A program made the translations under genes and the position numbers. Below the pieces are notes generated by a model that saw only the letters and a list, made by a program, of their open reading frames with translations, was not told the DNA's origin and did not search any database. From Candidatus Woesearchaeota archaeon (GTDB lineage Archaea > Nanobdellota > Nanobdellia > Woesearchaeales > UBA11576), in NCBI GenBank assembly GCA_018675335.1, contig JABGYH010000007.1, positions 111,902 through 175,901 on the forward strand: a stretch of DNA of 64,000 bases. The letters run 5' to 3'. How positions within the stretch are numbered: the first letter of the stretch is position 1; every line of letters begins with the position of its first letter. Below, one piece after another: positions 1 to 64,000 of this stretch.

Positions 1-1
1 A

Positions 2-1171
2 AAAGAAGAAGATGAATTTAGCACAGACTTAGACGATATTGAAAAAGATGATGAAGGACTTAGCGCAAATGAACTTGAAGATTCAGACAAAAAGCTAGAT
101 GAAAATATGGATGATGATTTACTAGTTGAAGAAAAGGAAAAAATAGAGATTCCTGATGAAAAAACTACCGACGTTGAAGAAAAAACACAAAAGTTTTCAT
201 CCGCACTTAAAGATGATGAAGCAGCAAAATTAGACCTAAAAGAAGACGATCAAGCTGACTTGGAAGTAGCTGAAGAAATTAGTGAAAAAAAAGAAAAAAC
301 AGGATTTTTTGGAAAACTAAAACAAAAAGTTGCGGCAAAGACATTATCCGAATCAAAATTTGAAGATTTATTTTTTGAACTTGAAATAACATTACTTGAA
401 AATAATGTTGCAGTAGAAGTTATTGAAAAAATTAAAACAGATTTAAAAGAACGATTAGTCGATCATAAACTTAATCGATTTGAAATTGAAACAATAATTA
501 TGAGTACACTTAAAAAAAGCTTAAATGAAATACTAGATTTTGAGCCGTTTGATATTTTAGAAAAAGTTAAACATAAAAAACCATTCGTAATTACATTTGT
601 TGGAGTTAATGGCTGTGGAAAAACAACAACCATCGCAAAACTTGCAAGATTCTTTCAATCACAACAATTAAAACCAGTACTAGTTGCAGCAGATACATTT
701 AGAGCTGCAGCAATACAACAACTAGAAGAACATGCTAATCGCCTAGGTGTAAAAATGATCAAACATGATTATGGAAGTGATCCCGCAGCAGTAGCATTTG
801 ATGGAATAAAATATGCAGAATCAAAAGGTCTAGATGTAGTATTAATTGATACTGCAGGACGACTTCAATCAAACATAAACTTAATGGATGAAATGAAAAA
901 AATCATGAGAGTTGCAAATCCAGATCTTAAAATTTTTATTGGAGAATCAATAACTGGAAATGACTGCGTAGAACAAGCAAAAAAATTCAATGAAGCAGTA
1001 GAATTTGATGGAATAGTCTTATCAAAAGCAGATGTTGATGAAAAAGGCGGAGCTGCAATTTCAGTTTCATATGTTACAGGAAAACCAGTACTATTCATCG
1101 GAACTGGACAATCATATAAAGACTTAGAATTATTTAGTCGTACAAAAATCATGAAAACATTAGGATTTTAA
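2..1171 (+). CDS. ftsY: Signal recognition particle receptor FtsY. 5' partial: the reading frame is open to the window start. Acidic N-terminal domain followed by an NG GTPase domain.
   Basis: GVNGCGKTTTIAKLA P-loop, DTAGR and TGxGxxxK SRP-GTPase motifs. Frame 2 has no stop before the Met at 107. Confidence 0.88.
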   Translation, partial: KEEDEFSTDLDDIEKDDEGLSANELEDSDKKLDENMDDDLLVEEKEKIEIPDEKTTDVEEKTQKFSSALKDDEAAKLDLKEDDQADLEVAEEISEKKEKTGFFGKLKQKVAAKTLSESKFEDLFFELEITLLENNVAVEVIEKIKTDLKERLVDHKLNRFEIETIIMSTLKKSLNEILDFEPFDILEKVKHKKPFVITFVGVNGCGKTTTIAKLARFFQSQQLKPVLVAADTFRAAAIQQLEEHANRLGVKMIKHDYGSDPAAVAFDGIKYAESKGLDVVLIDTAGRLQSNINLMDEMKKIMRVANPDLKIFIGESITGNDCVEQAKKFNEAVEFDGIVLSKADVDEKGGAAISVSYVTGKPVLFIGTGQSYKDLELFSRTKIMKTLGF

Positions 1172-1263
1172 ACATTAGTAGGACAATAACATCTATCAAT
1201 CATAATAAATTTTATATATATCTCAAATATTTTCAAACTCATCAATAAAACCATAATTATGGG

Positions 1264-1896
1264 GTGGTATACTTGGATAAATTTAAAAAAGCATTTTTGC
1301 ATCCGTTTCAAGACGTAAAGTCAGTGATCATAGGATGTTTGTTAAATATTTTACCAATAATTAATTTCTTCTCAACAGGATATATTGTTGAAGCAGGAAA
1401 ACTAAGTTTAAAACACAAAAAAGCATTACCTAAATGGGAAAATTTTGGTCATTTATGGATCACAGGATTACTAGTATTTTTGTTCGGACTTATTTGGTCC
1501 ATACCTGCATTAATTTTAACATTTTTATTTGTTGGAAAACAATTCGTTTCAATGCTTACCACAGGCAGTGCTTTTGAAATGCTCCCAGGATTTAGTTCGG
1601 GAATTGTTTTAGTTGCAATAGTTTTTGTGTTAACATTTTATTTAATGCCTGCCGCACTAATGAACTTTATTAAAAAAGGACACTTTGGCGCAGCATTTGA
1701 ATTTAAAAAAATATTTTCAAAAGCTTTAACTGGAAAATATTTTGTCGTCTGGGCATTTTTTGTAGTAGTTTATTTTGTACTTTCATTTATTGCAAACTTA
1801 ATTCCTTTCGCAAATATAGTTTTAGCACCTGCAGCAGGATATATTGCATACATGATCGGCGTTACTGCAATCGCACATGTATGGGACAAATTATAA
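1264..1896 (+). CDS. Hypothetical polytopic membrane protein (DUF4013-like)
   Basis: About 5 hydrophobic helices. I recognise no catalytic motif. Confidence 0.5.
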   Translation: MVYLDKFKKAFLHPFQDVKSVIIGCLLNILPIINFFSTGYIVEAGKLSLKHKKALPKWENFGHLWITGLLVFLFGLIWSIPALILTFLFVGKQFVSMLTTGSAFEMLPGFSSGIVLVAIVFVLTFYLMPAALMNFIKKGHFGAAFEFKKIFSKALTGKYFVVWAFFVVVYFVLSFIANLIPFANIVLAPAAGYIAYMIGVTAIAHVWDKL

Positions 1897-1941
1897 AATT
1901 TTAGAAAGCTTAAATTAAATTTTTTATTTTTCTTTTCTTTG

Positions 1942-2601
1942 TTAATCAAATTCTATTTTATTATTATAAAAAACACCTTTGCTCAATGTAACCGGACGCC
2001 AAGTGTCATGAACGAGTTTTGCCTCCAACCAATCTGCTAATTCTTGTTCATTACCAATAGTTGCGCTGAGACCCACAATTTGAAGACCCACAATTAATTG
2101 TTTTAGAAGAGTTATAAGAATCTCCAATGTTGGACCTCGCCTTGGCTCATTTAAAAGATGTATTTCATCAATTACCACAACACCCACTTCTTTAATCCAA
2201 GGAGTCCTGTGACGAATTAATGAATCTAACTTTTCAGATGTACAAATAATTAAATCATATTTTGCAAGATGAGAATCCGATGCGTCAAGATCACCTATTG
2301 ATAATGCTATTTGAAACTTATCAGCATACTTTTTTTTAAATTCTTTATACTTCTCTGATGCTAGCGCCTTTAATGGGACAATATATATCGCCTTAGAATG
2401 TTTTTCTAAAACTGCATTAAGAATTGCCAGCTCACCCACCAAAGTCTTACCAGATGCAGTAGGCGTGCAAACTAAAAGATTCTTTTTTTGGAAAAGACCT
2501 GCAGCGATAGATTTTTTCTGAGAAGGACGAAACTCCACAATGTTTTGATCCTTAATTATATCAAAAATTCTTTTTGGCATTAACTTTTTTTCTGCATCCA
2601 T
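1942..2601 (-). pseudogene. Hel308/Ski2-type helicase, N-terminal RecA domain only (219 aa). Truncated gene fragment.
   Basis: Motif I TPTASGKT, motif II DEIH and motif III SAT are present. Motifs IV-VI and the winged-helix/ratchet domains are absent. The ORF stops 45 bp before the neighbouring gene. Confidence 0.6.
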
Positions 2602-2837
2602 TTTTAAAATTTATAAAAAATTTTAGAGTTTAATAAACTTAGTCTATGAAGAAGATGTTTTTAAATAATTTGGTTGGAAGTTATAGAAATTTTAAAGAGT
2701 TTATATTCTTTTTCACCCTAAACTGATGGTGAAAACACCTCTTTTCCCCTAACCGCTATTGTTTAGAACAACAAACTTTAAAAAAGACTGTTTAATATAA
2801 TAGAATGTAAGTTTTAACGCCAAAAAAGCTTAGATTC

Positions 2838-2866
2838 GGAGAGCAATCTCCTCTTTTTGTTTTTTG
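2838..2866 (+). terminator. Short hairpin (GGAGA-GCAA-TCTCC) followed by a T5GT6 tract. Could be a terminator for an upstream unannotated transcript.
   Basis: 5-bp inverted repeat plus a T-run seen directly. The stem is weak. Confidence 0.2.
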
Positions 2867-3070
2867 AGTATGCGAAAAGGATTGAAAGATCTTTTTTTCG
2901 CTCAAAATTCATTTTTAGATGTTTTTTTGATCTTAGGCGAGTTAAAATGGCTTTGAATTATATTTATAATTTTATTTTAATCAATTCAAAAATCAATAAC
3001 TTAATTTGAAAACAAGCATAAACACACCAAATAAATTTCATAATTAATTTAAATAAAAGGTTTAATAAAA

Positions 3071-4024
3071 ATGGCACATACACTACCCAAAGTTTATTTT
3101 TCTGTTGAAGAAGGATTTCAAAATTATCCTGAAGAGTTTTATAGAACAAGTAGAAGAATTTTATCAAAACTGAGCGATATAACTGACTTGTTTCTTGTAG
3201 TTCCAGGAGACTACAATTTAGAAAAAGGCACAATAAAAAAAGCATTTCGATTTCTTAGTCCAACACAATTACAACAAATTTTAGGCGAACATCAACCTGA
3301 AGGAGATATGTTCATAATTTATGGAGATGAAACTTCAAAAAATATAGGGTTAGAATTTGCAAAAAGACAATACCAATTTCTTCAAAATCTTAAGTCCGAA
3401 GGTGCGTTTAAACAATTTTTAAACGAACCTGAAACTGAAGAAGCAACTCTAAAAGATCGCCTAGTAGAATTATCAAAAGATCCTTCTTTAAACATAGCTG
3501 AAACTATTAGATATACTTCAAGAGATCAAACGAAAAGATTAATTCAAAAATATGGAGGACAAATTATTCTTAAACCAATTTTTGGTTGCAGAGGTTCAGG
3601 AGTAACTATTGTAACTTCACTAGATGATTTATTTGCTCAAGTTAATTCTGAAGATGAATTAAAACGAGATTACATACTTCAAGAACCGCTAGATGGATCA
3701 GAAGTTAGAGTTGTACTTCTTGATGACCAATTGCTTTGTTCTAGAGTACACCATAACAGAAAAACTCCTTGGGACACAACCAGATCACAAACAACTTATG
3801 ACCACTCCCCGACCACCGATGAATTAGAAATCACATCAAGAATATCCACCCAGGTTGGTGCATATCTGATCGGAGTTGATTTTATTGGACCTAAAGTTAA
3901 TGAAATCAATGGAACTGGAACTGGTTTAGTAATTTATGATCATACGGGAAATTTAATTTATGATAAAACTGACGAATTCGTACGCCATGTCATGAGTACA
4001 ATTCAAGAGGATCACCAAACATGA
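3071..4024 (+). CDS. ATP-grasp ligase, RimK/glutathione-synthetase-like
   Basis: C-terminal ATP-grasp motifs: ILKPIFGCRGSGV, then GAYLIGVDFIG...VNEINGTGTG (RimK-like GVDF/NEIN signature). Confidence 0.7.
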   Translation: MAHTLPKVYFSVEEGFQNYPEEFYRTSRRILSKLSDITDLFLVVPGDYNLEKGTIKKAFRFLSPTQLQQILGEHQPEGDMFIIYGDETSKNIGLEFAKRQYQFLQNLKSEGAFKQFLNEPETEEATLKDRLVELSKDPSLNIAETIRYTSRDQTKRLIQKYGGQIILKPIFGCRGSGVTIVTSLDDLFAQVNSEDELKRDYILQEPLDGSEVRVVLLDDQLLCSRVHHNRKTPWDTTRSQTTYDHSPTTDELEITSRISTQVGAYLIGVDFIGPKVNEINGTGTGLVIYDHTGNLIYDKTDEFVRHVMSTIQEDHQT

Positions 4025-5109
4025 ACGAAAAAATATTAATTTGTGGCGCAGGACAAGGAGGGCATGCAATTGCGGGCTATGCTGCAACATTAGGAAATGA
4101 AGTTAGTTTATACACTCACACCCCAAAAAAAGCAGAAATTATTTCTTCTAACGGCAACAAAATTAAATTAACAGGAATACTAGACGGTGAAGCGCAATTA
4201 AGAAGTATAACCACCAACCTCCAAGAAGCAGTTTCAGATAATAAATATATTTTCATAATTACCGATGCAACAGTTCATAAATACTATGCAGAAAGACTAG
4301 CACCAATCTTAACAGATCAACAAGTTATGTTAATTTCTCCAGGAATTGGAGGAGCACTTGAATTTTTAAATTTAGTTAATTCAATAAATCCTGATGCCAA
4401 CATAGGAGTTAGTGAAACAGATACATTAGTTTACGCGTGCAAAGTTCCAGAAATAGGAACTTCATATATTAAAACAGAAAAAAAAAGCATAATTTATTCT
4501 TCAGTTCCTAATGCGGAAGGAATTGCTGGACTTTTAAATGAACTGTATCCTCAATTTGAAGATGTAGGAAATCCTTTAATGGGCTTAGATGATAGTCCAG
4601 TATTTCATATTGTTGGAATGTTATATAATGCACACAGAATTTTAAATAAAGAAGATTTTAATTTTTATATTGGTGGAACGACAGAAGAAAGTGCAGAAAT
4701 AATGGAAGAAATGGATGCTGAAAGATGCGAGGTTGCCCGCGCAGTAGGAATTGAACCTAGAACTGTGCGTGAATGGTTAAACATCGCTTATGGCGTTGAA
4801 ATGAGTTCTTTATTTAACATGATACATGCGACACCCCCATACCAAAACACTCCTGAAATTCCAAATAGATCTCCTGCCCCAAAAACTCTCTTTCACAGAT
4901 ATTTGTTAGAAGAGATTCCTTTAAGAGCAGTTCCAACAGTTAGCATAGCAAGAATATTTGATATTCCAACTCCCCGATATGAAGAAATGGTCGGTAGAGC
5001 AAGAGAATTAACTGGAATTGATTTTTGGAAAACTGGAAGAACTCTTGAAGATATGGGATTAACAGAGCAAGATATAAAAAGATGGACCAATTCACATACT
5101 TGGAGATGA
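4021..5109 (+). CDS. Opine (octopine/nopaline-type) dehydrogenase family NAD(P) oxidoreductase
   Basis: By-eye alignment to Arthrobacter CENDH: GAGQGGHAIAGYAA Rossmann, SPGIGGALEF, MDAERCEVARA, DIPTPRY, DFWKTGRTLEDMGL. Start ATGA overlaps the upstream stop. Confidence 0.75.
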   Translation: MNEKILICGAGQGGHAIAGYAATLGNEVSLYTHTPKKAEIISSNGNKIKLTGILDGEAQLRSITTNLQEAVSDNKYIFIITDATVHKYYAERLAPILTDQQVMLISPGIGGALEFLNLVNSINPDANIGVSETDTLVYACKVPEIGTSYIKTEKKSIIYSSVPNAEGIAGLLNELYPQFEDVGNPLMGLDDSPVFHIVGMLYNAHRILNKEDFNFYIGGTTEESAEIMEEMDAERCEVARAVGIEPRTVREWLNIAYGVEMSSLFNMIHATPPYQNTPEIPNRSPAPKTLFHRYLLEEIPLRAVPTVSIARIFDIPTPRYEEMVGRARELTGIDFWKTGRTLEDMGLTEQDIKRWTNSHTWR

Positions 5110-5981
5110 AGTCTAATAGTCGAATAATCGCACCATCAAAAAAAATTTCTAAACACGAATTAATTAAGGGAATACAAAGATTACATAAAATAGGATTTAT
5201 CCCAAAATATAATTCAGATATTACTAGTTCAGATATTTATTTTGCAGGCACTTTGCAACGTCGTGTATTAGAAATCGAAACTGCACTTTTAGAAGTAAAA
5301 AATCCATTTATTTTTTGCGCTCGCGGAGGATATGCTTCTATGGAACTTCTCTCACACATTAATCCGAAGCTAATAAAAAAATCAAAAAAAACAATCATAG
5401 GCCATAGCGATATTACAGCATTACTCCTCGGTTTTTATAAAAAAGGATTTCAAGGCAATTTAATACACGGACCTAATATTTGCACTAAAAACTGGATTGA
5501 AAATTCAGTATCAGAAAAGTTATTAATTGATTGTTTAACAAATAAACCATACAAAATTAATTTAAAAAATCACACCCACATTTTAAATGAAAAAAGTTTT
5601 AATGGACACATAATAGGGGGAAATTTAAGAATTATTTGCCACATGATTGGCACAGAATATGAAATTGATACTAACAAAAAAATATTATTTTTAGAAGATG
5701 TTAACGAAAGACCTGCCGCAATATATAATATGTTACTTCACCTAAAATTGGCAGGAAAGTTAAAAAATATTAAAGCATTACTTATAGGAAATTTTCAAAA
5801 ATCAAGAAATTATTTAAAATTACTAGAAAAATTTATCAAAACTCTTAAAATACCAATTATTTATGAGCTTAGATTAGGCCACCAAAATAATATAATACCC
5901 ATAAGGCTAGGAGATTATGTTCATTATAATACCTTAACAAAAAATTTATCTTTTAAAAACAATAAACAAACAAAAAAATAA
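5082..5981 (+). CDS. S66-family LD-carboxypeptidase (LdcA/MccF-like)
   Basis: GHSDITALL nucleophile-Ser motif and a C-terminal GH-containing segment. Overlaps the upstream gene by 28 nt. Confidence 0.7.
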   Translation: MDQFTYLEMKSNSRIIAPSKKISKHELIKGIQRLHKIGFIPKYNSDITSSDIYFAGTLQRRVLEIETALLEVKNPFIFCARGGYASMELLSHINPKLIKKSKKTIIGHSDITALLLGFYKKGFQGNLIHGPNICTKNWIENSVSEKLLIDCLTNKPYKINLKNHTHILNEKSFNGHIIGGNLRIICHMIGTEYEIDTNKKILFLEDVNERPAAIYNMLLHLKLAGKLKNIKALLIGNFQKSRNYLKLLEKFIKTLKIPIIYELRLGHQNNIIPIRLGDYVHYNTLTKNLSFKNNKQTKK

Positions 5982-5998
5982 ATAATTTTTAAATATGT

Positions 5999-6616
5999 GT
6001 GATATTCATGAAACCATATAAACAAACAACGAGGTATACATCTGCGAGTAGTGCTCTATTGATGGTGTTGAATCACTTTGATTCTAAGTTTGAGTTAAGT
6101 CGCGATAACGAATTTTGGATTTGGCAGAGAAGTGCCACTCTTCCTACAAGAGGATCTTCCATATATGCGCTTGGGACTTTGGCTGCAAAAAAAGGAATTT
6201 CTGTATCCATTATTGTGGAAGAACCAGAATATAAATTTCCAGGATATAGATTTAAAGCATACAAGAAAAAAGAAATTGATGTTGCCAATTTTCGTTCAGA
6301 ATTATTTTACAAACAAGCAACCAAAGAAAATATTAAAATTGAAGAAAGAGATTTTGAATTAACTGAAGTTAAAGACTTACTTTGTCAAGGAAAATTGTTA
6401 ATGGTTAGATTAATAGTTGGAATTTTAAGACAAAGTAAATTAAATAGACGAAATCCACATTATGTTTTAATTACAAATTATGATTCTGATAAAAAAGAAT
6501 TTAAAATAATTGATACTCGAAAAGGAAAATTAAAAATTTCTGAAGAACTAATGATTGAAGCTTTTGAAACAGTACATACCTGCAAAAGAGATAATAGAAT
6601 GATCATATTTGGATAA
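5999..6616 (+). CDS. C39-like (papain-fold) peptidase domain protein. The canonical Cys is replaced, so it is possibly Ser-nucleophile or inactive.
   Basis: His in HYVLI followed about 17 residues later by IIDT, matching C39 His/Asp topology. The N-terminal TSASSALLMVL occupies the position of the CGxxxL nucleophile motif but has no Cys. Confidence 0.4.
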   Translation: MIFMKPYKQTTRYTSASSALLMVLNHFDSKFELSRDNEFWIWQRSATLPTRGSSIYALGTLAAKKGISVSIIVEEPEYKFPGYRFKAYKKKEIDVANFRSELFYKQATKENIKIEERDFELTEVKDLLCQGKLLMVRLIVGILRQSKLNRRNPHYVLITNYDSDKKEFKIIDTRKGKLKISEELMIEAFETVHTCKRDNRMIIFG

Positions 6617-6646
6617 AATATATTTTTAACTTATGTGTGCGAATCA

Positions 6647-7492
6647 TTATTTCTTTTTTCTTACGTTTTTAGAAATTGTTTTTACTTTTAATTTATTAGA
6701 AGTTATTTTTTTGAACTTTACATTTTTTTTAACAACTTTTACTAAATCATTTTGCACCAAACCATTTGATGCTATTAATTGCGAAGTATTAACTGTTGCA
6801 GATTTTCCTTTAAAATCACTCACACTTCCCCCTGATTCAGTTACAATTAATAATCCTGCCGCAATATCCCAACTATTAATACCATGCATAATACACCCAT
6901 CCAGTCTTCCCGCACCAACATATGCAAGTTCTAATGCCGCAGAACCTAACCTGCGAATTCTTAATTTATGTTTAATTAAATCAGAATAAATATTTACGGC
7001 TTCACGAGTTTCTTTATGGGTTTTTCTATGACCTAAATCAAGAACAGTTCCTTTTAGTGTTTTTGCACGCGACACTCTAATTGGTTTTCCATTTAATTCT
7101 GCGCCTTTGCCTTTTTCTGCACAAAACATCTCTTTAGTGTAAGGATTAAAAACAACTGCAACAACACTTTCATTATTTACTACAAGACCAATTGACACAT
7201 TAAAATAAGGAAGTTGAATTTTATAATTGGTTGTTCCGTCGATAGGATCAATAAACCACACATGATCCGAACTTAAATTTGTACACCCAAATTCTTCACC
7301 ACAAAAACCATGATCAGGAAATTCTTTTAAAATAATTTGTTTAATCTTTTTTTCAGATGCTTTGTCTGCATTGCTCACCAAAGAATCATCGTTTTTAAAT
7401 TCAAATGTTGCACAACCATAATTTTTTAGAATTATTTTTCCTGCAGCACGTGCTGCTTTAATTGCAACTTTTAATAATTTTGATTTCTTCAT
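6647..7492 (-). CDS. suhB: Inositol monophosphatase / archaeal FBPase-IMPase family, with a Lys-rich C-terminal tail
   Basis: WFIDPIDGTTNY metal-binding motif and WDIAAG motif. Confidence 0.8.
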   Translation of the reverse strand: MKKSKLLKVAIKAARAAGKIILKNYGCATFEFKNDDSLVSNADKASEKKIKQIILKEFPDHGFCGEEFGCTNLSSDHVWFIDPIDGTTNYKIQLPYFNVSIGLVVNNESVVAVVFNPYTKEMFCAEKGKGAELNGKPIRVSRAKTLKGTVLDLGHRKTHKETREAVNIYSDLIKHKLRIRRLGSAALELAYVGAGRLDGCIMHGINSWDIAAGLLIVTESGGSVSDFKGKSATVNTSQLIASNGLVQNDLVKVVKKNVKFKKITSNKLKVKTISKNVRKKK

Positions 7493-7555
7493 TTGTATGA
7501 TCTCTAATTTTTGTGTTTTTTATTAAATTTAATGTAAACTATTGTTAAATATAAA

Positions 7556-9151
7556 TTAAAATAAAGGATATGACATCTCATTAGGAATTGGAAGATCCAT
7601 TAATTTAAGAATCGTCGGTGCAACATTTGCAATACTACTTTTTTTCTTAGTTAATTTTATGTTATTATTTGAAAATTTATTATTTTCTTCAAGGATTAAA
7701 ATTAAAGGAACTTTATTTGTAGTATGACTTGTTTTATGAACTCCTGCCATTTCTTCAGCATTGCCATGATCTGCAGTAACAATTATATTGTAATTATTTA
7801 ATTTTGCAACTTTCATTACTTTTTCTAAACAAGCATCAGTTATTTGAACTGCATTAATTGCAGCATCAAGATATCCTGTGTGTCCAACCATATCCGGATT
7901 TGAAAAATTTATTAAAATAAAATCTTGAGACTTATTTTTAATTTGTGAAACTACCTTTTTAGTTATTTCATTTGCTCTCATTTGAGGAGTTTCATCATAA
8001 GTTTTAACTTTGCGACTAGGAATAATTATTCGATCTTCTTTTTTGAATGGAGTTTCTTTTCCCCCATTAAAGAAAAAAGTAACATGCGCATATTTTTCCG
8101 TTTCAGCAATCCTTAATTGAGATTTATTATTTTTAAATAAAATTTCACCCAAAGTGTTTTTAGGCAAGGAAGGAGGAAACGCCACAGGTGCTTTAATTTT
8201 TTTATCATATTGAGCAAGACACACAAAATCAAGATCGAAAATCTTTTTTCGTTTAAACTCAAGAAATTTTCCTTGAACAAACGCTTTGGTTATTTCTCTT
8301 GCGCGATCTCCTCTGAAATTAAAAAATATCATCGAGTCATTTTTATCAACTGTTGAATTATCAGTTATTGTTGGAGGAATAAACTCATCAGTAATTCCTT
8401 TTTTATAAAAATCTTTTATTAAATTTTTAATCTGTTTAATTGACATAAATCCAGGATGTTTTTTACGATGATCTTTTTTACTCACCAAGGATTCATACGC
8501 CCTATGTTCTCTGTGCCACCTATGATCCCTATCCATACCATAATACCTGCCAATAATTGTTGAAATTACTACTTTAATTTTTAAAGTGCGTAATTTTTTT
8601 CCTAATAAATCAAAATATTTTAAAGCGCTCATTGGAGGTACATCTCTACCGTCGAGAATAGGGTGAAAATAAACCGTTTTAATCCCTTTTGACCCCATTA
8701 ATTTTAGAATTGCGAATAAATGATTAATGTGTGCATGAACTCCTGCATCACTAAATAAACCCAACAAATGCATTTTACTTTTATTTTTTTTAACGTGCGT
8801 AATTGATTTAAGAAGTGCTTTATTTTTGAAAAATGAACCATTTTTAATTGACCTATTAATTAAAACTAATTCTTGAGGAATTACTCTTCCAGCACCAAGA
8901 TGAAGATGACCTACTTCACTATTTCCAATTACTGATTTTGGGAGCCCAACACTTGGCCCACTTGCGTCAAGTAACATATGAGAATTTTTTTTCCAAAGAG
9001 AATCAAAACAAGGAGTTTTAGCTTTTTGAATCGCATTATTTACTTGGCTAGTTCTTATTCCCCAACCGTCCAGAACAATTAGCACAGATTTGGAACTAGA
9101 ATTTATTTTAGACTGCCCGCGCTTAGAACTCTGTTTAGTTGTCATTTTCAC
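7556..9151 (-). CDS. gpmI: 2,3-bisphosphoglycerate-independent phosphoglycerate mutase, bacterial GpmI type
   Basis: VLIVLDGWGIR N-terminus, metalloenzyme domain DHGNAEEM, length 531 aa. Confidence 0.85.
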   Translation of the reverse strand: MKMTTKQSSKRGQSKINSSSKSVLIVLDGWGIRTSQVNNAIQKAKTPCFDSLWKKNSHMLLDASGPSVGLPKSVIGNSEVGHLHLGAGRVIPQELVLINRSIKNGSFFKNKALLKSITHVKKNKSKMHLLGLFSDAGVHAHINHLFAILKLMGSKGIKTVYFHPILDGRDVPPMSALKYFDLLGKKLRTLKIKVVISTIIGRYYGMDRDHRWHREHRAYESLVSKKDHRKKHPGFMSIKQIKNLIKDFYKKGITDEFIPPTITDNSTVDKNDSMIFFNFRGDRAREITKAFVQGKFLEFKRKKIFDLDFVCLAQYDKKIKAPVAFPPSLPKNTLGEILFKNNKSQLRIAETEKYAHVTFFFNGGKETPFKKEDRIIIPSRKVKTYDETPQMRANEITKKVVSQIKNKSQDFILINFSNPDMVGHTGYLDAAINAVQITDACLEKVMKVAKLNNYNIIVTADHGNAEEMAGVHKTSHTTNKVPLILILEENNKFSNNNIKLTKKKSSIANVAPTILKLMDLPIPNEMSYPLF

Positions 9152-9240
9152 CTCTACAAATATTTGAAACGATTAAATAAAAAAATAAAAAATTAAATAA
9201 AATAAATATTTTAACTTAATCTTATAACCATTACATTAAA

Positions 9241-10281
9241 TTATAACAATGATGCGAACACTTCAAATTTTTGTTCCCTATAACTAATTAATGTGTCATA
9301 ATTTTTAACTCGATCTTTAAATTCAAGACGGATCTTACGAATAGTGTCATGAAATCCCTTTTGATTTCTAGCAACAACTTTTAACACAATATTATAATCC
9401 CCCATTGTTTTCATTGCACGAACAATATTTGGGTGCATCCTTACAAGTTGCTTGAATTTCATCTCATCTTCTTTAGTCATGTATTTCATATTCAAAAATA
9501 AAGTATAAAATTGATATCCTATTAAAGACCAGTTAATGATTGTGCTAAATTGTTGAATTACGCCTTTGTCCACTAGTTTTTTAATTCGGTAATTAACAGT
9601 ATCTGCACTGACACTTAATTTTTCAGCTAACGCATATAATGATTCCCTGCCATTTTTTGCGAGAAGATTCATTAAATTCCTATCAGTTTCATCCAATTTA
9701 ATATCATCTTGCCCTAATTCTTTATGCTTTTTTGGTTTATCCAAATTTTCGATTTCAGGTGGCTCTTCAATTTTTTGTTTTACAAATTCTCTTGGTATGT
9801 TAACATAGGAATAATTTTTGATAACATGAAAAATTTCCATATTTTCAACTAGATCAGAAAACTTTGTTAAAAAATCATTTAATACTTCATCAAATTCATC
9901 AACAGTTTTAGAATAAACCGCCAATTCAAGCTCCCATTTATCACTATATTCTATAATATTTAGAAAATTAGGATTTTTTTTAAGATAATCAAATAATTCT
10001 TTTTCTTTGCTTGACTCTAATTCGACAATTTGCAAATATACCTTAAAATGCTTATAATCAAATAAAGAATATTTAGATAAAATTGTGAATTTTTGTATAA
10101 CTCCTAATTCTTGCATGCGATTAATTCTATACCTAACTGCATCTCGTGATAACATCACTTTTTTTGCAAGCTCAGAAAATGTTAAACGACAATTATTAAC
10201 TAACAACCCAATAATTTTCCTATCTTTTAGGTCGAGCTTAGGAAGCTCAGAAACTTCATCCAGTATTCTTGTTACAACCAT
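9241..10281 (-). CDS. Tandem-fused Lrp/AsnC family transcriptional regulator (two HTH+RAM modules)
   Basis: Two repeats of an HTH (DRKIIGLLVNNCRLTFSELAKKV / DRNLMNLLAKNGRESLYALAEKL) each followed by a RAM-like domain. 346 aa is about 2 x 170. Confidence 0.7.
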   Translation of the reverse strand: MVVTRILDEVSELPKLDLKDRKIIGLLVNNCRLTFSELAKKVMLSRDAVRYRINRMQELGVIQKFTILSKYSLFDYKHFKVYLQIVELESSKEKELFDYLKKNPNFLNIIEYSDKWELELAVYSKTVDEFDEVLNDFLTKFSDLVENMEIFHVIKNYSYVNIPREFVKQKIEEPPEIENLDKPKKHKELGQDDIKLDETDRNLMNLLAKNGRESLYALAEKLSVSADTVNYRIKKLVDKGVIQQFSTIINWSLIGYQFYTLFLNMKYMTKEDEMKFKQLVRMHPNIVRAMKTMGDYNIVLKVVARNQKGFHDTIRKIRLEFKDRVKNYDTLISYREQKFEVFASLL

Positions 10282-10520
10282 TTTAGATATTTTAAAATTT
10301 ATTATTATTTAAAACTTACGATTTAATTAGCTAATTATGTGAAAACTTAATTAAATCACTAATCAAACTCAAGAATAATAAGAAAAATAAGTAAACTGAT
10401 AAAACTAAGAAAAATAAGACAACTAATAAAAATAAGAAAACTCAAAAAAATAAAATCAACCATAATAATAAAAATAATAATAAAAATAATAATAATTATA
10501 AAAATACGCAAGACCCATAG

Positions 10521-11813
10521 TTAATACTTAGCTCTTTTACCAAGTTCCACTTCTATTTGCATGAGCCTATTGTATTTTGCTAAACGTTCTCCCCTACAAG
10601 GCGCTCCAGATTTGATTTGACCCGAACCCAAACCCACAACTAAATCCGAAATAAATGTACTAGTAGTCTCACCACTACGATGACTAACCATCACATTCCA
10701 ATCATTTTTCAACGCCAACTTTGCAGCAGCTAATGCTTCTGTTACGGTCCCAATTTGATTCACCTTTAACAAAAGTGCATTGCATAAATTCCTGTCAAGT
10801 GCAAGTTTAACACGATCAACACTCGTAACTAACAAATCATCACCAACAATTTGAACTTTTTTTCTCTTAAGAACTTTATTTTGTCGCAACATAGAAAAGC
10901 CAGAAAAATCATCTTGATCAAAAGGATCTTCAATAGATACAATAGGATATTTTTTAACTAACTCTTCATAAAAATCAACAAATTTGTTTTTCGAAAATCG
11001 TTTTCCATCAACTTTGTAATAACCTTTATGAAAAAACTCAGACGCTGCCGCATCCATTGCAATCTTAATTTTTTTAGAATAACCTAAATCATCAATTGCA
11101 GTCACCAGTAAATTTAATGCTTGTTCAACACAATCAATTCTTGGAGCAAACCCTCCTTCATCACCAACATTAGTGGAATCCTTGCCATACTTATGACCAA
11201 TAACTCTTTTTAATTCGTGATATGTTTCGGCACCAATACGAACACTATCCGCAAAATTCTTCCCTTTAGGCGCAATCATAAATTCTTGAAACGCCAATTT
11301 ATTTTCTGCGTGCTTCCCACCATTTAAAACATTGAAAAATGGAGTTGGCAAGCGATTTTTAGTACCAATAATCGAATATAACTTTTTATTTTTGACAATG
11401 GAACAAAGACGATATGATGCCAAACTAACTCCTAAAATTGCATTCGCACCAAGTCGAGATTTGTTTTTAGTTCCATCCAAATCCACTAATGCGCGATCTA
11501 TTTTTTTAGGTTCACGAACATCAAAACCTTTTAATTTACGATTTATAATTGTATTAACATTATTAACTGCTTTTAAAACTCCTTTACCACCGTACCGTTT
11601 GCCACCATCTCTTAGTTCCCACGCTTCATGAATCCCTGTTGATGCACCACTTGGTACTTCTTCTGTTGCAGAGTGAGTTTTTGTAAATACTGTAACTTCA
11701 ACTGTAGGATTACCTCTAGAATCAAGAATTTCTCTAGCAAAAATCTTTCTTATGAAAAAATCGTCTTTTGCAGCCCTAACAGAAATAAATTTTGTAGCCA
11801 AGTTACACCTCAA
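10521..11813 (-). CDS. eno: Enolase (phosphopyruvate hydratase)
   Basis: [15 protein letters not shown] and SHRSGETEDTFIADL-like [15 protein letters not shown] motifs. The track ORF starts at TTG. The real start may lie about 20 codons in from the track start. Confidence 0.92.
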
Positions 11814-12040
11814 TTTTTGAAAATAATATTTTTACAAACCCATTTATGACCTAATCGCCAACAAATTAGATCTGATTATTAAAAATATAATATAATAGAT
11901 GAAAATAGTTATTTATAAACTTTATGTAGCACTAGCGAGTAAACTATCTGGTTAATATTAAAAATAACGAATTGATAGTACCCCAAATTGATTAAATTAA
12001 ATCAGTAATTGATTCAATACTTAATTATTGAATCAGTGCA

Positions 12041-12931
12041 TTAACCAATATAACTAGTTTCTTTAGTTAGTCTTTGAGTAATTTTTTTCAAACTACTTTT
12101 AGATACTTTACTTGCATCACCTGGTTCTTGTGATAATTCTTTTTCTAATTCGGCAATTTCCTTATCAAGCTTTTTGATACTAATGCCTAAATTAAGTTTT
12201 TTATCTAAGATCTTAATTATTTCTCTTGCTCCACCCACACCTAAATAAGCAGGATGACCAAGAGTTTCTGCAAGTAAACAAATACCAGGAACATCTTGTC
12301 TTTCTGCAAGACCAATTAACAATCCACTCACACCAATAATTGGGCCCACAACACCAAATATATTATGATTAATTTTAATGCCTTTTTGAAACGAAGTCAT
12401 AAAATCAGAATTATTAGCAGTACAATAAACTTGAGGTTTCTTAGGTGCTTGACCCAAACCAATACCTCCCAAAGTAATTATTTCAGATCCCCCAACTTTT
12501 TTAAACAAACTTAGAACTGAATCGCAAAAAGCATAACAACTCCTGCCATCAGTTGGTTGAAGATCTCCAGTTATGATTATTAAATCTCGTTTATCGCAAG
12601 ACTTAATTTTTTTTACTTTTTTTTCCGATTTAGAATTTTTAGTTAGTTTAGCTTTATCTTTTCCATTACCATTAAATTTTTTGTAATAAACTTCAATAAG
12701 TGGAAGTTCAACACGATTATGCTCATTAATAAAAACAGAATTTGGCAAATCATACGAAAAAATCTCAAAAACTTTTTTAGCCTTAATTTGTTCAATAATA
12801 AAATCTACAGCAATTTTACCAACATTACCAATTCCAGGCATTCCTTCCACTAAAACAGGATTGTTAAGTTTAGGTATTTTGTTTGTTTGCGGGATAAATT
12901 TCCAATCAGTCAATTTAAGGTACCTCACCAA
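12041..12931 (-). CDS. PAC2-family proteasome assembly chaperone
   Basis: PVLVEGMPGIGNVGKIAVDFII and IIITGDLQ PAC2 signature segments. Confidence 0.7.
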   Translation of the reverse strand: MVRYLKLTDWKFIPQTNKIPKLNNPVLVEGMPGIGNVGKIAVDFIIEQIKAKKVFEIFSYDLPNSVFINEHNRVELPLIEVYYKKFNGNGKDKAKLTKNSKSEKKVKKIKSCDKRDLIIITGDLQPTDGRSCYAFCDSVLSLFKKVGGSEIITLGGIGLGQAPKKPQVYCTANNSDFMTSFQKGIKINHNIFGVVGPIIGVSGLLIGLAERQDVPGICLLAETLGHPAYLGVGGAREIIKILDKKLNLGISIKKLDKEIAELEKELSQEPGDASKVSKSSLKKITQRLTKETSYIG

Positions 12932-13075
12932 ATATTATTTTAAATCATTATTTTAACGCATTATCTTAACACATTATCTTAAATCAGCAATTCAAAACAT
13001 CATTTCAAATCAACAGTTCAAAACATCAGTTCAAAGTATAATTACAAATAAATCATATTAGCAATTATTCATTAA

Positions 13076-13255
13076 TTATAGACGACCATCATTTTCAAGA
13101 AGTTCTTTTCTCGCCTTACGACGATAACTACCATAAGGATCTTCAGGACTAAATTTAGCAGGAGCAGGATTAACTGTTTTCGCATTACAAGAAGGGCAAT
13201 CAGCCTCCATAGAATAAACATCACAACTTTTGCACTTAAGTATATGTCTCGCCAT
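13076..13255 (-). CDS. nop10: H/ACA ribonucleoprotein subunit Nop10 (59 aa). Not in the ORF track.
   Basis: Manual translation gives MARHILKCKSCDVYSMEADCPSCNAKTVNPAPAKFSPEDPYGSYRRKARKELL: zinc ribbon plus the P-x-FSP-D-Y Nop10 motif. It sits in the conserved Nop10-aIF2alpha-S27e-L44e neighbourhood. Confidence 0.7.
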   Translation of the reverse strand: MARHILKCKSCDVYSMEADCPSCNAKTVNPAPAKFSPEDPYGSYRRKARKELLENDGRL

Positions 13256-13413
13256 TTTTAGAATGTAAGTATCTTCTTCCTTATATTTTTTACTTTTGAA
13301 ATTTGAAAAAAAAGGTTTTATTTCGAAAAAAATAAATTTTCATCGAATAATTAATGAATTAATATGTGAATAAATATTATCAACTGACTGAATTTTATTA
13401 AATTAATAAGATG

Positions 13414-14202
13414 TTAAGACTTTTGCTCAATTCGCTTGAATTCAGCATAACCATCAACTTTTTCAATTCCCTCAATCACATATTCTGTAACCGCTTTTAA
13501 TTTTTTCTCAACACTTTTGTAATCAGTATCTGAAACTTCTAAAATATATGCGCCACCGCCCTTATATTTAATCATTGAATCTTTTGCTTTTTTCAAAGAT
13601 TCAGTAAGAACTTTTTTAATTGTTTCAATACCATCTGGAGTGAAAAGTTTAATTTTGAATTCTCCTGATGCAAATTTAATAGAAGGTTTAATTCTTTGTT
13701 TAATTGTAACGCCAAGTAACTTCATAATATTTTCAGGAAGTTTATAATCATCCAGTGCAGAGTCATCAGAAATATAATCTTCAAAACACGGATAAATATT
13801 ATCATAATCATTTAAAATCTTATCACAAAGAGTTTTGTAAATATCTTTAACATTTAGCTTTAACTCTCCTGCAACAAACTCAATAATTTTTTCAGCCTTT
13901 TGTTCTTGCTTAATCTCGTCGACTTTCGCACGTCTTTGAGTTTCAGTAACTCTCCTTAAACTTAAATCAACATGACCTCGTTCTTTATCAGTTTTAAGAA
14001 CTTTACAAATAACTTTTTTACCCTCTTTAACATAATCGTGAATATTTCTAATTCTACCAGGAGATACTTCCCCAATGTGAATCATACCACTTTTACCACC
14101 AAAATCATCAATGGTTACAAAAACACAATGCGGATAAATTTTAGTAACATTACAAAGAAGAATTTCCCCATCCTCTGGCAAGCCAGTTTTTTGTCTTAAC
14201 AT
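13414..14202 (-). CDS. eif2a: Translation initiation factor 2 alpha subunit
   Basis: N-terminal S1 domain (GEILLCNVTKI...SLRRV), helical domain and C-terminal alpha/beta domain. 262 aa. Confidence 0.85.
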   Translation of the reverse strand: MLRQKTGLPEDGEILLCNVTKIYPHCVFVTIDDFGGKSGMIHIGEVSPGRIRNIHDYVKEGKKVICKVLKTDKERGHVDLSLRRVTETQRRAKVDEIKQEQKAEKIIEFVAGELKLNVKDIYKTLCDKILNDYDNIYPCFEDYISDDSALDDYKLPENIMKLLGVTIKQRIKPSIKFASGEFKIKLFTPDGIETIKKVLTESLKKAKDSMIKYKGGGAYILEVSDTDYKSVEKKLKAVTEYVIEGIEKVDGYAEFKRIEQKS

Positions 14203-14306
14203 TTTTATTAAACACTCAAATCAGCAATATATACAATTAACACAACAATTAAAAAAAAATGTGTAAAAAAACTATAAAAATTATTAAACGTATTAAAAGA
14301 GCAGAA

Positions 14307-14489
14307 TTACTCAAGAACCTCAAGGATTCTTGCCTTAACTTTGGACTTTCCACCAGTACTTTCAGCCAAAGGCTTATCACAAACTAAACATTTAACGGTA
14401 GATGCAGTTTTTCCAAACATAATCTGTTCATTCTTACATTTAGGACATCGAACTTTTATAAATCTTGATGATGGATCTTTAACTCTCAT
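14307..14489 (-). CDS. rps27e: 30S ribosomal protein S27e
   Basis: C4 zinc finger: VRCPKCKNEQIMFGKTASTVKCLVCDKPL. Confidence 0.85.
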   Translation of the reverse strand: MRVKDPSSRFIKVRCPKCKNEQIMFGKTASTVKCLVCDKPLAESTGGKSKVKARILEVLE

Positions 14490-14502
14490 TTTATTTCCTC
14501 AA

Positions 14503-14814
14503 CTATTTCAACTCAACTCGTTTAGCACGAATTCCTTTTTTCTGACAATGACTTTTTTTACACTCTTTACATTCATATCTAAAATCAGTTTTTTTAGAAA
14601 CTTTCTTTCCAGTCATTTTGAATGCGCTAATAGCAGGCTTACTACCATACTTACCAAGATTACCAGCACCTTTTCCGAAACCAGTTCTCTTCTTAGCATT
14701 AATACCTAGAGGTTTTGCACTACCAGGACTTCTTCTTTTAGCTTGAGTCACTTTATGCTCTGTATGTTTCTTACACTTAGGACAGAGCCTTTTGATTAAT
14801 TTTGGTTTTTTCAT
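14503..14814 (-). CDS. rpl44e: 50S ribosomal protein L44e (eL42)
   Basis: CPKCKKHTEHKV...ECKECKK zinc ribbon. Probable ATG start MKKPKL, 3 codons inside the track ORF (which starts at GTG). Confidence 0.8.
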   Translation of the reverse strand: MKKPKLIKRLCPKCKKHTEHKVTQAKRRSPGSAKPLGINAKKRTGFGKGAGNLGKYGSKPAISAFKMTGKKVSKKTDFRYECKECKKSHCQKKGIRAKRVELK

Positions 14815-14976
14815 AATTAACACCGAATTTATTAATGAATATGAGTACGAATTATATTTATAAAGCGCATTTGTTCTGATTTAGGGGTCATTTATAAATA
14901 TTTTGGTTTAACCACCACAGCGCCCGAAAACATTGAAAACTGGGTTTAAGAAGGTTTTAAATTCAGACCTTAAGTT

Positions 14977-15702
14977 TTAAAGTTTTACTGCTTGTTCTTT
15001 ACTTATTAACACTTGCGCAAGTTCTGAGGGGAGCTCAACTTCATCACCCTCATTAAAAGGCCCGTAAATCTCTAGATCTGGACCTACAACCTCCTCAACT
15101 TGCTTAGTTATTTTAAGCTTGAATGGCGAGTTTAATTGATCTTTTTGTATCCCCTTATCTTTAGTTTCCATAACAGGAATTGATGATTCTGATTGGGATA
15201 CTCGCTTTACTGAGTTAGATTCAGATAAAAATTCTAAATCATCCTCAATCTCACTTGGAAGTTTTACCTCTAAAATTCCCACAGGAGTTCTAAAATTAAC
15301 AAGATTAAACAAAATATCAGACCTGTGCTGAGACAAAGTTGAAAAAATATTATCAAAAAAATCCTTCTCAACACCCAACATATTAGTGGCATTAATAATA
15401 CTTGAGCCAGTTTTAGCTTTCATAACTGCCATCATAAGAATTTTTTTCTCCCTATGATCATAAATATCCTTTAAAATTTTCCGTAAATTTTCGAGTTGAA
15501 TTCTAGCTTTATCTTTTTCTCCTTGTGCAAAAAGATTTTTCTGATCTTCCTCTTTATCAAAAATGGCACGTTTATCCTTTAAATAAGCTAAAACCTGCCC
15601 ATAAAACTCAGGATCCAATTTCTGAAGCTCATCTTTTGTTTTTTCTACTCTAAGTATATCAAAAAGACTCTCGTAAGTAATAATTACGTCTTTATCTGCC
15701 AT
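14977..15702 (-). CDS. Hypothetical protein: helical K/E-rich N-terminal half and a beta-rich C-terminal half. A GINS-like fold is possible but unsupported.
   Basis: Clean 241-aa ORF adjacent to the ribosomal cluster. No diagnostic motif. Confidence 0.4.
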   Translation of the reverse strand: MADKDVIITYESLFDILRVEKTKDELQKLDPEFYGQVLAYLKDKRAIFDKEEDQKNLFAQGEKDKARIQLENLRKILKDIYDHREKKILMMAVMKAKTGSSIINATNMLGVEKDFFDNIFSTLSQHRSDILFNLVNFRTPVGILEVKLPSEIEDDLEFLSESNSVKRVSQSESSIPVMETKDKGIQKDQLNSPFKLKITKQVEEVVGPDLEIYGPFNEGDEVELPSELAQVLISKEQAVKL

Positions 15703-16089
15703 TTGTTAAAAACACCCCAAAACATTAACTAATTTGAAACTTTATTTAGTTTTGTATTATTGGCAACTAGAATTATTTCAATTAAATAAATACTCAACTT
15801 GAATTACCAGATAAACAATCCAGAATCACCAAATAAACACTCCAAAATAACCAAATAAACAAGCCACAATCATCAAATAACTAAATCCACACCAAATTTT
15901 AAACAAACTGAATTACTACAATTACAACATAAACAAAATTGAATCAGTCTGATTTAATTTATAACTTCATTTAAATAACACTTAAATAGAGATTGTGATT
16001 TTATTTTTGTAACAATAAATAAAAATATTTTGTAATAAATACCTCAAAATATTTAGATATAATGTTTAGCAATAATAACTAATGATAAA

Positions 16090-17316
16090 ATGGCAATATT
16101 AGAATTTGAAGATATGAGTTTTGAAAAATTTGAGAATCAAATTAGAATTGTTTTTCTTAAAAATTATGAATGCTTCATCCCAATAGATGAACTAACGAAA
16201 ATAGGCGAGTTTGAAATTTTTCCAAATAAAATAGAACTGAAAAATATTAATGAAAATATTGCTGAGAGAAAATTTAATAACTTACTTACTCGCGCATTTC
16301 AAAATTTAACAAACACAATAACTAAGAAAAAAACAATTTATGTTCACAAACAAAGTAAAATACCCTTGAAAGGCACAATTTATTTTGGAGTTGTTGACCG
16401 AGGAAGTGATATGTTAGATGTGAGACCACTTACTGGCTGTAATCTTAATTGCGTATTTTGCTCAGTTGATGAAGGCATAAGCTCAAAAAAAACAACTGAT
16501 TATGTAGTGGAAAAAGATTATTTAATACAAGAACTTAAAGAATTAATAAAATTTAAACAAAAACAAACAGAAGAAAATATCCCATACTCAGTATTTATCA
16601 ATCCCCTCGGAGAACCATTACTTTATCCGAAACTAGTTGAACTAATTGCAGATATTAAAAAAATAAACGGAATTAAATTAATTTCAATTATGACTAATGC
16701 AGAATTATTAACTCCCAAAAAAGCAGATGAATTAATTAATTCAGGACTCAATCAATTAAATATTTCAATACATTCATTGGATCCTGAAAAAGGGAAAAAA
16801 ATAATGGGAACAAATAATTACTCCACTGAAAAAATTAAAAAAACTATTTTATACATAAGAGAAAAATACCCTTTAGTGAAAATCATACTCGCACCAGTTT
16901 TTATGAAAAAATCAAATGAAGAAGACATAAAACAAATAATTAAATTTGGACAAGATAATGGTTGCGACACAGGAATTCAAAATTTCTTACGATACAAAAC
17001 AGGCAGAAATATGCTTAAAACAAAAGAAGTTAAATTCATTAAATTCTTTGAGATGTTAAAACAATGGGAAACTGAATTTAAAATAGAACTTATAAAAAAT
17101 TATAAATTAACCAAAACACCCCAATATGATCGAGCGTTCAAAAAAGGGGAAATTGTTAAAGCTGAAATTATTGCTCCGGGAAGATTGCCTGGCGAAGTTC
17201 TTGCAAAAGCCAACAATGTTTTAATAACTGTAACTGATGTTAAAAATAATTCAGGATTTCTAAAAGTAAAAATTGTCAGAATTAAAGATGGACTTTATTT
17301 AGGAATTCATGCGTAA
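16090..17316 (+). CDS. Radical SAM enzyme with a C-terminal TRAM-like domain, a probable RNA-modifying enzyme
   Basis: CNLNCVFCS (CxxxCxxC). The C-terminal segment KGEIVKAEIIAPGRLPGEVLAKANNVLITV...KVKIVRIKDG resembles a TRAM fold. Confidence 0.65.
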   Translation: MAILEFEDMSFEKFENQIRIVFLKNYECFIPIDELTKIGEFEIFPNKIELKNINENIAERKFNNLLTRAFQNLTNTITKKKTIYVHKQSKIPLKGTIYFGVVDRGSDMLDVRPLTGCNLNCVFCSVDEGISSKKTTDYVVEKDYLIQELKELIKFKQKQTEENIPYSVFINPLGEPLLYPKLVELIADIKKINGIKLISIMTNAELLTPKKADELINSGLNQLNISIHSLDPEKGKKIMGTNNYSTEKIKKTILYIREKYPLVKIILAPVFMKKSNEEDIKQIIKFGQDNGCDTGIQNFLRYKTGRNMLKTKEVKFIKFFEMLKQWETEFKIELIKNYKLTKTPQYDRAFKKGEIVKAEIIAPGRLPGEVLAKANNVLITVTDVKNNSGFLKVKIVRIKDGLYLGIHA

Positions 17317-17400
17317 ATAATTCTTGCAGATTTAACCTAATCAAATATAAATTTTAGAAAATAAAAAAAAAGTAAAAAAAATATTGAAAAAAATTTAGTC

Positions 17401-17964
17401 TTATGGACAGTTTACAACACGTACAAATGTACCATCTGGTGTGTTAATTGCAACTCTATTTTCTCCAGAAATAACACCCATGTCAAGACCAACACAAATT
17501 GTTGATTCTCCAGGTGTTAAAACTTCAGAACTACATTCAGGAGTTACATCAGATAAACCACGATTCATAATACCTACATTTGGTTTTGCATCAGCAGTTT
17601 TTGTTAAAACCCAATCTTTCTCACCAGTATTAACTAATTCGAAACTGATTTTATCTGCATCACAAACAACATCAGAAAATTCTGCGCTTTCAACAGTAAC
17701 ATCCATTGCTAGACCTTTATCTTCTTTTTCTGCCATTACTTCGTCAGAAATTTCTTCACCTTCTCCTTCTGGAAGAGTTGGTTTTTGTTCTACAACTTCA
17801 ACAGGTTCTGCTACCACAACTGGTTCTGGCACTACAACAGGTTCAGGAGCCACAGGTTCAGGTGCTACAGGAGCTTCCTCAACAGGTGTTTCTTTTGAAC
17901 CACAACCAAAAACAAAAAGTAGAGCTACTGCCAAAATTGCAATTGCTAATAATACTTTTTTCAT
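17401..17964 (-). CDS. Secreted lipoprotein with a Pro/Glu/Val-rich linker and a 4-Cys C-terminal domain
   Basis: Signal peptide ending in the lipobox-like LFVFGC. PEPV repeats (APVAPEPVAPEPVVVPEPVVVAEPVEV). Locally elevated GC. Confidence 0.6.
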   Translation of the reverse strand: MKKVLLAIAILAVALLFVFGCGSKETPVEEAPVAPEPVAPEPVVVPEPVVVAEPVEVVEQKPTLPEGEGEEISDEVMAEKEDKGLAMDVTVESAEFSDVVCDADKISFELVNTGEKDWVLTKTADAKPNVGIMNRGLSDVTPECSSEVLTPGESTICVGLDMGVISGENRVAINTPDGTFVRVVNCP

Positions 17965-18241
17965 TTTTTAATACCTCAATAATAGGTTATATTATTTAAT
18001 CACCAATTTTATGATTTAATAACCAATTTTGAATAATCTAATAACCACTTTTTAAATAAATCGCAGCATAATCATACACGCCGATTTAAAAGCCAATAAA
18101 CGCATGTGAGTTTATAAAACTTTGCAAATATATTTAAGAACCTATATTTAACAGAATATAATAAAACTGGACTTGAAGTGATAAAAATATTCAATCCCCT
18201 TAAATCACCAAAATTATTCAAATAAACTCTGCTAAATATAA

Positions 18242-18736
18242 CTATATTTTGCGTATTTCATCACAAATTATAGACTGCGAAGGATATTTGGTTGACGGAT
18301 CATTATTTTCCCCAGATATTTTTCCTCTCACTTCAATAAAATCACCTTTATTTAAATCAAATGAGTTTGGTTTGAAAGCAACTAAATTAAAGGAATTAGT
18401 TGATTCTAAGGTAATAAACAAAGTAGAATTTGTTTTAGTCTTAGATATTTTTGTGACTATTCCTGTTAATTTCACAGAAGATTCATCTAATAAATTACAA
18501 GACTGCGCAATATCTATTGAAATTTCAGAAATATTCTTAGAAGGAATAATTGAAAAAAGGTTGGTTAACGCAAATAATATAATAATCCCAAAAATTGAAC
18601 ATACCAAAGCTATTTTAATCAACGTCTTTTCTTTCACTTGAAAATCACCCGAATACTTAATTGATTTACGAGTTTTTATCGTTTCAGTTGAAAAAGCTGG
18701 AAAAGTTATTAAATAACCCGAAATTAATTCAAACAA
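18242..18736 (-). CDS. Membrane-anchored OB-fold (tRNA_anti-like) domain protein
   Basis: One TM helix, then a beta-rich segment ...GDFIEVRGKISGENN... typical of an OB fold. Confidence 0.4.
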   Translation of the reverse strand: MFELISGYLITFPAFSTETIKTRKSIKYSGDFQVKEKTLIKIALVCSIFGIIILFALTNLFSIIPSKNISEISIDIAQSCNLLDESSVKLTGIVTKISKTKTNSTLFITLESTNSFNLVAFKPNSFDLNKGDFIEVRGKISGENNDPSTKYPSQSIICDEIRKI

Positions 18737-18779
18737 ACAAAATTAAATTTTTAAATAATCAAACAAACGATAAACAAAA

Positions 18780-19751
18780 TTGAATAATAAAAATCAAAAT
18801 GCGAGTAAAAAAATGAGTAAAAAACTTCCTAAATTCAAAAGCAATGCATTTTTAGCACCAATGGCGGGGGTTACCGATGTAGCATTTAGAACACTTTGTA
18901 GAAAAATGGGTTGTGGTCTTGCCGTAACTGAAATGATTTCTGCAAATGCACTTTCACGCATGAACAAGACAACCATGCAAATGATAGATACGCAAAAAGA
19001 AGAAACGCCACGATGCATCCAATTATTTGGACAAAATGTTGAAACACTAGTTAAATCTGCAAAATATTGTGAAGATAAATGTGAAATAATTGATTTGAAT
19101 TTTGGGTGTCCTGCAAGTAAAATAATAAAACAAGGCGCAGGAAGTGCACTTATGGAACGACCTGCTAAAGTTTTAGAAATTGTAAAAGCAGTAAGCAAAT
19201 CTGTTAATATTCCCGTAAGTTGTAAAATAAGAAGCGGAATAAGTACCCGAAAAATAAATTGCATAGAAATTGCCAAAGCGTGCGAAGAAGGCGGCGCTCA
19301 AATGATTATTGTTCATCCCAGAACACAAAAACAAGGATATAGTGGAAGATCAAATTGGGAGTTAATCAAAAAAGTTAAAGATGAAGTTAATTCAGATATT
19401 GTCGTTGTTGGAAACGGAGATGTTGCAACACTTTCCGATTATGAACTAATGAAAAAAGAAACAAACTGTGATCATGTTATGATTGGAAGGGGAGCCATGG
19501 GCAATCCATTCATATTTAGCAAAATAAAATTAAAAAAAGGATTTGAAGTTAGTTCAAAATTAAAATATGATGCATTCACAAAATATGTCACTTTAGCAAA
19601 TAAATTCGGCATAGGAATTAATTCAATAAAATTACACGCACAATCATTTACTAAAGGCGAAAAAAAATCAGGAAGAGTGCGACTTGCCATAAGCAAATCA
19701 CAAAAAATAGAAAAAATAGAAAAACTCATGGAAGAATTTTTTGATGAATAA
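18780..19751 (+). CDS. dus: tRNA-dihydrouridine synthase
   Basis: LAPMAGVTDVAFR, IDLNFGCPASK, FMN/TIM-barrel motifs. Confidence 0.8.
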   Translation: MNNKNQNASKKMSKKLPKFKSNAFLAPMAGVTDVAFRTLCRKMGCGLAVTEMISANALSRMNKTTMQMIDTQKEETPRCIQLFGQNVETLVKSAKYCEDKCEIIDLNFGCPASKIIKQGAGSALMERPAKVLEIVKAVSKSVNIPVSCKIRSGISTRKINCIEIAKACEEGGAQMIIVHPRTQKQGYSGRSNWELIKKVKDEVNSDIVVVGNGDVATLSDYELMKKETNCDHVMIGRGAMGNPFIFSKIKLKKGFEVSSKLKYDAFTKYVTLANKFGIGINSIKLHAQSFTKGEKKSGRVRLAISKSQKIEKIEKLMEEFFDE

Positions 19752-19900
19752 GATAACAATAATAATGCCCATAATAATGAGAAGAATCATAATTCATCGT
19801 GTTAATATTTAATAGCGAAAACCTTTAAATAGTATAATAATAAAATCATATATTAATATAATTTTTGAATTACAATTTGAATAATTAAATTATAAGAAAA

Positions 19901-21925
19901 ATGGTCTCAAAAACAACTAAAAAAACTATCAATGCAAAAAAAACTGCTAAAAAAGAATCTAAATCTAACACCAAAATTGATTCTAAAAAGACTACTAAAA
20001 CAGTCGCAGCTAAAAAAAATCCTAATTCAATTAATCCTAAATTAACACCAAAAGCAAAATTTGCAAAATTTAAAGATACTTCAGAGATTACTGTATCAAA
20101 AAGTCTTGTTCATCAAGTTATAGGACAAGAAAATGCAGTAGAAATTGTAAAAAAAGCATCAAAACAAAGAAGACATGTTTTTCTTATTGGTGAACCTGGA
20201 ACTGGAAAAAGTATGTTAGGTTTAGCACTCGCAGAACTTCTTCCAAAAGAAAAATTAGTAGACATTGTTGCATTCCCAAACCCGAATGATGAAAATTCAC
20301 CATTAATTCGAACAGTTCCAGCAGGAGAAGGAAGAACACTTGTTGCAAAAAATAGATTACAATCAAATAACATATTCAAAAATCAAAATATACTCATGTT
20401 CGCATTACTTATTGTTGCAATGATTGCGCCTTGGTGGGCAAGATCCCATTACAACTCAGACATAATGTTTGCAGCATTTTTCTTAGGATCAATGATATTT
20501 TTAGCAGCATTTGTTTTATTTATGAATTTAGGCAAAAAAATGCCTGGAAAAAACCAATCACCAAAAGTAATTGTTGATAATTTTGGAAAAAACCAAGCAG
20601 CATTTTTTGATGCAACTGGAAGTCATGCAGGTGCACTTCTTGGAGATGTATTACACGACCCATTTCAATCAGGAGGACTTGGAACTCCCGCTCATGAAAG
20701 AGTAGTTGCAGGAATGATACATAAAGCAAACAAAGGAGTTTTATTTGTTGACGAAGTTGCAATACTACAACCACACACACAACAAGAATTATTATCCGCA
20801 TTACAAGAAAGAAAATTTTCAATTACTGGACAAAGTGAACGAAGTGCTGGCGCCATGGTTAGAACAGAACCCGTTCCTTGTGATTTTGTACTTGTTGCTG
20901 CAGGAAATTTAGAAACTGTAAAACACATGCACCCGGCATTAAGATCTAGAATTCGAGGATATGGTTACGAAGTATATATGAAAGAAACAATGCATGACAC
21001 TGAACAAAATAGGTGGAAACTTGCAGTATTTATTTCACAAGAAGTTAACAAAGATACCAAAATACCTCACTTTAGTAAAGAAGCAGTAATGGAAATAATT
21101 GAAGAAGCAAGACGAAGAGCTAATAGAAAAAATCATTTAACTGTAAGACTTCGAGAACTAGGTGGACTAGTAAGAGCTGCAGGAGATTTAGCTAGCGAAG
21201 AAGGTGCAAAACTAGTTGAGAAAATACATGTTACTAATGCAAAAAAAGTTGCGAGAACGCTCGAACATCAAATTGCTGATAAATATATTGAACACAAAAA
21301 AGAATATGAAGTAATAAGAACTCATGGAACTCGAATTGGCCGCGTAAATGGACTTGCAGTAATTGGTGCAGGATCAACACACAGCGGAATTATTTCCCCA
21401 CTAGAATCTCAAGTTACACCAGGCGGAAAACAAAAAGAGTTTATTGCAACTGGAAAACTTGGAGAAATTGCAAAAGAATCAGTAATTAATGTAAGCGCAA
21501 TTGTTAAAAAATATTTCGGAGATGATTTACTCGAGAAATATGATGTATATGTTCAATTTTTACAAACCTATGAAGGAGTGGAAGGAGATAGCGCAAGTAT
21601 TGCAATTGCCACATCAATTGTTTCTGCACTTAAACAAATTCCAATCAAACAAACAGTTGCAATGACCGGAAGTCTTTCTGTACGTGGAGAAGTATTACCT
21701 ATTGGAGGTGTTAGTAGCAAAGTAGATGCTGCAATTGATGCAGGAATTAAAACAGTAATTGTTCCTAAATCAAACTTAAAAGATATTGTTGTAGATCCAG
21801 AAAAGTTAAAGAAAATTAACTTAATTCCTGTTGAAACAATCAGCCAAGTATTACAACAAGCACTTGATTGGAAAGGACATGAAAGTTTGTTAAAGAAAGT
21901 TAAGAAAATGAATGGTTGTGATTAA
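19901..21925 (+). CDS. lonB: Archaeal membrane-bound Lon protease (LonB) with a Lys-rich N-terminal extension
   Basis: [11 protein letters not shown] Walker A, two TM helices inserted in the AAA domain, C-terminal Lon protease domain ([11 protein letters not shown], Ser-Lys dyad). Confidence 0.85.
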
Positions 21926-22028
21926 AAATTTTTTATTAATATTTTTATTATTTTTATTTCTTAAATTTTATTAATTTATTAAAAAAAAATAAACAGTTTA
22001 GAAATTATTGTGTTAGTTTTAATAGAAC

Positions 22029-23087
22029 TTATTCAACCATTTCTTGACGCCACAAACCTTTAGTTGCATCCACAAGAACTAACCTTACATGAGGTGCTTT
22101 GCCCGCATCGTAAACCTCAATACTATCGGAAGTTAAAACGCACTTGTGAAGACTAACTTCTTGATCTGTAAGAATCTTATACTGAGTAACCAAATGAGTT
22201 GTCATCTTCTCAAAATCTTCTGCAACTTCATGAAAATTCAAAAAAAACGTGTTGATTCCCTCTTGTTCTAATGCTTCATGAATTTTAATAGGTTTAATTT
22301 TTAATTGCCTTGTACGCACGTATTCATTTTTACGATACAACTGATTTTTATCTGCAAATAACAAATAAGTCATAACTGCTTCAGGAAACAATTCTCGTAA
22401 TGGCTCAAATAAATTTGAAACTAATTTAGGTTCTTCAATATCTAACGCACCAGTTTTTGCTTCTAACACAACTAAATGTCTTTGCCTATAAAACCTATAA
22501 TCAAACAAACCATCTAATTCTTTAACTGCAGTATAACCATAATCATCCTCCCCTGTAGATCTTAAAATAACCATATTAGGATAACCTGCAATTTTTAAAA
22601 TATGATCAGGAGTGTGCCTTACAATATACCCTTCACGATCTTGCGGATCAAACCTTGAATCAAATAACCCACCCATTTTTCCAGAAGACGAAAGTCTACG
22701 AAGAAAATATTTTGTAATCCTTCTTGCAATACGTTCAGAAAGTTCACCACGTAAATCTCTCACCCTATTTTCGAGAGGAGTTTCTAATTCATCACTTTCT
22801 CCACTTTCAATTAAAATTTGTTTATGTGTTTGTGCAAAATTCAACAAATCTTCAACAGTAAACAAATCAAAACTCAACCCATCGAGATTGTATTCAATAA
22901 GAACTCTATGAGGGAGATCTCTACCCCTGTTAATCCCATCATTTTGATTGTGCAATGCGTAACCAGTTTTAAACCCATGATTTCCCCGCGTAGAATATAT
23001 TAATTTACCATTTCTTGGAGCCCACTGCACAGGTGATTGAATAACAAAAGGAGACGAATAACGATCTGATTCATTATGATTTTGCAT
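22029..23087 (-). CDS. Hypothetical protein with a possible PD-(D/E)xK nuclease-like motif (ELDGLFD ... VVLEAKTG)
   Basis: 352-aa ORF with GC and amino-acid composition distinct from its neighbours (R/H/Y-rich). D...ExK pattern seen. No other family recognised. Confidence 0.45.
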   Translation of the reverse strand: MQNHNESDRYSSPFVIQSPVQWAPRNGKLIYSTRGNHGFKTGYALHNQNDGINRGRDLPHRVLIEYNLDGLSFDLFTVEDLLNFAQTHKQILIESGESDELETPLENRVRDLRGELSERIARRITKYFLRRLSSSGKMGGLFDSRFDPQDREGYIVRHTPDHILKIAGYPNMVILRSTGEDDYGYTAVKELDGLFDYRFYRQRHLVVLEAKTGALDIEEPKLVSNLFEPLRELFPEAVMTYLLFADKNQLYRKNEYVRTRQLKIKPIKIHEALEQEGINTFFLNFHEVAEDFEKMTTHLVTQYKILTDQEVSLHKCVLTSDSIEVYDAGKAPHVRLVLVDATKGLWRQEMVE

Positions 23088-23159
23088 GAAGAAAAAAAGG
23101 TGTTTTAAGTTTTAAAATGATTATTGTGATCCAATTTATATTGTGGAGTTTTGGTAAAA

Positions 23160-24167
23160 TCACCAATAAACATCAATATCATCAGTTCTAAGATATGGCT
23201 CAATATTAGCATTTTCGGGAAGAGTAATTCCTCCAGCTTTGTGCATGAGAATTCCAAGCCACGCAATCATCAAACCATTATCAACATTAACTTCAACTGG
23301 AAGAGAATATGATTTTGCATCTCGTTCTTTACACATAATAGAACACATTTCTTGAAGCCTTAAACTAGACGCGACACCGCCTCCGAGAAGAAGCTCTTTT
23401 TTACCGCAATGCGCCATAGCACGCTCACTAACTTCAACTAACGCTGCAAAAGATACTTCTTGCATACTATACGCTAAATCTTCTTTAGAATAAATTTCGG
23501 ACTTAAACTTTTGTTTTAAATTTGTGAGAAGCCCACCTAAACTAATGTCCATCCCTTTAACAACATAGGGCAATTCAATCAACGGTTTTGGATTTTTAGA
23601 ATTTGGATTAATATCACTCTTTAAAGAAAGTTGATATAATTTAGGCCCTCCCGGAAAACCCAAACCAATATGTCTTGCAAAACTATCAAGAAAATTGCCA
23701 ATTCCCATATCAAGTGTTTCACCAAATACTCTATACTTGCCACCTTCATAAGCAATAATTTGAGTATTCGCACCAGATGCGTACAAAAAGACTGGATCTT
23801 TTGCAGGACTCATCAACTTACCAATTTCAAGATGTGCAATACAATGATTAACTCCAATTAATGGAATATCATATTCGAGTGCAATTGCTCGTGCAACCAT
23901 CGCACCAATTCTTAAACAATTACCAATACCCGGACTTTGCGAAAATGCAATAAGATCAATTTTAGATAAAGTCAAATTAGCTTTTTCTAAAGCTTGATCA
24001 AGAATTTTTTCAAAATTTAATAAATGATGTTCTGCTGCTTTTGCAGGAATAATTCCCCCTTCTTCTGTTGTGTAGAGAATTCTCTCATTAGCAAGCTTTT
24101 TACCCGAATCATCAATAATTCCAACTCCAAACGTGTGTGCTGTGCTTTCGATACCTAAACAAATCAT
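23160..24167 (-). CDS. kae1: tRNA N6-threonylcarbamoyladenosine synthase Kae1 (KEOPS catalytic subunit)
   Basis: ASKHA fold: MICLGIESTAHTFGVGI, HxxxH-like CIAHLE, GGVASSLRLQ. Confidence 0.85.
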   Translation of the reverse strand: MICLGIESTAHTFGVGIIDDSGKKLANERILYTTEEGGIIPAKAAEHHLLNFEKILDQALEKANLTLSKIDLIAFSQSPGIGNCLRIGAMVARAIALEYDIPLIGVNHCIAHLEIGKLMSPAKDPVFLYASGANTQIIAYEGGKYRVFGETLDMGIGNFLDSFARHIGLGFPGGPKLYQLSLKSDINPNSKNPKPLIELPYVVKGMDISLGGLLTNLKQKFKSEIYSKEDLAYSMQEVSFAALVEVSERAMAHCGKKELLLGGGVASSLRLQEMCSIMCKERDAKSYSLPVEVNVDNGLMIAWLGILMHKAGGITLPENANIEPYLRTDDIDVYW

Positions 24168-24385
24168 AAAAAATGCCTCACAAAAAATAGTTTATTAATT
24201 TATGAATAACCGTCAATAAATAATATTTTATAAATGATGTTTCATAAAAATATCATACTTAACAAAGTAAATATTGAAAAAAAAGCGTTAAAATGCTTTA
24301 ATCAATCAAATAAGGGCAAAATAAACTAATTTCCCCCTAAAACCACCAAAAACAATATATAGTATAAATAGTTTTTCCAAAAAAA

Positions 24386-26332
24386 ATGGCATTTGAAAAA
24401 AAATCTCCAACAGAGGAAGAATTTTTAGTACAAATAAAAGCCAATAATCCAAATGCAAACTTCGAATTAATTCAAAAAGCATACCGCTTTGCAGAAAATG
24501 CGCACAAAGGACAAAAAAGAGAATCAGGCGAAGATTTTTTTATTCATCCCTTGCAAACTGCAACAATTCTAGTACAATTAAAAGCTGACACTGCAACTAT
24601 TTGTGCAGCACTATTACATGATACAGTAGAAGACACCCCTAATTCAATCGACGTAGTTCGAAAAGAATTTGGAGAGGAAATTGCCGTACTTGTTGAAGGA
24701 GTTACCAAAACACAAGGCATTTGGTTTGATTCAAAAGAAGAATACAAAGCAGAAAATCTTCGTAAAATACTTCTTGCAACAACAAAAGACTTCAGAGTTA
24801 TAGTTGTCAGACTTGCAGACAGACTCCACAATATGCGAACTCTTTCTTATTTTAGAGAAGATAAACAAAAAAGAATAGCAAAAGAAACAATGGAAATTTA
24901 TGCACCCATCGCACACAAATTAGGAATTTGGAGAATTAAAGGAGAGTTAGAAGATTTATCATTAAGATATTTAGATTACAAAACATACAGCATTCTACGA
25001 GAAAAAATAGCTGAGAAAAGAGGAGAACGAGAAAAAGCAACAACTGATCTTACTCAACAAATAAAAGATGCACTAAAAAAAGAAGGAATCGATGCAGATG
25101 TAAAAGGACGTGCAAAATATTTCTACTCAATATATAAAAAGATGACAAAAAAGAATCGTCGCTTTGATGAAATATATGATTTAATAGCATTCAGAATAGT
25201 TACTTCTCGCGTCGAGGAATGCTATAAAGCAGTTGAAATAATAAATAAATTATTCACACCTCACCCAGAAAGATTTAAAGATTATGTAGCACACCCGAAA
25301 GCCAACGAATACCAATCAATACACATGACTGTAGGGTATAAGAAAAAATTACTCGAAGTTCAAATAAGAACTAATGATATGGACCACATCGCAGAAGAAG
25401 GAATTGCTGCACACTGGAGATACAAAGGAACAGAACGAGACAAGAAATTTGATAGAAAAATTGCCTGGTTAAAACAAATTCTTGATTGGAAACGAAAATC
25501 AAAAAACGCAATAGAATTCGTCGAGTCACTAAAAATAGATTTATTTGAAAATGAAATAATAGTTTTTACTCCACAAGGAGATCCGATTTCATTACCTGAA
25601 TGTGCAACCCCTGTTGATTTCGCATATGCAGTCCATAGTAATTTAGGAAATCAATGCAGTAAAACAAAAGTCAATAATAAAATCGAATCACTAGATTACG
25701 AACTTCACAGCGGAGATGTTGTCGAAGTAATCACTCAAAAAAATGCTAAACCCTCTAGGTCGTGGCTTAATTTTGTAAAAACAACTAAAGCAAAAAGTAA
25801 AATTAGAATTTTCTTAGAAATCAAACCCGATAAAAAACTTGGAGATAAAAAACGAAAAGCAATAGCTCGCGGCGAACTTGAAGAAAAAATACCCGTACTT
25901 GAAAATATACTAATCCACGGAAAAGATTCTGGCAAAAATAATTTAATAAAATTGTCAGGATGTTGTGAAATAAAACATGGAGAAAAAATAGTTGGATTTT
26001 ATACAAAAGAAAAAAAAATAAGCATCCACAAACAGGGATGTATCAATATTCACTCACTTGATTCAAATCGCGAAGTAAAATTAAGTTGGATAGTTCCAAA
26101 AGATTATAATATTAAAAAACTCAAAGTATTTGTTGATGATAGGCCAGGAGTTTTAGCAGATATTTTAAACTATTTGGGAACCAAACAAATCAAAGTTAAA
26201 TCTGTTAATACAAGAGCTAAGAAAAAGAAAATACTACTAACATTCAAAATAGAACTTTCTGATGAGAATAAATTAAATAAAACGATTCAAGAAATAAGTG
26301 AAATCCGAGATGTTATTGAAACTAGAATTTAA
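24386..26332 (+). CDS. Long RelA/SpoT-homologue (p)ppGpp synthetase/hydrolase: HD + synthetase + TGS + ACT domains
   Basis: HD: HPLQTATILVQL...LHDTVEDT. Synthetase: DLIAFRIVT...YQSIHMTV. TGS: IVFTPQGDPISLPECATPVDFAYAVHS. C-terminal ACT-like region. Confidence 0.85.
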   Translation: MAFEKKSPTEEEFLVQIKANNPNANFELIQKAYRFAENAHKGQKRESGEDFFIHPLQTATILVQLKADTATICAALLHDTVEDTPNSIDVVRKEFGEEIAVLVEGVTKTQGIWFDSKEEYKAENLRKILLATTKDFRVIVVRLADRLHNMRTLSYFREDKQKRIAKETMEIYAPIAHKLGIWRIKGELEDLSLRYLDYKTYSILREKIAEKRGEREKATTDLTQQIKDALKKEGIDADVKGRAKYFYSIYKKMTKKNRRFDEIYDLIAFRIVTSRVEECYKAVEIINKLFTPHPERFKDYVAHPKANEYQSIHMTVGYKKKLLEVQIRTNDMDHIAEEGIAAHWRYKGTERDKKFDRKIAWLKQILDWKRKSKNAIEFVESLKIDLFENEIIVFTPQGDPISLPECATPVDFAYAVHSNLGNQCSKTKVNNKIESLDYELHSGDVVEVITQKNAKPSRSWLNFVKTTKAKSKIRIFLEIKPDKKLGDKKRKAIARGELEEKIPVLENILIHGKDSGKNNLIKLSGCCEIKHGEKIVGFYTKEKKISIHKQGCINIHSLDSNREVKLSWIVPKDYNIKKLKVFVDDRPGVLADILNYLGTKQIKVKSVNTRAKKKKILLTFKIELSDENKLNKTIQEISEIRDVIETRI

Positions 26333-26394
26333 GAATATACTTCAAAATATATCTTTTAGTAAAGTTTAAATAATAGCTTTTTATCATTAGGCAC

Positions 26395-26733
26395 ATGGAA
26401 GAAACAAAAAGCCAAGAAACCATAGAAAAATTCAAAATAAAGACCAAAAGCGTCCTAATAAGTAGATTGCCCCGTAAAGAAGGCGATGACTTCAAAACAG
26501 TGGTTTTAAAGCTTTATGACATCAATAACCCACATAAAACCGCAGAGTTTCCTACTAAAACACTAGAATTCGCTAATAATGAGAAAGTAAGAATTAGACG
26601 ACTTAATGTTTCATACTATATGGAAGGCAATGATATTGTAATAAACGACTTAGAAGAAATATATATAGAAAAACGACCTAAAAAGCTTTTACTACGAGGA
26701 TATCAAGTCGAAGTAGAAGAAAGAGACGAATAA
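26395..26733 (+). CDS. Hypothetical protein (112 aa)
   Basis: ORF immediately downstream of the RSH gene on the same strand. No motif recognised. Confidence 0.4.
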   Translation: MEETKSQETIEKFKIKTKSVLISRLPRKEGDDFKTVVLKLYDINNPHKTAEFPTKTLEFANNEKVRIRRLNVSYYMEGNDIVINDLEEIYIEKRPKKLLLRGYQVEVEERDE

Positions 26734-26793
26734 AAAAAAGAAAAAAAATATGTTCTAATTTATTATTTTTTAAAAATAACAAACTAAATCTAA

Positions 26794-27531
26794 TTATATT
26801 TTTCCAACTAACACAACCGAATCTCCCGAATCATAATCTAATTCTAAAACATCTTTAAAAAATGCAGATGCTTTTTTATGATGTTGAACTTGATCATACA
26901 AGCAACGACCATAAAGTCCCCTAATTACCATTCGATCATCAGGCAATTTTGGTGTTGGAACTGCCAGTGCAATATCGCGGATGGTTTCAGGAATGGCCCC
27001 TTCAGACAATGCAACATTTGGAAATAACTCTGACACCAGATTACTCGTTGCAGCATAAATAACTGGATTTTGAGTTCGCATAACTAAATAATCGAATCCC
27101 GATTCTGAAAGATCACTTATTGCGCGTTTGTTAACTTCGTAAAAATGTTTATGTTTTTGAATTTCTTTTTCTAACACAACACCTTTAAGATGTAAAATTT
27201 TTTGACCCTTATGCTCAATAAATTTATATGAACAAAAACCCTTAATTTTATCACCATACGAAATCAGATAAAGCGCATCACAATTAAATGCATTATCCCT
27301 TACTTCTTCAATAGGGATGTCAGTTCCAAACCCATCTCTTGCAATCCCTAACAGAATATCAGTTAATTCATCTTGATTAGCACCCCTAAAAACTTCTCCC
27401 GGAGCTCTTACTAAATCAACTCGAACATCGGAGAGACCCAAACGTTTACCTAAAGAATGATTTCTTGCAAAATCACTCGCCATTAATTCTTTTGTTACCC
27501 CTTCTGTAAATATTAAATCTCCAAATACCAT
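26794..27531 (-). CDS. Hypothetical protein (245 aa)
   Basis: Clean ORF. A GNAT-like core is possible, but the Q/RxxGxG/A motif was not found. Confidence 0.4.
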   Translation of the reverse strand: MVFGDLIFTEGVTKELMASDFARNHSLGKRLGLSDVRVDLVRAPGEVFRGANQDELTDILLGIARDGFGTDIPIEEVRDNAFNCDALYLISYGDKIKGFCSYKFIEHKGQKILHLKGVVLEKEIQKHKHFYEVNKRAISDLSESGFDYLVMRTQNPVIYAATSNLVSELFPNVALSEGAIPETIRDIALAVPTPKLPDDRMVIRGLYGRCLYDQVQHHKKASAFFKDVLELDYDSGDSVVLVGKI

Positions 27532-27977
27532 TTTTTTATTCCTCCAATAAAATCTAATTATTAATTTTTATAATTTAATTTAGCGCCATAGCTAAACCTA
27601 GCTAAAACCTAATAATTCGTTGTGACAAATATTTTATGAAAAACACATTTGTCGTCGATAAAACTAACGTTAAAAACTAGTTTAATTACTAAAATCGCCA
27701 GCGTTTAACCTTGTTAAAGAAAAAGAAACAGATAAAACTAAGTGATTCAAAAACAAAACAATGAGACATAAGTGCAACTAACGAAAAGAAATTATTGCCC
27801 TTGCCAGGCACAACCACCCAATATAATTGATGATTTCATAGTATTAATTAAACGAGTTCATAGTTTATAAGTCTTTTGGATGAAAAATTATTCAAAATAA
27901 AGATTAAACCAAATAATTAGGTGAACTGCAAACATACAAAAAATATACAGAATTTAAAATACCAACTGAATTAAACA

Positions 27978-28415
27978 TCATTCAAAATTAAATCCTTCTC
28001 GTTTTATGTCTTCCAAAATATAATGAATTTCAGTGTTAGCAATATTAAATACGTCAAGCGACTCAATAAAATAATCCAATTCGCGCACATTACGATGTAC
28101 TGTTTCTGCGATAAAATCCCACCCATTGTTAATTTTAAATAAATTATTCACAGACTTATGAAGTAAAAGATGAGATCTTAATCTATTCCTAAAAATAGGA
28201 TCACATTTTATGAAAATTTGTGCTTTAACATCAAAACCCAATTCAGAAAAATTAAGTAAAATTGTTGAATGAGAAATAATCTGATGTTTTAAAAACTTTA
28301 AAGAATCAAAAAGAGTAGAAATAGGAATATTTGTTTTTTTACTAATAACCGTAAGTTTTTGCCTAGAATCTACCCTTAGCTGAGTTAACAGCTTTATATT
28401 TTTTGAATCCAACAT
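27978..28415 (-). CDS. Lrp/AsnC-family regulator (single HTH+RAM)
   Basis: HTH followed by a KINNGWDF RAM-type segment. Paralogue of 29484..29936. Confidence 0.65.
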   Translation of the reverse strand: MLDSKNIKLLTQLRVDSRQKLTVISKKTNIPISTLFDSLKFLKHQIISHSTILLNFSELGFDVKAQIFIKCDPIFRNRLRSHLLLHKSVNNLFKINNGWDFIAETVHRNVRELDYFIESLDVFNIANTEIHYILEDIKREGFNFE

Positions 28416-28502
28416 AATACCAACATAATAATCAAACCAGTATTAAAAAGCAGTTACCAAAAAAGTTAACTTTTTAAAATAAACCACCTTAACAAATTTA
28501 TA

Positions 28503-29468
28503 ATGTTAATTGATGCGATAAATAACAAAATTTTAGCAGAATTAGATCAGAACTCTCGCGCTCAATATTCTACAATTGCAAAAAAACTTAAATTAAGCAA
28601 ACAATCAATAAAAAAACGTATCGACAAATTAATAGATGAAAAAATAATAACTCAATTTACGACAATTATAAATTCTGCAATCTATCCATTAAACCCTGCT
28701 CAAATATTTATTTCACTCCATAACACTTCAAAAGATGATAAAGAAAAAATCGTTTTGGAACTATTTAATAATTTCAAAATACCCCAATTAACTGTTTGTG
28801 ATGGGACCTATGATCTTTTCTTCGGATTACGTGCAGAAAACATTAGAGAATTTGATTGCGAATTAAGAAAAATATGCACTAAATATTCTAGCCACATCAA
28901 AGACCGAAAAATTATCCAGTTAGTTGAAACCAAATTACTTCCAAGAACTTTTTTGACTGGAAAAAAAAGAGAAATAATTCCCTCAGATAAAGGATTTCAC
29001 TCTAAAATAAATAAAACTCAACTTAGTCCATTAAAAGAAATGGATTATGCAATTCTAAATAAACTCGCAGAAAATCCTAAAATCAGTTATGTTTCGTTAG
29101 CAAATGAACTAAATATTACAACACAAACTGCAATGAATAAAGTTAAAAATTTAGAAAAATCAAACATCATCATAGGCTATTCTTACCTTTTAGATGCACA
29201 TAAATTTGTTCATTATCAACTTTTACTTGCATTCACAACAATCACCAAAGAATTAGACCAAAAACTAAACAATTATTTTTTGATCAATCCCAACGTGATT
29301 TTTGTTAGTAAAACTTTAGGCGAATTTGATTACACAATCGCGTTTGAAACTAATAATTTTGAAGACTACAGAAAATTCAATGAAGAATTTAAAAAAGAAT
29401 TTTCAACACACCTAAAAAGTTTTGTCCCACTTTTAGTTACTGACTTTGTAAAATTAAAATTTCTTTAA
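28503..29468 (+). CDS. Tandem-fused Lrp/AsnC-family regulator (two modules)
   Basis: Two HTH segments (NNKILAELDQNSRAQYSTIAKKL / DYAILNKLAENPKISYVSLANEL), each followed by a RAM-like domain. Confidence 0.65.
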   Translation: MLIDAINNKILAELDQNSRAQYSTIAKKLKLSKQSIKKRIDKLIDEKIITQFTTIINSAIYPLNPAQIFISLHNTSKDDKEKIVLELFNNFKIPQLTVCDGTYDLFFGLRAENIREFDCELRKICTKYSSHIKDRKIIQLVETKLLPRTFLTGKKREIIPSDKGFHSKINKTQLSPLKEMDYAILNKLAENPKISYVSLANELNITTQTAMNKVKNLEKSNIIIGYSYLLDAHKFVHYQLLLAFTTITKELDQKLNNYFLINPNVIFVSKTLGEFDYTIAFETNNFEDYRKFNEEFKKEFSTHLKSFVPLLVTDFVKLKFL

Positions 29469-29483
29469 AAAAAATTACCTTAA

Positions 29484-29936
29484 TTAAACTGCATGATCAG
29501 GTTTAAACTCTTCTTTTTTAATCTCATCAATTAAATAATGAATCTCTTGATTTTCTAAACCAAATCTTTGAGATATGTTTTCTAAAAAAAAATCTAAATC
29601 TTTTACATTAGGGTGTATTGTTTCAATCATAAAATCCCACCCATTATTTATTTTATAAAACGAATTAACCGAGTTATTACAACTCAAGTGATTTCGTAAA
29701 GACTCTTTTGACTCCCCTGACGTTTTTAAAAAAACCATTGCCCGAGTATGATATCCTAATTCAGAAAAATTAAGTAACACAGTATTTTTATGAATAATAT
29801 TTTTTTGAAGAATTTTTATCGAATCAAATAGAGTCGAAACTGGAACTCCCGTTGTCTTACTAATCTTAGTTAGTTTTTCCCTAGAATTATCTCTTAGACA
29901 AGATATTAGTTTTATTAGTTTTTCATTCATAAACAA
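29484..29936 (-). CDS. Lrp/AsnC-family regulator, paralogue of 27978..28415
   Basis: About 50% identical to the 27978..28415 product (VSTLFDS..., LLNFSELG, KINNGWDF). Confidence 0.65.
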   Translation of the reverse strand: MFMNEKLIKLISCLRDNSREKLTKISKTTGVPVSTLFDSIKILQKNIIHKNTVLLNFSELGYHTRAMVFLKTSGESKESLRNHLSCNNSVNSFYKINNGWDFMIETIHPNVKDLDFFLENISQRFGLENQEIHYLIDEIKKEEFKPDHAV

Positions 29937-30160
29937 ATCAACTCACAATCCGGAAAAATTTTGGCGAAAACACCTATTCCCATCAACCTAATAACACTTA
30001 AGTAAAACTAACTTTTAATAATTCGGATTTTTGATTGTAATAAAAAAAGTAGATCCAAAAAATTTGTGCTCAATACCGGAAGAAATACAACAAAACTGCA
30101 AGTATTATGAACACTCAACAATTATCGTAAAAACTACGGGAAAAAATCAAGTTAGAAAAC

Positions 30161-30562
30161 TTACTTTTTCTTAGAAATTGCAGACTTTTTTTGAGATTTA
30201 AGTTTAGACCTATTTTGAGATTTAAGTTTAGACTTAGTTTTCCTTTTGTTGTTTAATTCAGTAACCTTTCTAATACCTCGTTTTGTTTGACGAGTAACAT
30301 GATTAAATGATTTTTTGTGCAAATCATAATACCAATGCTTAGCTGCCTTGTAACCTTCCCTGCCACAAAGATAAACCCCAAAAAATAACAACACCCAAGT
30401 TAAAATATAAATATAAAAATTAATTTTGATAAATAAACTTGCAGAAGCAGGATGCAGAATATATAAAAAAGTACCAGGTTTTGTAATAAACCCTACAATG
30501 AAGCTTATAATAATAAGAAGAAACCCTACCAAAAATCTGATTGAATGATCTTTTATATCCAT
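30161..30562 (-). CDS. Small membrane protein with a Lys/Ser-rich C-terminal tail
   Basis: Two TM helices plus a KSKLKSQ repeat tail. Confidence 0.4.
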   Translation of the reverse strand: MDIKDHSIRFLVGFLLIIISFIVGFITKPGTFLYILHPASASLFIKINFYIYILTWVLLFFGVYLCGREGYKAAKHWYYDLHKKSFNHVTRQTKRGIRKVTELNNKRKTKSKLKSQNRSKLKSQKKSAISKKK

Positions 30563-30593
30563 TATTACACAAAATAACTAAAAACGCGTTAAC

Positions 30594-31304
30594 TTATTTT
30601 AATCTTTTGATTATCTTTTGAAAAATACCCATTAATGCAAATGATTCTCTACGACTTAAAAAACTACGAGTGAAAATCTTTTTCCACAACTTTTTTTGAG
30701 TTTGAACTCGTTCAGGTCTTGTAAAATGTAACCTCCCCATAATTTGATTTAACATCAAATTTAATTGTTTGATTTCAATTTTAGAAATTGGCGCAATATT
30801 TGAGACTTGAGAACTGTTAGAATTAAGATTTTTATGAAACTCATATAACAAAATAGACACTGCATGTGAAATGTTTAATGTAGAATAACTAGGAGCAGCA
30901 GGAATTGATACTGTAAAATCACATTTTTGAATTTCCTCATTTATGAGTCCACTACTTTCCCTGCCAATAACCAAACCAATTTTTGTTTCTGATAAATTTA
31001 ATTTAGATAATCTTATTGAAAGTTGTTCAGGAGTTATGGGAGACCTAGGAATATTATATGAAGTTCCAATTTTGGCAGTTGTTGCAATCAAATAATCAAA
31101 ATTAGAAAGAACCCTATTTGTCCTAACCTTTGCTTTAACAATCACTTCTTGCGCATTTTTAGCACGATTTCTCGCAGTTTGCGACAAATGATCACACTTA
31201 GGATTAATCAATATAAGATTTGAAAAACCAAAATTTTTCATAACCCTTGCAATCGCACCCACATTACCTGCAGTTTCTGGTTCAATTAAAATAACTGAAA
31301 TCAT
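30594..31304 (-). CDS. SpoU/TrmH-family RNA 2'-O-methyltransferase (TrmJ-like)
   Basis: SPOUT motifs: ILIEPETAGNVGAIARVMKNFG, LVIGRESSGL, SIP...LNISHAVSILLYE. Confidence 0.75.
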   Translation of the reverse strand: MISVILIEPETAGNVGAIARVMKNFGFSNLILINPKCDHLSQTARNRAKNAQEVIVKAKVRTNRVLSNFDYLIATTAKIGTSYNIPRSPITPEQLSIRLSKLNLSETKIGLVIGRESSGLINEEIQKCDFTVSIPAAPSYSTLNISHAVSILLYEFHKNLNSNSSQVSNIAPISKIEIKQLNLMLNQIMGRLHFTRPERVQTQKKLWKKIFTRSFLSRRESFALMGIFQKIIKRLK

Positions 31305-31364
31305 AAACTAAGAGAAAAAGAATAAAATATTTAAAATGAACTTAAAAGACTTCAAAAAAAATAT

Positions 31365-31889
31365 TTACGCAGCATATGAATGATGCCCCTCCAGTGGAAG
31401 TTCACGTTGCGCTAATACATACCCTTTCACAGTTCGACTTCCAACTTCTTTTCCAGGAATCGTTTGCTTAAATGTAAGATCGACTCCTACAATTGAATGT
31501 TCGTCCATTAACAACTTAAGTGCTTCAGAATACTGCGGCGCATGAACTCTTCTACACTCACCGCCAATAACCATTCTTGATGCAACTCGATTTAATAACG
31601 TATCCTCAGCAATTCCTTGTTCAGATTCGTTTAATGCCGCAACAATATAAGTTTGTAACGTAGGAATTTGATTTCTTGCATATACTATATTACCCACACC
31701 GATTGGTTTTCCAGAATCAATAGGTCTTGCAATTAAAACCTCATCTTCAACCATTCTTGCTAAATGTGATTCAAGATCAACTCCTGCAACTATTTGTGAC
31801 AATGCTAAAAAAGAATCAGGTCTAGCTTCAAAAAAAGTAAGCAATGCATCATATAATCCCGAACTTCCTGATATTAATTTTTGATTCAT
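31365..31889 (-). CDS. Hypothetical protein (174 aa), GC-elevated
   Basis: Clean ORF. No family recognised. Confidence 0.4.
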   Translation of the reverse strand: MNQKLISGSSGLYDALLTFFEARPDSFLALSQIVAGVDLESHLARMVEDEVLIARPIDSGKPIGVGNIVYARNQIPTLQTYIVAALNESEQGIAEDTLLNRVASRMVIGGECRRVHAPQYSEALKLLMDEHSIVGVDLTFKQTIPGKEVGSRTVKGYVLAQRELPLEGHHSYAA

Positions 31890-32574
31890 TTAAACTACCC
31901 CCAAAAAATAATTTAATAATTATACTGATTCAAAATATACTCCCGTTTATAAGAATTTCTAGCTTGAAATATTCGCGAAAAATTAGTATAAAAAAGAAGT
32001 TATATAAATCGCCCAAAATAAATATTATTATCACTTTAACTAATTCTCCTCGATGATTCTTTGAATTGCATAGTGCACACTAATCGCATTTTTATTTTTT
32101 AAAAACAACTAATTAAATTTGAATATAATTTTTGAAATGTGAAAAAATATTTAGAAAAACTAATTACAAGGGATACTGCATTCTTTTTATACAATATCAA
32201 AAATAAACTAGAAATAAAGTTGAGTTTTATTTTTTTATTAAATTTAACACATAGCATGCACACAAATAATAAATCAATAACATATTTAAATACTTTTTGT
32301 TACTATAATAACATTAAGTTTTTATATTAGTTTGTAATTAATATGATAATGTCAAACAAAATTACCTCAATTCAAATTGGATTAATACTCACAATTGTAA
32401 ATTGCAATAAACTGAAGCGTAAGTAAATAGAAACACATAGGCAAACAATTATTTCTAATTTTATTTTTTATTAAAAAACTGGTTAAAACACACAATAAAC
32501 CACAATAAAAAATCTAAAAAATTGAGACTAAAATCTAAAAAAATATAGGAAAAAAATAATGCGAGGGCACACAT

Positions 32575-33918
32575 ATGAATGTTTACAAATTTGGAGGCAC
32601 CAGTCAAAAAGATCGTCAATCATTACAACAATGTATAAAAATTATCAGAGATGGGTCTGTGAACGATATAGTCATCGTCTCAGCACCCGCAGGAGTTACA
32701 GATTTATTAATTCAAGGATTTGATGAACAAACCAGCACAGGAGAATTTACTCGAGAAACGTTTGAAAAAATTCAATCTAGATTTTTTGAAGTTCATCCAG
32801 AACAAGAAAAACGAGCAATAATTGAATCTGGAATGAATGAATTAGAGCTTAGAATATCCCAGGGAATGCAAGATGGTTTTGGAACAGAACAATTAAAAGA
32901 TTTACACTATGCAAGAATTGCTTCATTTGGCGAATTTTTAGAACCCAGATTATTTTCAGAAAATTTAAAAATGGAAGGAATTAGAAGTCGCGTTGGAAGA
33001 ATTGAACAAACAATGAGAGTTCATGGGCCACCAAGAAATGCAAAATATGATCGATGTTCCGACCCAAGAATACTTGAAGAAGTTAGTGGATTTGATGGAG
33101 TCACAGTATTTAGTGGGTTTTATGGCTTTGATTCTGATGGAAACATATTAGTGTTTAGCCGAGGCGGATCAGATTTTACCCAAACACTAGTTTCAAGAGC
33201 AGTAAATGCGGACGCTTGCTTTAATTGTACAGATGTTAATGGAGTATTCCCCATAAATCCAAACCTACTTACTCCAAATGCTGCTGAAAAATTAAGAACC
33301 ATACCCGAATTACAATATGAACAAGCACAAGAATTATCAAAACAAGGTGCTAAAGTTTTACATCCTAAATGTATCGAACCATTAAAAGAAAAAGGAATTC
33401 CACTTTATGTAATAAACACATTTGATCCCCTTGGTCCAAACACAGTTATTGGTCCTGAAAGTCGAGCATACATCGGAGTTAATGCAGTCACAGGACGAAA
33501 ACAAGCATTCACCAAAATAAGTTTAACTACTGGATGCATGGATGGCGCAACAGGATACTTGCAAAATTTTGCAAATTCATTTGAAGGAGTAGATGTAGAA
33601 ACAATAAGTACATCTGCCATCGAATTAAGCGCAGGATTTTCAGATCCAACTGCAGATACGGATTTAATACTTGAAAGATTAGCACAATATGGAACTGCAA
33701 AAAAACAAAATGGACAATCCATGATTGCAATAGTTGGAAAAGGAATTGGCAGAAGTCCTGCAATAATTGGTAAGTTTTTTTCCACTTTAGGAGTTTTGGA
33801 CATTCCAGTTGATCAAATAACCAAATCAAATGATTATTGTCTTTGGGTTTCAATACCACAACACCATTATGAACGTGCAATGGTTGGAATCTACAATGCA
33901 ATGCTTACTCGACAATAA
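32575..33918 (+). CDS. lysC: Aspartate kinase
   Basis: KFGGTS N-terminus, SRGGSDFTQT...TDVNGVF...GAKVLHP amino-acid-kinase motifs, C-terminal ACT region. Confidence 0.8.
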   Translation: MNVYKFGGTSQKDRQSLQQCIKIIRDGSVNDIVIVSAPAGVTDLLIQGFDEQTSTGEFTRETFEKIQSRFFEVHPEQEKRAIIESGMNELELRISQGMQDGFGTEQLKDLHYARIASFGEFLEPRLFSENLKMEGIRSRVGRIEQTMRVHGPPRNAKYDRCSDPRILEEVSGFDGVTVFSGFYGFDSDGNILVFSRGGSDFTQTLVSRAVNADACFNCTDVNGVFPINPNLLTPNAAEKLRTIPELQYEQAQELSKQGAKVLHPKCIEPLKEKGIPLYVINTFDPLGPNTVIGPESRAYIGVNAVTGRKQAFTKISLTTGCMDGATGYLQNFANSFEGVDVETISTSAIELSAGFSDPTADTDLILERLAQYGTAKKQNGQSMIAIVGKGIGRSPAIIGKFFSTLGVLDIPVDQITKSNDYCLWVSIPQHHYERAMVGIYNAMLTRQ

Positions 33919-34026
33919 ATTAAGTCGCAGAAGAATCGGCAAACTATGCGCAAGAAAAAAAAGGAATGAATAGCCTGGAAAAAAAAAGAAAAGAAGAGAC
34001 TAAAAAAAAATGGAATGTGATTATAA

Positions 34027-35307
34027 ATGAATTCAGAAAAACTAATCGAAGCTGCTCAAAAATTTAAAACTCCACTTTATGTTTATGATGGAAATTTAAT
34101 TAAAACAAGATATAGAGAATTAAATCATTCATTGAATTGTGCAACTGATGTTAAAACTAAATTATTTTATGCAATGAAAGCAAATTATAATCCGTCAATA
34201 TTAAAATTATTGCTAAATGAAGGTGCAGGAATTGATGCAGTAAGTCCTGCAGAAGTAATGCTCGCTTTAGAAGTAGGATTTTTCCCAAACCAAATACTTT
34301 TCACAGCAAATAAAATAACTGATGAAGAAATGAGACTTGTCAAGTCAACAGGAGTTTTATTTAATATTGGCTCAATTTCTCGATTAAAAAAATATTGTAA
34401 AGAATTCCCAAAAAGCTCAGTATGCATTCGATTTAATCCCATGATTGTTGCAGGAGAAACTGAAAAAGTTAGAACTGGAGGAGAAAATAGCAAATTTGGA
34501 ATTTTTATTTCACAACTAGATCAAGTATTAGAAATTACCCGCTCAGCAGATGTAAAAATTGTTGGAGTTCACGAACACACAGGGTCAGGAATTCCCGAAA
34601 TGGTACAAATGAAAGCAGGCATGCAAAATCTACTTGACATAGTTACTCCAAAAAATTTTCCAGACCTAATATTCGTAGATTTTGGAGGAGGATTTAAAGT
34701 ACCATACACCCCCGGAGAAGAAAAAATTAATTATGATTTATTTGGAAAAGATGCAACACAAATTTTTCTTAATCGAACAAAGGATTTTTACACACAATTT
34801 AATCGACGCATTGAAATGTGGTTTGAACCAGGAAAATATCTTGTTGCAGAATCAGGAAATTTACTCGTTGAAGTTACTGCAATCAAACATAACCCCCATA
34901 AAACATTTGCAGGAACAAATTCAGGCTTCCCTCAGCTCATAAGACCTATGTTTTATCAAGCATACCACCACATAATAAACTTAACAGCAAACCAAGATAA
35001 TCAACGTAGAAATAACTGTGACGAAATCTCAAAACAAATACACCAATATGATATTGTTGGAAATATTTGCGAGAGTGGTGATTGTTTTGGCGTGAATCGT
35101 GAAATGGAAGAAATACATGAAGGAGACATACTATCAATTCAAACTGCCGGAGCTTATTGTTATTCAATGGGTAGCGTTTACAATTTAAGAGTAATGCCTG
35201 CCGAAGTCATGTTTTTAAATAATTCAATTACACTCATTCGTAAAAGACTAACTGAACAAGAGCTAGTCGCACAAATAATTGGAGAATGTAGTACAGATAC
35301 TGAATAA
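34027..35307 (+). CDS. lysA: Diaminopimelate decarboxylase (Orn/DAP/Arg decarboxylase family 2)
   Basis: PLYVYD, YAMKAN (PLP Lys), EPGKYLVAESG, CESGD motifs. Confidence 0.8.
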   Translation: MNSEKLIEAAQKFKTPLYVYDGNLIKTRYRELNHSLNCATDVKTKLFYAMKANYNPSILKLLLNEGAGIDAVSPAEVMLALEVGFFPNQILFTANKITDEEMRLVKSTGVLFNIGSISRLKKYCKEFPKSSVCIRFNPMIVAGETEKVRTGGENSKFGIFISQLDQVLEITRSADVKIVGVHEHTGSGIPEMVQMKAGMQNLLDIVTPKNFPDLIFVDFGGGFKVPYTPGEEKINYDLFGKDATQIFLNRTKDFYTQFNRRIEMWFEPGKYLVAESGNLLVEVTAIKHNPHKTFAGTNSGFPQLIRPMFYQAYHHIINLTANQDNQRRNNCDEISKQIHQYDIVGNICESGDCFGVNREMEEIHEGDILSIQTAGAYCYSMGSVYNLRVMPAEVMFLNNSITLIRKRLTEQELVAQIIGECSTDTE

Positions 35308-35340
35308 GAAATTAGAAAAAAATTAAAAAGAAAAAAAAAA

Positions 35341-36522
35341 TTAAACAGCAACATTTAACAACCATTGAATAAATGGCCAAATTAAATTAACTGCAAGTAA
35401 AATAAGAGTTATTAGCGCAACTCGTTTCCAAATCTTATTGCCTTTTGTTTTACCTTTTGCACGATGAGTTAATACTTGAAGCATTCTTCCACCATCAACA
35501 GGCCCTAAAGGAAGTAAGTTTGCCAAACCAATACCTAAACTTAAAATTGCCGTAACAACTAACAATTCAAGAATTGCTTTTACAATCCAACTTAAAATTT
35601 TGAAACTTAAGAGTTCACTTTTTAATTCAGTCTTCGGCGCAGATGATACCATAACACCTAAAAATGCACTTCTTTCATCATCAGGATTTGGACCCACTTC
35701 AAATGAAAACTTCTTATTATCTGCCTTAACTTGAACATCATCTCCCGGACGCAAATACTTGAGCTCACTTGAAAAATCTTCAAATGTTCTTACTTCAACC
35801 CCATTTACTTGAGTGATAACCATATCTTTTTGTATGCCTGCATCTGCAGCACTCATATTAGGAAACGTATCAACAACTTGAACTCCAAGAGGATTTACCA
35901 TTGCATCTGCTAAAGGATTAAATGCGAAAGATAACAAAGCCAAACATGCTATTGCCAACAATACATTAGAAAAAGGACCTGCTGCATAAACACTATATTG
36001 AGTAGTATCTGATGATGCACGTAATTGTTTTTCGTCAGGCTCAACAAATGCACCCATTAAAGGTCCTAAGAAAAAAATACCACTTGACTTAACTTTGATT
36101 TTATGAGTTCTTGCAATAACTCCGTGAGAAAATTCGTGAACGACAACTACCAAAAATAACGCAATCCATCCAGAAAATAATGGAATCGTAACAGGTGACC
36201 CTGGAACTGCCACCCCTGGTATTACTAAAGATACTGCGCTTGCAGCACTTGGCATCATCACAATGTCAACAAGATTTTTAACAAGAAGATAGAACATACC
36301 TATTACTCCTGCAAAACCTACACCAATACCAATAAAACCTAGTACTCGGAAATATTCTCTGTATTTAGAACTCCACGAGTCCATAAGTTTTAAGCCGATC
36401 TTAGTTTTATAAAGTGCAATTATCTTACTTTGAATAATAAAATGTTTTCTGTTTAGATAAACAAGCAAAACAATCGCAACATAGAAACTAAGAACAAACC
36501 ATCCAGAATCAACAAAACTCAT
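35341..36522 (-). CDS. Site-2 protease (M50 family) with a PDZ domain
   Basis: HEFSHGV HExxH in a TM helix, a PDZ-like segment, and multiple TM helices. Confidence 0.8.
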   Translation of the reverse strand: MSFVDSGWFVLSFYVAIVLLVYLNRKHFIIQSKIIALYKTKIGLKLMDSWSSKYREYFRVLGFIGIGVGFAGVIGMFYLLVKNLVDIVMMPSAASAVSLVIPGVAVPGSPVTIPLFSGWIALFLVVVVHEFSHGVIARTHKIKVKSSGIFFLGPLMGAFVEPDEKQLRASSDTTQYSVYAAGPFSNVLLAIACLALLSFAFNPLADAMVNPLGVQVVDTFPNMSAADAGIQKDMVITQVNGVEVRTFEDFSSELKYLRPGDDVQVKADNKKFSFEVGPNPDDERSAFLGVMVSSAPKTELKSELLSFKILSWIVKAILELLVVTAILSLGIGLANLLPLGPVDGGRMLQVLTHRAKGKTKGNKIWKRVALITLILLAVNLIWPFIQWLLNVAV

Positions 36523-36766
36523 TTTGGGTTACCTCTTTTTTAATTTAAAATGTTAACTCAAACAAATAAATATCATCCAAATTAAATTTAAAATGAATTT
36601 AATTCAAATATTTGAATTTGAAAAAAATAATACGCGAAAACGGATGTGTACAAATTAATGCGCAACAATGATTGCCCACATAATTTCAAAAAACTATTAA
36701 AAAATATTTAAAAAATTCAAAAATAAACAAAACATAAAAGTTTGATTTTACGTTCAGATTTTATGT

Positions 36767-36928
36767 TTATTTCTTACGCTTAGGTCTTAAGGCTTTACCC
36801 TTGCAATGTCTACAAGAAATTTTACCTTGAATAACTTTTAAACCTGGCGCTCTAATTTTATGTTTACAACGCTTACACACGAAAATGTTTTTAAAAAATC
36901 GTGCATTTGCTTCTTCAAATTTTGCCAT
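36767..36928 (-). CDS. rpl40e: 50S ribosomal protein L40e (53 aa). Not in the ORF track.
   Basis: Manual translation gives MAKFEEANARFFKNIFVCKRCKHKIRAPGLKVIQGKISCRHCKGKALRPKRKK: C4 zinc ribbon with an LRPK(R)KK tail. Confidence 0.55.
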   Translation of the reverse strand: MAKFEEANARFFKNIFVCKRCKHKIRAPGLKVIQGKISCRHCKGKALRPKRKK

Positions 36929-37030
36929 TTTTAACGTCCCTTCATATTAATTTTATAAATTTAAATAAAATTGAATTAAAAAAAGTGTTTTTTTAATTCT
37001 CAATTATAATTTTTAATTATTAAACAATTA

Positions 37031-37429
37031 TTATCCTTTAACTTGTTTCATAACCATCTGATCAAGTACAACCCAGAAAAGAACAGTACATCCTTCAACA
37101 ACGTCATCTTTTAGTTCATCAGGAATCAATAAATCAAATGTTTCAAAGGTTTCAGAGTCCATAATATTTGCCTTATCACCTGCGATAGATAGGACCTGCG
37201 CATTTCGTTTATCAATAATAGGTGCATCAACATGATCGTGTCCAGGCATTACAACAATTCTCTTTTTTCCATCTAAAAGACCCATTGCAGTGATTCTTGC
37301 TTTTGCGTGACCGTGTTTTCCAGGACGACTAACTGATACGTCTGTAACTTTACTTGCCACACCATCAACAATCATATAACTACCTCGTTGAATACTGGAT
37401 ACTTCAATCTTTTTTGTTTCACCTTTCAT
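37031..37429 (-). CDS. eif5a: Translation initiation factor 5A (aIF-5A)
   Basis: Hypusine loop SRPGKHGHAKA. OB-fold C-terminal domain. Confidence 0.85.
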   Translation of the reverse strand: MKGETKKIEVSSIQRGSYMIVDGVASKVTDVSVSRPGKHGHAKARITAMGLLDGKKRIVVMPGHDHVDAPIIDKRNAQVLSIAGDKANIMDSETFETFDLLIPDELKDDVVEGCTVLFWVVLDQMVMKQVKG

Positions 37430-37607
37430 ATAAACACCTTTAATCTACGTTTTAACTTGAAAAAATCTCCAAGTAATATATAAAAGTTACCTAATCATAA
37501 ATAATCTATTATAAATGAAAATTACAATAAATGGGCGATGAATAGGTAATTTAAATAAAAATTATATTTAAAAAATTCATCAATAAAAATATATTAAAAA
37601 TAAAAAT

Positions 37608-37826
37608 TTATTTAGCTGCTAATTTGATATCTCCAGCTTTAACAGTTTTACGCCCTGCATGAACTGCTAACTTAACTGCATTTTCAGCAATCTCTTCTGC
37701 AATATCTTCAATAACATTCTTTAACGCTTCTTTAGCTTTGTCAGAAACACGTTCTGCGCCACATTGCTTAAGAATTTTTTCCATAGCTGCTAAAGGCAAT
37801 AATCTTTTACTTTGACTAGCACTCAT
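37608..37826 (-). CDS. Archaeal histone (HMf-like)
   Basis: 72-aa histone fold: [11 protein letters not shown]...[10 protein letters not shown]...[12 protein letters not shown]. Confidence 0.8.
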
Positions 37827-38482
37827 ATTTTACACCTTCAATAGTTAATCTTTTGAAGAAAACAAACTTCTTTTATAAAGGTTTTGATTTAAACCGCAAA
37901 AAAAGGCTTTAAGAAACTAAAAACGACTCAGAATTCCCCTAAACGATCAACTAAGGCAAATCATAAGCCAGTTAATACTAAAACAATTTATTTGATGAGT
38001 TTAAACCAATTTCAACTCTTACCTAAACACAGATGATTCATTCTGCATTTCGAAAATGCATTTAGTAGTTTGAAAAGTTATTTTTCCCGACCAAACAAAC
38101 CAATAGAACTAGTCTTAAAATAATTATCATTAATTTTATCCTAAATATTATCCATTTAGTTTAATTCTATAAAGAAAAATATATGGGAGGAATAAGCGAT
38201 GTAGTCTTAATTGAGAATTTTTAATGGGCTCGTACTACACCCGTAAGGATAAATGCAATTGACCCTCCATTTTGCATTGCCTTCTTATTCACCATATGTC
38301 TTTTGCGTTTAGTTTCGCAAAGATCAAAAACCTCTTTTGATTGTTTTTTGTTTTTGACCACACTACAATGTATAACACCTCGAGTATTTAAAATTTTAAT
38401 TTGAAAACTGCGCTTAAACAGATAAAAAATTAGAATTTATGCGGAAAATTTGTCGTATTTTTTTAGTAATTACGCTTTTAAC

Positions 38483-39208
38483 TCAACATTTAATTACCTT
38501 TAGCGGCGCTCTAGAGCCCAACAATTCAGTTATTTTCCCTTTTTCAATATCAGATACAGATTCTAAATGAAATGATGCAATTTCTTTACCATTCCAATTA
38601 GAAATTTTAAGAATTGCTGCTTTTTGATTTTTTAATTGAGAATTGGAATAATTCGTTAAGAATTCGCCAACTAAACTCATAAACTCTTCAGATTCAGATT
38701 TGATTAAAGTCATATTTCGATCATCACTCACAATTTCACAATTCCCAAAATAAAAAGAAATTTGGTTAGAATAAATTTCAGACTTTTTCTCAAACCCATT
38801 AAAACGTTTTAACTGATAAAAATTATGATTTAAAAAATTTTTAAAAGATTTAATTAAACTTGATTTTAAGTAAAATGTTACCCCCAACCAAAAACCACCA
38901 CAACATTTAGAAACTTCTCGCGGGCGTAAATATTTAATGTCTTTCAAATTAATTTTTAGAAACTCATTTTGTCCTTTAGATAAATAACTCGTCAATTTAC
39001 TCATAAGCTTTAAATTTTTAGAAGGGTTAACTAATTCAAATTTGATTTGAGGAGATTTTAGATTAAATTTTTTTTGGAATTCTAAAATGAAATGCACAAA
39101 ATCAATGCCTCCGAGTTCTATTAGTTTGTTATCTGAACCCACAAAAGAATACACAATAGTTGATTTAATTTCAAATTTATTTTTAAAAAAATTAATTTTA
39201 TTTAACAT
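38483..39208 (-). CDS. Hypothetical protein (241 aa)
   Basis: Tightly coupled downstream of the SprT-like gene (3-nt gap). No motif recognised. Confidence 0.4.
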   Translation of the reverse strand: MLNKINFFKNKFEIKSTIVYSFVGSDNKLIELGGIDFVHFILEFQKKFNLKSPQIKFELVNPSKNLKLMSKLTSYLSKGQNEFLKINLKDIKYLRPREVSKCCGGFWLGVTFYLKSSLIKSFKNFLNHNFYQLKRFNGFEKKSEIYSNQISFYFGNCEIVSDDRNMTLIKSESEEFMSLVGEFLTNYSNSQLKNQKAAILKISNWNGKEIASFHLESVSDIEKGKITELLGSRAPLKVIKC

Positions 39209-39211
39209 TTT

Positions 39212-39988
39212 TTAATTTAATGAATTTTTAATTGATTCGACTAGTCCCGACAAAAAACTTTGTTGAGGCTTTGGTGATTTTGGCTGTACTTTTCTTTTTT
39301 TTGCCTCAATTTTATTTTTTTCTTCTACAAAAAGATGTTTTTTATAACCAACCCCTTTAAGACGGCGTTCCATTTCTTCTTGATTTTCAAAAACTTTTTC
39401 TAAACGCTTAAACTTACGATCATGATAAAGTGTTTTAGATCCAGAACGCACAAATTTTCTTTGCTTATGCAAAACTTCATGATACATCACATAATCAAGC
39501 AAAACAGGATCTTCATTTAACAACATTTTACTAATCGATACTGTATCTGCCTTGTAATCATATGTCCCAAAAACTCTAGTCGCATTTGTCCAAACAAGAT
39601 TTGGTCGTTCTACTAACCCCAAAAAATAACGCTCATTAATCCGATTAAAAGATCGTTCCAGAATGGGATGCGATCTATGTTTTGGAATTGCAAGATGAAG
39701 ATTTTTAACAAAATTATGATACAAATCAATATTTAACGTCGTAAATTTACCTTTAATTTTCCACAACCTTAACATTAACTCTTGAATAAAACCCATTTGA
39801 ATTTCTTCAGAAATCGAAAACCATTTCCTATTAAGTTTAACAGTCAGTTTATTATGATCCAATAAAATGTGCCCACCATAATCTTTAATCCGACCAGAAT
39901 AAATCACGCTTGGTTTGTAATTAAACGCACGATCAGGATATAATTCAAGAAATGACTTTTCTATTAAGTAATCTTTTTTTGAAAACAT
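39212..39988 (-). CDS. SprT-like/WLM-type zinc metalloprotease domain protein
   Basis: ...NLVWTNATRVFGTYDYKADTVSISKMLL...VMYHEVLHKQ...HDRKFKRLEKVF (HExxH plus a distal His). Confidence 0.5.
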   Translation of the reverse strand: MFSKKDYLIEKSFLELYPDRAFNYKPSVIYSGRIKDYGGHILLDHNKLTVKLNRKWFSISEEIQMGFIQELMLRLWKIKGKFTTLNIDLYHNFVKNLHLAIPKHRSHPILERSFNRINERYFLGLVERPNLVWTNATRVFGTYDYKADTVSISKMLLNEDPVLLDYVMYHEVLHKQRKFVRSGSKTLYHDRKFKRLEKVFENQEEMERRLKGVGYKKHLFVEEKNKIEAKKRKVQPKSPKPQQSFLSGLVESIKNSLN

Positions 39989-40098
39989 TAAAGAATAAGA
40001 AAAAAGAATTGAGTTAAATAAGTTTTGAATTAATATAAAGGTCAGCTAAATTAAATAGAATCTAAATTGAGATGCGAATTAACAAGCCCAACAATAAA

Positions 40099-41196
40099 TT
40101 ACAATAAATCTAATGAAGTATCAAACTCAGTTAAAATTTCATCAGTAGTATCTTTATCAATAAATGCTGCTTTAACCCCATTCTTAACCAGTTTTTTTAG
40201 ATCTCCTTTTCTAAATCCAAGATGATTTACCAATAAATACATTTCTTTAGTAATATTGGTGTTGCTAACTAAACGATTATCAGTATTAATACAAACTCGT
40301 AACCCGCGCATCATCATTTGACGAATCGGGTGTGCTTGAATTGACGGTATTGTTTTTGTATGAACATTACTTGAGATACAAACTTCGAATGGAAGTCTAC
40401 TCGTATTTGCTTCCCTCACCAATAGAGTACTACCCAACACATGAGTTCCATGACCAATACGTTTTGCCCTTAAGTAAACTAATGATTCAGAAATACTTTT
40501 AGCACCATATGCTTCACCAGCATGAATTGTGACCGGAACATGATGCTTAAAAACAGGCATACAAACTTTTTCTAATTCTTTTGGCCTATGACCATATTCT
40601 GCTCCCGCAATATCAAATCCAACAACCCCCTGACCATAATAATTAATTGCAATTCTAACTGCTTCTTCAGTTGCAGATTTATCTGTTCTAATTCCACAAA
40701 CAATTAAACCAACATGAATTCGCTTTTTTAATTTTTCTTTACAATATTTTTTTCCTGCATCCAATCCTTCAAGAACTGCTTCAATAATTTGAGGAAGTTT
40801 AAGTTTTGGAGTAACATAGTTTGTCGGCGCAAATCGTACTTCAAGAAGACGCACATTTTCAGAAACACAATCAACAACAAGTTCGAATGCAACTCGTTTT
40901 AATGTACGCTCACTTTTCATCACACTTTCAGTTAAATGAAACGCTTTAAGATATTCTTCAAGATCCAGGGCATTTTCTTTTATTACCAATTTTTTAAGTG
41001 TTTCAATATTATAAGAAGGAAGTTTAATTTTTTGACGTTTAGCTTCATCAATCAAAGTTGTAATTCTCATGCTACCACCAAGATGAACATGAATGTCAGT
41101 TTTTGGAATTTTTTTAATCCAAGCAATAGTTGGAAATTCTAAGTCTGACTTTTTTTTATACTTATTTAATGGTTGGATGTATTTGAAGCTGTTCAT
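40099..41196 (-). CDS. Adenosine/adenine deaminase family amidohydrolase
   Basis: DIHVHLGGS, HAGE, CINTDN motifs. Confidence 0.75.
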   Translation of the reverse strand: MNSFKYIQPLNKYKKKSDLEFPTIAWIKKIPKTDIHVHLGGSMRITTLIDEAKRQKIKLPSYNIETLKKLVIKENALDLEEYLKAFHLTESVMKSERTLKRVAFELVVDCVSENVRLLEVRFAPTNYVTPKLKLPQIIEAVLEGLDAGKKYCKEKLKKRIHVGLIVCGIRTDKSATEEAVRIAINYYGQGVVGFDIAGAEYGHRPKELEKVCMPVFKHHVPVTIHAGEAYGAKSISESLVYLRAKRIGHGTHVLGSTLLVREANTSRLPFEVCISSNVHTKTIPSIQAHPIRQMMMRGLRVCINTDNRLVSNTNITKEMYLLVNHLGFRKGDLKKLVKNGVKAAFIDKDTTDEILTEFDTSLDLL

Positions 41197-41488
41197 AACA
41201 ACAGTTTTTGGCGTTGTCTTTTATAAGTCTTTCGGTTTTTGATTACTGTTGAGTGGTTAAAGTGAGACGATCTTGTTTTGTAGTTGCATCATTTGAATGA
41301 GTCCACACATATTTACGAAGAGTTGATTAACTTTTTTCTAAACATTCGAAACAATCAAACATCCAAACTAATTAAACATCTAAACCACTTAAACATTCAA
41401 AACAATTAAACTCCTAAACAGATCAGACATACAAAATATATTCAATACATAAGATAAATTTATAAGGAAATATTGTGAATGAAATAAT

Positions 41489-42031
41489 ATGAAAGAAATA
41501 GAAGTAAAAATACTAGATATTGACAAAGAAAAAATTGTTACAAAGTTATTAGATCTTGGAGCAAAAAAAGTTTTCGAAGGAGATATGAACATCGAATTCT
41601 TCGACTATCCCGATAAACGATTAAAAAATGAGAATAAAATTTTACGTTTGCGTACAAAAGGAGATCAGGCAGAATTGACATTTAAACACGCATTGAGTCG
41701 AGAAGGAGTGAAAATTGCAGAAGAAATAGAAACTCACACAGATGATTTTGAGACTACGCGAGAAATAATAGAACAAATAGGATTAAAATTATTAATCCAA
41801 ACACAAAAACACAGAGAATCATATTTACTACAAATTTCTGAAAAAGAAAAAATACAATTTGAATTTGATACGCACAAGGGAATCCCAACATTTCTTGAAA
41901 TTGAAGCAAGCAGCGTTGAACTTGTTGAAACATATGTGAACAAATTAGGATTTAATATGCAAGATACAACTACCATGAACGGCAAACAAGTAATGGAGAA
42001 ATATGGCCAAAAATTATCAAAATTATTTTAG
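41489..42031 (+). CDS. CYTH-domain protein (CyaB-like class IV adenylyl cyclase / triphosphate tunnel metalloenzyme)
   Basis: N-terminal EIEVK motif. 180-aa beta-barrel pattern. Confidence 0.6.
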   Translation: MKEIEVKILDIDKEKIVTKLLDLGAKKVFEGDMNIEFFDYPDKRLKNENKILRLRTKGDQAELTFKHALSREGVKIAEEIETHTDDFETTREIIEQIGLKLLIQTQKHRESYLLQISEKEKIQFEFDTHKGIPTFLEIEASSVELVETYVNKLGFNMQDTTTMNGKQVMEKYGQKLSKLF

Positions 42032-42089
42032 AAAAAAAAATATCAATAAAAAAATAATTTAAAAAAATCTAAAAAGAGGGTTTAATAAA

Positions 42090-42614
42090 ATGGCTGAAGA
42101 AGAAATGCTAATTGTTGTGGATGAGCAAGACAATATTATCAGACATGCGACAAGACATGAATGTCATGAAAAAAAATTATTACACAGAATAATTGAAGTG
42201 CTCGTTTTCAAAGATAATACATACAAAGAAGTCTTAATTCAAAAAAGAAGCAGCACTAAAAAAGTAGAACATAATATGTTCGCACTCACAGAAGGCCATG
42301 TTGGCAAAGGAGAAACTTATTCATTAGCTGCAAGACGCGAAGTAGCAGAAGAATTATTTTGCGAAAAAGAATTACCTTCCGACGTTGAAATTGAAGAATT
42401 ATTTAAAATTTCAAAACTTGAAGGAGATCCGACATTCATGCAAGTTTTTAGAATTATTCATCCAGGACCATTTAACATAGACCTCGTCGAAGTTGGAGAA
42501 GTATTTTTTCAAGACATAAATAAAGTTATTAAAAACATAACTGAAAGCCCTGATGAATACACCCACTCATGCAGATATGTTTTAGAAGAATATCAAAACA
42601 AATTTATGAATTAA
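42090..42614 (+). CDS. Nudix hydrolase (IDI-like)
   Basis: Nudix box GHVGKGETYSLAARREVAEELF. Confidence 0.65.
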   Translation: MAEEEMLIVVDEQDNIIRHATRHECHEKKLLHRIIEVLVFKDNTYKEVLIQKRSSTKKVEHNMFALTEGHVGKGETYSLAARREVAEELFCEKELPSDVEIEELFKISKLEGDPTFMQVFRIIHPGPFNIDLVEVGEVFFQDINKVIKNITESPDEYTHSCRYVLEEYQNKFMN

Positions 42615-42696
42615 TCTTTTTATTTTTATCTCATTTACAAAAATTTCAAACAGAACTAACTTAAAAATTAATTAAAACTAACACCTAATTAAGATA

Positions 42697-43797
42697 TTAA
42701 CTCTGAACAGGATAACGCAATATTGCTGCAAATTTACCCATATCTTTTAATTGAACACCCTCGCGAGTGTCAGTAGAAATTATTTGAACATCAGACCCAA
42801 GATTAATTGCGATTTCTTCTAACTCTTCAATTTCTTCATCTTCACAAGAATCAGATACTAGAACAGTTTCTACCGCACCCATCTCCAATACTTTTTTGAC
42901 TTGAGCTTTACCGTACGCGACCATATTTTGATCTTTTGCCAGATGCCCAAAAAACACACCCATTAATTTCTTTTCATCAGCAATTCCTTCTTCTGCAAGA
43001 AGATCTTGAGCTTTATCAACAAGTTCGTTTAAGCCAAATTCACCAGTATACGATAAATCTTTAGAACCAATAATTTTTTTTTTGACATCTCCCGTAATAT
43101 AATCTTTATTTAAAAAATTATTAACAGTAGTTCCTGGACCACCAATGATTATTCCTTTAAGTTTTTCAAGATGAAGAAAATTTTCTTTCATGTAATCCGC
43201 AATTTTTTTGAAATGATCTTTAACTGCACCCTCCCTTAAACGTTGAAAACGAGGAGCGGATTGACCTCCAGCACGCATTTTACCTGGAACTTCACTATGT
43301 GTTTTTTTCAATGGAATAATTGCTTTACCCTTAAGAAGTGCAAGCATACCATCCCTTTGATCTAAAACAACAAGACCATAAATCTCATCCGTATCAATCA
43401 TTTCTTGTAATGGTTCAACAATAAATTCCTTATCACACCTATAAGTCCTAAAATTAAGGGGGACTGGAGGTTCAAGTGACCAAACTTTAATATCATCTTG
43501 ACCTTCCCTTTCAGAAACATTTCCCGAAAAAATTGCAAGACCATTCGGAGGAGTTTTTGGAATTAATTTTAGATGTTGAATCATACGTTCCAATGCACCA
43601 ATAACATTTTCCCTAGTATTTTTTGACTTAATATTAGAAGCAGTTCCTTGCTCTTGTGAAAGATGATTTGAAATTGCATTAATATCATAACCCGCAGGAA
43701 CATAAACAGTAACAAGCTCAGTATGCCTACCACGATAACTCGCAATTTGTTTAACAAATTTTTTAAGTTTAAATTTATCTTTTTCTGTAATAGCCAT
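42697..43797 (-). CDS. prf1: Peptide chain release factor aRF1
   Basis: NIKS and GGQ (AGGQSA) motifs. Confidence 0.85.
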   Translation of the reverse strand: MAITEKDKFKLKKFVKQIASYRGRHTELVTVYVPAGYDINAISNHLSQEQGTASNIKSKNTRENVIGALERMIQHLKLIPKTPPNGLAIFSGNVSEREGQDDIKVWSLEPPVPLNFRTYRCDKEFIVEPLQEMIDTDEIYGLVVLDQRDGMLALLKGKAIIPLKKTHSEVPGKMRAGGQSAPRFQRLREGAVKDHFKKIADYMKENFLHLEKLKGIIIGGPGTTVNNFLNKDYITGDVKKKIIGSKDLSYTGEFGLNELVDKAQDLLAEEGIADEKKLMGVFFGHLAKDQNMVAYGKAQVKKVLEMGAVETVLVSDSCEDEEIEELEEIAINLGSDVQIISTDTREGVQLKDMGKFAAILRYPVQS

Positions 43798-43966
43798 ATT
43801 TAAACCAAAAAAAAGGAATGGGTATTTAAAGTTAATTGTTGGTATTAAACTATAAAATACAGAAGATTCAAGTTAAACAGGGTTGAGACTGGTTCAAACG
43901 GGAATTCTTACGAGTCGGAAGATTTAAATATGTCTTGGAAATTCACTTAAAAACCATAGAACATAT

Positions 43967-44040
43967 GGGGCTATAGTGTAACTTGGTTATCACTCGTGGT
44001 TTGGGGCCATGCGATCGGGGTTCAAATCCTCGTAGCCCCA
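43967..44040 (+). tRNA. tRNA-Pro (anticodon UGG)
   Basis: Cloverleaf folded by hand. 7-bp acceptor stem GGGGCUA/UAGCCCC. T-arm CGGGG-UUCAAAU-CCUCG. Anticodon stem CGUGG/CCAUG with loop UUUGGGG. Discriminator A. No encoded CCA. Confidence 0.85.
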
Positions 44041-44135
44041 TATTAATTCATTAAATAAGGTTTATTTAACAATATTTAATAAACACAACAAAAATAAACC
44101 AAAATCATAATAAACTAAATAAAAGGTAAATAAAA

Positions 44136-44330
44136 ATGGCAAGTAGAACAAAAAGACGAGAAATACAAGCTATGAAGAAAACAGTAATTAAGATAAAAAG
44201 ACCTAAAACTTTCAAAACAGAAGAAGCGGCAAATACCTGGGCAAAGGCTCAAGGAATCGGAAAATACACATTACAAAATATTAAAAGTCCTGAAGCTGCA
44301 ACAAAAAAGATTAGAGTCATAGCAGAATAA
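44136..44330 (+). CDS. Small basic hypothetical protein (64 aa)
   Basis: ORF between the tRNA and L37ae. No motif recognised. Confidence 0.35.
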   Translation: MASRTKRREIQAMKKTVIKIKRPKTFKTEEAANTWAKAQGIGKYTLQNIKSPEAATKKIRVIAE

Positions 44331-44482
44331 ACAAAAACATTCATAAAATTATAAATAGCTTAAAAGTGAAAAGATTTTTAAAGAGACAACAATACCTCTA
44401 AATCAATCGAAAATCAATAATAGAGCTTAAAATAGCCCTGTTAAATCATAAAAAGTTAAAATAAACTATTAAGAGCTAAAAA

Positions 44483-44788
44483 ATGGCTAAAACAAGACTT
44501 AGAACTACGACAAAAAGATATGGACCTAGATATGGGGCTCGAAATAAAATTAAAGCTGCTAGAATCGAAGAAGAAAGCAGAAGAAAACATAAATGTCCTT
44601 ACTGTAATTATATTCAAGTTAGAAGAATAAGCAAAGGAATTTGGTTTTGCTCAAAATGTAAAGTTAAATTCGTAGGAAAAGCTTATACTATTCCTAAAGA
44701 AAAGAAAAAAGAGATAACACCAGAGATTTATGATCTGGTAAGTGAAGACATGTATAACAAAGAAGAAGCAGAAGAACAAGAAGCGTAA
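44483..44788 (+). CDS. rpl37ae: 50S ribosomal protein L37ae with an acidic C-terminal extension
   Basis: RYGPRYGARNK and C4 zinc ribbon CPYC...CSKC. Confidence 0.85.
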   Translation: MAKTRLRTTTKRYGPRYGARNKIKAARIEEESRRKHKCPYCNYIQVRRISKGIWFCSKCKVKFVGKAYTIPKEKKKEITPEIYDLVSEDMYNKEEAEEQEA

Positions 44789-44809
44789 AAATAGCTTCAT
44801 ACATCAAAA

Positions 44810-44947
44810 ATGGTAGAATATAAATGTTTCAATTGTAACAAAAAAGTCAGCATGGACTACTTACGAAAAAAAGTAAGATGCCCATATTGCGGATCTAAAG
44901 TTCTATACAAACAAAGACTTGTTTCAACAAAAGTAAAAGCAAGATAG
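44810..44947 (+). CDS. rpoP: DNA-directed RNA polymerase subunit P (RpoP/Rpb12, 45 aa). Not in the ORF track.
   Basis: Manual translation gives MVEYKCFNCNKKVSMDYLRKKVRCPYCGSKVLYKQR: CxxC...CxxC zinc ribbon. Confidence 0.6.
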   Translation: MVEYKCFNCNKKVSMDYLRKKVRCPYCGSKVLYKQRLVSTKVKAR

Positions 44948-45196
44948 ATGATGACATACAAATCAACTATTACCGTAGAGATCACAGAAAACGAACAAAA
45001 AGAAAAATTACTCAAGTTATTCGCTCCGGAAGAAAAACAATTTGAAAGATCGGAATTTGTTGTAAAAACTGTTGAAGAAGGAATATTGTTTGAAGTGAAA
45101 TCTAAAGATCCTACTGCTTTGAGAGCCACACTCAATACCATTACTCAATGCTTAACGATTCAATATAAAATTCAAAAAAATAATACGAGAGATTAA
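44948..45196 (+). CDS. pcc1: KEOPS subunit Pcc1-like
   Basis: 82 aa, ...ALRATLNTITQCLTI... It lies in the conserved archaeal neighbourhood of L37ae and prefoldin beta. Confidence 0.5.
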   Translation: MMTYKSTITVEITENEQKEKLLKLFAPEEKQFERSEFVVKTVEEGILFEVKSKDPTALRATLNTITQCLTIQYKIQKNNTRD

Positions 45197-45197
45197 A

Positions 45198-45527
45198 ATG
45201 AGTGACGTACCAGCTGAAACACAAGAAAAAATTAATAAATTGCAAATAATGGAACAATCCATGCAAAACTATTTAGGACAAAAACAACAATTCCAATCAC
45301 AACTTCTAGAAATTGAATCTGCATTAAGCGAACTTGAAAAAACTAACCAAGCTTACAAAATAGTTGGCAATATAATGGTTGTTGCAGAAAAAAGTAAATT
45401 AACAGAAGAACTAACAACAAAAAAAGAAACAACTGAATTAAGAATAAAAACTCTTGAAAAACAAGAAGCAAAATTAAGAGAAAAAACAAGCGAAATACAA
45501 AAAGAAGTTATGAAAGAAATGAAATAA
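45198..45527 (+). CDS. pfdB: Prefoldin beta subunit
   Basis: 109-aa coiled coil-hairpin-coiled coil. Position next to Pcc1 and L37ae. Confidence 0.65.
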   Translation: MSDVPAETQEKINKLQIMEQSMQNYLGQKQQFQSQLLEIESALSELEKTNQAYKIVGNIMVVAEKSKLTEELTTKKETTELRIKTLEKQEAKLREKTSEIQKEVMKEMK

Positions 45528-45606
45528 TTGTTCTTTAACTCACATTAACTTAATCAAATTTTAAAATTAAAAAAATTATTAACAAGGTCATCTATTATGC
45601 AACAAA

Positions 45607-45852
45607 ATGGACCAAAAAATACAAAGCATAACTCAAGCCTTAAAAGACTTGACTGAAGATACCACTGTTCCTAAAAACATTCGAAATAGAGTTCTAAATA
45701 TTATACAAATATTACAAGATGATTCTGACTTGAACATAAAAATTAACAGAGCATTACAAGAATTAGATGAGATTAGCGAAGACACAAACATTCAACAATA
45801 TACTCGAACACAAGTTTGGAATATTGCAAGTATGCTTGAAATGTTAAATTAA
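45607..45852 (+). CDS. UPF0147-family protein
   Basis: VPKNIRNR...LDEISEDTNIQQYTRTQVWNIASMLE matches the remembered UPF0147 consensus. Confidence 0.55.
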   Translation: MDQKIQSITQALKDLTEDTTVPKNIRNRVLNIIQILQDDSDLNIKINRALQELDEISEDTNIQQYTRTQVWNIASMLEMLN

Positions 45853-45858
45853 CAAAAA

Positions 45859-46491
45859 TTACTTAGATTTAGAAACATTCTTTTTTTCTGATTTTTTATC
45901 AATTAACTCTTTTGTTGATAATTTCTTCTTAACTTTAATAATAGAAGTTCTAGTTAAAACAGAGTTAGGAATAAAAATAACATCTCCTTCTTCAGTCTCA
46001 AGTTTAGTTTCGACTAATGAAATATGTGAAACTTTCCCCTTCATACCCTTTACTTTAATTATCTCATCAGGTTTAATTAGTTGTTTACTTTGAATAACTA
46101 CTCCTGCGATCGCATTAGGAATAAAATCTTTCACACCTAAAAATGTTGAAAGAATTATAATCAAAATAATTGCTCCTGCAATCATATTTAGAATAGTTGT
46201 TGCTAAACCAATCTGTTGGAGAACAATTACTACCGTAACAAAATATACAAAATATGTCGTGAATGCTTCAGCAAGTTCTTCTGCTTCAACCCTCATGCCA
46301 CCAAGCTTATTTAGTAATCTGTTAAGTTCAAATGAATGAAGAAATTTATAAACTAATTTTCCAAGAAATCTCCCAAAAACAAACCCTATTAATAAAATAA
46401 TAATCGCAACAACAAACTTACCTAAAAACCCCAGAATGTTATTTTGAATATAATCGTAAAGTTTATTGAAGATATCTAATGAAATGTCCAT
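45859..46491 (-). CDS. MscS-family small mechanosensitive channel (short form)
   Basis: TM helices, then the beta domain ...GMKGKVSHISLVETKLETEEGDVIFIPNS. Confidence 0.6.
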   Translation of the reverse strand: MDISLDIFNKLYDYIQNNILGFLGKFVVAIIILLIGFVFGRFLGKLVYKFLHSFELNRLLNKLGGMRVEAEELAEAFTTYFVYFVTVVIVLQQIGLATTILNMIAGAIILIIILSTFLGVKDFIPNAIAGVVIQSKQLIKPDEIIKVKGMKGKVSHISLVETKLETEEGDVIFIPNSVLTRTSIIKVKKKLSTKELIDKKSEKKNVSKSK

Positions 46492-46543
46492 TAGTCAAAT
46501 CAACAGATATATATTTATAAAAGTATTGATTTTGTGGTCAGAT

Positions 46544-47638
46544 ATGCCAGATTATAATGATAGAATAAAAGAATTTGAAGATGAATTACGTAAAACGAAG
46601 TACAATAAACGAACTCAACACTCCATTGGTCTGTTAAAAGCTAAAATCGCTGTTCTCAAAGATAAAGAAGTATCTAGAGGAAAAAAAGGAAAAAAAGGCG
46701 AAGGATATTCTGTTAAAAAAAGTGGAGATGGAACTGTAATTATGGTTGGATTTCCAAGTGCAGGTAAAAGTAGTTTACTTAATGCAATTACCAACGCGAA
46801 TAGCCCCGTAGGTGCATATGAGTTCACCACGCTCGATGTTGTTCCAGGACTAATGGAACATAAAGATGCAAAAATACAAATCTTAGATGTCCCTGGAATC
46901 GTAAGAGGTGCTGCAAGTGGAAGAGGTCGAGGTCGCGAAGTTCTTTCAGTAATACGAAACGCAGAACTTGTTTTAATAATTGTTGATGTTACAAGACCTG
47001 AAGCATATCCAGTTATCCAGAAAGAAATTTATGATTCCCACGTAAGACTCAATCAATCAAAACCAGATATTAGAATAAGAAAAAAAATGAAAAATGGAAT
47101 TAGAATTGGTAAAACTGTTCGTCTTCCAGATTTAAATGATGATACAATTAAACTCATATGTAAAGAGTTCAGAATAAGTAATGCAGAAATTTTAATTCGA
47201 ACACCAATAAATGCAGATCAATTAATAGATATGATTGAAGGCAATAAAAAATATCTCCCTTCAGTAGTTGTATTAAACAAAATTGATTTAGTTGATAAAA
47301 AAAGACTCGAAGAAATTAAAAAAGAAATTAAACCAGATATTTGCATAAGTGTGCAAGACGGATTTGATACTGAAGAAATAAAAGAAATAATATTTCAAAA
47401 AATGAATTTAATTAGAGTCTATTGTAAAGAAACTGGGAAAAAGGCAGACTTAGATATCCCACTCATAATACGTGCAAACTCCACAATTGAAACTATGTGT
47501 AGAAAATTACACAAAGACTTCGTAAGTAAGTTTCGATTTGCAAAAGTCTGGGGGCCAAGTTCAAAATTTGGCGGCCAAATATTAAGACTAAAACACAAAC
47601 TTAAAGACACAGATATTGTTGAAATACATCTGAGGTAA
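46544..47638 (+). CDS. DRG/Obg-family GTPase with a C-terminal TGS domain
   Basis: VGFPSAGKSSLLNAIT, FTTLDVVPG, DVPGIV. Start taken at ATG 46544 (MPDYNDRIKEFE...) rather than the TTG track start that overlaps the convergent gene. Confidence 0.8.
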   Translation: MPDYNDRIKEFEDELRKTKYNKRTQHSIGLLKAKIAVLKDKEVSRGKKGKKGEGYSVKKSGDGTVIMVGFPSAGKSSLLNAITNANSPVGAYEFTTLDVVPGLMEHKDAKIQILDVPGIVRGAASGRGRGREVLSVIRNAELVLIIVDVTRPEAYPVIQKEIYDSHVRLNQSKPDIRIRKKMKNGIRIGKTVRLPDLNDDTIKLICKEFRISNAEILIRTPINADQLIDMIEGNKKYLPSVVVLNKIDLVDKKRLEEIKKEIKPDICISVQDGFDTEEIKEIIFQKMNLIRVYCKETGKKADLDIPLIIRANSTIETMCRKLHKDFVSKFRFAKVWGPSSKFGGQILRLKHKLKDTDIVEIHLR

Positions 47639-47644
47639 ATATTT

Positions 47645-48454
47645 ATGTTTATAATTGATTTTAATCCAATCATTGTTTCAATTGGCACCATGCAAATTAG
47701 ATGGTATGGAATAATTTACATTCTAGGATTTGTATTCGCATATTTTTGGCTTAATTATGTTGGCAAAAAATGGGTAAAACAATTTGATAAAGAGAATGTA
47801 GAAGAATTTATTTTATATTTAATGATTGGAATTATTGCAGGTTCAAGATTATTTGAAATGATTTTTTATCGGTTTGAAAGTTTTATTGCAAACCCCCTTG
47901 AATTGTTTAAAATCTGGGAAGGTGGAATGAGCTTTCATGGCGGACTTATCGGAACATTTTTGGCAGTTAAAATTTGGAGTGTTCGTCGACGAATTGAGTT
48001 TTGGAAAATACTTGACTTAATAAGTCCAGTCGCAATATTTTCATTAATGCTTGGACGAATAGGCAATTTATTGAATGGAGAATTAATCGGAACTCCATTT
48101 AATGGACCGTGGTGTGCAATTTTTTCTGGAGTGGATAATGTTTGTAGACACCCATACCCAATTTATGCATTTATCTCGCATTTGTTATTATTTAGTTGGC
48201 TAATATTTTTAATTTATTTGAATAGGTCAACGCTTAAAAAGTTTTTTGGTTCTAAACTATTATCAATTAATTTTTTAATAGGCTATGGAATATTAAGAAT
48301 CATTACAGACATTTGGAAAATTGACAATATAGTTTTAGGTTTGAAAACAGGACAATTGCTAAGTGTTATTATGATTATTATAGGACTTGGAATTTTTGCT
48401 TGGACAAAGAAAAAATGGATTTTAAATAAGATAACCTCGGAGCACAAAAAATGA
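47645..48454 (+). CDS. lgt: Prolipoprotein diacylglyceryl transferase (bacterial-type Lgt)
   Basis: By-eye alignment with E. coli Lgt: FNPIIVSIGTMQIRWYGIIYILGF, WEGGMSFHGGLIG, GRIGNLLNGELIG, LIGYGILRII. Confidence 0.85.
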   Translation: MFIIDFNPIIVSIGTMQIRWYGIIYILGFVFAYFWLNYVGKKWVKQFDKENVEEFILYLMIGIIAGSRLFEMIFYRFESFIANPLELFKIWEGGMSFHGGLIGTFLAVKIWSVRRRIEFWKILDLISPVAIFSLMLGRIGNLLNGELIGTPFNGPWCAIFSGVDNVCRHPYPIYAFISHLLLFSWLIFLIYLNRSTLKKFFGSKLLSINFLIGYGILRIITDIWKIDNIVLGLKTGQLLSVIMIIIGLGIFAWTKKKWILNKITSEHKK

Positions 48455-48831
48455 AAGATGTCAGCACATACTTAGTTTGTAAAGAACACATATTAGAAGT
48501 AAAAGAATTTCTTAAACAGTTTTTTGAAGAAGAAAAAGGAAGATATAACCATAAAGAATGGATCACATTCAAATTATTAAATTCAGATTTTAAAATTTGT
48601 TTAATGACTGGAGATAATCAACCAATAACACAAAATATTACATTCGAAATTAATTGTAAATCTCTTGAAGAACTAAAAAATTATGCTCATAAATTTAATA
48701 AAAAAATTGAAAACTTTTTAGCTACAGCAACCGAAAAACCATATAGATTTTATTTTATAGAAATACAAGGACCTAATGGAATTTGTAAAATAGATATTAG
48801 CTGTTGTGAAGAAGAACCTAAAACTAATTAA
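48451..48831 (+). CDS. Hypothetical protein, possibly VOC/glyoxalase-like fold
   Basis: 126-aa ORF whose start overlaps the lgt stop. A weak beta-alpha-beta-beta-beta pattern. Confidence 0.35.
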   Translation: MKDVSTYLVCKEHILEVKEFLKQFFEEEKGRYNHKEWITFKLLNSDFKICLMTGDNQPITQNITFEINCKSLEELKNYAHKFNKKIENFLATATEKPYRFYFIEIQGPNGICKIDISCCEEEPKTN

Positions 48832-48834
48832 ATC

Positions 48835-49230
48835 TTAAACTGCAACCACATACGCCAAAATACATAAAAGAGTAATAATTGCAGACGATAAATGCCACTC
48901 CCAATCATCCTTTTTCTTTTTACGTAAATAATAAATACCAATAAAAACAAATACTAAAGCCAATAAAAAATATGGTTGTTTGAAATTAGATAAGTAGCAC
49001 AAATACAAATTGTAAAATATTAATGAATATGCTAAAATTTTATCAATTAATTCGAATTTTTTTTCTTTGTGTGCGTGATACAAACAAGAAAAAATAATCA
49101 CCCCTGCAAGCAAGATTGAATGTAGTATAAGATGATTCCAAATAGCAATTGTTAACGGAATTATAAAAAAAATATTGCTCCAAACTTTAGAATTTAAACA
49201 TTTATTTTTTAGTTTTTGATCAAATAACAT
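48835..49230 (-). CDS. Hypothetical membrane protein (4 TM)
   Basis: Hydrophobic 131-aa ORF. Confidence 0.4.
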   Translation of the reverse strand: MLFDQKLKNKCLNSKVWSNIFFIIPLTIAIWNHLILHSILLAGVIIFSCLYHAHKEKKFELIDKILAYSLIFYNLYLCYLSNFKQPYFLLALVFVFIGIYYLRKKKKDDWEWHLSSAIITLLCILAYVVAV

Positions 49231-49537
49231 GTTGCCCTAATAAAACTAGTTCGTAATTAACACTTTCTAATCTTTTTTTGTTTAGTTCTTTTTTCAATCA
49301 GAGGATGATCCGAGTCAGGATTATAATCATATAAATCAGACGATTCTTCTTCTAACTCTCCCTGTTTCTTACAAAGTTTAGACTTAGGTTTTTTGATTCG
49401 CTCCATAAATTAAGATAAAGGATTTTTTAGACTATAAATTTTTTGGTTTTTAGAAATTAATTATGAATTATTGAGTAAGAAATTATATTTGTACATGCAC
49501 CACAGATAATCTGATTTTTATTTTGTTTAGAATTTGT

Positions 49538-50938
49538 TTACCTATAAGTTTTACGTTTACCACGACCCATACCTTTCATGCCACCCATAAGTCCACCAAT
49601 TCCCCCTCTCTGCATCATTTTTTGCATTTGTTCAGGAGATCCAGACTTACCCGCAAAAGATTTGATCATTTTTTTACTTTGCCTATATTGTTTTATTAAT
49701 TCTCGAACATCAGAAATAGTTTTTCCACTACCTGTTGCAATACGATCAATACGACTAGGAGTCATTACATTTTCAGGATCTTCAAGTTCTTTTTTAGTCA
49801 TAGAATTCATCATGTGTTTCCACACTTTTAATTTTTCTTCTTGACCTTTTAACATATCTTTAGGAATTTTAAGACCACCAAATCCAGGAATCATATCAAC
49901 AATTTTACCCAGAGGACCCATTTTAGACATCGCACTCATTTGTTCATACAAATCAATTAGATTAAAATCACCTTTAATTAATTTTTTACCCATATCTTGA
50001 GCATCCTCTTCAGAAATTGCTTCTCTTGCTTTTTCAAGCAAACCCTCTAAATCTCCCATACCAAGAAGCTTACCTACAAAACGTTCAGGAACAAAAGTTT
50101 CAAGATCATCAATTTTCTCCCCGACACCAATAAATTTTACTTTAGCACCAGTAATAGAACAAGCAATTAACGAGCCACCACCTTTAGCAGTACCTTCAAG
50201 TTTAGTAATAACAACACCTGACACATTACATGTTTCATGAAATGCTGCAGCTTGTTTTTCTGCTGCTTGACCCACATCACCACCAATAACTAATAATCTT
50301 TCATCAGCTTGAACTTCAGTTGCGATATGATTAAGTTCTTCAATAAGCTCATCAGACAATGCATCTCTTCCTGCAGTATCTATAATTACAATATCAAATT
50401 TGTTAAGTTCTTCTTCAAACTCTTTAAAAATATCAACAGGATTTTTGGCTTTGGGATTTCCAAAAACAGGAACTTCGATTTGCGCACCTAATTGTTGAAG
50501 TTGAATGAATGCTGCGGGACGCCAGGTATCTGTTGATACAAGTGCAACTTTATGTCCTCGTTTTTTGTAATATTTTGCAAGCTTACCAGAAGTTGTCGTC
50601 TTACCATGACCAAATAAACCAACCAACATAATTCTTGTTGGTTTTTTAGAAACATCAATTTTGGATTCTTTTTCACCAAGAAATTTTACTAACTCTTCAT
50701 ACACTATTTTTATTAAAAATTCTTTTTTTGTTAAACCGGCAGGAGGTTCATCTTTTAAAATTCTTTTTTTGATCTCTTTTGTTAATTCAAAAACCATTCG
50801 AACATTAACATCAGATTGTAAAAGAGCCCGCTGAATATCTTTAACTAATTCATTAACTAGTTTTTCATCTACAAATAATGCACCTGAAATCTTAGATAAT
50901 GTATCCTTTAATGATGAACCGAGTTTTTCTAATACCAT
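49538..50938 (-). CDS. srp54: Signal recognition particle protein SRP54
   Basis: GLFGHGKTTTSGKLA, DTAGR, and a Met/Gly-rich M-domain (GGLMGGMKGMG). Confidence 0.93.
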   Translation of the reverse strand: MVLEKLGSSLKDTLSKISGALFVDEKLVNELVKDIQRALLQSDVNVRMVFELTKEIKKRILKDEPPAGLTKKEFLIKIVYEELVKFLGEKESKIDVSKKPTRIMLVGLFGHGKTTTSGKLAKYYKKRGHKVALVSTDTWRPAAFIQLQQLGAQIEVPVFGNPKAKNPVDIFKEFEEELNKFDIVIIDTAGRDALSDELIEELNHIATEVQADERLLVIGGDVGQAAEKQAAAFHETCNVSGVVITKLEGTAKGGGSLIACSITGAKVKFIGVGEKIDDLETFVPERFVGKLLGMGDLEGLLEKAREAISEEDAQDMGKKLIKGDFNLIDLYEQMSAMSKMGPLGKIVDMIPGFGGLKIPKDMLKGQEEKLKVWKHMMNSMTKKELEDPENVMTPSRIDRIATGSGKTISDVRELIKQYRQSKKMIKSFAGKSGSPEQMQKMMQRGGIGGLMGGMKGMGRGKRKTYR

Positions 50939-51360
50939 TTTTTCCTTAATTTTGCTTAAACAAACTTAAATTTTTATTAAAAGGTTATATGTTCGGCTTA
51001 GTTAACAATTTCGAACAATTGTACTGCCAAGTTATTAATTTATTAATAAAAGTATTAAAAATTAATGTTATTTATAAAGATTATCAATTATAATGTATTT
51101 TAGATTATTTTAAAATATACTATATAAATAAGGTTAGATAAGGTTAAACAATGATACCCAACAGTAAAATGTATTTTAAAAGCGATTAACTCATATAATA
51201 ATTATTTTGTATTATGAATAGTTCATATTATAAGTATTTCATATTTAAATTATTAATATCTTTAAAGATACTATCTTTATATTAAAAATACTCATAAAAT
51301 AATTATTTATTATTAAGTGGTCACTCAAATTTATAAATATAATTTAAGTAAAATAGCAAT

Positions 51361-52698
51361 ATGGCCAAAAAAGAGTGTGAAGAACAGATTGAAAAGGATT
51401 CTGAAAGCACTAAACTTAAGTCTAATTCTAACACAGACATTAAAGATTCTAAATCTAAAACAGACTCTGAAAATGAAAAAAACCCAAAAATAGAGCAAAT
51501 AGGCACAAAAAAAGAAAAAACTAGCAAAAAACTTGTTGAGAAAAGTAAAAAAGACTCAAAAAAAGAAAAAAACAGTGAAAACGATAATAACCCAGATAAT
51601 TTGGAAATTAAAACAGAAAAATCAACTTCTAAACATTCTGAAAAAAAACAAAAAGATGAAAAAAACAAAGACGAATTAGGAATTGATGATCAAGAAACAA
51701 AAGAACAAAAAAAATCATTAATTAGAGTAACAAAATTAACAAAAAGATTTGGTAAAAAACTAGTTTTAGAAAAAACCAACATGGAAATATATGATGGAGA
51801 CATATTTGGGATTGTTGGAATGAGCGGAAGTGGAAAAACAACATTACTGCACATGCTCATAGGATTCATAAAAACAACAGAAGGAGATGTTGAATACAGA
51901 ACTCATGTTAAACATAATGGAGTCATAAAACCAGAATACAAATCAGTCTTTAAATTTTTTAATCAGAATAAAATAAAAAAGTTATATGGTTACAGCTCTC
52001 AAACCCCTTCATTTTATGAACATTTAACTGTTGAAGAAAATCTCAAATTATATGGCAGATTATACAAATTATCTGGAAAAATAATAAAAGAAAGAATAAC
52101 TGAGATACTAAACTTTGTTGACCTTGAAGCAGATAGAAACTCCATATCTTCTGAACTTAGCGGAGGAATGCAAAAAAGACTTGACATAGGTTGTAGTTTA
52201 ATTCATAAACCCAAAATTCTTTTTATGGATGAGCCAACAGCAGACTTAGATCCAATTATAAGAAAACAAATGTGGAAACTAATAAAAAAAATCTCAAATG
52301 AAGGAACTACAGTAATTCTCAGCTCACACTTACTAGACGAAATAGAACACCTCTGTACCAAAATAGGAGTTTTACACGATCATCGAATGCTCGGATATGG
52401 AACACTACACGAACTAAAAGAACTATTTTCAAAAAATCAAGAAATACACATCCACACAAAACCTGGCAACTATGAAAAATTAATTGAAAAGTTCAAAAAA
52501 AGAAAATTAAAAATTAAAAAAACAGAAGAAAAAGATGAAACCCTAATTTTATATGCATTAAATGCTCAAAAGATACTTCCTAAAATTGCAGAAATAATAA
52601 ATGATTCAAGAGAAAAAATTATCAGTTTGGATTTGAAAGAACCAACTCTTAAAGAAATATTTGAGATACTAACTAAAACTAAAAAAGAAACAAAATAA
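51361..52698 (+). CDS. ABC transporter ATP-binding protein with a ~115-aa Lys/Ser/Glu-rich N-terminal low-complexity extension
   Basis: Walker A GMSGSGKTT, signature LSGGMQKRL, Walker B LFMDEPTADLD. Confidence 0.85.
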   Translation: MAKKECEEQIEKDSESTKLKSNSNTDIKDSKSKTDSENEKNPKIEQIGTKKEKTSKKLVEKSKKDSKKEKNSENDNNPDNLEIKTEKSTSKHSEKKQKDEKNKDELGIDDQETKEQKKSLIRVTKLTKRFGKKLVLEKTNMEIYDGDIFGIVGMSGSGKTTLLHMLIGFIKTTEGDVEYRTHVKHNGVIKPEYKSVFKFFNQNKIKKLYGYSSQTPSFYEHLTVEENLKLYGRLYKLSGKIIKERITEILNFVDLEADRNSISSELSGGMQKRLDIGCSLIHKPKILFMDEPTADLDPIIRKQMWKLIKKISNEGTTVILSSHLLDEIEHLCTKIGVLHDHRMLGYGTLHELKELFSKNQEIHIHTKPGNYEKLIEKFKKRKLKIKKTEEKDETLILYALNAQKILPKIAEIINDSREKIISLDLKEPTLKEIFEILTKTKKETK

Positions 52699-52713
52699 AA
52701 AATATAAATTAAA

Positions 52714-54834
52714 ATGATGAAATTATTAATCTTAATTGCTAAGAACTTCAAACTTTTGCTTAGAAGTAAAACTTCTGCACTCATCATATTTATAGGCCCA
52801 TTACTTCTTGTTTGTTTACTGGGCTTAGCGTTTAGTAAAACATCAGGATTTTTACTTACAGCAGGAATATTCTCAGAAAATTATACTGCGCTTGCAGAAG
52901 ACACCATCAGTCAGATGGAAAGTCAGAATTTTAATGTAATAAGATATGAAGATCAATTAAGCTGCATTAATTCAGTTAAAGGAGGAGAAACACAAAGCTG
53001 CATAATATTTCCTCCAGACATGAATATTTCTCCTGGAAAAATAAATGAGCTTACATTTTATGTAGATTATTCTCAAGCAAATCTCGTTTGGATAATTCTT
53101 GATTCGATGAATGCAAAACTCAATAACAAAACAAATGAAATCTCTAAAGAATTAGTAACTGATATTCTTGCAAGATTAAGTTTTGTTGAAGGCAGAATTA
53201 TGGATGCGCAAGCAGAATTAGAAGTTTTAAAAAATAAAGAAATTGATGTAAAAAATAAAGTTTTAGATGTAAAACAAGAAGTTGCAGCACTTGATATTTC
53301 GGTTGATTTTAGCAGCGTTGATTTAAACGGAGTTGACGATGCATCAGACATAATCATTTCCAAAACTAAGCTCATTAAAACTGCAGTTGAGAACAATGTT
53401 AAAACTGCACTTGACAAAGCTACTGGAACAATAAATGTACTAGCAGATATTAAAGATCGAACAGGAGTTTTGAATGAAACAAAAGAAGATGTTGATGATG
53501 CAATATCAAAATTAAATCTGCTAAAAGATACTATTGAAGAAACTCCCGCTTATGCAAATTTACAATATACTGAAATTGTTAATCAAATAGGGAATATATC
53601 CGGCATGATGAATTCAGTTGATCTTCAACTAAAAATTACAAAACAAAATGTAGCAAAAATTTCTGATCAAAGAGATTTACTACTTCCGGAATTTGATAAT
53701 GTAACTTCGCAAATAGAAGAAGCAATAATAATCATTAATAATTCAGACTTAATACTTCAAGAAGCATTAGATAAAATAAATGGACTTGAAATAAAAGAAG
53801 CAGGAGAAATAATATCACCTATAACTTCAAAAGTAGAACCTATAACCACTCAAAAAAGTCATTTTCACAGTTTATTTCCTGCACTTCTTGTAATTGTTAT
53901 AATGATTACAGGGATATTATTATCATCAACCATAATGATTGTTGAAAAGAACAGTAAATCATTTTTTAGAAATGCGATAAGTCCTACAAACTATTTTACA
54001 TTCACTACTGCTAATTTTATTAGCACACTCATAATTTTAGCAGTTCAATTAATGATGTTTATTAGCGTGTCCATATTTTATTTTCAAGTTGATATATTAT
54101 CCAATTTCCACAATATTGCACTTATTCTGTTTATTGCAACTGTCTTATTCATATTTTTAGGAATATTTTTAGGATTCATATTTAAGACTGCAGAAACAGT
54201 AACACTCGCATCAATAACTGCATCAAGTTTATTTTTATTATTTTCAAATATAATAATTCCATTAGAAAGCATGCCTGAATCAATAAAACAAATTGCAATG
54301 TATAATCCATTCGTTGTTGTTGAAACCGCGCTTAAAAAAGCAATAGTATTTAATTTTGGATTCGAACAATTACTTTACCCACACATCATAACTTTAACAT
54401 ATTATGCTGCAGGAATCATACTACTCCTACTAGTATTGCAAGGTCTTTTGAAAAAACTTGCATTCACTCATTTTAATTTCCATTTTAGCGAGAAAAAAGG
54501 AGAAATAAAACTTACTGGAACTTCAGATTGGGGGCGAGCTGAAGAAAAATTTAAATCCCAAGAAATAGATTCCAAACATAATAAAGACGTTAAAGATTGT
54601 GAAGATAATGATGATGATGACCTGGACAAAGAAACTGATGAAGAAAAAGTCGAATTAATAATTGATGAAAAAAATTCAGATCATAAATTAAGCGAATATA
54701 GTGATGAAGAAAGAAAAATTGAAGAAGATAAGAAGAAAAAAGAAGACGAAGAAAAATTAAAAGCTGAAATTGATAAAGTATTAAGTGATGAAGATTTAGA
54801 TGATTCAGACAGAGCAATGCTAAGTAAGATTTAA
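52714..54834 (+). CDS. ABC-2 family permease (YhgE/Pip-like) with a large extracytoplasmic coiled-coil domain and an acidic/Lys-rich C-terminal tail
   Basis: N-terminal TM helix, a ~330-aa soluble insert, 5 C-terminal TM helices, then a DNDDDDLDKETDEEK... tail. Confidence 0.6.
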   Translation: MMKLLILIAKNFKLLLRSKTSALIIFIGPLLLVCLLGLAFSKTSGFLLTAGIFSENYTALAEDTISQMESQNFNVIRYEDQLSCINSVKGGETQSCIIFPPDMNISPGKINELTFYVDYSQANLVWIILDSMNAKLNNKTNEISKELVTDILARLSFVEGRIMDAQAELEVLKNKEIDVKNKVLDVKQEVAALDISVDFSSVDLNGVDDASDIIISKTKLIKTAVENNVKTALDKATGTINVLADIKDRTGVLNETKEDVDDAISKLNLLKDTIEETPAYANLQYTEIVNQIGNISGMMNSVDLQLKITKQNVAKISDQRDLLLPEFDNVTSQIEEAIIIINNSDLILQEALDKINGLEIKEAGEIISPITSKVEPITTQKSHFHSLFPALLVIVIMITGILLSSTIMIVEKNSKSFFRNAISPTNYFTFTTANFISTLIILAVQLMMFISVSIFYFQVDILSNFHNIALILFIATVLFIFLGIFLGFIFKTAETVTLASITASSLFLLFSNIIIPLESMPESIKQIAMYNPFVVVETALKKAIVFNFGFEQLLYPHIITLTYYAAGIILLLLVLQGLLKKLAFTHFNFHFSEKKGEIKLTGTSDWGRAEEKFKSQEIDSKHNKDVKDCEDNDDDDLDKETDEEKVELIIDEKNSDHKLSEYSDEERKIEEDKKKKEDEEKLKAEIDKVLSDEDLDDSDRAMLSKI

Positions 54835-54867
54835 TTACAACAAAAGCAGCACCAACTTATTAACTAT

Positions 54868-56052
54868 CTAGTTTAATTCTGAAATTATTAGTTCAAATAA
54901 ATCCAATGAACCATTTTCTAATTGAATATTAAACAACAAAAAGTTATCTTGATGCTGTTTAATAAATCTATGATTGAATAAGGACTCAGAATTATAAGTT
55001 ACATGAGAATAATTAAAATCACCCGCACTCATTTGTTTTGATGAAAATCCAGAAATATTAAAGTTTGATTCAAGTTCATTTAATAAAAAAAGATAATCGC
55101 TTGCATCTTGTTTTGAATCAAATGAGAATACTGATTGAGATAAAATTGAATTTTCATTAATTGTGTGGATTTTTGTTGTATATTGTACGTCCACAAAAGA
55201 TGAAAAAAAAGCAAAAAGTTCGGGATTGTACACTAAATGAATTGTTGACATAAAATTAATTCTTGCGTTATTAAGCAAATGATCTGATTGTTTCTTAAAT
55301 TTAGTTGAATCTATTTCATTTATTTTTACAACATTATCTAACTCGTTTAAATTCGAACCATCAAGAATAACTGCTGATAGTGATTCATTTCTTATACGAA
55401 TACTATCACTTAAACTTTCACTAATAAATGCACCAGTCACATAAACTTCAACGATTGCTGCAATTAATAAAAGAAGAATTACAATTTCTATAAATGCTTT
55501 CAAATTATTTCTTGCAAACTTCCAAAATGAGAATTGAATAAACAATTTTTTTCTAAAAATTAATTTTAATAAAACTGCAACCCCTAATGTTGATGAAAGA
55601 AATAACGCAGGCAATTCAAAAATTCCATGAGGAATGATTCCCAATACCATTTGAATTGGAATAAACCCATTAAGATGCGCTAACTTAAACCCCAAATCAA
55701 ACATCAATCCAATAACTAACCCGTTGGATAGCAAGAGCAAGAATGGAGGCAATAATAACAAGCCTGACAGAGACATTAAAACTGCCACATACAAATTGTT
55801 GAAGAATATATTAAACGTTAAGAGCGCAGAATTAGATGTGTGGACAGACTCAACTAACAAAGCTAGTGAATCAAATAATTGAAGTTTAAAATTATTAGGC
55901 ATGAAAAATGCAGCAATAAAACCTAACATGAAAAAAGAAATGACAACATACAATAAATACCGATGAGAGTAAAAAATAGATTTGAAAAAAGCAAAATACT
56001 CGTGTTCGTATTTTTTAATTGATTTTGATTTGTTTTTTGTTTTTTTTCTCAT
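54868..56052 (-). CDS. SpoIIM/DUF95-family membrane protein with a C-terminal extracytoplasmic domain
   Basis: ...NGLVIGLMF...IIPHGIFELPALFLSS... DUF95 signature. Confidence 0.55.
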   Translation of the reverse strand: MRKKTKNKSKSIKKYEHEYFAFFKSIFYSHRYLLYVVISFFMLGFIAAFFMPNNFKLQLFDSLALLVESVHTSNSALLTFNIFFNNLYVAVLMSLSGLLLLPPFLLLLSNGLVIGLMFDLGFKLAHLNGFIPIQMVLGIIPHGIFELPALFLSSTLGVAVLLKLIFRKKLFIQFSFWKFARNNLKAFIEIVILLLLIAAIVEVYVTGAFISESLSDSIRIRNESLSAVILDGSNLNELDNVVKINEIDSTKFKKQSDHLLNNARINFMSTIHLVYNPELFAFFSSFVDVQYTTKIHTINENSILSQSVFSFDSKQDASDYLFLLNELESNFNISGFSSKQMSAGDFNYSHVTYNSESLFNHRFIKQHQDNFLLFNIQLENGSLDLFELIISELN

Positions 56053-56105
56053 TAAACCCTTAAAAACAATTAATATTTAAATAAGTTTAGTTAATAATTA
56101 AAATA

Positions 56106-56426
56106 ATGCACGAACAAGCAATTGCCCAACAAATAATAGAAAAAGCAAAAGAATTAGGCCAAGTTAAACAAATTTTTGTTGAAGTTGGGGATTTAGGCCA
56201 CTTGCCCGCCAATGAAATGAAAGAAGTTCTAGAAAATCGAGTTGATTGGAAAATAATTATTGAAGAAAAAAAAGCAACAGTTAAATGCGAATGTGGATAT
56301 TTAGGCGAACCAAATATTATTGAAAAACGACATGCCTCAACACTATATGAGTGTCCTAACTGCGGAAATTTACCCCAAATTATTGACGGAGACAAAATCA
56401 TACTCACAAAAGTTGAAATTGAATAA
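56106..56426 (+). CDS. hypA: [NiFe]-hydrogenase nickel-insertion protein HypA
   Basis: MHE N-terminus and CECG...CPNCG zinc site. Confidence 0.75.
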   Translation: MHEQAIAQQIIEKAKELGQVKQIFVEVGDLGHLPANEMKEVLENRVDWKIIIEEKKATVKCECGYLGEPNIIEKRHASTLYECPNCGNLPQIIDGDKIILTKVEIE

Positions 56427-56493
56427 ATTTTTAAAGAATTATTATAAAATTATAAGAAAAATTTAAATACGCACAAAAGAGACATATCATAAA

Positions 56494-57267
56494 ATGACAG
56501 ACAATGTCAAAAAAATAACAAAACCACGTAAACCGAAAGTAGGTTTTTTTTCATTCACTTGCTGTCAAGGCTGCCAATTTACAGTTTTATTCATCGATGA
56601 AATTCTAAATATATTAAATAAATTTGATGTTAAATATTTCCACCTAATAAAAGAAAAAAATAGAGAGGGAAAGTTTGACATAGTATTTGTCGAAGGTGCT
56701 ATAACCACAAAAAAGGAATTAAAAAAACTAAAACAAATTAGAGAAAAATCAAAAATTGTTGTTGCTATGGGTGCTTGTGCATGCCATGGAGGGATACCTG
56801 CAATGCGAAACTTTCTTGAAAATTCTGAATTAAATAAATATGTATATAACCAAAATATGTTAAAAGATTCCATTGAAGCAAAAGGCGTTGGAGAACACAT
56901 AACAGTAGATTACTATCTTAGAGGATGTCCAATAATTAAAGAAGAATTTGTTGAATTTGTAAAAAAATATTTGAAAAAAGAAAAAATAGAAGAATTCATA
57001 GGTCCAGTATGTGTTCAATGTTCAAAACGAGGAAAGGATTGTTTCTTAACTCAAAAGAAAATGTGTTTAGGTGCTATAACTCATGGAGGTTGTGGTGCCA
57101 TATGTACAAAAGAAAATATTCCTTGTGTTCTTTGTCGAGGACCAGTTGATCACGCAAATTTTACAGGAGAAATAAAATTATTTGAAAGTTGGGGAGTTAG
57201 TTATGAAGAAATCAAAAATAAACTAACTGAATTTGATAATATCAAATTGGATGATCCCAAAAAATAA
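56494..57267 (+). CDS. [NiFe]-hydrogenase small subunit (group 3-like)
   Basis: FSFTCCQGCQ proximal-cluster motif plus additional Cys clusters (CACHGG, CVQCSKRGKDC...CGAIC...CVLC). Confidence 0.75.
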   Translation: MTDNVKKITKPRKPKVGFFSFTCCQGCQFTVLFIDEILNILNKFDVKYFHLIKEKNREGKFDIVFVEGAITTKKELKKLKQIREKSKIVVAMGACACHGGIPAMRNFLENSELNKYVYNQNMLKDSIEAKGVGEHITVDYYLRGCPIIKEEFVEFVKKYLKKEKIEEFIGPVCVQCSKRGKDCFLTQKKMCLGAITHGGCGAICTKENIPCVLCRGPVDHANFTGEIKLFESWGVSYEEIKNKLTEFDNIKLDDPKK

Positions 57268-57282
57268 TTGTGAGAATAAAAA

Positions 57283-58581
57283 ATGAGCAAAACAATAAAT
57301 CTTAATCACATAACTAAAATTGAAGGGCATGCGAAGCTACACATAGTAGTAGATGGAAATAAAATAAAAAAAGCAGAATTGAAAATCTTTGAAGGAAGCA
57401 GATATTTTGAAGGAATACTGAAAGGTAAAAAATTTGATGAAGTTCCAATAATTGCTTCACGAATTTGTGGAGTGTGTTCTGTAGTTCATACGATTGCAGC
57501 AAACAAAGCTATTGAAGATGCATTCGAAATAACGGTCAGCAAACAAACAAAATTACTTCGAGAACTTCTAAACATAGGAGGAATTATTCAGAGTCATGTT
57601 TTACACCTATATTTTTTAGTCTTACCAGACTATTATGGGTATAGCAGTGCAATTGAGATGGCGCCAACCCATAAAGAATTAATTAAAACTGCACTAAGAA
57701 TTAAAAAAGCAGGAAATAAAATAGTTAGAGTGGTTGCAGGACGAGATATACATCCAATTGCAGAAGTTATTGGCGGTCTTTCTCGAACTCCTGATGAAAC
57801 TGCATTGAAAAGTTTACTATCTGAATTAAAAAGCATAAAAAAAGATGCAAAATTTACTCTAAATGTTTTTGACGAATTAGATTATCCCTCAATTATTTTA
57901 GACCACCCTTATTTTGGGTTTGGAGGGGGAAGTTATTTTTATTCAGACAAAGTCATAAATGGTCTTGACGGTGAAGAATACACTGAAAAAGAATATGAAA
58001 AACATTTTAAAGAATTCTTAAGAAAAGGATCAACTGCAGAATTTGCCACAAAAGAAGGCAAAACCTACATGGTCGGAGCATTACCTCGAATATTACTTCG
58101 AATCGAAAAAAATGATTTAAAAACTCAAAAAAAATATTTAAAAAAAATCTTAAACAATAAATGGAATCCATATATGAATGTTCTTGCGCAAGCAATAGAA
58201 ATCAATGAAGGAATAATCAACTCAATTGAAATTTTAGAACAAGTTTTATTAAATTTTAAAAAAGAATCTCCTGCAACTTTTGTTGTTAAAAAATCTGAGG
58301 GAATTGGACGAGTAGAAGCTCCACGAGGGATGCTATTTCACCAATACAAATTTGACTCCAAAGGAAACTGTACTTTTGCAAATATCACCACCCCCACAAC
58401 GCAAAACTTAGCACATGTTGAGGATGCAATTAAGATACTTGTTGAAACATTATTACTTGATGAAAAAAAGAGTAAGAAAGACATTAAACTTGATATTGAA
58501 AAATTAATACGCGCATATGATCCTTGCATAAGTTGTTCAACGCACTTTTTAGAACTTAATTGGGAAGAATTCAAGAAATGA
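57283..58581 (+). CDS. [NiFe]-hydrogenase large subunit
   Basis: N-terminal RICGVCSVVH (RxCGxCxxxH) and C-terminal DPCISCSTHF (DPCxxCxxH) Ni-Fe ligand motifs, plus a C-terminal extension for proteolytic maturation. Confidence 0.88.
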   Translation: MSKTINLNHITKIEGHAKLHIVVDGNKIKKAELKIFEGSRYFEGILKGKKFDEVPIIASRICGVCSVVHTIAANKAIEDAFEITVSKQTKLLRELLNIGGIIQSHVLHLYFLVLPDYYGYSSAIEMAPTHKELIKTALRIKKAGNKIVRVVAGRDIHPIAEVIGGLSRTPDETALKSLLSELKSIKKDAKFTLNVFDELDYPSIILDHPYFGFGGGSYFYSDKVINGLDGEEYTEKEYEKHFKEFLRKGSTAEFATKEGKTYMVGALPRILLRIEKNDLKTQKKYLKKILNNKWNPYMNVLAQAIEINEGIINSIEILEQVLLNFKKESPATFVVKKSEGIGRVEAPRGMLFHQYKFDSKGNCTFANITTPTTQNLAHVEDAIKILVETLLLDEKKSKKDIKLDIEKLIRAYDPCISCSTHFLELNWEEFKK

Positions 58582-58589
58582 ATATCCAC

Positions 58590-58916
58590 CTATAATTCAT
58601 CATACTTCTTACTTAACCCATGGCATTTACTAATAGGATATTTTTTTTCATTTTCTGCCATCTTTTTTTCAAACCAGTAAATAATATCTAAATTTAAAAC
58701 ATCTGACAGTCTTAACAAAATATTTAACACATCTGCCAGTTCTAACGCAACGCTATCAGGATTTGCGTTTTCTTTAAATCTAAATAAATCAAGAACTTCG
58801 CTTGACTCTAGAACAAGAGCTATTGCTAATTCTTTAGGTGAATGATACTGTTCCCAATCCCTATCCACACTAAATTTTTTTACTTTTTCTTTTAATAAAT
58901 TTATTTCATTGACCAT
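58590..58916 (-). CDS. MazG-like nucleotide pyrophosphohydrolase
   Basis: DRDWEQYHSPKELAIALVLESSEV EExxE-type motif. Confidence 0.55.
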   Translation of the reverse strand: MVNEINLLKEKVKKFSVDRDWEQYHSPKELAIALVLESSEVLDLFRFKENANPDSVALELADVLNILLRLSDVLNLDIIYWFEKKMAENEKKYPISKCHGLSKKYDEL

Positions 58917-59007
58917 ATTAGTTGAGAGAAATTGATTTAATTTAATGATTATCCCCTCACCAGTAAGGGAAAATATTTAAATAATAAACAATTATTAATT
59001 ATTTAAT

Positions 59008-59748
59008 ATGAAAATACCCCTATTAACTGAAGGAGAATCCAAGGTCTATACCTCACTAAATGAATTAGGTGAAAGCACCACAGGCTTAATTTTGAAGAAT
59101 TCAGGAGTTTCACACTCCAAAATATATGATATTCTCAAAAGACTATCTAAAAAAGGATTAGTTAGCACAGTAAATAAAAATGGAGTTCAACATTTCAGCC
59201 CCGCACCACCTGAAAGATTAAATGAACTTGTAAACGAAACTGAACTCTCACTCGCGAATACAAAACAAGAAGTTAAAGAAATTATTAATAAACTAAAAAT
59301 AGTTGAAAAAACAGGAATTAAAACAAGTGCACTAAATTCATATGAAGGAATAAAAGGCATGAAGACAGTTCTCGAAAAAGTTTTGTCACATTTAGCCCCA
59401 GAAGAGACAGTATTAATATTGGGATCTCCAAAAAAAGTAGGAGAACAAACAGGAGGCTATTTGAAGAACTGGCAACAAAAAAGAATAAATAAAAAAGCTA
59501 AATGTAAAATCATAGTCAACAAAGACTCTATTTCATGGGATGACAAATGGTGGAAAGAAAGTAAACGCAAAAAATTAACAATCACCAAAAAATCAAATAA
59601 TTTGGCCCCAGCATACCTAGTCATAACTAATTCAGTTGTCGCCACAATATATTTTTCAGAAAAACCACTATCCTTCTTAATCGAACACAAAGAAATTGCT
59701 AAAAGTTATAAAGAGTTTTTTAATCAAGCTTGGAGAGAATCGAAGTAA
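59008..59748 (+). CDS. TrmB-family transcriptional regulator
   Basis: N-terminal wHTH LTEGESKVYTSLNELGESTTGLILKNSGVSHSKIYDILKRLSKKGLV. Confidence 0.65.
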   Translation: MKIPLLTEGESKVYTSLNELGESTTGLILKNSGVSHSKIYDILKRLSKKGLVSTVNKNGVQHFSPAPPERLNELVNETELSLANTKQEVKEIINKLKIVEKTGIKTSALNSYEGIKGMKTVLEKVLSHLAPEETVLILGSPKKVGEQTGGYLKNWQQKRINKKAKCKIIVNKDSISWDDKWWKESKRKKLTITKKSNNLAPAYLVITNSVVATIYFSEKPLSFLIEHKEIAKSYKEFFNQAWRESK

Positions 59749-60121
59749 GTTCTTTTTGAATTTGATCTCGGTTTCCTTCAGGAGGAATGCCAATAATTTG
59801 AATTTTTTTAAGTTCACCCATTTCTTTTTTTAATTTTAACCAAAAGCTAAGATCTAAATCATGACATCCAATGCAGCTAAATTGAGAAAGATGATCAATA
59901 TCAGTTATTAGTATTGATTTTGAAATATTCATGATAACGTCGAGAATTATTAAATTATTTGACTCTGGAAGATCATCAGGAGAAGAACAATTGATAAATT
60001 TTATATTAGGAAAAACGAGGTTAGATACTAATTTTTTAGCCAACGAATCAGTTTTGATGAATTCATTACCAAAACAGTAAATACATAATTCAGATTTTAT
60101 TTTGGGCATACCAACATACAT
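59720..60121 (-). CDS. Hydrogenase maturation endopeptidase (HycI/HybD family)
   Basis: ...ILDVIM...CHDLDLSFWL...IIGIPPE... pattern of the Ni-dependent C-terminal protease. Confidence 0.5.
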   Translation of the reverse strand: MYVGMPKIKSELCIYCFGNEFIKTDSLAKKLVSNLVFPNIKFINCSSPDDLPESNNLIILDVIMNISKSILITDIDHLSQFSCIGCHDLDLSFWLKLKKEMGELKKIQIIGIPPEGNRDQIQKELTSILSKLD

Positions 60122-60155
60122 TAATCAAAAAGTATTTATATGGTTTTGGATTTAA

Positions 60156-61079
60156 GTGAGCAATATGGAAAAAAGAGGACTAATATTTGTATTTCTAACC
60201 GCAGTAATAAGTGGACTGGCAATATTCCTAAATAAAATAGGAGTCGGCGGAATAAATCCTAGCGTTTTTACTTTTTCAAAAAATATTCTTGTTTTTGCAT
60301 TATTATTAGTCACCATAATTGGACTTAAAGAATTCAAACAAATTAAATCATTAAAAAAAAAAGAATGGGGTTTTTTGAGCGTTATTGGACTATTAGGTGG
60401 AAGCATACCATTTTTACTCTTCTTTAAAGGATTGAGTATCACCACAGGAATTAAAGGTGCGTTCATCCACAAAACAATGTTTGTTTATGTTGCGATACTA
60501 TCAATAATATTTTTTAAAGAAAAATTAAATAAACAAACCATATTTGTTGGTGCAACCCTCCTAATAGGAAATATTCTTCTTTTAAGATTAAGTTGGCAAA
60601 CCTTAAATTTAGGAGATTTACTTATTTTTCTTGCCACAGTATGTTGGGCAGGGGAAACTATTTTGTCAAAAAAAATATTAAAAACTGTTCAACCAAAGAT
60701 TGTAGCATTAGGCAGAATGGGATTTGGAAGCATGTTTATTTTAGGATATTTATTTGCAGCAGGAGAGATTAGAGAAGTATTAATGATGAATTATGAACAA
60801 ATATTATGGATCATTATCACTTCAATATTTTTGCTAGGTTATGTTTGGACGTGGTATACTGGACTGCAAAAAGTCAGCGCAACTGTTGCAACTTGCATTT
60901 TAATGTTCGGCTCAATAATAACCAGCTTACTTAACCTAATATTTTTAGACAATATTTTAAACATCAATCAAATTATTGGAGTTATGTTTATTGGAGTCGG
61001 AATAATATCAGTTATTTTTTTAGAAAAACAAATTATCACAAATAAAAATTCAAACCTAAAATTTAATTCTATTAATTAA
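60156..61079 (+). CDS. EamA/DMT-family transporter (10 TM)
   Basis: Duplicated EamA-like 5-TM halves. Confidence 0.65.
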   Translation: MSNMEKRGLIFVFLTAVISGLAIFLNKIGVGGINPSVFTFSKNILVFALLLVTIIGLKEFKQIKSLKKKEWGFLSVIGLLGGSIPFLLFFKGLSITTGIKGAFIHKTMFVYVAILSIIFFKEKLNKQTIFVGATLLIGNILLLRLSWQTLNLGDLLIFLATVCWAGETILSKKILKTVQPKIVALGRMGFGSMFILGYLFAAGEIREVLMMNYEQILWIIITSIFLLGYVWTWYTGLQKVSATVATCILMFGSIITSLLNLIFLDNILNINQIIGVMFIGVGIISVIFLEKQIITNKNSNLKFNSIN

Positions 61080-61582
61080 TCCCAGTTGGAATTTGCAATC
61101 TCAATAAGATAACCTAAATGAGTAAAAACTATATCACCAACTTTAACATTTGGAATTAACTTCACAATCATATGTTTTGGTCGATTAATATTGTCGTTAG
61201 GTTCTAAATACTCAACTTTGGCAGTTGTTTCATTACGCATAATAATTTTTACCCTATGAACTTTACAAAATTCTCTGAATGAGGGAGGAGTTTTAGAATA
61301 AAAACCTTCTTTTCCATCAATAAATTTATTATGAAATTCTTTAAAATAAACTTCAATAATTGATCTGTCCCAAATAGGTTTGTTTAACTGAATTGCCACT
61401 TGTTTAATTCTCCTAAAAGCAGAAGGAAAAAGAAGTTCAAGTTCAGATTTATCAAGAGGAGTTTTATTTAACAATGCAGTTTCTAATGCAAGGCGCTTTT
61501 CTTCAGTTATTTTCCCTTGTTGAACTAAAACAAATGCACAAGGAAATGCATATTTCAAAAAATAATGTTCTACTGATTCCAT
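61076..61582 (-). CDS. Hypothetical protein (168 aa) upstream of hypC
   Basis: Clean ORF. No motif recognised. Confidence 0.4.
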   Translation of the reverse strand: MESVEHYFLKYAFPCAFVLVQQGKITEEKRLALETALLNKTPLDKSELELLFPSAFRRIKQVAIQLNKPIWDRSIIEVYFKEFHNKFIDGKEGFYSKTPPSFREFCKVHRVKIIMRNETTAKVEYLEPNDNINRPKHMIVKLIPNVKVGDIVFTHLGYLIEIANSNWD

Positions 61583-61613
61583 TGTTACTTATTCCATTTT
61601 ATGACTGAATTAT

Positions 61614-61847
61614 TTACTCATCATCACAATAATTTACTGATTGTTCTTCCATTTGTTTTAATGTTTTCAGAAAATCAAGCGCTTCACGCTCACTTACAAT
61701 AGACACAATAAACCCGCCTGAGACTAAAACGTATTCGCCCAATTTAGGAATTTCAAGAAGTTTAACTTCGCGTTTAGTGTGACCATAGTCAACAATTGCA
61801 GTATCAGACTTAATTTCTACAATTTTTCCAGGTATTGACAAACACAT
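61614..61847 (-). CDS. hypC: Hydrogenase assembly chaperone HypC/HupF
   Basis: MCLSIP N-terminus (Cys2 essential) and GEYVLVSGGF. Confidence 0.75.
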   Translation of the reverse strand: MCLSIPGKIVEIKSDTAIVDYGHTKREVKLLEIPKLGEYVLVSGGFIVSIVSEREALDFLKTLKQMEEQSVNYCDDE

Positions 61848-61921
61848 ATGCCTGCAATTATGACCTAAATAATATATAAAAGTATTTGTAAACCCCCGAT
61901 TAAATTTATCGCTTCAAATGT

Positions 61922-62974
61922 TTAAAATAAACCTTCTGCAGTACAGGCAAGTGAATTTTGTGCCGCATAGTTATTTGATGGTGCATAAGGAGTCGTACCC
62001 CGCCGCGAAACTTCTTTCGCACGTTTTAATTTCGCTAACGCTGAATAAGTCTCAATATTTGAATTAATCTGATCTGTTCTATGAACATCTCCACTTTGCA
62101 CCGTAATTAACCCTAATGATCTAGCCAGATTATAATAATGCACATTTTGTTCAGGAGCATGATGTCTACTACCTGATTCGACACCCACAATACCAATCTG
62201 ATCTATTAATTTTTTAACAAGATAATCTTCAGCACCCAATTTTAGATTTCTTCCAGGATGTGCTAAAACCAAAACTCCTTTTGAAAGTGGAAGAATTTTG
62301 GTAGCATCAGGTCGTTTTAATTCAGGATAAACTTTTGAACCAGGAGTTAGATACGTTTTTTTGAACGCACTCTCAGAGGTTATTCCTTCTTTTTCTAATC
62401 GTGCTCGGTTTTTAGGTTTTTGATAAACTTCATGCGCAATATTATTTTTTACAATTAATTTACCATACTTTGAAAAATCGTCCATCGATATATCAAATCC
62501 ATTTTGAGATAGTAATGAAATTGTTTCTTGCGTTCTTGTTGAACGATCATACCTAAACTTAGCTAAAGCCCCCTTAAATTCTTGACTTGACTGATCAGGC
62601 CAATAAGATAATACATGAAGTTTCTTACCCTCAAATTGACAAGTGATTTCAACTGCAGGAATTACTTCAATACCAGTTATTTGTTCTAATTGCCCATAAG
62701 TAGAAATGCCCTCCATTGTATCATGATCTGATATTGCAACAAAATCATATGGTGCTGCCAATAAAAGATCTAAGGTTATCTCCCCATCAGAAAATGGAGT
62801 ATGAAGATGTAATTGTCCTTGTTTTTGTCCTCGATCTTGTCCTTGATCTTGTCCTCGACCTCGTCCCAGGTCTTGTCCTTGGTTTTGTCCTTGGTTTTGT
62901 CCTTGGTTTTGTCCTTGGTTTTGTCTTTGTTTATGGGTTGTTGATGTCATGATAGTAATTAAACATATACGCAA
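61922..62974 (-). CDS. PHP-domain phosphoesterase (TrpH/YciV-like) with an N-terminal [QNQG]/[QDRG] tandem-repeat extension
   Basis: LHLHTPFSDGE...AISDHDT PHP metal-binding motifs. No Met between the repeat and the PHP domain, so the repeat is translated. Confidence 0.65.
   Translation of the reverse strand: MRICLITIMTSTTHKQRQNQGQNQGQNQGQNQGQDLGRGRGQDQGQDRGQKQGQLHLHTPFSDGEITLDLLLAAPYDFVAISDHDTMEGISTYGQLEQITGIEVIPAVEITCQFEGKKLHVLSYWPDQSSQEFKGALAKFRYDRSTRTQETISLLSQNGFDISMDDFSKYGKLIVKNNIAHEVYQKPKNRARLEKEGITSESAFKKTYLTPGSKVYPELKRPDATKILPLSKGVLVLAHPGRNLKLGAEDYLVKKLIDQIGIVGVESGSRHHAPEQNVHYYNLARSLGLITVQSGDVHRTDQINSNIETYSALAKLKRAKEVSRRGTTPYAPSNNYAAQNSLACTAEGLF
62823..62928. repeat. About 9 units of a 12-nt tandem repeat (perfect core GGTTTTGTCCTT x4) inside the 5' end of the PHP gene, encoding QNQG/QDRG repeats
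   Basis: Direct reading of 62821-62940. Confidence 0.8.
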
Positions 62975-63082
62975 TATATTCGTTTTGTGTATGAAATATA
63001 TTTTAGAATATACGAATATACTTTTTTTAGAAGTATATTTTTTTAGAAAAGTTTAAATATATGCGCCACTCAGTAAATAACC

Positions 63083-63982
63083 ATGAGACGAAAAATAATC
63101 AAACAAGGTGCATCAACGCTCACAGTTAGTTTACCTGCTTCATGGGCAAAAAAATTCAGTTTAAATTCCGGAGACGAAATAAACCTTGAAGAAGATAATA
63201 AAAAACTCATAATCTCAACTCAAAAAGAATTCAAAAGTAAAAAAAGTGAAATTAATATTAGCTCATGGAGTAGAAGTTTAGTTTTTGTTTCCATAACCAA
63301 CGTATACATAAGAGGAGACGATGAGGTCATTGTAAAATATAAAGAACCAAAAGAAGCAGACTGGGTCATGCACATGACTGAAAGTTTAATTGGTTATGAA
63401 GCCGTCGAACAAACAAAAAATCATTTACTCATAAGAGATTTATCAGGAAATAATGAAGTAGAATTTGATATGATCGAAAGACGACTATTTCGCCTAGTAT
63501 TATTTATGGCAAAAGATGGTCTTGATTGTTTAAAGAAAAAAGACATAACTCAATTAAAAGAATTATGGATAAGGGATCGCGAAGTAAATAAATTCTGCGC
63601 GTATTGTTTGCGAATTTTAAATAAAAAAGGCCACAAAGACTTTGAAAAAACACAACACCACTACAACGTAATTCAATTTTTAGAATTACTCGGCGACGAG
63701 TATTCAAGACTTTACAAAAATACAGAAAAAGGAGTTAGAAAAGAATTAATACCACTATTTGAGCAAATTGTTAAAATGAATGAAGATTTTTATAATTTAT
63801 TTTACAACTATGATCCTAATCTTGCAATGAAAATACTCGATCAAAAAAATGATATTCGCGATCAAACTAAAAAAGTATATAAAAATGTAACTAGCGAAGA
63901 ATTACAGTTCACCTATAGGATGAGAAAGATTGCAGAACTAATAGCAGACATTATGAAAATCATGCTGGTTATGATGTGTTAA
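63083..63982 (+). CDS. PhoU-like regulator with an N-terminal AbrB/SpoVT-type swapped-hairpin DNA-binding domain
   Basis: KIIKQGASTLTVSLPASWAKKFSLNSGDEINLEED (AbrB-like), then a helical PhoU-like repeat. Confidence 0.5.
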   Translation: MRRKIIKQGASTLTVSLPASWAKKFSLNSGDEINLEEDNKKLIISTQKEFKSKKSEINISSWSRSLVFVSITNVYIRGDDEVIVKYKEPKEADWVMHMTESLIGYEAVEQTKNHLLIRDLSGNNEVEFDMIERRLFRLVLFMAKDGLDCLKKKDITQLKELWIRDREVNKFCAYCLRILNKKGHKDFEKTQHHYNVIQFLELLGDEYSRLYKNTEKGVRKELIPLFEQIVKMNEDFYNLFYNYDPNLAMKILDQKNDIRDQTKKVYKNVTSEELQFTYRMRKIAELIADIMKIMLVMMC

Positions 63983-64000
63983 TAAAAATATGATTAAAAA

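Follow-up and report, generated by a model that had tools for sequence, protein, structure and literature searches.

The locus considered here raises the question of whether four neighbouring genes of an archaeon act in one pathway. It lies in a window of 64,000 nucleotides (the whole stretch of DNA that was analysed) from a Woesearchaeota (DPANN) MAG, and the preliminary description took its four co-directional ORFs (3071-4024, 4021-5109, 5082-5981 and 5999-6616) as a single operon encoding an ATP-grasp ligase, an opine dehydrogenase (ODH), an S66 carboxypeptidase and a C39-like peptidase.

Gene organization

The four co-directional ORFs are present in the sequence, as is the ATGA at 4021-4024 in which the ODH start overlaps the ATP-grasp stop; every motif quoted in the preliminary description was found in the translations, and its four family assignments held, all four Pfam matches exceeding their gathering scores. 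Two gene boundaries had to be revised. The 28-nt overlap reported at 5082-5109 was an artefact of choosing the most upstream ATG; with the S66 start at ATG 5106, which is the depositors' call and where the S66 homologues also begin, the S66 start and the ODH stop share another ATGA (5106-5109). For the C39-like gene the most likely start is ATG 6008, again the depositors' call, rather than GTG 5999, and its N-terminus, MxxYKQTT, is conserved in 22 homologues; the gap that precedes it is then 26 nt and not the 17 nt first given. The features of the locus are as follows.

2602-3070, no strand: non-coding gap of 469 bp between a divergent DEAD-helicase gene and the cassette; left edge of the variable slot
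3048-3055, + strand: TATA-like TTTAAATA, read from the sequence, 15 nt upstream of the ATP-grasp ATG
3071-4024, + strand: ATP-grasp ligase, 317 aa, cassette gene 1
4021-5109, + strand: ODH, NAD(P)-dependent, CENDH-like, 362 aa, cassette gene 2
5106-5981, + strand: S66 serine carboxypeptidase, 291 aa, cassette gene 3 (the ORF reaches up to 5082)
5986-5995, + strand: TTTTTAAATA element between the S66 and C39-like genes, 12 nt from the C39-like ATG
6008-6616, + strand: DUF3335/C39-like papain-fold protein, 202 aa, a neighbour outside the conserved cassette (the ORF reaches up to GTG 5999)

From its sequence and position, TTTAAATA at 3048-3055 may be regarded as a candidate archaeal promoter of the cassette. 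The 469-bp gap contained no tRNA, Rfam match or convincing ORF, showed no similarity to other loci on comparison, and had a folding z-score of -2.7.

Conservation of the gene order

The order ATP-grasp, ODH, S66, with a second ATP-grasp gene before S66 in some cases, recurred in at least seven other loci, and the cassette was found only in Nanoarchaeota/Woesearchaeota. Eight independent long cassette loci were compared (the window, L025, L027, L029, L030, L034, L035 and L038); in all eight, the window-type ATP-grasp gene was followed directly by the ODH gene, the two genes either overlapping by 4 nt or lying no more than 11 nt apart. An S66 gene completed the cassette in six and was missing from two, and a second GSH-S/RimK-type ligase, differing in family from the window ATP-grasp, was inserted in three (L025, L035 and L038). 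The flanking genes were different in every locus, indicating that the cassette moves as a block. The proposed four-gene operon thus stands in part: ATP-grasp, ODH and S66 form a conserved, tightly coupled unit of three genes, whereas no other copy of the cassette has the C39-like gene, and the adjacency goes beyond chance for the first three genes and not for the fourth.

No ABC transporter, peptide transporter, other recycling enzyme or riboswitch accompanied the cassette. Nor was any transporter, regulator or resistance gene of the kind that would hint at a secreted metabolite consistently attached to it (a Zip gene was seen once and an ion channel once), an observation that weighs against the synthesis proposed below. 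Our literature search found no paper that names opine dehydrogenases as well as ATP-grasp enzymes; papers on opine dehydrogenases and archaea do exist.

The opine dehydrogenase and the ATP-grasp ligase

The ODH matched Pfam Octopine_DH with 105.4 bits (cut-off 30; 3.6e-30), and its best solved relative, over a full-length alignment with an E value of 1.8e-36, was the N-(1-D-carboxyethyl)-L-norvaline dehydrogenase (CENDH; 1bg6; PF02317) of Arthrobacter sp. 1C; the only other PDB entries found at E<=0.01 were those of Pecten octopine dehydrogenase. Like CENDH, the protein has a Rossmann GxGxxG motif, here GAGQGGHA, a catalytic His and the RY(L/F)xE(D/E) arginine/acid motif. His196 and Arg293 are invariant across the alignment, and the acid at position 298 is kept, as a clade-specific Glu298 that is Asp in distant relatives. 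The two enzymes nevertheless differ: identity to CENDH is low, as judged by eye from the alignment, and the clade has, besides Glu in place of Asp at the acid position, a 6-7-residue insertion (TPEIPNRS). The orthologues within cassettes are 54-67% identical. CENDH is a stand-alone enzyme whose physiological role is unknown, whereas the gene described here is part of a ligase/peptidase operon. The one distant ODH relative that was sampled sits in a catabolic-looking gene cluster.

The ATP-grasp ligase matched two Pfam families, GSH-S_ATP (31.4 bits, cut-off 23; 1.6e-7) and RimK (22.9 bits, cut-off 21; 7.4e-5). Its AlphaFold model (pLDDT 92.9) lay closest to the folds of PsnB, RimK and GshB (TM 0.66-0.67), and also to LysX/ArgX; it has the fold and the ATP-grasp core in common with GshB, RimK and LysX/ArgX, and LysX was its top PDB sequence match. 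It differs from GshB, RimK and LysX/ArgX in a family-specific N-terminal domain with the invariant motif FIIYGDETSK, and it failed all equivalog models, scoring 39.8 bits against a cut-off of 350 for MptN, 37.3 against 143 for rimK_fam and 27.7 against 272 for glutathione synthase. The family is very small, with 22 representative clusters at E<=1e-30 among 1.84 billion; the 15 homologues, 35-53% identical, came from Nanoarchaeota/Woesearchaeota wherever a name was given.

Proposed function of the cassette

We tentatively propose, with a probability of about 0.45, that the locus holds two units side by side: a cassette for an opine-type pseudopeptide, and a separate C39-like gene beside a variable slot. 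We infer that the cassette most likely synthesizes a small pseudopeptide of the N-carboxyalkyl (opine) type, which the S66 enzyme would trim or turn over. The ODH would carry out an NAD(P)H-dependent reductive condensation of a free amino group, on an amino acid or a short peptide, with a 2-oxo acid, which by analogy with CENDH might be pyruvate. The GshB/RimK-like ligase would activate a carboxylate as the acyl phosphate and couple it to an amine, either producing a peptide for the ODH to alkylate or extending the opine. In line with this chemistry, its fold matches GshB, RimK, LysX and PsnB are all enzymes that acylate an amine, the carboxylate coming from a peptide or protein. The S66 enzyme, as a Ser-Glu-His hydrolase, would cleave off a residue at the C-terminus, which could serve maturation, turnover or self-protection. 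Some genomes add the second, unrelated ligase, and some lack S66. That ATP-consuming ligases are the invariant partner of the ODH argues for synthesis. On the other side, opine dehydrogenases are reversible, and the catabolic-looking setting of the distant relative also speaks against synthesis.

Two known systems offer partial parallels. In VanH-VanA-VanX/VanY, a pyruvate-using dehydrogenase supplies an unusual building block for incorporation by an ATP-grasp ligase, with a carboxypeptidase or dipeptidase to remove a terminal residue. The cassette would follow a similar logic of dehydrogenase, ATP-grasp ligase and terminal-residue-removing peptidase, by analogy only; the dehydrogenase and peptidase families differ and the cell-wall context is missing. 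In the staphylopine, pseudopaline and yersinopine pathway (CntK-CntL-CntM), an ODH-family biosynthetic step yields an N-carboxyalkyl amino-acid derivative, as we propose here, but the cassette would use ATP-grasp amide bonds in place of the SAM-derived aminobutyrate transfer. Six of the cassette loci were annotated, and L034 and L035 only partly; the called genes of the six include no nicotianamine-synthase-like CntL, racemase or exporter. The earlier remark, by which ODHs in bacteria are dedicated to metallophores of the CntM type, cannot be carried over to an enzyme whose best solved relative is CENDH 1bg6.

The S66 carboxypeptidase and a possible role in peptide salvage

The S66 enzyme bears on another reading, which we consider unlikely, namely that imported peptides, such as the stem peptides of bacterial murein, are salvaged or broken down, which would feed an organism poor in amino-acid biosynthesis. 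The S66 enzyme would then be an LdcA-type LD-carboxypeptidase freeing the terminal D-alanine, the ODH would oxidize a substrate that is D-configured or a secondary amine, yielding pyruvate and an amino acid, and the papain-fold neighbour would cut gamma-linked peptides. Both S66 domains are present (Peptidase_S66, 86.7 bits, cut-off 25, 1.7e-24; S66C, 101.9 bits, cut-off 23.7, 4.5e-29), and the best solved relative is indeed E. coli LdcA (5z01; 1.7e-22), ahead of MccF and its relatives, with the Ser-Glu-His triad aligned. Ser101, Glu197/Glu201 and His259 do not vary among six cassette copies; together with the residues kept in the ODH, this supports the probable catalytic competence of both enzymes. 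The best NCBIfam match is the muramoyltetrapeptide carboxypeptidase (LdcA equivalog), but the score of 129.9 bits falls far under the cut-off of 378. The host, unlike that of LdcA, is an archaeon and, to our knowledge, would be expected to lack murein. A published interpretation of S66 genes in DPANN archaea nonetheless sees in them enzymes for scavenging murein peptides (PMC11537232).

The salvage reading gains further from the surroundings, in that other cassettes in the variable slot carry a GH3 glycosidase, an M14/AstE-like protein, an M20 peptidase, C26 proteins and PIG-L deacetylases, from a predicted resemblance of the C39-like fold to the pseudomurein endoisopeptidase PeiR, and from the cluster around the distant ODH relative. 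A pure breakdown pathway is, however, hard to fit to an invariant ATP-consuming ligase, an S66 gene missing from two of eight cassettes and an extra ligase, and neither a peptide transporter nor another recycling enzyme was seen with the cassette. The earlier suggestion of a link to lysA proved weak: the lysA-like gene is unlinked, at a distance of 28 kb; an aspartokinase-like gene lies next to it, and no further murein/DAP genes are found nearby.

The C39-like gene and the variable slot

The fourth protein matched Pfam DUF3335 (66.3 bits, cut-off 25; 3.5e-18), a family classed as papain-like and related to PF09778 (Guanylate_cyc_2) (PMC10318531), and 62 homologues were found. Its family assignment as C39-like stands, and so does the replaced nucleophile, which is Ser13 (codon TCT; 202-aa numbering); this position is Cys in most orthologues, a few having Ser, Ala, Gly or Leu instead. 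Gln6, His ~151 and Asp ~169 are retained in the window protein. Its predicted model (pLDDT 92.7) appeared closest to the primitive phytochelatin synthase Alr0975 of Nostoc (E 3e-6, TM 0.56), followed by PCAT C39 domains and PeiR; identity to Alr0975 is only 13-15%, the nucleophile differs, and a gamma-glutamyl substrate finds no support. The preliminary description had seen a RiPP-type pairing of ATP-grasp and C39 enzymes here, which is not supported, given a fold nearer to a phytochelatin-synthase-like enzyme than to a double-glycine leader peptidase, and a cassette that has neither a conserved precursor ORF nor an ABC transporter beside it.

Orthologues occur in 22 other genomes, and beside none of the 22 is there a window-type ATP-grasp or S66 gene. 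At 13 loci, including the window, the gene lies between the DEAD-helicase gene and iPGM/enolase, and the genes upstream of it vary by genome, many being other ATP-grasp and amidohydrolase sets. A TATA-like element resembling TTTTTAAATA was read ~25-33 nt before the C39-like ATG, within the upstream 70 nt, in ~17 of 23 loci; the window copy matches it, yet lies only 12 nt from the ATG. With that distance and the 26-nt gap, co-transcription with the cassette could occur in the window.

These data also bear on a true four-gene unit, in which the C39-like protein, with its Ser in place of Cys, would bind the product of the cassette or process it, much as phytochelatin synthase acts on ATP-grasp-made glutathione. 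The shared direction and close spacing in the window, the predicted likeness to glutathione-acylated Alr0975 and the unrelated ATP-grasp genes in the slot at seven or more other loci (at least L004, L006, L009, L012, L016, L017 and L019) are consistent with it, and a generic functional link of the C39-like protein to ATP-grasp and amidohydrolase pathways could exist. We nonetheless judge it quite unlikely, as the C39-like gene is missing from seven of seven other cassette loci, is present where the slot has no ATP-grasp gene (for example L013, with a single 78-aa ORF as its slot content, L008, L018 and L024), and in most genomes is preceded by a conserved TATA-like element of its own, while the window protein has a replacement for the catalytic Cys and several orthologues have lost Cys and His. 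The C39-like gene is a constant gene at the 3' edge of the slot, independent of the cassette. It keeps a fixed place beside iPGM and enolase in many Woesearchaeota, usually with its own promoter-like element, and in the window the cassette occupies the slot upstream of it.

Possible carrier-linked chemistry and the status of the cassette

We regard as very unlikely a reversible C-terminal modification of a protein or carrier, in which the ligase would attach an amino acid to a protein's C-terminal carboxylate, the ODH modify the residue so tethered and the S66 enzyme release it, on the model of RimK/RimB, of tubulin tyrosine ligase with its carboxypeptidase, or of the LysW amino-group-carrier pathway. 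This attach, modify and release logic suits a ligase, an NAD(P)H enzyme and a carboxypeptidase, and the ligase appears near in fold to RimK, LysX/ArgX and the graspetide macrocyclases, which are protein or peptide carboxylate enzymes. Against it, no conserved small carrier or precursor ORF was found beside the cassette, and the one small neighbour that recurs (133 aa; four of eight loci, not in the window) has no acidic C-terminus; we also know of no ODH that acts on a protein-tethered substrate. A chance juxtaposition of unrelated housekeeping enzymes is scarcely credible: slot position rather than shared function does explain the C39-like adjacency, but chance is excluded for the three cassette genes by the same order and overlapping junctions at eight loci with unrelated flanks.

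We thus return to the synthesis of an opine-type pseudopeptide by the three conserved genes. The cassette is a rare, mobile unit in tiny DPANN archaea, and it probably produces an undescribed small compound derived from amino acids.

Gene boundaries and the conserved cassette

The genes on which the argument turns are the following, the first three forming what we call the cassette:

3071..4024 (+), ATP-grasp ligase
4021..5109 (+), opine dehydrogenase (ODH)
5106..5981 (+), S66 carboxypeptidase
6008..6616 (+), C39-like gene, encoding a DUF3335/papain-fold protein of 202 amino acids

The four co-directional reading frames of the preliminary description were confirmed in their coordinates, as was the ATGA start/stop overlap at 4021-4024; all the quoted motifs were found in the translations and all four proteins score above the Pfam gathering thresholds of the families to which they had been assigned. 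Two of the starts had to be moved. The 28-nt overlap described between the ODH and S66 genes was an artefact of picking the most upstream ATG (5082); the S66 gene starts at the ATG at 5106, which makes a second ATGA overlap with the ODH stop codon, was called by the depositors and is where the homologues begin. The fourth gene, previously placed at 5999 after a 17-nt gap, most likely starts at the ATG at 6008, 26 nt after the S66 gene; this, too, is the depositors' call, and it would give the protein the conserved N-terminus MxxYKQTT.

In every locus of sufficient length the ligase gene is followed directly by the ODH gene, the two overlapping by 4 nt or lying no more than 11 nt apart, and the S66 gene follows this pair in six of the eight independent loci. 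A second GSH-S/RimK-type ligase, of a family distinct from the first, is inserted after the ODH gene in L025, L035 and L038, three of the other cassette loci. The ODH sequences share 54-67% identity across the cassette loci, the flanks of the cassette are unrelated between loci and the C39-like gene was not found in any other cassette locus. The same gene order, the unrelated flanks and the missing C39-like gene together define the conserved unit as ATP-grasp, ODH, (second ATP-grasp), (S66), and this unit moves as a whole. The cassette is genuine, rare and mobile, and is restricted to DPANN archaea. Only about 15 homologues of the ligase were found, and its family amounts to 22 clusters at E <= 1e-30 among 1.84 billion representative proteins; a metagenome scan with the ligase alignment yielded six further loci only, confirming the rarity of the cassette.

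Several other genes were seen near the cassette or near related operons:

L027:6254-6676 (-), L034:7227-7628 (-), L030:5490-5906 (+) and L035:10917-11417 (+), a protein of about 133-140 amino acids adjoining the cassette, in two arrangements
L027:11217-12737 (+) and L034:11743-13224 (-), a DUF1846 gene (about 500 amino acids), one or two genes from the cassette
L025:5892-6845 (-), L040:4961-5905 (-) and L041:3851-4798 (-), a regulator of the winged-helix type (about 315 amino acids; HTH_24/MarR/TrmB/AsnC-type matches), divergent to and close upstream of operons with an ODH gene; the three loci are unrelated
Window about 24386-26332 (+), a long-form RelA/SpoT homologue (HD, RelA_SpoT, TGS and ACT domains; 648 amino acids)
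L029:4964-6952, the RelA/SpoT equivalent, immediately upstream of the cassette and after a double AsnC-type regulator

In L027, a Zip metal transporter gene directly follows the S66 gene. The 133-residue neighbour is 74-85% identical between loci, above the identity of the cassette enzymes; Pfam gave no match for it and the PDB no significant one. It was not found in the 64-kb window or in the fetched stretches of L025, L029 and L038, and may be a regulator.

The cassette enzymes

Each enzyme of the region belongs to a known superfamily and fails the tests for the characterised subfamilies. The ligase matches the Pfam families GSH-S_ATP (31.4 bits, cut-off 23) and RimK (22.9 bits, cut-off 21), which places it in the RimK/GshB group, whereas its scores of 20-40 bits against the NCBIfam equivalog or subfamily models for RimK, glutathione synthase, MptN and LysX fall below all of their cut-offs (143-408). 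Its AlphaFold model (pLDDT 92.9) matches the folds of PsnB, RimK and GshB (TM 0.66-0.67) and of LysX/ArgX, with Foldseek E values against RimK, GshB, LysX and PsnB of 1e-11 to 1e-14; all of these enzymes activate a peptide or protein carboxylate.

The C-terminal helical domain of the ODH scores 105.4 bits against Pfam Octopine_DH (PF02317; cut-off 30), and the N-terminal NAD(P)-binding Rossmann domain carries ApbA and NAD_Gly3P_dh_N matches and the motif GAGQGGHA. The alignment with Arthrobacter CENDH (1bg6; E 1.8e-36) takes in the whole protein, and a PDB sequence search (E <= 0.01) returned only CENDH and Pecten octopine dehydrogenase entries. His196 and Arg293, the arginine of the RYxxE(D/E) motif, do not vary among 18 sequences; the acid at position 298 is a clade-specific Glu, replaced by Asp in the distant relatives, and the close clade has a short insertion of its own. 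The catalytic residues of this NAD(P)-dependent enzyme are intact, and it may, as expected of its family, condense a 2-oxo acid reductively with an amino acid.

Both S66 domains were recognized by Pfam (86.7 bits, cut-off 25; 101.9 bits, cut-off 23.7). The closest match is Escherichia coli LdcA (E 1.7e-22), with which the Ser-Glu-His triad aligns, and this triad is invariant in the six cassette copies. Against the NCBIfam LdcA equivalog NF008424 (muramoyltetrapeptide carboxypeptidase) the protein scores 129.9 bits, short of the curated cut-off of 378.

Comparison with known systems

The preliminary description had related the ODH to the CntM family of opine metallophore enzymes. In the CntKLM pathway a nicotianamine-synthase-like enzyme, CntL, is encoded together with an ODH of the CntM subtype. 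The window ODH is CENDH-like, and no gene called in the six annotated cassette loci belongs to a NAS-like Pfam family (in L034 and L035 the search covered selected neighbouring ORFs); on these two observations a CntM-type metallophore was rejected. The proposed pairing of an ATP-grasp ligase with a C39 peptidase, as in RiPP systems, is not supported either. RiPP C39 peptidases are fused to, or lie beside, an ABC exporter, while the window protein is a stand-alone protein of 202 residues; no ABC transporter was found in the window neighbourhood or in the annotated cassette loci. A precursor or carrier peptide was rejected, as no small ORF is conserved across the eight cassette loci and the 133-residue neighbour is missing from the window.

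The 469-bp gap upstream of the cassette (2602-3070) contains no convincing ORF. It folds only modestly better than its shuffles (z -2.7) and is not conserved in sequence in the other loci, and no Rfam family matched window 1-12000 at E <= 1; a riboswitch or ncRNA upstream of the cassette was rejected. Two hairpins are visible in the gap (window 2690-2900), one of them, GGAGA-GCAA-TCTCC at about 2838-2852, being followed by a T-run. Together, the lack of a CntL-like gene, exporter, precursor peptide or riboswitch with the cassette argues against both a staphylopine-type metallophore and a RiPP. A known anti-phage defence system was likewise rejected, none of the four proteins matching a PADLOC model (E <= 0.01). 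The literature searches found no paper naming an opine dehydrogenase together with an ATP-grasp ligase; papers that mention opine dehydrogenases and archaea exist. The cassette appears to be an opine-type small-molecule gene set of undescribed composition.

Proposed role of the cassette

The invariant core pairs an amide ligase that consumes ATP with an NAD(P)-dependent ODH whose catalytic residues are intact; a second ligase is present in some cassettes, and a serine carboxypeptidase, its catalytic residues likewise intact, in most. The most parsimonious interpretation is that the cassette makes a small N-carboxyalkyl pseudopeptide, the substrates, the order of the steps and their direction being those we infer. 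The ODH would join an amino group to a 2-oxo acid, the ligase or ligases would form one or two amide bonds at the carboxylates, and the S66 enzyme would take off a C-terminal residue, in maturation, turnover or self-protection.

The main alternative is that the cassette salvages murein peptides. S66 genes are reported to be abundant in Pacearchaeota genomes, where they have been read as a sign of murein scavenging (PMC11537232), and the best relatives of the window S66 protein are LdcA enzymes. Several hydrolases, including a GH3 gene and an M14-like gene, occupy the same slot beside the C39-like gene in other genomes, and the gene of a distant ODH relative has genes for Oox-like flavoproteins, arginase and hydantoinases around it, a cluster of catabolic appearance. 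Salvage is harder to reconcile with a cassette in which the ODH is always partnered by the ligase and the S66 enzyme is dispensable. No murein recycling genes (peptide permease, Mpl, AmpD/NagZ or YkfB/YkfC-type) were found directly beside the cassette. The lysA-like gene at 34027, earlier suggested to convert the released diaminopimelate to lysine, is 28 kb away with nothing tying it to the cassette, and this connection was rejected; an aspartokinase-like gene (AA_kinase and ACT domains) lies directly upstream of this Orn/DAP/Arg decarboxylase gene (window 32575-35307) and is the only DAP-pathway gene within 10 kb of it.

The fold of the ligase also suggests a cycle of C-terminal modification of a protein or carrier, against which stands the finding of no carrier gene.

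The C39-like gene and the variable slot

The C39-like protein matches DUF3335 (PF11814; 66.3 bits, cut-off 25), a family for which we found one classification paper only, and its model (pLDDT 92.7) matches papain-like structures: the closest is the glutathione-acylated primitive phytochelatin synthase Alr0975 (E 3e-6, TM 0.56), followed by PCAT C39 domains and the pseudomurein endoisopeptidase PeiR. Gln, His and Asp are retained at their positions, and the nucleophile position carries Ser13 (TCT; 202-residue numbering) in place of the Cys of most orthologues. In a few orthologues this position is Ala, Gly or Leu, and some have lost the His as well.

Twenty-two further loci were fetched through this gene from distinct Woesearchaeota/Nanoarchaeia genomes. 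None (0/22) has the window-type ATP-grasp or S66 gene, and the ODH found in three of them is only about 33% identical and belongs to a different gene set. In most of the 23 loci (about 17, counted by eye) a TTTTTAAATA-like element lies approximately 25-33 nt upstream of the ATG, whatever gene lies upstream, which fits a promoter of the gene's own, of archaeal type, and a transcript whose leader is short or lacking. The window differs in having only 12 nt between the element and the ATG, and read-through from the cassette into the C39-like gene may occur there.

Clustering of the ORFs of all loci showed that the position of the C39-like gene is fixed in 13 Woesearchaeota loci, including the window, in the order FtsY, DEAD-helicase (-), variable stretch, C39-like gene (+), sometimes a PfkB kinase, and then iPGM and enolase (-). 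The variable stretch, or slot, spans 2602-6007 in the window and has equivalents in L004-L019, loci fetched through the C39-like gene; its length varies between about 0.7 kb (L013, with only a 78-residue ORF) and about 6 kb. At least nine gene sets occur in it; in many of them an ATP-grasp ligase is paired with an amidohydrolase, and others hold sugar enzymes.

Gene content beside the C39-like gene in other loci
L012, L016, L017: ODH, fused B12-binding/glutamate-mutase-like protein, Ddl-like ATP-grasp, C26 peptidase
L004, L009: YheCD-type ATP-grasp; in L004 also GATase
L006: ATP-grasp_3, FGase, M20 peptidase
L019: PALP enzyme, DUF2334, ATP-grasp, two Amidohydro_2 proteins
L014: two OCD/mu-crystallin genes
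L008: M14/AstE-like hydrolase
L005, L010, L011: GT4, GFO/IDH/MocA and PIG-L sugar enzymes
Outside the syntenic frame: L021, GT4 and GDE_C-type glycosidase; L024, GT2 and GH3; L018, PGI and ROK

An ODH gene followed by one for a B12-binding, glutamate-mutase-like protein of 411-612 residues is a conserved pair that recurs in archaeal loci (L012, L016, L017 and L040) and in L043, where arginase, hydantoinases and Oox-like flavoproteins are encoded in the same cluster. The DEAD/ResIII helicase gene that bounds the slot on the left (window 1942-2601, -) encodes only 219-234 residues in all loci and may be a truncated or split helicase. No tRNA, marker repeats, Rfam family or conserved sequence was found at the slot boundary in the window, and mobile-element signatures around the slot were rejected (no tRNA, only AT-rich chance repeats, and a flat GC content of 28-34% in the window).

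The neighbourhood comparison therefore upholds one part of the four-gene, C39-centred operon first proposed, the joint conservation of the ATP-grasp, ODH and S66 genes, and separates the C39-like gene from it; a true four-gene functional unit, to which the recurrence of unrelated ATP-grasp cassettes beside the C39-like gene lends some weight, is disfavoured by the same data.

A wider proposal, which we think rather unlikely, is that Woesearchaeota and Nanoarchaeota have a family of small N-carboxyalkyl (opine-type) pseudopeptides, made by ligase and ODH and with no bacterial or eukaryotic counterpart, and that the slot is a diversifying locus in which cassettes of ATP-grasp and amidohydrolase genes are swapped for lineage-specific peptide metabolites. 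As these archaea are episymbiotic, the products of such a locus could bind metals, inhibit proteases or take part in the interaction with the host.

Biological significance

The usual picture of DPANN archaea is one of scavengers with a minimal metabolism. If the cassette is biosynthetic, a conserved and mobile gene set that spends ATP and NAD(P)H on making a small compound derived from amino acids would be among the few dedicated pathways of a secondary-metabolite kind in these organisms and, within the reach of the literature searches made, the first archaeal opine-type pathway described; if it is catabolic, it would define how the cells use peptides from their neighbours. In either case, in vitro tests of the three cassette genes, which are small and soluble, should be straightforward. 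A further opportunity is the slot beside the C39-like gene, which offers a defined place in which to find the lineage-specific accessory metabolism of Woesearchaeota.

Follow-up and report, generated by a model that had tools for sequence, protein, structure and literature searches.

What happens to a papain-like protein when Ser stands in the place of its catalytic Cys, and can such a protein still be an enzyme? This question is raised by a gene near the start of the 64,000-nucleotide stretch of DNA analysed here (the window).

Gene and key residues

The mechanically called ORF (5999–6616, + strand) starts with GTG and encodes 205 aa. ATG 6008 is the start in the homologues and in the public annotation, and it gives a 202-aa form that opens with MKPYKQTT; GTG 5999 lies within a GTGAT stretch just 5′ of this ATG that may be a ribosome-binding site. 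Residues of the window protein are numbered here in the 205-aa form, and alignment columns in the 202-aa form (minus 3). The protein is 100% identical to NCBI HN587_04875 (Candidatus Woesearchaeota, a DPANN archaeon), and one ENA contig is 100% identical over window positions 3008–9616. The window is AT-rich, with a G+C content of ~30%. The features of the gene are as follows:

6008–6616, + strand: stand-alone gene for a DUF3335 / C39-like papain-fold protein, 202 aa from ATG 6008
6023–6025, + strand: codon CAA of Gln9, the predicted oxyanion-hole Gln, invariant in alignment A1 (30 sequences) and aligned with the Gln of Alr0975 'QVNQAYCG'
6041–6043, + strand: codon TCT of Ser15 (Ser12 in the 202-aa form), the nucleophile position, within 'YTSASSALLMVL'; Cys (TGT/TGC) in orthologues
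6458–6460, + strand: codon CAT of His154, the catalytic-His position, within 'NPHYVLI', at the start of model strand 150–159
6512–6517, + strand: Asp172-Thr173 ('DT'), the catalytic-Asp position (GAT 6512–6514, within 'IIDT') and the Thr that follows it
6584–6601, + strand: C-terminal motif KRDNRM, with R197, D198 and R200 invariant in A1

The three invariant residues of the C-terminal motif are largely retained even in members of the clade that have neither the Cys nor the His. The spacing between the Gln and the nucleophile position is 6 residues, which matches that of ComA (Q11/C17; PMC8277102), while the His-to-Asp spacing is 18 residues compared to 16 in ComA and CtaG.

Family assignment and predicted fold

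The window protein matched the Pfam family DUF3335 (PF11814, 'Peptidase_C39 like family') over residues 7–164 with an E value of 3.5e-18 and 66.3 bits, above the gathering cut-off of 25 bits. The match to Peptidase_C39 (PF03412; E 3.8e-6) was restricted to the C-terminal His/Asp part and was thus not full-length, and DUF3335 is the assigned family. Sub-threshold matches were obtained to Guanylate_cyc_2, Peptidase_C39_2 and BtrH_N (E 0.2). These three and DUF3335 are related papain-like families, and the only description of DUF3335 itself is that of an uncharacterised family with a relationship to Guanylate_cyc_2 (PMC10318531). Phytochelatin synthase-like proteins (C83; PF05023) gave no Pfam match to the window protein at E ≤ 1, and the likeness to C83 consists of fold similarity and a weak profile alignment (E 0.4). 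Membership in the phytochelatin-synthase or BtrH family is thus not supported by Pfam.

A single-sequence search of the PDB with the window protein gave no match. The family profile gave weak matches (E 0.02–0.8) that were correctly aligned: 'ytCaaasl' fell on 'eCGAASLAMVL' and 'nHylpv' on 'NHFVVL' of LahT150, and 'QttkytC' fell on 'QVNQAYC' of Alr0975. Because the profile places the family Cys on the catalytic segment of LahT150, Ser15 is assigned to the nucleophile column, an assignment for which alignment A1, the residue tallies among orthologues, the alignment to LahT150 and Alr0975, and the codons form the basis.

An AlphaFold2 model built with 30 homologues as input had a pLDDT of 92 and a pTM of 0.89. 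In the model (202-aa numbering), the nucleophile position opens the helix 12–24, His151 opens the strand 150–159, and Asp169 closes the strand 164–169. The predicted placement of the His and Asp on two adjacent strands, with Ser15 at the start of a helix, is the canonical papain-fold arrangement. Foldseek ranked Alr0975 first (E 5e-6, TM 0.58) and C39 domains next. In the fold comparison, the model was closest to C39 domains, followed by the pseudomurein endoisopeptidase PeiR (13.6) and the putative C39-like peptidase 3erv (13.0), with Alr0975 (12.1), the HlyB C39-like domain (10.3) and CtaG (9.4) lower down.

The C39-like similarity is far beyond chance, and the papain-like fold of Peptidase C39 (PF03412) is present in the window protein. 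The original prediction, made from the sequence alone, had called the product a C39-like peptidase in which the catalytic Cys is replaced, and both parts of this description agree with the DUF3335 match, the profile alignments and the model: Ser15 occupies the nucleophile column, and the Gln, His and Asp are kept. The His of HYVLI and the Asp of IIDT, which had been picked out for their spacing, are His154 and Asp172 on adjacent strands of the model. The first Cys, placed at about 130 aa, is residue 129, and the second is residue 195. The profile alignment and structure prediction proposed at that time have now been carried out, with a strong match to DUF3335, a match to Peptidase_C39 and a sub-threshold one to Peptidase_C39_2, and with a confident model. 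Neither of the findings named beforehand as fatal to the idea was made, as the similarity to papain-fold proteins is significant (66 bits for DUF3335) and no Cys was found elsewhere in the catalytic position. Both Cys residues of the window protein lie in non-conserved columns (202-aa position 126 is mostly Lys in relatives, and 192 is Cys, Val, Lys or Ile). A six-frame search of the window with the family HMM also gave no second DUF3335 copy with a Cys.

State of the nucleophile column among relatives

A word-indexed search returned 62 close homologues, all from Woesearchaeota/Nanoarchaeota-type archaea, and an exhaustive profile search returned 379 cluster representatives at E ≤ 1e-3 (35 at E ≤ 1e-30). 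Scans of genome and metagenome contigs contributed 78 further loci. The archaeal clade set comprised 123 unique near-full-length sequences.

The Gln-Cys-His-Asp/Asn set of DUF3335 is complete in 75 of the 76 distant sequences that were placed in the bacterial-type DUF3335 group, and these distant members are frequently fused to GNAT domains, AstE/AspA-like domains or a second copy. The window protein has the Gln, His and Asp of this set, with Ser15 for the Cys. Among the archaeal sequences, 59 of 123 have kept the His and have a complete N-terminus, and 53 of these 59 carry Cys-His-Asp-Pro. The Cys is gone in the remaining six, where it is replaced by Ser in three (the window protein; L007, which is the same as L041; and P0021), by Ala in P0040, by Phe in P0030 and by Gly in L049. 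The Ala, Phe and Gly forms have kept the His, Asp, Gln and other conserved columns. The His is also absent in 61 of the 123 unique sequences, mostly replaced by Asn or Lys, and the Cys position of these is occupied by Cys, Ser, Thr, Gly, Asn, Leu, Ala or Phe; Q6, T8, T11, E35, W39, P46, P78, Y80 and the RDxR motif are retained. The distribution of residues indicates that the nucleophile is dispensable in the archaeal DUF3335 clade, and that Ser arose in a particular lineage in place of the usual Cys, a point that goes beyond the original prediction.

A neighbour-joining tree pairs the window protein with L007 as sisters nested within the Cys-type crown group, with P0021, P0040 and P0030 on separate branches; P0030 has 79% identity to a protein of the Cys type, and P0040 has at most 58% identity to any other sequence. 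The placement of the Cys-less forms implies about five separate losses of the Cys in the crown group by itself.

Cys residues were also observed in a loop at residues 50–51 of the 202-aa form (window positions ~6155–6160, 'RGSS', in the conserved LPTRG[SA]x segment) in several members without the canonical Cys. The carriers are P0052, P0053, P0056 and P0058 (RG[SAG]C), P0059 (RWCS) and P0021 (S50C), together with P0036, which is of the Cys type; the window protein has no Cys in this loop.

Conservation of the Ser form

The exact window protein is present on 7 contigs. The closest species representative, which has 62% identity to the window protein and was recovered both as L007 (a GenBank MAG) and as L041 (a JGI metagenome contig), also encodes its Ser by TCT, and its 'NPHYVLI' segment and Asp are intact. 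P0021, which is 57% identical to the window protein, also has Ser. The presence of the protein on 7 contigs, and a TCT codon common to a 62%-identical orthologue in two independent assemblies, indicate that the Ser is real, fixed and old. Although the change from TGT to TCT needs one base only, a sequencing or assembly error is hardly credible given these 7 contigs and the shared codon, and so is a decaying pseudogene, as the ORF is intact and conserved columns are nearly all unchanged.

Across 57 Cys-type sequences, forty columns have a conservation of 95% or more. Two of them are changed in the window protein (C12S and P170T) and the other 38 are intact, compared to 4–15 changed columns in the members that have lost the His, and this difference is a sign that the window protein is under purifying selection. 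The second deviation affects the Pro that follows the catalytic Asp. Pro170 is present in all 53 Cys-type sequences, and is Ser or Thr in four of the six Cys-less forms that have kept the His. The paired changes are C12S with P170T in the window protein, C12S with P170S in L007, C12S with P170S and S50C in P0021, and C12F with P170S in P0030, so that the loss of Pro170 is paired with the loss of the Cys in about three separate lineages. This coupling is compatible with compensatory re-tuning of the active site, or with a local constraint that was relaxed once the thiolate-imidazolium pair was lost. Because it also accompanies Phe in P0030, the coupling alone is no sign of a Ser nucleophile.

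Operon and genomic neighbourhood

The DUF3335 gene is the last of four co-directional genes that overlap or are closely spaced. The three upstream genes are:

3071–4024, + strand: gene 1, ATP-grasp amide ligase of the RimK / glutathione-synthetase type (Pfam GSH-S_ATP 1.6e-7, RimK 7.4e-5)
4021–5109, + strand: gene 2, opine-dehydrogenase-like NAD(P) oxidoreductase (Pfam Octopine_DH 3.6e-30; 1bg6 E 1.8e-36)
5082–5981, + strand: gene 3, peptidase S66, LD-carboxypeptidase / MccF-like (Pfam S66 N- and C-terminal domains, 1.7e-24 and 4.5e-29)

The ATP-grasp gene also had NCBIfam matches to MptN and rimK_fam, all below the cut-offs, and a PDB match to RimK 3vpd (E 5e-4). The start of the second gene overlaps the stop of the first, and 1bg6, its PDB match, is N-(1-D-carboxyethyl)-L-norvaline dehydrogenase. 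The GHSD, LEDVNE and GHQ segments of the S66 protein, which we take to carry the catalytic residues of that family, align with the same segments of murein tetrapeptide carboxypeptidase 5z01. With its ATP-grasp and S66 genes, the window operon has the DUF3335-type neighbourhood of amide ligases and amidohydrolases. The genes called in 2601–6616 are the three enzymes and the DUF3335 ORF, with no carrier-protein (PCP/ACP) gene detected by Pfam, and no gene for an ABC exporter or a double-glycine peptide was found among the ORFs of window positions 1–14000.

Further upstream, a gene for a 219-aa DEAD/ResIII-type helicase N-terminal domain is located at 1942–2601 (− strand); stand-alone genes of this type (~220–245 aa) are conserved beside the island at many loci of Woesearchaeota (15 loci in cluster c2). 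A gene for a DUF4013 membrane protein (1264–1896, + strand; E 7.8e-29) lies between the DEAD-like gene and ORF 107–1171, the latter being presumably FtsY-like from a reading of its sequence, and appears unrelated.

In orthologous loci, the DUF3335 gene lies just before the iPGM/enolase genes and downstream of the short DEAD-like helicase gene, and the intervening genes vary. The variants observed consist of GCS2 with a glutathione-synthetase-like ATP-grasp gene and Amidohydro_2; Octopine_DH with a B12-binding protein, ATP-grasp and C26/GATase (and PfkB in some); ATP-grasp with FGase and M20; two ATP-grasp genes; a PLP enzyme with DUF2334, ATP-grasp and Amidohydro_2; GT4 with two PIG-L deacetylases; two ornithine-cyclodeaminase-like genes; or none of these. 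The island of the Ser-type sister L041 has ATP-grasp and GATase/C26 genes with the DUF3335 gene behind them. Window positions 2601–6616 and the loci L001, L004, L010, L015, L018, L029 and L041 represent a syntenic island of Woesearchaeota genomes, variable in content between genomes but with DUF3335 constant at its 3′ end. Some of the combinations (GCS2 with GSH-S; GT4 with PIG-L) resemble low-molecular-weight thiol or compatible-solute pathways. The 450-aa island protein of L015 had no Pfam match, and no cysteine ligase was identified at that locus.

An ATP-grasp gene is found within 6 kb of the DUF3335 gene in 10 of 19 loci that have kept the His, compared to 1 of 21 loci without it (Fisher p = 0.001). 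The exception, L040, has Thr and Asn at the Cys and His positions, and its gene follows those of a racemase, two ATP-grasp enzymes and an S66 peptidase, an arrangement close to that of the window. At one Woesearchaeota locus, L025, a TnpB/Cas12f-like gene (6868–7929, + strand; OrfB_IS605 and Cas12f1-like TNB domain) is directly upstream of a DUF3335 gene without the His.

Proposed role of the Ser form

The reading that we favour, with a probability of roughly 0.5, is that the window protein is a substrate-binding pseudo-enzyme or a very weak hydrolase, comparable to Plasmodium SERA5. The operon would make or remodel a small amide or peptide compound by means of its ATP-grasp, opine-dehydrogenase-like and LD-carboxypeptidase-like enzymes, and its terminal gene encodes the DUF3335 protein, which is cytoplasmic and stand-alone. 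By analogy with CtaG/BtrH, Alr0975 and the C39 peptidases, the Cys-type orthologues are probably thiol amidases or transacylases that act on the small peptide or amide from the neighbouring ligases, forming an acyl-thioester on the Cys and cleaving or transferring the amide-linked group. In the lineage of the window, the Cys codon became TCT and was fixed together with the change of the Pro after the catalytic Asp, while the other features conserved in the family were kept. Catalysis of the thiol type would have been lost or strongly reduced as a result. What remained would be mostly the work of the intact substrate groove, with the Ser form serving as a binder, as a sequestering or regulatory partner of the operon product, or at best as a slow hydrolase.

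Several findings lead us to this reading. Forms with a non-nucleophilic Ala, Phe or Gly have survived without change to the His, Asp, Gln or surface motifs, and half of the clade is conserved even though it has also lost the His. Ser is one mutational step away from Cys and is frequent in the members that are clearly dead. Outside the clade, Cys-less C39-like domains are binders; the HlyB-type domains, which have no Cys, are non-proteolytic (PMC8277102). SERA5, the best-studied natural Ser form of the fold, has Ser at the papain nucleophile position and no detectable protease activity; a Ser-to-Cys change restores activity, and a Ser-to-Ala change is tolerated in vivo (PMC4671257).

Other findings count against a pseudo-enzyme. 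The Gln, His and Asp are all retained in the window protein, and Ser recurs in two of the approximately five independent losses of the Cys. Ser can also serve as a nucleophile. The gene is still part of an intact ATP-grasp operon like those of the Cys-type members, while the relatives without the His are mostly outside such operons. Pro170 has changed to Ser or Thr in four of the six Cys-less forms and is intact in all 53 forms with the Cys, a coupling that looks more like active-site remodelling than plain decay.

The same observations are the strength of a working Ser-His-Asp variant of the papain fold, which we regard as a tentative second possibility. Ser15 would attack an amide, or an activated acyl donor derived from the ATP-grasp enzyme, and form an oxy-ester acyl-enzyme, with the Pro-to-Thr change beside the Asp re-tuning the triad. 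The retention of Gln9, His154 and Asp172 with 38 of 40 conserved columns intact, the persistence of Ser across at least 38% sequence divergence, the correlated changes at Pro170 in about three lineages and the ATP-grasp operon of the Cys-type kind would all be expected of such an enzyme. However, the Pro-to-Ser change also occurs with Phe in P0030, and Phe cannot be a nucleophile. The Ala and Gly forms also keep the His and Asp, so retention of this dyad does not imply a nucleophile. In addition, papain-type enzymes mutated from Cys to Ser usually have almost no activity left, and SERA5 is inactive.

Catalysis without a covalent nucleophile is improbable. The His-Asp dyad and the Gln oxyanion hole would activate water or an amine on an activated substrate (a thioester or acyl-phosphate), and the identity of residue 15 would then matter little. 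This would account for the His, Asp and Gln having withstood long divergence whether the nucleophile column holds Ser, Ala, Phe or Gly (at most 58% identity for P0040), and for such forms remaining in ATP-grasp contexts, the Ala-form gene of P0040 being located behind two ATP-grasp genes. However, the basis is a handful of sequences, and we know of no precedent in the clan for catalysis without a nucleophile. In CtaG, the change of the Cys, His or Asp to Ala abolished activity in each case (PMC7183216).

Of the two alternatives offered in the original prediction, the Ser-nucleophile variant and the non-catalytic binder are both still live. The part of the latter that did not stand is the comparison with the leader-peptide-binding domains of ABC exporters, which we consider very improbable. 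The fold is closest to C39 domains, and Cys-less C39-like domains exist (PMC8277102), but the window protein is a stand-alone protein of 202 aa with no transporter fusion, and over its full length it is a DUF3335 and not a PF03412 protein. No exporter or double-glycine peptide gene is present among the ORFs of window positions 1–14000, where there is an ATP-grasp operon instead, and the orthologous loci have ATP-grasp, amidohydrolase or sugar-enzyme genes. An ABC-exporter context was rejected on the same ORFs.

Significance

Degenerate papain-fold proteins and Cys-less C39-like domains are already known. The archaeal clade is not treated in the papers found on DUF3335/PF11814, and it appears to be undescribed, as do the recurrent loss of its catalytic residues, the coupling of Cys12 with Pro170, and the ATP-grasp linkage restricted to members that have kept the His. 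An active Ser form would be a rare case in nature of Ser taking over from Cys as the papain-fold nucleophile, with a candidate compensating change and close Cys-type orthologues at hand for comparison. If the Ser form is inactive, it would be a prokaryotic example of a conserved papain-fold pseudo-enzyme, and the clade, in which about half of the members are without the His and about 10% of the rest without the Cys, would be a natural experiment on the passage from enzyme to binder.

The most far-reaching reading, which we hold to be doubtful, is that a Ser-His-Asp papain/C39 fold has evolved naturally and been re-tuned by the Pro-to-Thr/Ser change, giving DPANN archaea an amidase or transacylase that takes the product of the ATP-grasp, opine-dehydrogenase and LD-carboxypeptidase enzymes as its substrate, within a clade that would form a natural series from Cys enzymes through Ser enzymes to pseudo-enzymes. 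The link between DUF3335 and variable ATP-grasp/amidohydrolase operons in the genome-reduced Woesearchaeota points to an unexplored pathway for small-peptide or amide metabolites. Overall, the protein is a modest curiosity that does not overturn current understanding, and it would change thinking only if the Ser form proves active.

Comparison with known systems

The window protein shares with DUF3335, as seen in its GNAT-fused members, the motif layout of Q...T.C, E..W, H and D/N, with Ser in place of the Cys. It is also like them in having partners that form or cleave amides, which are GNAT or AstE/AspA fusions in the distant members and the ATP-grasp operon in the window. Where it differs from DUF3335 at large is in its clade, which is archaeal (Woesearchaeota/Nanoarchaeota) and has a C-terminal motif, KRDxRM, of its own.

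In contrast to the C39 domains of the PCAT/AMS ABC exporters (PCAT1, LahT and ComA), the window protein is unfused, with no evident double-glycine substrate, and has Ser for Cys and Asp-Thr for Asp-Pro. It is also longer by about 70 residues, which form helices and a low-confidence loop at ~70–126 of the 202-aa form.

CtaG of closthioamide biosynthesis, which HHpred assigned to PF11814/BtrH, is a Cys11-His128-Asp144 transacylase that works with the ATP-grasp enzyme CtaD (PMC7183216), and CtaD/CtaG is the one characterised example of an ATP-grasp ligase paired with a papain-fold protein of this assignment. The CtaG/BtrH transacylases are thiotemplated on carrier proteins, whereas the window operon has no carrier-protein gene. 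Their acyl-thioester triad needs the Cys that the window protein does not have, and BtrH_N was matched at an E value of only 0.2. The position of the acyl-enzyme Cys of Alr0975, the phytochelatin-synthase-like glutathione hydrolase of Nostoc (C83), is likewise Ser in the window protein, and the identity is 12–17%.

SERA5 (Ser596) is a C1-like, secreted eukaryotic protein with unrelated biology, and its analogy to the window protein is mechanistic only. In the C39-like domains of RTX exporters (HlyB), the Cys is replaced by Tyr, Leu or Asn, compared to Ser in the window protein. These domains are part of ABC transporters and bind unfolded RTX proteins, whereas the window protein is free-standing, archaeal and encoded in a ligase operon. 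The window protein is nonetheless similar to them in that the nucleophile is degenerate and the fold is kept.

Follow-up and report, generated by a model that had tools for sequence, protein, structure and literature searches.

A long RelA/SpoT homologue among archaeal genes

We analysed a 64,000-nucleotide stretch of a Candidatus Woesearchaeota archaeon contig (the window), in which an uninterrupted ORF with an ATG start (24386..26332, + strand) encodes a 648-aa long RelA/SpoT homologue (RSH), predicted to be a Rel-type bifunctional (p)ppGpp synthetase/hydrolase. The protein is identical to NCBI MBT7903187.1, which is assigned to Candidatus Woesearchaeota archaeon and already bears a bifunctional (p)ppGpp synthetase/hydrolase annotation, and its score of 679.8 bits against NCBIfam TIGR00691 (spoT_relA, cut-off 499.2) places it in the TIGR00691 / COG0317 family. 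Among solved structures, B. subtilis Rel 6yxa is the closest match (E 6e-142 over aa 14-493), and the AlphaFold2 (AF2) model, with a pLDDT of 82.3, returned RelA, Rel and SpoT as its top Foldseek matches. Given 648 codons in a genome of 30% GC and E-values of such size, the ORF is far beyond chance. Searches with tblastn found no second RSH (SAS or SAH) in the window.

The domains follow one another on the + strand: HD (hydrolase; aa 32-182, 24479..24931, Pfam HD_4, E 1.9e-47), synthetase (aa 241-349, 25106..25432, Pfam RelA_SpoT, E 1.3e-40), TGS (aa 391-450, 25556..25735, Pfam TGS, E 1.7e-16), the remnant of an alpha-helical (AH) domain (aa 451-518, 25736..25939), delimited by PDB alignments, a length survey, the homologue alignment and AF2, a zinc-finger/ribosome-intersubunit domain (ZFD/RIS; aa 519-568, 25940..26089), placed by alignment to RelA, and ACT/RRM (aa 578-645, 26117..26320, Pfam ACT_4, E 3.9e-10), which aligns to RelA 667-739 and adopts a beta-alpha-beta-beta-alpha-beta order in the AF2 model. 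An earlier note on this DNA had read HD, synthetase, TGS and ACT domains in a single 648-aa ORF; Pfam bears this out and adds the zinc finger, as PF28438 RelA_RIS appears in the precomputed Pfam list for the protein. An A/T-rich, TATA-like element read from the sequence (24355..24370, + strand), 15-31 nt 5′ of the ATG, is an unverified promoter candidate of no discriminating power, since the genome has 30% GC.

The divergent neighbour of the RSH gene, across an intergenic region of 218 bp, encodes archaeal Kae1 (t6A synthase; 23160..24167, - strand; TIGR03722, 419.8 bits), and an archaeal membrane LonB protease is encoded at 19901..21925 (+ strand; TIGR00764, 837 bits). The window also encodes aIF2alpha, Gins51, PAC2, aIF5A, an eRF1-family protein (aRF1-family) and SRP54, along with small ORFs resembling eL43 and RpoP, which we recognised by reading. 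The archaeal gene context first ascribed to the locus is thus confirmed. Directly 3′ of the RSH gene, a co-directional ORF (26395..26733, + strand) encodes a conserved 112-aa all-beta protein without an assigned function.

Active sites, sensing residues and a shortened helical domain

Both active sites are complete. All hydrolase residues are present (H54, H78-D79, E82-D83, D145 and N149), including the HD...D pair on which the first reading of an intact hydrolase domain was based, and they are kept in 114-133 of 133 archaeal homologues, with D83 the least conserved (D in 114, E in 16) and the others at 131-133. On the synthetase side we found R242, K244, K252, D265, R270, RFKD 296-299, Y309, H313, E324 and Q326. 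Eight residues of S. equisimilis RelSeq (R241, K243, D264, R269, Y308, H312, E323 and Q325) we take to be its Mg2+- and nucleotide-binding synthetase residues; R242, K244, D265, R270, Y309, H313, E324 and Q326 are each found in 132-133 of the 133 homologues. The synthetase catalytic residues that the earlier note had singled out for checking are therefore in place and conserved in archaeal relatives, and the loss of synthetase or hydrolase residues that it named as the mark of a degenerate relic is not what we see.

The RxKD motif reads R296-F-K-D299, with K298 in 131 homologues, D299 in 133, and R or K at position 296 in 123. Sajish et al. reportedly found that a basic RxKD marks bifunctional Rel and an acidic ExDD marks RelA. 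With a basic motif and an intact HD site, the window RSH carries both features of the bifunctional Rel subtype.

The residues expected to sense the ribosome and its tRNA are likewise retained. TGS H417, invariant in all 133 archaeal homologues, corresponds to B. subtilis Rel H420, which stacks on the CCA end of tRNA (PMC7797070). The zinc ligands C526, C527, H548 and C552 align to E. coli RelA C612, C613, H634 and C638 and are also invariant (133/133), and at the ACT positions matching RelA R670, D675 and R739, which touch the A-site finger and uL16, the residues are for the most part basic or acidic, as they are in RelA. Across catalytic, TGS and zinc-finger positions, conservation ranges from 113 to 133 of 133, with R296 and D83 lowest and most others at 131-133. 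Such conservation speaks for purifying selection, acting on the two activities and on the regulatory domains alike.

The window RSH has the same domain order, HD-SYNTH-TGS-helical-ZFD/RIS-ACT, as the Firmicutes Rel proteins (B. subtilis Rel, PDB 6yxa/6htq; RelSeq, 1vj7), and shares with them the HD and ED pairs, the equivalents of D264 and E324, RxKD, the TGS H420 equivalent and the zinc ligands. It differs from them in its archaeal rather than bacterial host, in its identity of only about 44-46% to the nearest canonical-length homologues, and in its size, 648 aa as against approximately 715-750 aa in the closest bacterial homologues. E. coli RelA and SpoT are homologous to it over the whole length; however, it scores below both equivalog cut-offs (NF008124, 414.7 vs 728; NF008303, 527.6 vs 947) and is therefore not an ortholog of E. 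coli RelA or SpoT, and its hydrolase site is intact, which that of RelA is not.

The difference in size lies in the AH domain, which is ~70 aa shorter than in bacterial Rel/RelA and lacks its core. The domain's N-terminal portion, aligning with RelA 458-501, is retained, whereas the RelA 502-600 interval is replaced by ~33 residues, which removes most of that interval, including the AH core (RelA aa ~520-560) that touches the D stem of A/R-tRNA. About 65 residues separate the end of TGS from the ZFD, and a full AH domain, as in E. coli RelA aa 485-580, is absent. Relative to 6htq, ~72 helical residues are missing (the alignment runs from 52 to 77 in the fragment and from 107 to 204 in the chain). 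The deletion is common to all 133 archaeal homologues aligned, and in our length survey the helical region measured 52-67 aa in archaeal short-AH proteins vs 114-149 aa in canonical-length, bacterial-type homologues. A second departure concerns the equivalent of RelA R629 in the zinc-finger domain, which we take to be a ribosome-binding residue and which is variable among the archaeal homologues (G 63, K 47, N 12, R 9). We counted the missing core and this variable position against the explanation that we favour.

That explanation, to which we give a probability of roughly 0.6, is that the product of the ORF is a functional long RSH, bifunctional and of Rel type, whose gene was acquired once from Bacteria and then inherited vertically, and whose AH core was lost along the way. 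If the enzyme works as bacterial Rel does (PMC7797070, PMC4974054), it would be closed and predominantly hydrolytic while off the ribosome; when amino acids run short, it would be held at the A-site finger/uS19 bridge of a stalled ribosome by its RIS and ACT domains, TGS would probe the A-site tRNA for its uncharged CCA end, and the synthetase would then move pyrophosphate from ATP to GDP or GTP, giving (p)ppGpp. In E. coli RelA the AH core packs against the D stem of A/R-tRNA (PMC4974054), and with the core lost in the archaeal lineage, the enzyme must hold the tRNA body in another way than bacterial RelA does. By analogy with Firmicutes, the targets of (p)ppGpp would probably be GTPases and enzymes acting on purine nucleotides, and not RNA polymerase. 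We infer, as the earlier note did, that this lineage may run a bacterial-style stringent response.

Alternatively, the enzyme could be functional yet independent of the ribosome in the manner of SpoT, mainly hydrolytic or weakly synthetic, and switched by a metabolite, through its ACT domain or by a partner instead of by deacylated tRNA. We consider this unlikely, though it accommodates several of the observations above: the group-wide deletion of the AH core, the variability at the R629 equivalent and the low confidence of the AF2 model over the linker at 482-501. The archaeal ribosome stalk, moreover, is eukaryote-like and unlike the bacterial one. What speaks for sensing on the ribosome instead is that TGS H417 and the zinc ligands are invariant and that the ACT contact positions mostly keep the charges found in RelA. 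We know of no role for these elements besides sensing of the ribosome and tRNA, and one would expect drift in them had they gone unused.

The downstream 112-aa gene

The small ORF had been put forward as a possible partner of the RSH. It exists, it is conserved, and in a sub-lineage it adjoins the RSH gene: a co-directional small ORF lies 33-188 bp after RSH in the window, in three related loci (L002-L004) and in 15 metagenome loci, with 41-71% identity between the small proteins. Source-named homologues of the small protein are all labelled archaeal, mostly Woesearchaeota, Nanoarchaeota or Nanoarchaeia. In the window the gap between the genes is 62 bp and holds a BRE/TATA-like element, aaagTTTAAATA (26361..26372, + strand), 22 nt 5′ of the small-ORF ATG, with a TTTAAATA element likewise 22 nt from that ATG.

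A two-gene module, in which the 112-aa protein would serve the RSH as a dedicated partner or regulator, is suggested by this adjacency, by the presumed presence of a small-protein homologue on the same contig for at least 21 of the 40 closest RSH homologues (with equal longest-contig size as the proxy), and by the other neighbours of the small gene, which elsewhere adjoins tRNA and translation genes (Pth2, AspRS, GluRS). We nevertheless regard such a module as improbable. Among the 62 informative small-ORF loci, defined as those with at least 700 bp upstream, RSH lies upstream in 17 and is absent from that position in 45, where other conserved arrangements are found (small->Pth2->AspRS, VKOR/small/JAB and DHH-OB/small). 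Conversely, distant short-AH RSH loci (L005, L093-L096) have no small ORF, such that adjacency is not kept everywhere that either gene occurs. The protein itself offers no domain or fold clue, with neither a Pfam nor a structural match. Finally, the TTTAAATA element is conserved ~22-27 nt upstream of the small-ORF ATG, and the BRE/TATA-like element is found again in the majority of the related RSH-linked loci that we examined, some richer in G+C among them, suggesting a promoter of its own and transcription independent of RSH. With its own promoter-like element and 45 of 62 loci without an upstream RSH, a partnership is weakly supported; in the explanation that we favour, the 112-aa gene is a separate, lineage-specific gene that is not required for the enzyme.

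A toxSAS-like toxin-antitoxin pair of the RSH and the small ORF was also considered and rejected, as the long RSH has its own hydrolase and the small gene mostly occurs elsewhere.

Lineage, origin and significance

RelA-type and plant RSHs often lack one active site, and for this reason we weighed the possibility that the gene is a degenerate relic or a pseudoenzyme that has lost one activity or both. We found no evidence for such a relic and consider it highly improbable: the residue analysis across the 133 homologues leads us to reject it, the reading frame is unbroken, and the AF2 model can, in its N-terminal half, be superposed on T. thermophilus Rel with a TM of 0.83. Bacterial contamination or a chimeric assembly, which the overwhelmingly bacterial distribution of RSHs and the odd MAG labels of some homologues ('Methanosarcinales', 'Thermoproteota') might suggest, has a negligible chance of being correct and is rejected, given the same arrangement on contigs of 564 kb (NCBI) and 556 kb (ENA) from two independent assemblies, a native composition (GC 0.317 and GC3 ~0.19, matching neighbouring genes), archaeal genes directly on both flanks, and a Kae1/RSH/LonB neighbourhood that recurs in many other samples.

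The Kae1(-)/RSH(+) pair is present in 15 of 15 related loci with sequence beyond the RSH 5′ end, even where RSH identity falls to 51%, and LonB is also near RSH in loci L003 and L005. This divergent pair is retained across a large archaeal group, of which the window RSH is a member. More than 120 RSH homologues fall at 53-73% identity, and those with a named source are mostly labelled Woesearchaeota, Nanoarchaeota or Nanoarchaeia. More distant short-AH RSHs, whose domain of life we inferred from gene neighbourhoods, also occur in archaeal contexts, near Orc1/Cdc6 and a TFIIS-type zinc ribbon, class I LysRS with Trm56, or eRF1. A scan of contigs with exact peptide patterns from the window RSH returned eight loci, mostly from bacteria, of which L005 alone was useful for taxonomic distribution.

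The closest named relatives of canonical length are Rel proteins of Firmicutes and Deltaproteobacteria, at 44-46% identity, and a 2021 mSystems survey reports RelA/SpoT in 41.7% of Woesearchaeota and predicts acquisition from Bacteria (PMC8407392). Of the view that RSHs are patchy in archaea and horizontally acquired, a bacterial origin is thus plausible, whereas the more than 120 homologues show that this is not an isolated case. The conserved Kae1/RSH gene order and the native composition argue for vertical inheritance after an old transfer, consistent with one ancient acquisition from Bacteria that would have been followed by vertical descent in Woesearchaeota-type DPANN archaea. Vertical inheritance in a lineage with conserved synteny is the outcome that had been named beforehand as one that would lessen the novelty. 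A neighbour-joining (NJ) tree on Kimura distances gathers all 43 short-AH sequences on one split (24/100 bootstraps) and a 35-sequence Woesearchaeota-type core on another (65/100); at these values we make no claim of robust monophyly for the short-AH group, and this crude analysis resolved no donor lineage. The weak bootstrap support was likewise counted against the favoured explanation.

The RSH itself is already known: the protein is deposited and annotated, and the occurrence of such proteins in DPANN is published. It is one of the DPANN RelA/SpoT homologues of the survey cited above, whose passages on ppGpp, the stringent response and SpoT report only presence (PMC8407392). The AH-core deletion, the residue-level integrity, the Kae1 synteny and the analysis of the small gene are additions of the present work.

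Archaea have been described as free of (p)ppGpp for forty years. To our knowledge, no archaeon has so far been shown to make (p)ppGpp, and we know of no DPANN RSH enzyme with a demonstrated activity or activator. By labelling and LC-MS, no (p)ppGpp was found in haloarchaea and Sulfolobus (PMC8646023), and a 2011 RSH census stated that long RSHs are absent from archaea (PMC3153485); DPANN genomes have since changed the genomic picture of archaeal RSH (PMC8407392). The value of the window RSH lies in a testable question and not in a new discovery. As a clean, full-length RSH on a large contig, with all catalytic and sensing residues, it is a good candidate for expression, complementation of ppGpp0 E. 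coli and ribosome-activation assays, and the group-wide loss of the AH core serves as a natural experiment: it asks how far a stringent factor can do without the bacterial apparatus for gripping tRNA. Tentatively, and with more doubt than assurance, we suggest that a true (p)ppGpp alarmone system, in that case the first in Archaea, might operate in Woesearchaeota-type DPANN, with an AH-core-less Rel that engages archaeal ribosomes in a different geometry and with the 112-aa beta-protein as a possible accessory.

Two bacterial RSHs of 670-671 aa (P0215 and P0259) have the same five recognisable domains and a helical region of 80-86 aa, between the archaeal and canonical lengths. They lie in bacterial contexts (flagellar hook genes; DnaE and sigma-70) and apart from the archaeal sequences in the NJ tree. 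Helical shortening is therefore not unique to archaea; only its extreme form is.

An intact Rel-type enzyme in an archaeal chromosome

The long RelA/SpoT homologue (RSH) of the window is an ATG-initiated ORF of 648 aa at exactly 24386-26332 (+), followed on the same strand, 62 bp after its end, by a 112-aa ORF (26395-26733). Pfam places HD_4 at aa 32-182 (E 1.9e-47), RelA_SpoT at aa 241-349 (E 1.3e-40), TGS at aa 391-450 (E 1.7e-16) and ACT_4 at aa 578-645 (E 3.9e-10). The protein scores 679.8 bits against the NCBIfam RelA/SpoT family model TIGR00691 (cut-off 499.2), but falls below the cut-offs of the E. coli-type SpoT and RelA equivalogs (527.6 vs. 947 bits and 414.7 vs. 728 bits, respectively). 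Among solved structures, B. subtilis Rel comes closest (6yxa, E 6e-142), and an AlphaFold2 model built with 62 homologues as input (mean pLDDT 82.3) has ribosome-bound RelA, B. subtilis Rel and full-length SpoT as top Foldseek matches, its catalytic half matching T. thermophilus Rel with a TM of 0.83. ORF coordinates, Pfam, NCBIfam, PDB match and model all agree with the intact, full-length RSH and co-directional small ORF described in the earlier note.

Residues were mapped by alignment to B. subtilis Rel and E. coli RelA, together with motif positions. The hydrolase site is complete (H54, H78-D79, E82-D83, D145, N149), and the synthetase site comprises R242, K244, K252, D265, R270, R296-F-K-D299, Y309, H313, E324 and Q326. 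A basic RxKD motif combined with an intact HD site distinguishes bifunctional Rel from monofunctional RelA, and the window RSH has both (RxKD as R296-F-K-D299). H417 is the counterpart of B. subtilis Rel TGS H420, which stacks on the uncharged CCA end (PMC7797070), and the zinc-finger/RIS ligands C526, C527, H548 and C552 align to RelA C612, C613, H634 and C638. Nearly all catalytic, TGS and zinc-finger positions are conserved in 131-133 of 133 aligned archaeal homologues, the least conserved being D83 (D in 114, E in 16) and R296 (R in 113, K in 10, H in 7); the position equivalent to RelA R629 varies (G 63, K 47, N 12, R 9). The HD pair that the earlier note had read as preserved and the synthetase residues are thus present and conserved across the group, and a check for lost catalytic residues found none in the window RSH. 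Since active and sensing residues are retained to this extent, with D83 and R296 as exceptions, a degenerate relic is ruled out, and purifying selection appears to act on both activities and on the regulatory domains.

The gene context is archaeal. Archaeal markers occur throughout the window, including the membrane protease LonB, the archaeal t6A synthase Kae1, an FtsY-like SRP GTPase, aIF2alpha, Gins51, PAC2, aIF5A, an eRF1-family protein, SRP54 and a DRG-type GTPase, and an independent ENA assembly carries the same gene order around the RSH on a 556-kb contig. With two assemblies in agreement, archaeal genes throughout and an RSH GC of 0.317 (third-position GC ~0.19) that is the same as in neighbouring genes, contamination or chimerism is excluded. 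The stretch with the top AT skew, 44136-45852 (+), lies just after tRNA-Pro (43966-44041) and contains no ORF of at least 110 aa; by reading, several small genes follow one another there on the same strand, for eL43 (L37Ae, 101 aa), RpoP (45 aa), a prefoldin-beta-like protein (109 aa) and proteins of 82, 81 and 64 aa.

A 2011 RSH census recorded archaea as being without long RSHs (PMC3153485). The occurrence of a long RSH in Woesearchaeota is nevertheless already known: a 2021 survey recorded RelA/SpoT in 41.7% of Woesearchaeota and predicted a bacterial source for it (PMC8407392), and the window protein is identical to NCBI MBT7903187.1 (Candidatus Woesearchaeota archaeon, 564-kb contig), annotated as 'bifunctional (p)ppGpp synthetase/guanosine-3',5'-bis(diphosphate) 3'-pyrophosphohydrolase'. 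In the incomplete literature set searched, we found no description of residue-level integrity in the archaeal group, loss of the AH core (below), Kae1 synteny or the status of the small gene. The window RSH is a real, intact Rel-type enzyme in a Woesearchaeota chromosome and probably functional; ordinary as a discovery, it is well suited to experiments on the question of (p)ppGpp use by any archaeon.

Loss of the AH core and inheritance of the RSH

The best 150 matches of an exhaustive phmmer search of 1.84 billion representatives fall into two classes: those of 630-680 aa match in a single stretch, those of 710-800 aa in two. The spacing from the TGS end to the zinc-finger start is 52-67 residues in 43 sequences, compared with 114-149 (one 192) in canonical proteins and 68-90 in a dozen intermediates. 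In PDB alignments, the window RSH aligns to E. coli RelA at 458-501 and then 601-739, and its alignment to B. subtilis Rel breaks off at 497 and resumes at 594; ribosome-RelA structures place the alpha-helical (AH) domain of RelA, between TGS and zinc finger, at aa 485-580. Across the alignment of 133 homologues, the archaeal RSHs lack the AH core and retain the part aligned to RelA 458-501, which we take to include the first linker helix. The AlphaFold2 model has two short helices in the AH region and a low-confidence segment at 482-501.

As for the RSH phylogeny proposed in the earlier note, the 43 short-AH sequences form one split in an NJ tree, but at a bootstrap of 24/100 (65/100 for a 35-sequence Woesearchaeota-type core), and neither the tree nor the nearest canonical homologues single out a donor lineage. 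At 44-46% identity, the nearest canonical proteins carrying a name belong to Firmicutes (Mitsuokella, Fimadaptatus) and Deltaproteobacteria. Four more distant short-AH members sit in archaeal contexts, beside Orc1/Cdc6 (twice) and a TFIIS-type zinc ribbon (L094), class I LysRS and Trm56 (L095), eRF1 (L096) or DUF357 (L093); the intermediates P0215 and P0259 are bacterial by context, one with flagellar genes and the other with DnaE and sigma-70. On L094, a DPANN-type contig, a gene at 9477-10289 (-), flanked by a 62-aa ORF and an Orc1/Cdc6 gene and 2.5 kb from the short-AH long RSH, encodes a 270-aa protein with a RelA_SpoT (synthetase) domain only. Sharing only 26% identity over 82 aa with the local long RSH, it resembles a small alarmone synthetase and is possibly a second alarmone synthetase in an archaeon.

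A word-indexed search recovered at least 120 full-length homologues (614-679 aa, 53-73% identity), and those with a named source among the matches listed are mostly Woesearchaeota, Nanoarchaeota or Nanoarchaeia. Kae1 lies upstream on the opposite strand in 15 of 15 fetched loci that reach past the RSH 5' end, and on three long contigs (L002-L004; RSH 73, 61 and 55% identical) the divergent Kae1 is accompanied by a small co-directional ORF after the RSH. This conserved arrangement indicates that the RSH is long resident and vertically inherited. One of the 15 loci, L005 (CAZDUE010000014.1; RSH 51% identical, LonB 70% identical to that of the window, GC 0.35), is labelled 'uncultured Methanosarcinales archaeon'. 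Its Woesearchaeota-type Kae1/RSH/LonB neighbourhood and 35% GC place that label in doubt; the locus looks Woesearchaeota-like, and an error in binning or classification is the probable source of the MAG label. Another close RSH homologue, P0031, carries the label 'Thermoproteota archaeon'. Between LonB and Kae1, the window has a 352-aa ORF (22029-23087, -) with no Pfam or NCBIfam match; the gene is missing at the matching position of L003, which has a zinc-ribbon transcription factor gene instead.

The downstream small gene

The small ORF at 26395-26733 (+) is a real gene, with counterparts downstream of the RSH in L002, L003 and L004 (63, 59 and 40% identical). Its protein has 69 homologues by single-sequence search and 492 by profile search, none with a functional name or Pfam domain; all of those with an organism name are archaeal, mostly Woesearchaeota, Nanoarchaeota or Nanoarchaeia. 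The earlier note proposed it as a possible RSH partner. Using the small protein as query, 80 metagenome loci were fetched, of which 62 have at least 700 bp upstream: an RSH lies upstream of it in 17 (15 at 33-188 bp, 2 at 984 bp), whereas 45 have no upstream RSH. Of the 40 closest RSH homologues, at least 21 have a longest contig equal in length to that of a small-protein homologue, a proxy for presence on the same contig, so within the sub-lineage of the window the two genes do stay paired. The link is only partial, and a dedicated RSH partner is quite improbable.

Gene orders in the 45 RSH-free loci include small gene, Pth2, AspRS (15), VKOR(-)/small/JAB(-) (~18) and DHH-OB/small (3). A sister lineage (L026, L025, L028, L032, L039, L040, L047, L052, L073 and L092) has Pth2 (peptidyl-tRNA hydrolase) and then a class II AspRS-type synthetase after the small gene, with Pth2 in 15 loci and both genes in 11; in L071 the small gene adjoins GluRS. 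These recurring tRNA and translation neighbours may be a clue to the role of the protein, suggestive and no more. A recurrent BRE/TATA-like element, aaaNTTTAAATA (26361-26372 in the window), lies ~22-27 nt 5' of the ATG in most RSH-linked loci, including higher-G+C ones, which suggests separate, probably leaderless, transcription of the small ORF.

Convergent with the small ORF is a 245-aa ORF (26794-27531, -) with no Pfam or NCBIfam match. The window carries four Lrp/AsnC-type regulators: between two paralogues of ~145-150 aa, at 27978-28415 (-) and 29484-29936 (-), lies a protein of 321 aa that has two HTH_AsnC modules (28503-29468, +), and a second protein with the double module (346 aa) is encoded at 9241-10281 (-). 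In L002, a 145-aa AsnC-type HTH gene is found downstream of the RSH.

A possible stringent factor and its surroundings

All parts that would be required for (p)ppGpp synthesis, hydrolysis, CCA-end reading and A-site finger/uS19 anchoring are present and conserved. Off the ribosome, bacterial Rel acts as a hydrolase; it becomes a processive synthetase once deacylated tRNA locks it on the starved ribosome (PMC7797070). By analogy, the archaeal RSH would run this cycle on archaeal ribosomes; contacts to the tRNA body would be altered because the AH core is missing, and the RIS surface may be changed too, given the variable R629-equivalent position. We put the probability of a distinct archaeal stringent factor acting on archaeal ribosomes at roughly 35%. 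The main rival to the ribosome-dependent cycle, ribosome-independent, SpoT-like control of the RSH, we consider unlikely.

For an archaeal stringent factor, our guess, by analogy, at (p)ppGpp targets would include translation GTPases, purine-salvage enzymes and the DRG/Obg-family GTPase at 46466-47638 (+), which has a C-terminal TGS domain and is a candidate in view of the (p)ppGpp binding of Obg-family GTPases in bacteria. In the segments 41489-42614 (+) and 40099-41196 (-), a CYTH (triphosphate tunnel) protein and a NUDIX hydrolase are encoded side by side, with an adenosine deaminase adjoining; that these nucleotide-phosphate-handling enzymes touch alarmone or purine metabolism is pure speculation.

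Elsewhere in the window, a co-directional, bacterial-looking cluster (3071-6616, +) encodes an ATP-grasp (GSH-S/RimK-like) protein, an octopine/nopaline-dehydrogenase-like protein, an LD-carboxypeptidase (Peptidase_S66) and a C39-like peptidase (DUF3335), with a possible role in scavenging or modifying peptidoglycan peptides. A bacterial-type prolipoprotein diacylglyceryl transferase, Lgt (47645-48454, +; Pfam E 2.4e-61), and a signal peptidase II gene (Peptidase_A8) adjoining the RSH on the archaeal contig L096 (3152-3664, -) are together a hint that these DPANN archaea mature lipoproteins by a bacterial pathway. Adjacent genes at 56494-58581 (+) encode [NiFe]-hydrogenase small (Oxidored_q6) and large (NiFeSe_Hases) subunits, a metabolic capacity that DPANN archaea with small genomes would not always be expected to have.

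Follow-up and report, generated by a model that had tools for sequence, protein, structure and literature searches.

Which kind of regulatory unit is formed by three adjacent genes of a Candidatus Woesearchaeota archaeon (contig JABGYH010000007.1), two short and one long, all of which resemble Lrp/AsnC regulators and the longest of which appears to encode two such regulators in a single chain? Among archaeal regulators, the Lrp/FFRP proteins have been studied best; their basic unit is a dimer, and they form higher oligomers such as octamers. To our knowledge, all characterised members are built from separate chains, so that their dimers are symmetric and their effector sites lie between dimers. 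The locus was analysed within a stretch of 64,000 nucleotides, referred to here as the window. We designate the two short proteins S1 and S2, the long protein D, and a second long protein encoded elsewhere in the window D2. The three genes encode ordinary-looking regulators that are already annotated as Lrp/AsnC, and the trio represents a variant within a familiar regulator family, not a new type of system; its architecture is uncharacterised. The trio probably encodes DNA-binding Lrp/AsnC (FFRP) regulators in a conserved cassette, in which old S paralogues flank an ancient tandem pseudo-dimer, D.

The interest of the locus lies mainly in D, which represents a large and ancient family with the dimer apparently hard-wired in one chain, comprising more than 1,500 sequence clusters (1,598 at E ≤ 1e-10) mainly from DPANN archaea, where it occurs in several phyla. 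Databases label this family only generically, nothing relevant on tandem, fused or double Lrp regulators or on Lrp proteins of Woesearchaeota was found in the searchable literature, and a 2010 review makes no mention of tandem or fused Lrps (PMC2995911). Tandem Lrps could recognise operators that lack symmetry, and their two effector loops could differ, which bears on how genome-reduced archaea gain regulatory diversity with few genes, and they could offer a natural scaffold for the engineering of single-chain Lrps.

Architecture of the single-module and tandem proteins

S1 (145 amino acids; 27978-28415, minus strand) and S2 (148 amino acids; 29484-29930, minus strand) are single-module Lrp/FFRP-type regulators on either side of D, with S1 transcribed divergently from D and S2 convergent with it, the stop codons of this pair lying only 15 bp apart (S1 <- -> D -> <- S2). 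The S2 reading frame can be extended to a TTG at 29936, but the ATG at 29930 is most likely the start because the N-termini of the family read MN(E/P/Q)K. The initial annotation described S1 and S2 as paralogues of about 50% identity, and this was borne out by 72 identical residues in 142 aligned positions (51%, E=1e-51) and by the presence of the quoted motifs VSTLFDS, LLNFSELG and KINNGWDF. Both proteins are recognised by the S-family HMM (199 bits for S1, 232 bits for S2) and belong to a subfamily found only in Woese-/Nanoarchaeota, S2 as a mainstream member and S1 as a divergent one on an outlier branch of the NJ tree.

S1 and S2 score under the Pfam gathering thresholds for every domain (17-18 bits with the AsnC_trans_reg model), and their identity as Lrp proteins is drawn from the comparison of the family profile with the PDB and from the AF2 model of S2. 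The profile matched FL11 with E=1.5e-16 in an alignment starting at residue 5. In the S2 model (pLDDT 81.7), a wHTH of three helices and a wing is followed by a RAM domain with predicted strands at residues 62-70, 88-93, 100-106 and 125-133 and helices at 72-84 and 109-123. A Foldseek search with this model gave FL11/PH1519 as best PDB matches, the FL11/DNA complex ranking first. FL11 (PH1519; PDB 1ri7, 2cyy, 2e1c), the lysine/arginine-responsive regulator of Pyrococcus, is the closest characterised relative and has the same wHTH+RAM layout, but it is only about 24% identical to the S proteins, whose recognition helix contains STLFD and whose effector loop contains NNGWD, and which lack the Thr-x-Thr effector contacts. 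The putative DNA-binding residues R13, R17, T21, P30, S32 and T33 are invariant in the S family.

D (321 amino acids; 28503-29468, plus strand) and D2 (346 amino acids; 9241-10281, minus strand, outside the cassette) were both proposed in the initial annotation to contain two complete HTH+RAM modules, and the module boundaries are supported by three sets of models. Pfam detects two HTH_AsnC-type stretches in each protein (65 and 93 bits, cut-off 27), full-length Lrp models of NCBIfam match each of them in two stretches, and a module HMM built here gives two hits in D2 and two in D, corresponding to an N-module (residues 3-143, nt 28509-28931, 93.9 bits) and a C-module (residues 177-316, nt 29031-29450, 92.6 bits). 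Applied to all window ORFs of at least 60 amino acids, this HMM finds exactly six Lrp modules. The Pfam RAM model sees only the C-terminal RAM of D and D2, with the C-module of D2 passing at 36.5 bits. The exact D protein (P0038) is named by NCBI 'Lrp/AsnC family transcriptional regulator [Candidatus Woesearchaeota archaeon]'. At 22% identity, D2 is a distant paralogue of D, and an orthologue of D2 (P0065) is much closer to it than D is.

AF2 modelling, which covered single chains, gave a compact model of D (pLDDT 92.6, pTM 0.88) with two full wHTH plus beta-alpha-beta-beta-alpha-beta units and with low pLDDT only in a flexible linker at about residues 147-176 (nt 28941-29030). The individual modules match FFRPs in Foldseek (TMt 0.71-0.83), and the D-family profile retrieves DNA-binding FFRPs from the PDB with E=1e-24 to 1e-26. 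Over its whole chain, D superposes in 325 columns on NirDL of Hydrogenobacter thermophilus (4ch7/4czc), the only solved single-chain tandem of Lrp-like modules. The high pTM and this whole-chain match suggest that D is an intramolecular pseudo-dimer, in agreement with what had been supposed for the fused protein. The modules would then fold back on each other, with an HTH and an effector loop in one module that are not identical to those in the other. The recognition helices of D are indeed unlike each other, and across the family the Tyr-Arg of the recognition helix is kept in 64-66 of 69 N-modules and 50-56 of 69 C-modules; in D's own subfamily S32-K33-Q34..K37-K38 is invariant. D may read an asymmetric operator with two different half-sites.

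Effector loops and candidate operators

The fold of the S and D proteins is that of the octameric regulators Grp (ST1022) of Sulfolobus tokodaii and Lrp/AsnC of E. coli, and the effector loop can be compared with that of Grp, in which G99 and D102 define the Gly and Asp positions (PMC2504300). The pair is kept in S, as G97 (31 of 34 sequences) and D99 (28 of 34), and in both modules of D, more strictly in the N-module (G101 in 67/69 and D104 in 63/69) than in the C-module (G273 in 44/69 and D276 in 46/69); the initial annotation had anticipated such an asymmetry between the modules. The nearly invariant NNGWD loop of the S family suggests a conserved ligand or interface. Residues T132 and T134 on beta5 of Grp contact the carboxylate of the ligand from the adjacent dimer and also stabilise the octamer, and this Thr-x-Thr is highly conserved in Lrp proteins (PMC2504300). 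It has no equivalent in S or D: among 34 S sequences position 128 is K, Q, H or R (T in one) and position 130 is I (25), V (8) or A (1), and neither D module has a conserved Thr/Ser pair there in 69 D-family sequences, the position being approximate as it was mapped by HMMER alignment to FL11 and by the C-terminus of E. coli Lrp. The effector of the S and D proteins may consequently be non-canonical or absent. In D, the covalent pseudo-dimer would also alter the possible 'dimer-dimer' site relative to Grp and E. coli Lrp.

The S1 and D genes share a divergent promoter region of 87 bp (28416-28502) in which a TATA-like A/T box precedes each ATG by about 25-30 nt. Lrp/AsnC regulators bind palindromic boxes of 13-15 bp, often in their own promoters. 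The initial annotation suggested that shared palindromic operators be looked for upstream, and the S1/D region contains a perfect 16-bp palindrome, AAAAAGTTAACTTTTT, at 28460-28475. As a shared S1/D operator this weak lead was discarded, with four such palindromes in the window against 2.8 ± 1.7 in shuffled sequences and none in orthologous intergenic regions. Likewise, the S1 and S2 promoters have no repeats or operators in common, DNA comparison showing paralogy of the coding regions only.

A different candidate came from the promoters of related S genes. CGGAAA/TTTCCG is present in 24 of 86 S promoters and in 36 of 522 controls (p=1e-7), and a full box, CGRAA-N3-TTYCG, occurs in 8 of 19 promoters of the S' subfamily versus 18 of 521 (p=5e-7). 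Allowing up to one mismatch, enrichment in the main S family is weak (7/86 versus 18/521, p=0.05); the evidence is strongest for S', a subfamily without a member in the window. In the relatives the box is phased, 14 of 59 site-gene pairs lying at -64 to -56. It resembles the SELEX site of FL11, given as CCGAAA[AAT/ATT]TTTCGG (PMC2715240), which as C-CGAAA-WWW-TTTCG-G has the same 5+3+5 format and a near-identical half-site. We propose that S-type proteins bind such 13-bp FFRP-format boxes (S-boxes), and the survey yields a testable candidate cis-element, CGRAA-N3-TTYCG phased at -60, in promoters of Woese-/Nanoarchaeota.

Within the window, the only intergenic S-box site with at most one mismatch is CGGAA-AAA-TTTTG at 29951-29963, one mismatch from the consensus and 21-33 nt upstream of the S2 ATG, where it overlaps an A/T-rich TATA-like stretch. 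The S gene in the orthologous position in L001 has CGGAA-AAT-TTCCA at -15 to -3. The S2 site is off the phased -60 position, and the five sites in the 64 kb are about the number expected by chance, so that it is not significant on its own. As a candidate autoregulatory operator covering the S2 core promoter, it predicts autorepression of S2. No S-box was found in the S1/D promoter region, and a local regulon was dismissed, as the window holds no further intergenic site with at most one mismatch and no sites phased at -60.

The box also bears on the possibility that the S family consists of architectural proteins, chromatin-like Lrps that organise DNA globally without an amino-acid ligand, a role that some archaeal Lrps have according to PMC3584215. 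Such a role would fit the unusual conservation of the S family, in which 13 columns are invariant and identity stays at about 60% over many species where D falls to 25-40%, its presence in multiple copies in many genomes, and the missing Thr-x-Thr contacts. Specific regulation is favoured instead by the 13-bp box, a specific element phased at -60 in a restricted set of promoters. The nearly invariant NNGWD loop also speaks against the architectural view, and we consider a purely architectural function unlikely.

For a cassette of specific regulators, the tight recurrent linkage of S and D suggests possible cross-regulation between the proteins, or a joint assembly held together by their RAM domains. 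Archaeal Lrps regulate each other's genes, and in the FL11-DM1 hetero-octamer different Lrp chains co-assemble via their RAM domains (PMC2995911), offering a model for S/D cross-talk. DM1 is a stand-alone RAM protein, whereas the predicted partners here are two full-length single-module proteins and one covalent pseudo-dimer. A stronger version of this idea, in which all three proteins belong to a single defined hetero-oligomeric regulator and D nucleates an Lrp-type ring completed by S1/S2 dimers, seems to us decidedly improbable. If true, this Lrp assembly would be asymmetric by necessity, combining four distinct HTHs with several distinct effector sites, and would be a transcription-factor counterpart of NirDL-NirG-NirH; the restriction of gene conversion to the C-terminal RAM third in the S copies of a sister species would reflect selection for a common assembly interface.

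Origin of the cassette

The regulators that we favour, old S paralogues around an ancient D, contrast with the proposal of the initial annotation that a local duplication generated the regulator family. On that view, S1, S2 and the fused D would all stem from one amplification at this site, and the family would be young and partly redundant. S1 and S2 are indeed neighbours with long common motifs, and in a related genome the flanking S copies cluster together in the tree with 73% identity. Gene conversion accounts for this value: in a tract covering codons 97-144 the pair is about 96% identical in nucleotide sequence, and third-position identity is at least 0.9 there against 0.3-0.56 in codons 1-84. 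S1 and S2 themselves have no detectable recent high-identity tract when the two genes are compared at the DNA level (at most 73%, best over 97 nt). S2 has more in common with S proteins from other genomes (59-63% identity) than with S1 (50%). Identity between the D modules and S1 or S2 is just about 20%, and a tree including 69 D-family members separates N-modules, C-modules and S proteins cleanly into three clades. Because these clades are separate, the family tree places the making of D in one ancient fusion and not at this locus.

The S-D-S cassette recurs in the related genome with the gene-conversion tract (GCA_041665465.1), where D is 40% and the S proteins are 53-60% identical to those of the window. 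Since two species with D proteins this divergent both have the cassette, the S1/S2 duplication, as judged from these comparisons, is also old, and a recent local origin is very improbable. S and D genes are adjacent in L012, L023, L039, L044 and L087 too; a D-centred locus scan with a four-sequence alignment returned five loci. At most of the S loci scanned there is no D within 5 kb, and two close orthologues of D have no S within 3 kb, so the linkage of S and D is not obligatory.

Alternative functions and gene neighbours

Lrp-like modules also occur in enzymes, and the trio could in principle be a tetrapyrrole-modifying complex mirroring siroheme decarboxylase (NirDL with NirG and NirH, or AhbA/AhbB). 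NirDL is the only whole-chain structural match of D (E about 1e-15, TM 0.61-0.63), NCBIfam reports weak AhbA/AhbB hits, and the gene pattern is analogous: siroheme decarboxylase occurs in a heterodimeric and in a fused form, and the AhbA/AhbB heterodimer (4czd/4un1) and the NirDL fusion form the same barrel, a parallel to S1 plus S2 versus D (PMC4835899). The scores are, however, far below the cut-offs, with D at 32.2 bits on AhbA (cut-off 140) and 22.6 bits on AhbB (cut-off 125) and S2 at 23.3 bits on AhbB. In profile searches with D, FFRPs are retrieved at 1e-24 to 1e-26 but NirDL only at 9e-5 and AhbA only at 1.5e-4; with S, FL11 is retrieved at 1.5e-16 and NirDL at 2.4e-5. D and NirDL share only 13-14% identity, and D retains the DNA-reading residues of the HTH. 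The siroheme-binding His of siroheme decarboxylase sits on a beta-strand of the domain (PMC4835899), and no invariant or near-invariant His exists in the alignments of S (34 sequences) or D (69 sequences). Genes for siroheme decarboxylase are associated in genomes with alternative-haem or haem d1 genes (radical-SAM AhbC/AhbD/NirJ). The 64-kb window contains no haem-pathway genes near the trio, and its sole radical-SAM ORF (16090-17316) is MoaA-like, reaching 27-44 bits with NirJ/AhbD models whose cut-offs are 500-650. On cut-offs, profile scores, the lack of a conserved His and gene context in the window, we rejected siroheme decarboxylase, and an enzymatic role of this kind is scarcely credible. 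A defence-related CARF regulator (CasR/Csa3) was likewise rejected, as the PADLOC hits of D span only the wHTH (profile positions about 117-190) and leave unmatched the CARF sensor domain, which precedes the wHTH in such regulators, and S1 and S2 have no PADLOC hits.

The 446-bp gap beside S1 (27532-27977) gave only a sub-threshold C/D-box hit (E=0.23) when searched for an RNA gene, and its small ORFs of 25-42 amino acids have no support. The initial annotation saw in the locus a possible amino-acid-sensing hub in a genome with few other regulators. Neighbours of the trio in the window include RelA/SpoT, aspartokinase and lysA genes, but synteny with them is not conserved, and the S and D proteins lack the Thr-x-Thr effector contacts; RelA/SpoT was dismissed as a conserved partner, being present only in the window and the L004 lineage. 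The commoner partner of S genes is an AbrB-PhoU gene, which is divergently adjacent in 32 of 80 loci and forms a conserved pair with S; the AbrB-PhoU gene of the window lies 33 kb away from the trio.

Gene layout and module architecture

The sequence of the window (G+C ~30%) is archaeal, and it carries the archaeal genes aIF2-alpha, GINS51, LonB, aIF5A, PAC2 and Kae1/TsaD. The four Lrp genes listed in the initial annotation were confirmed as open reading frames (ORFs). Two single-module paralogues, S1 (27978-28415, minus strand, 145 aa) and S2 (29484-29936, minus strand, 150 aa from a TTG codon), flank D (28503-29468, plus strand, 321 aa), a single chain with two Lrp modules; D2, a second double-module protein, lies elsewhere (9241-10281, minus strand, 346 aa). 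Homology makes the ATG at 29930, which gives a protein of 148 aa, a more likely start of S2 than the TTG at 29936. S1 and D are transcribed divergently from start codons that lie 87 bp apart. D and S2 converge, their stop codons being separated by 15 bp (29469-29483), and in the sister genome GCA_041665465.1 (locus L001, at 4930) the ends of D and the convergent S gene are 1 bp apart. Separate terminators would not fit into such a short spacer, so a 3' overlap of the two convergent transcripts is probable.

Two winged-helix (wHTH) plus RAM modules had been proposed for each long protein, and the HMM boundaries support this. Pfam detected two HTH_AsnC-type stretches in both D (65 bits) and D2 (93 bits; cut-off 27), and the full-length NCBIfam models for Lrp, LysM and AsnC gave two matches each, while S1 and S2 scored under all Pfam gathering thresholds. 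A module HMM, built and iterated on related loci and run over the window, matched residues 3-143 (93.9 bits) and 177-316 (92.6 bits) of D, twice D2, and once each S1 and S2. As nothing outside these four proteins matched, the window contains exactly six Lrp modules.

A profile of 34 S-family members, searched against the PDB, was closest to the Pyrococcus Lrp FL11 (PH1519; 1.5e-16), followed by a halophilic Lrp, PH0140, LrpC and Grp; the single-chain siroheme decarboxylase NirDL reached 2.4e-5. AlphaFold2 models were made from family alignments. The S2 model (mean pLDDT 81.7) consists of a wHTH and a beta-alpha-beta-beta-alpha-beta RAM domain, and its nearest Foldseek match is the FL11-DNA complex. 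The D model is compact and two-modular (pLDDT 92.6, pTM 0.88), with low confidence only in the linker (around residues 160-178). Its single modules match FFRPs (TMt 0.71-0.83, 20-24% identity), and the sole whole-chain match is NirDL (4ch7/4czc; TM 0.61-0.63, 325 columns, 13-14% identity). The compact model and this whole-chain match support, at model level, the earlier proposal of a pseudo-dimer, which in D would be intramolecular.

With S1 and S2 the known Lrp family gains two new members. D exemplifies a variant of its architecture that is uncharacterised, the single-chain tandem Lrp regulator, of which no description was found in the searchable literature. Databases hold thousands of tandem Lrp sequences under generic names; the NCBI entry identical to D, from a contig of 564 kb, is called 'Lrp/AsnC family transcriptional regulator [Candidatus Woesearchaeota archaeon]'.

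Origin of the tandem proteins and of the S paralogues

The paralogy of S1 and S2 was borne out (51% identity over 142 residues, E=1e-51), whereas a recent local duplication as the origin of this small Lrp gene set is largely contradicted by the module clades, the affinities of S2 and a cassette shared with another genome. When 1.84 billion representatives were searched exhaustively, 1,598 clusters of D-type proteins were obtained (E<=1e-10). Of the 150 best clusters, nearly all have a length of 315-350 aa and an end-to-end match. The named members belong to Woese-, Nano-, Aenigm- and Micrarchaeota, plus a single-cell genome labelled Thermoplasmatales. As a phylogeny of modules, suggested earlier, a joint neighbour-joining tree was constructed from 69 D-family members, cut into halves, and the S proteins. 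All 69 N-modules fell into a single clade with one stray C-module among them, the other 68 C-modules formed a second clade and all S proteins a third. The separate clades show that the fusion was a single, ancient event and that neither D nor D2 was derived from S1 or S2. The modules of D are ~20% identical to S proteins, and D and D2 share 22% identity.

Among GTDB species representatives, 186 relatives of the S family were confirmed, all of them in Woese-/Nanoarchaeota-type MAGs. S2 shares 59-63% identity with S proteins from other genomes, compared to 50% with S1. The sister genome carries the same cassette, S (convergent) - D - S (divergent), with 40% identity to the window for D and 53-60% for S. 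Its two S copies (4492-4929 and 6001-6438 of L001) are 73% identical to each other and form sister branches in the tree, as an independent duplication in that genome would predict. This clustering, however, stems from codons 97-144, where nucleotide identity is ~96% and third-position identity at least 0.9; over codons 1-84 the copies have diverged, with a third-position identity of just 0.31-0.56. The L001 copies are thus old paralogues overlaid by a gene-conversion tract, which spans the C-terminal portion of RAM, the N-terminal two thirds being saturated at synonymous sites. Codon-level analysis of S1 and S2 of the window detected no such tract.

Linkage was surveyed in 86 loci plus five D-centred loci. 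The complete S-D-S arrangement occurs in the window and one other lineage. Divergent D/S pairs were found in L012, L039, L044 and L087, a convergent pair in L023 and looser linkage in L004 and L011. For most S loci no D was present up to 5 kb away, and two close D orthologues likewise had no S up to 3 kb away, whereas ~25 loci contain at least two genes of the S family, many of them as direct tandems. The conserved gene most often next to S encodes an AbrB/SpoVT+PhoU protein of ~300 aa (37 of 80 loci, divergently adjacent in 32; e.g., L037 3932-4855 and L001 3397-4353); the window copy (63083-63982, plus strand) lies 33 kb from the S genes. In L091 (1242-2188) a close D orthologue is seemingly split into ORFs of 207 and 89 aa, which may reflect a frameshift, a pseudogene or an assembly error. 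Many S-bearing TPA 'binchicken' MAGs (L008, L009, L016-L018 and others) are titled 'uncultured Methanosarcinales archaeon'; these titles look like mislabels because gene content and the S and D families fit Woese-/Nanoarchaeota.

DNA-reading residues and effector sites

Siroheme decarboxylase is known in two forms, the AhbA/AhbB heterodimer and the fused NirDL (PMC4835899), a pattern that resembles the one fused and two single proteins found here. Against an enzymatic role, the AhbA and AhbB models scored 32 and 23 bits (cut-offs 140 and 125), the D profile favoured FFRPs (1e-24 to 1e-26) over NirDL (9e-5) and AhbA (1.5e-4), neither family alignment has a conserved histidine, and the sole radical-SAM gene of the window is MoaA-like, neither NirJ nor AhbD. 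The predicted DNA-reading residues of both families, unlike the enzyme's histidine, are conserved: R13, R17, T21, P30, S32 and T33 are invariant in the S family, Tyr-Arg of the recognition helix is shared by 64-66 N-modules and 50-56 C-modules (69 of each), and S-K-Q..K-K is invariant in D's own subfamily. A CasR/Csa3 regulator was dismissed, the PADLOC match being restricted to the wHTH portion of the models.

Grp binds its ligand through Y77, the G99-D102 loop and T132/T134 of the neighbouring dimer, the two threonines being 'highly conserved in all known Lrp/AsnC proteins' (PMC2504300). Both the S and the D family keep the Gly and Asp of the loop, and the S motif NNGWD is nearly invariant. 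The Thr-x-Thr, in contrast, has no conserved equivalent: the S family has K/Q/H plus I/V and the D family lacks a conserved pair. As anticipated for fused Lrp proteins, the predicted ligand sites of the D family are asymmetric, with Gly (G101) and Asp (D104) present in 67 and 63 of 69 N-modules, against 44 and 46 of 69 C-modules.

A candidate operator and the surrounding genes

A search for shared palindromic operators had been suggested. The S1/D promoter region contains a perfect 16-bp palindrome, AAAAAGTTAACTTTTT (28460-28475), beside a GGTAAC half-repeat. The palindrome was rejected as its frequency is within chance and it is absent from orthologous regions. Phylogenetic footprinting of 105 distinct S-family and 522 control upstream regions yielded one non-generic enriched word, CGGAAA/TTTCCG (24/86 S upstreams versus 36/522 controls, p=1e-7), the others being TATA-like or Shine-Dalgarno-like. 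It resolves to a 13-bp box in FFRP format, CG(G/A)AA-N3-TT(C/T)CG (S-box), nearly identical to the FL11 SELEX site CCGAAA[AAT/ATT]TTTCGG (PMC2715240). If one mismatch is allowed, the box is present in 8/19 promoters of the lower-scoring S' subfamily (18/521 controls, p=5e-7) and in 7/86 main S-family promoters (p=0.05); with up to two mismatches the latter number is 32/86, versus 86/521 (p=2e-5).

Hits upstream of control genes are likewise non-random. Fourteen of 59 site-gene pairs place the box at -64 to -56 from the start codon, and a second cluster lies at about -111. Phased sites occur in L004, L008, L013, L016, L017, L019, L026, L033, L036, L044, L070 and L083. The phased genes include, besides S'-subfamily Lrp genes, ORFs of 402, 396, 443 and 522 aa that are non-Lrp. 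The phasing shows that the S-box is a positioned promoter element which probably marks a small regulon, and it looks like a conserved regulon element of Woese-/Nanoarchaeota. A location around -60, immediately 5' of BRE/TATA, would suit an activator. The strongest signal comes from the S' subfamily, of which the window has no member. The sole intergenic S-box with up to one mismatch in the window, CGGAA-AAA-TTTTG (29951-29963), which by itself is not statistically significant, lies 21-33 nt 5' of the S2 ATG. Since it overlies an A/T-rich, TATA-like stretch and the positional orthologue of S2 in the sister genome has a similar site (CGGAA-AAT-TTCCA at -15 to -3), autorepression of S2 through this candidate site can reasonably be inferred.

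Nearby genes encode a full-length RelA/SpoT homologue (24386-26332, plus strand; TIGR00691, 680 bits, cut-off 499) with HD, synthetase, TGS and ACT domains, an ACT-domain aspartokinase (32575-33918, plus strand) and the diaminopimelate decarboxylase LysA (34027-35307, plus strand; 338 bits, cut-off 298), the latter two at 2.6-5.4 kb from the trio. Long RSH enzymes are unusual in archaea. The proximity of the three genes to the trio is suggestive, and FL11, the closest characterised relative of S, is lysine-responsive; the neighbourhood is not kept in relatives and the three promoters contain no S-box. The amino-acid-sensing hub proposed earlier, in a genome with few other regulators, is accordingly no more than a hypothesis. 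In another Woesearchaeote (L004, 11735-12543) a 60%-identical RelA/SpoT copy lies close to S genes.

For four ORFs flanking the trio (26395-26733, 26794-27531, 30161-30562 and 31365-31889), searches of Pfam, NCBIfam and PADLOC gave nothing at E<=1e-3. No ORF of at least 60 aa lies in the 446 bp that separate the S1 stop codon from the start of the adjacent gene (27532-27977); the only signals there are a sub-threshold C/D-box snoRNA-like match (27826-27885, 27 bits, E=0.23) and unsupported ORFs of 25-42 aa. Besides this 446-bp stretch, more than 15 gaps in the window exceed 250 bp. A 685-bp gap (31890-32574) lies 5' of the aspartokinase gene. The amino-acid make-up of the 174-aa ORF at 31365-31889 is noticeably less A/T-biased than that of neighbouring ORFs. 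Within the minus-strand ORF 30161-30562, which encodes a small predicted membrane protein, a 24-nt tandem duplication (30182-30229, 92% identical) encodes a repeated KSKLKSQ tail.
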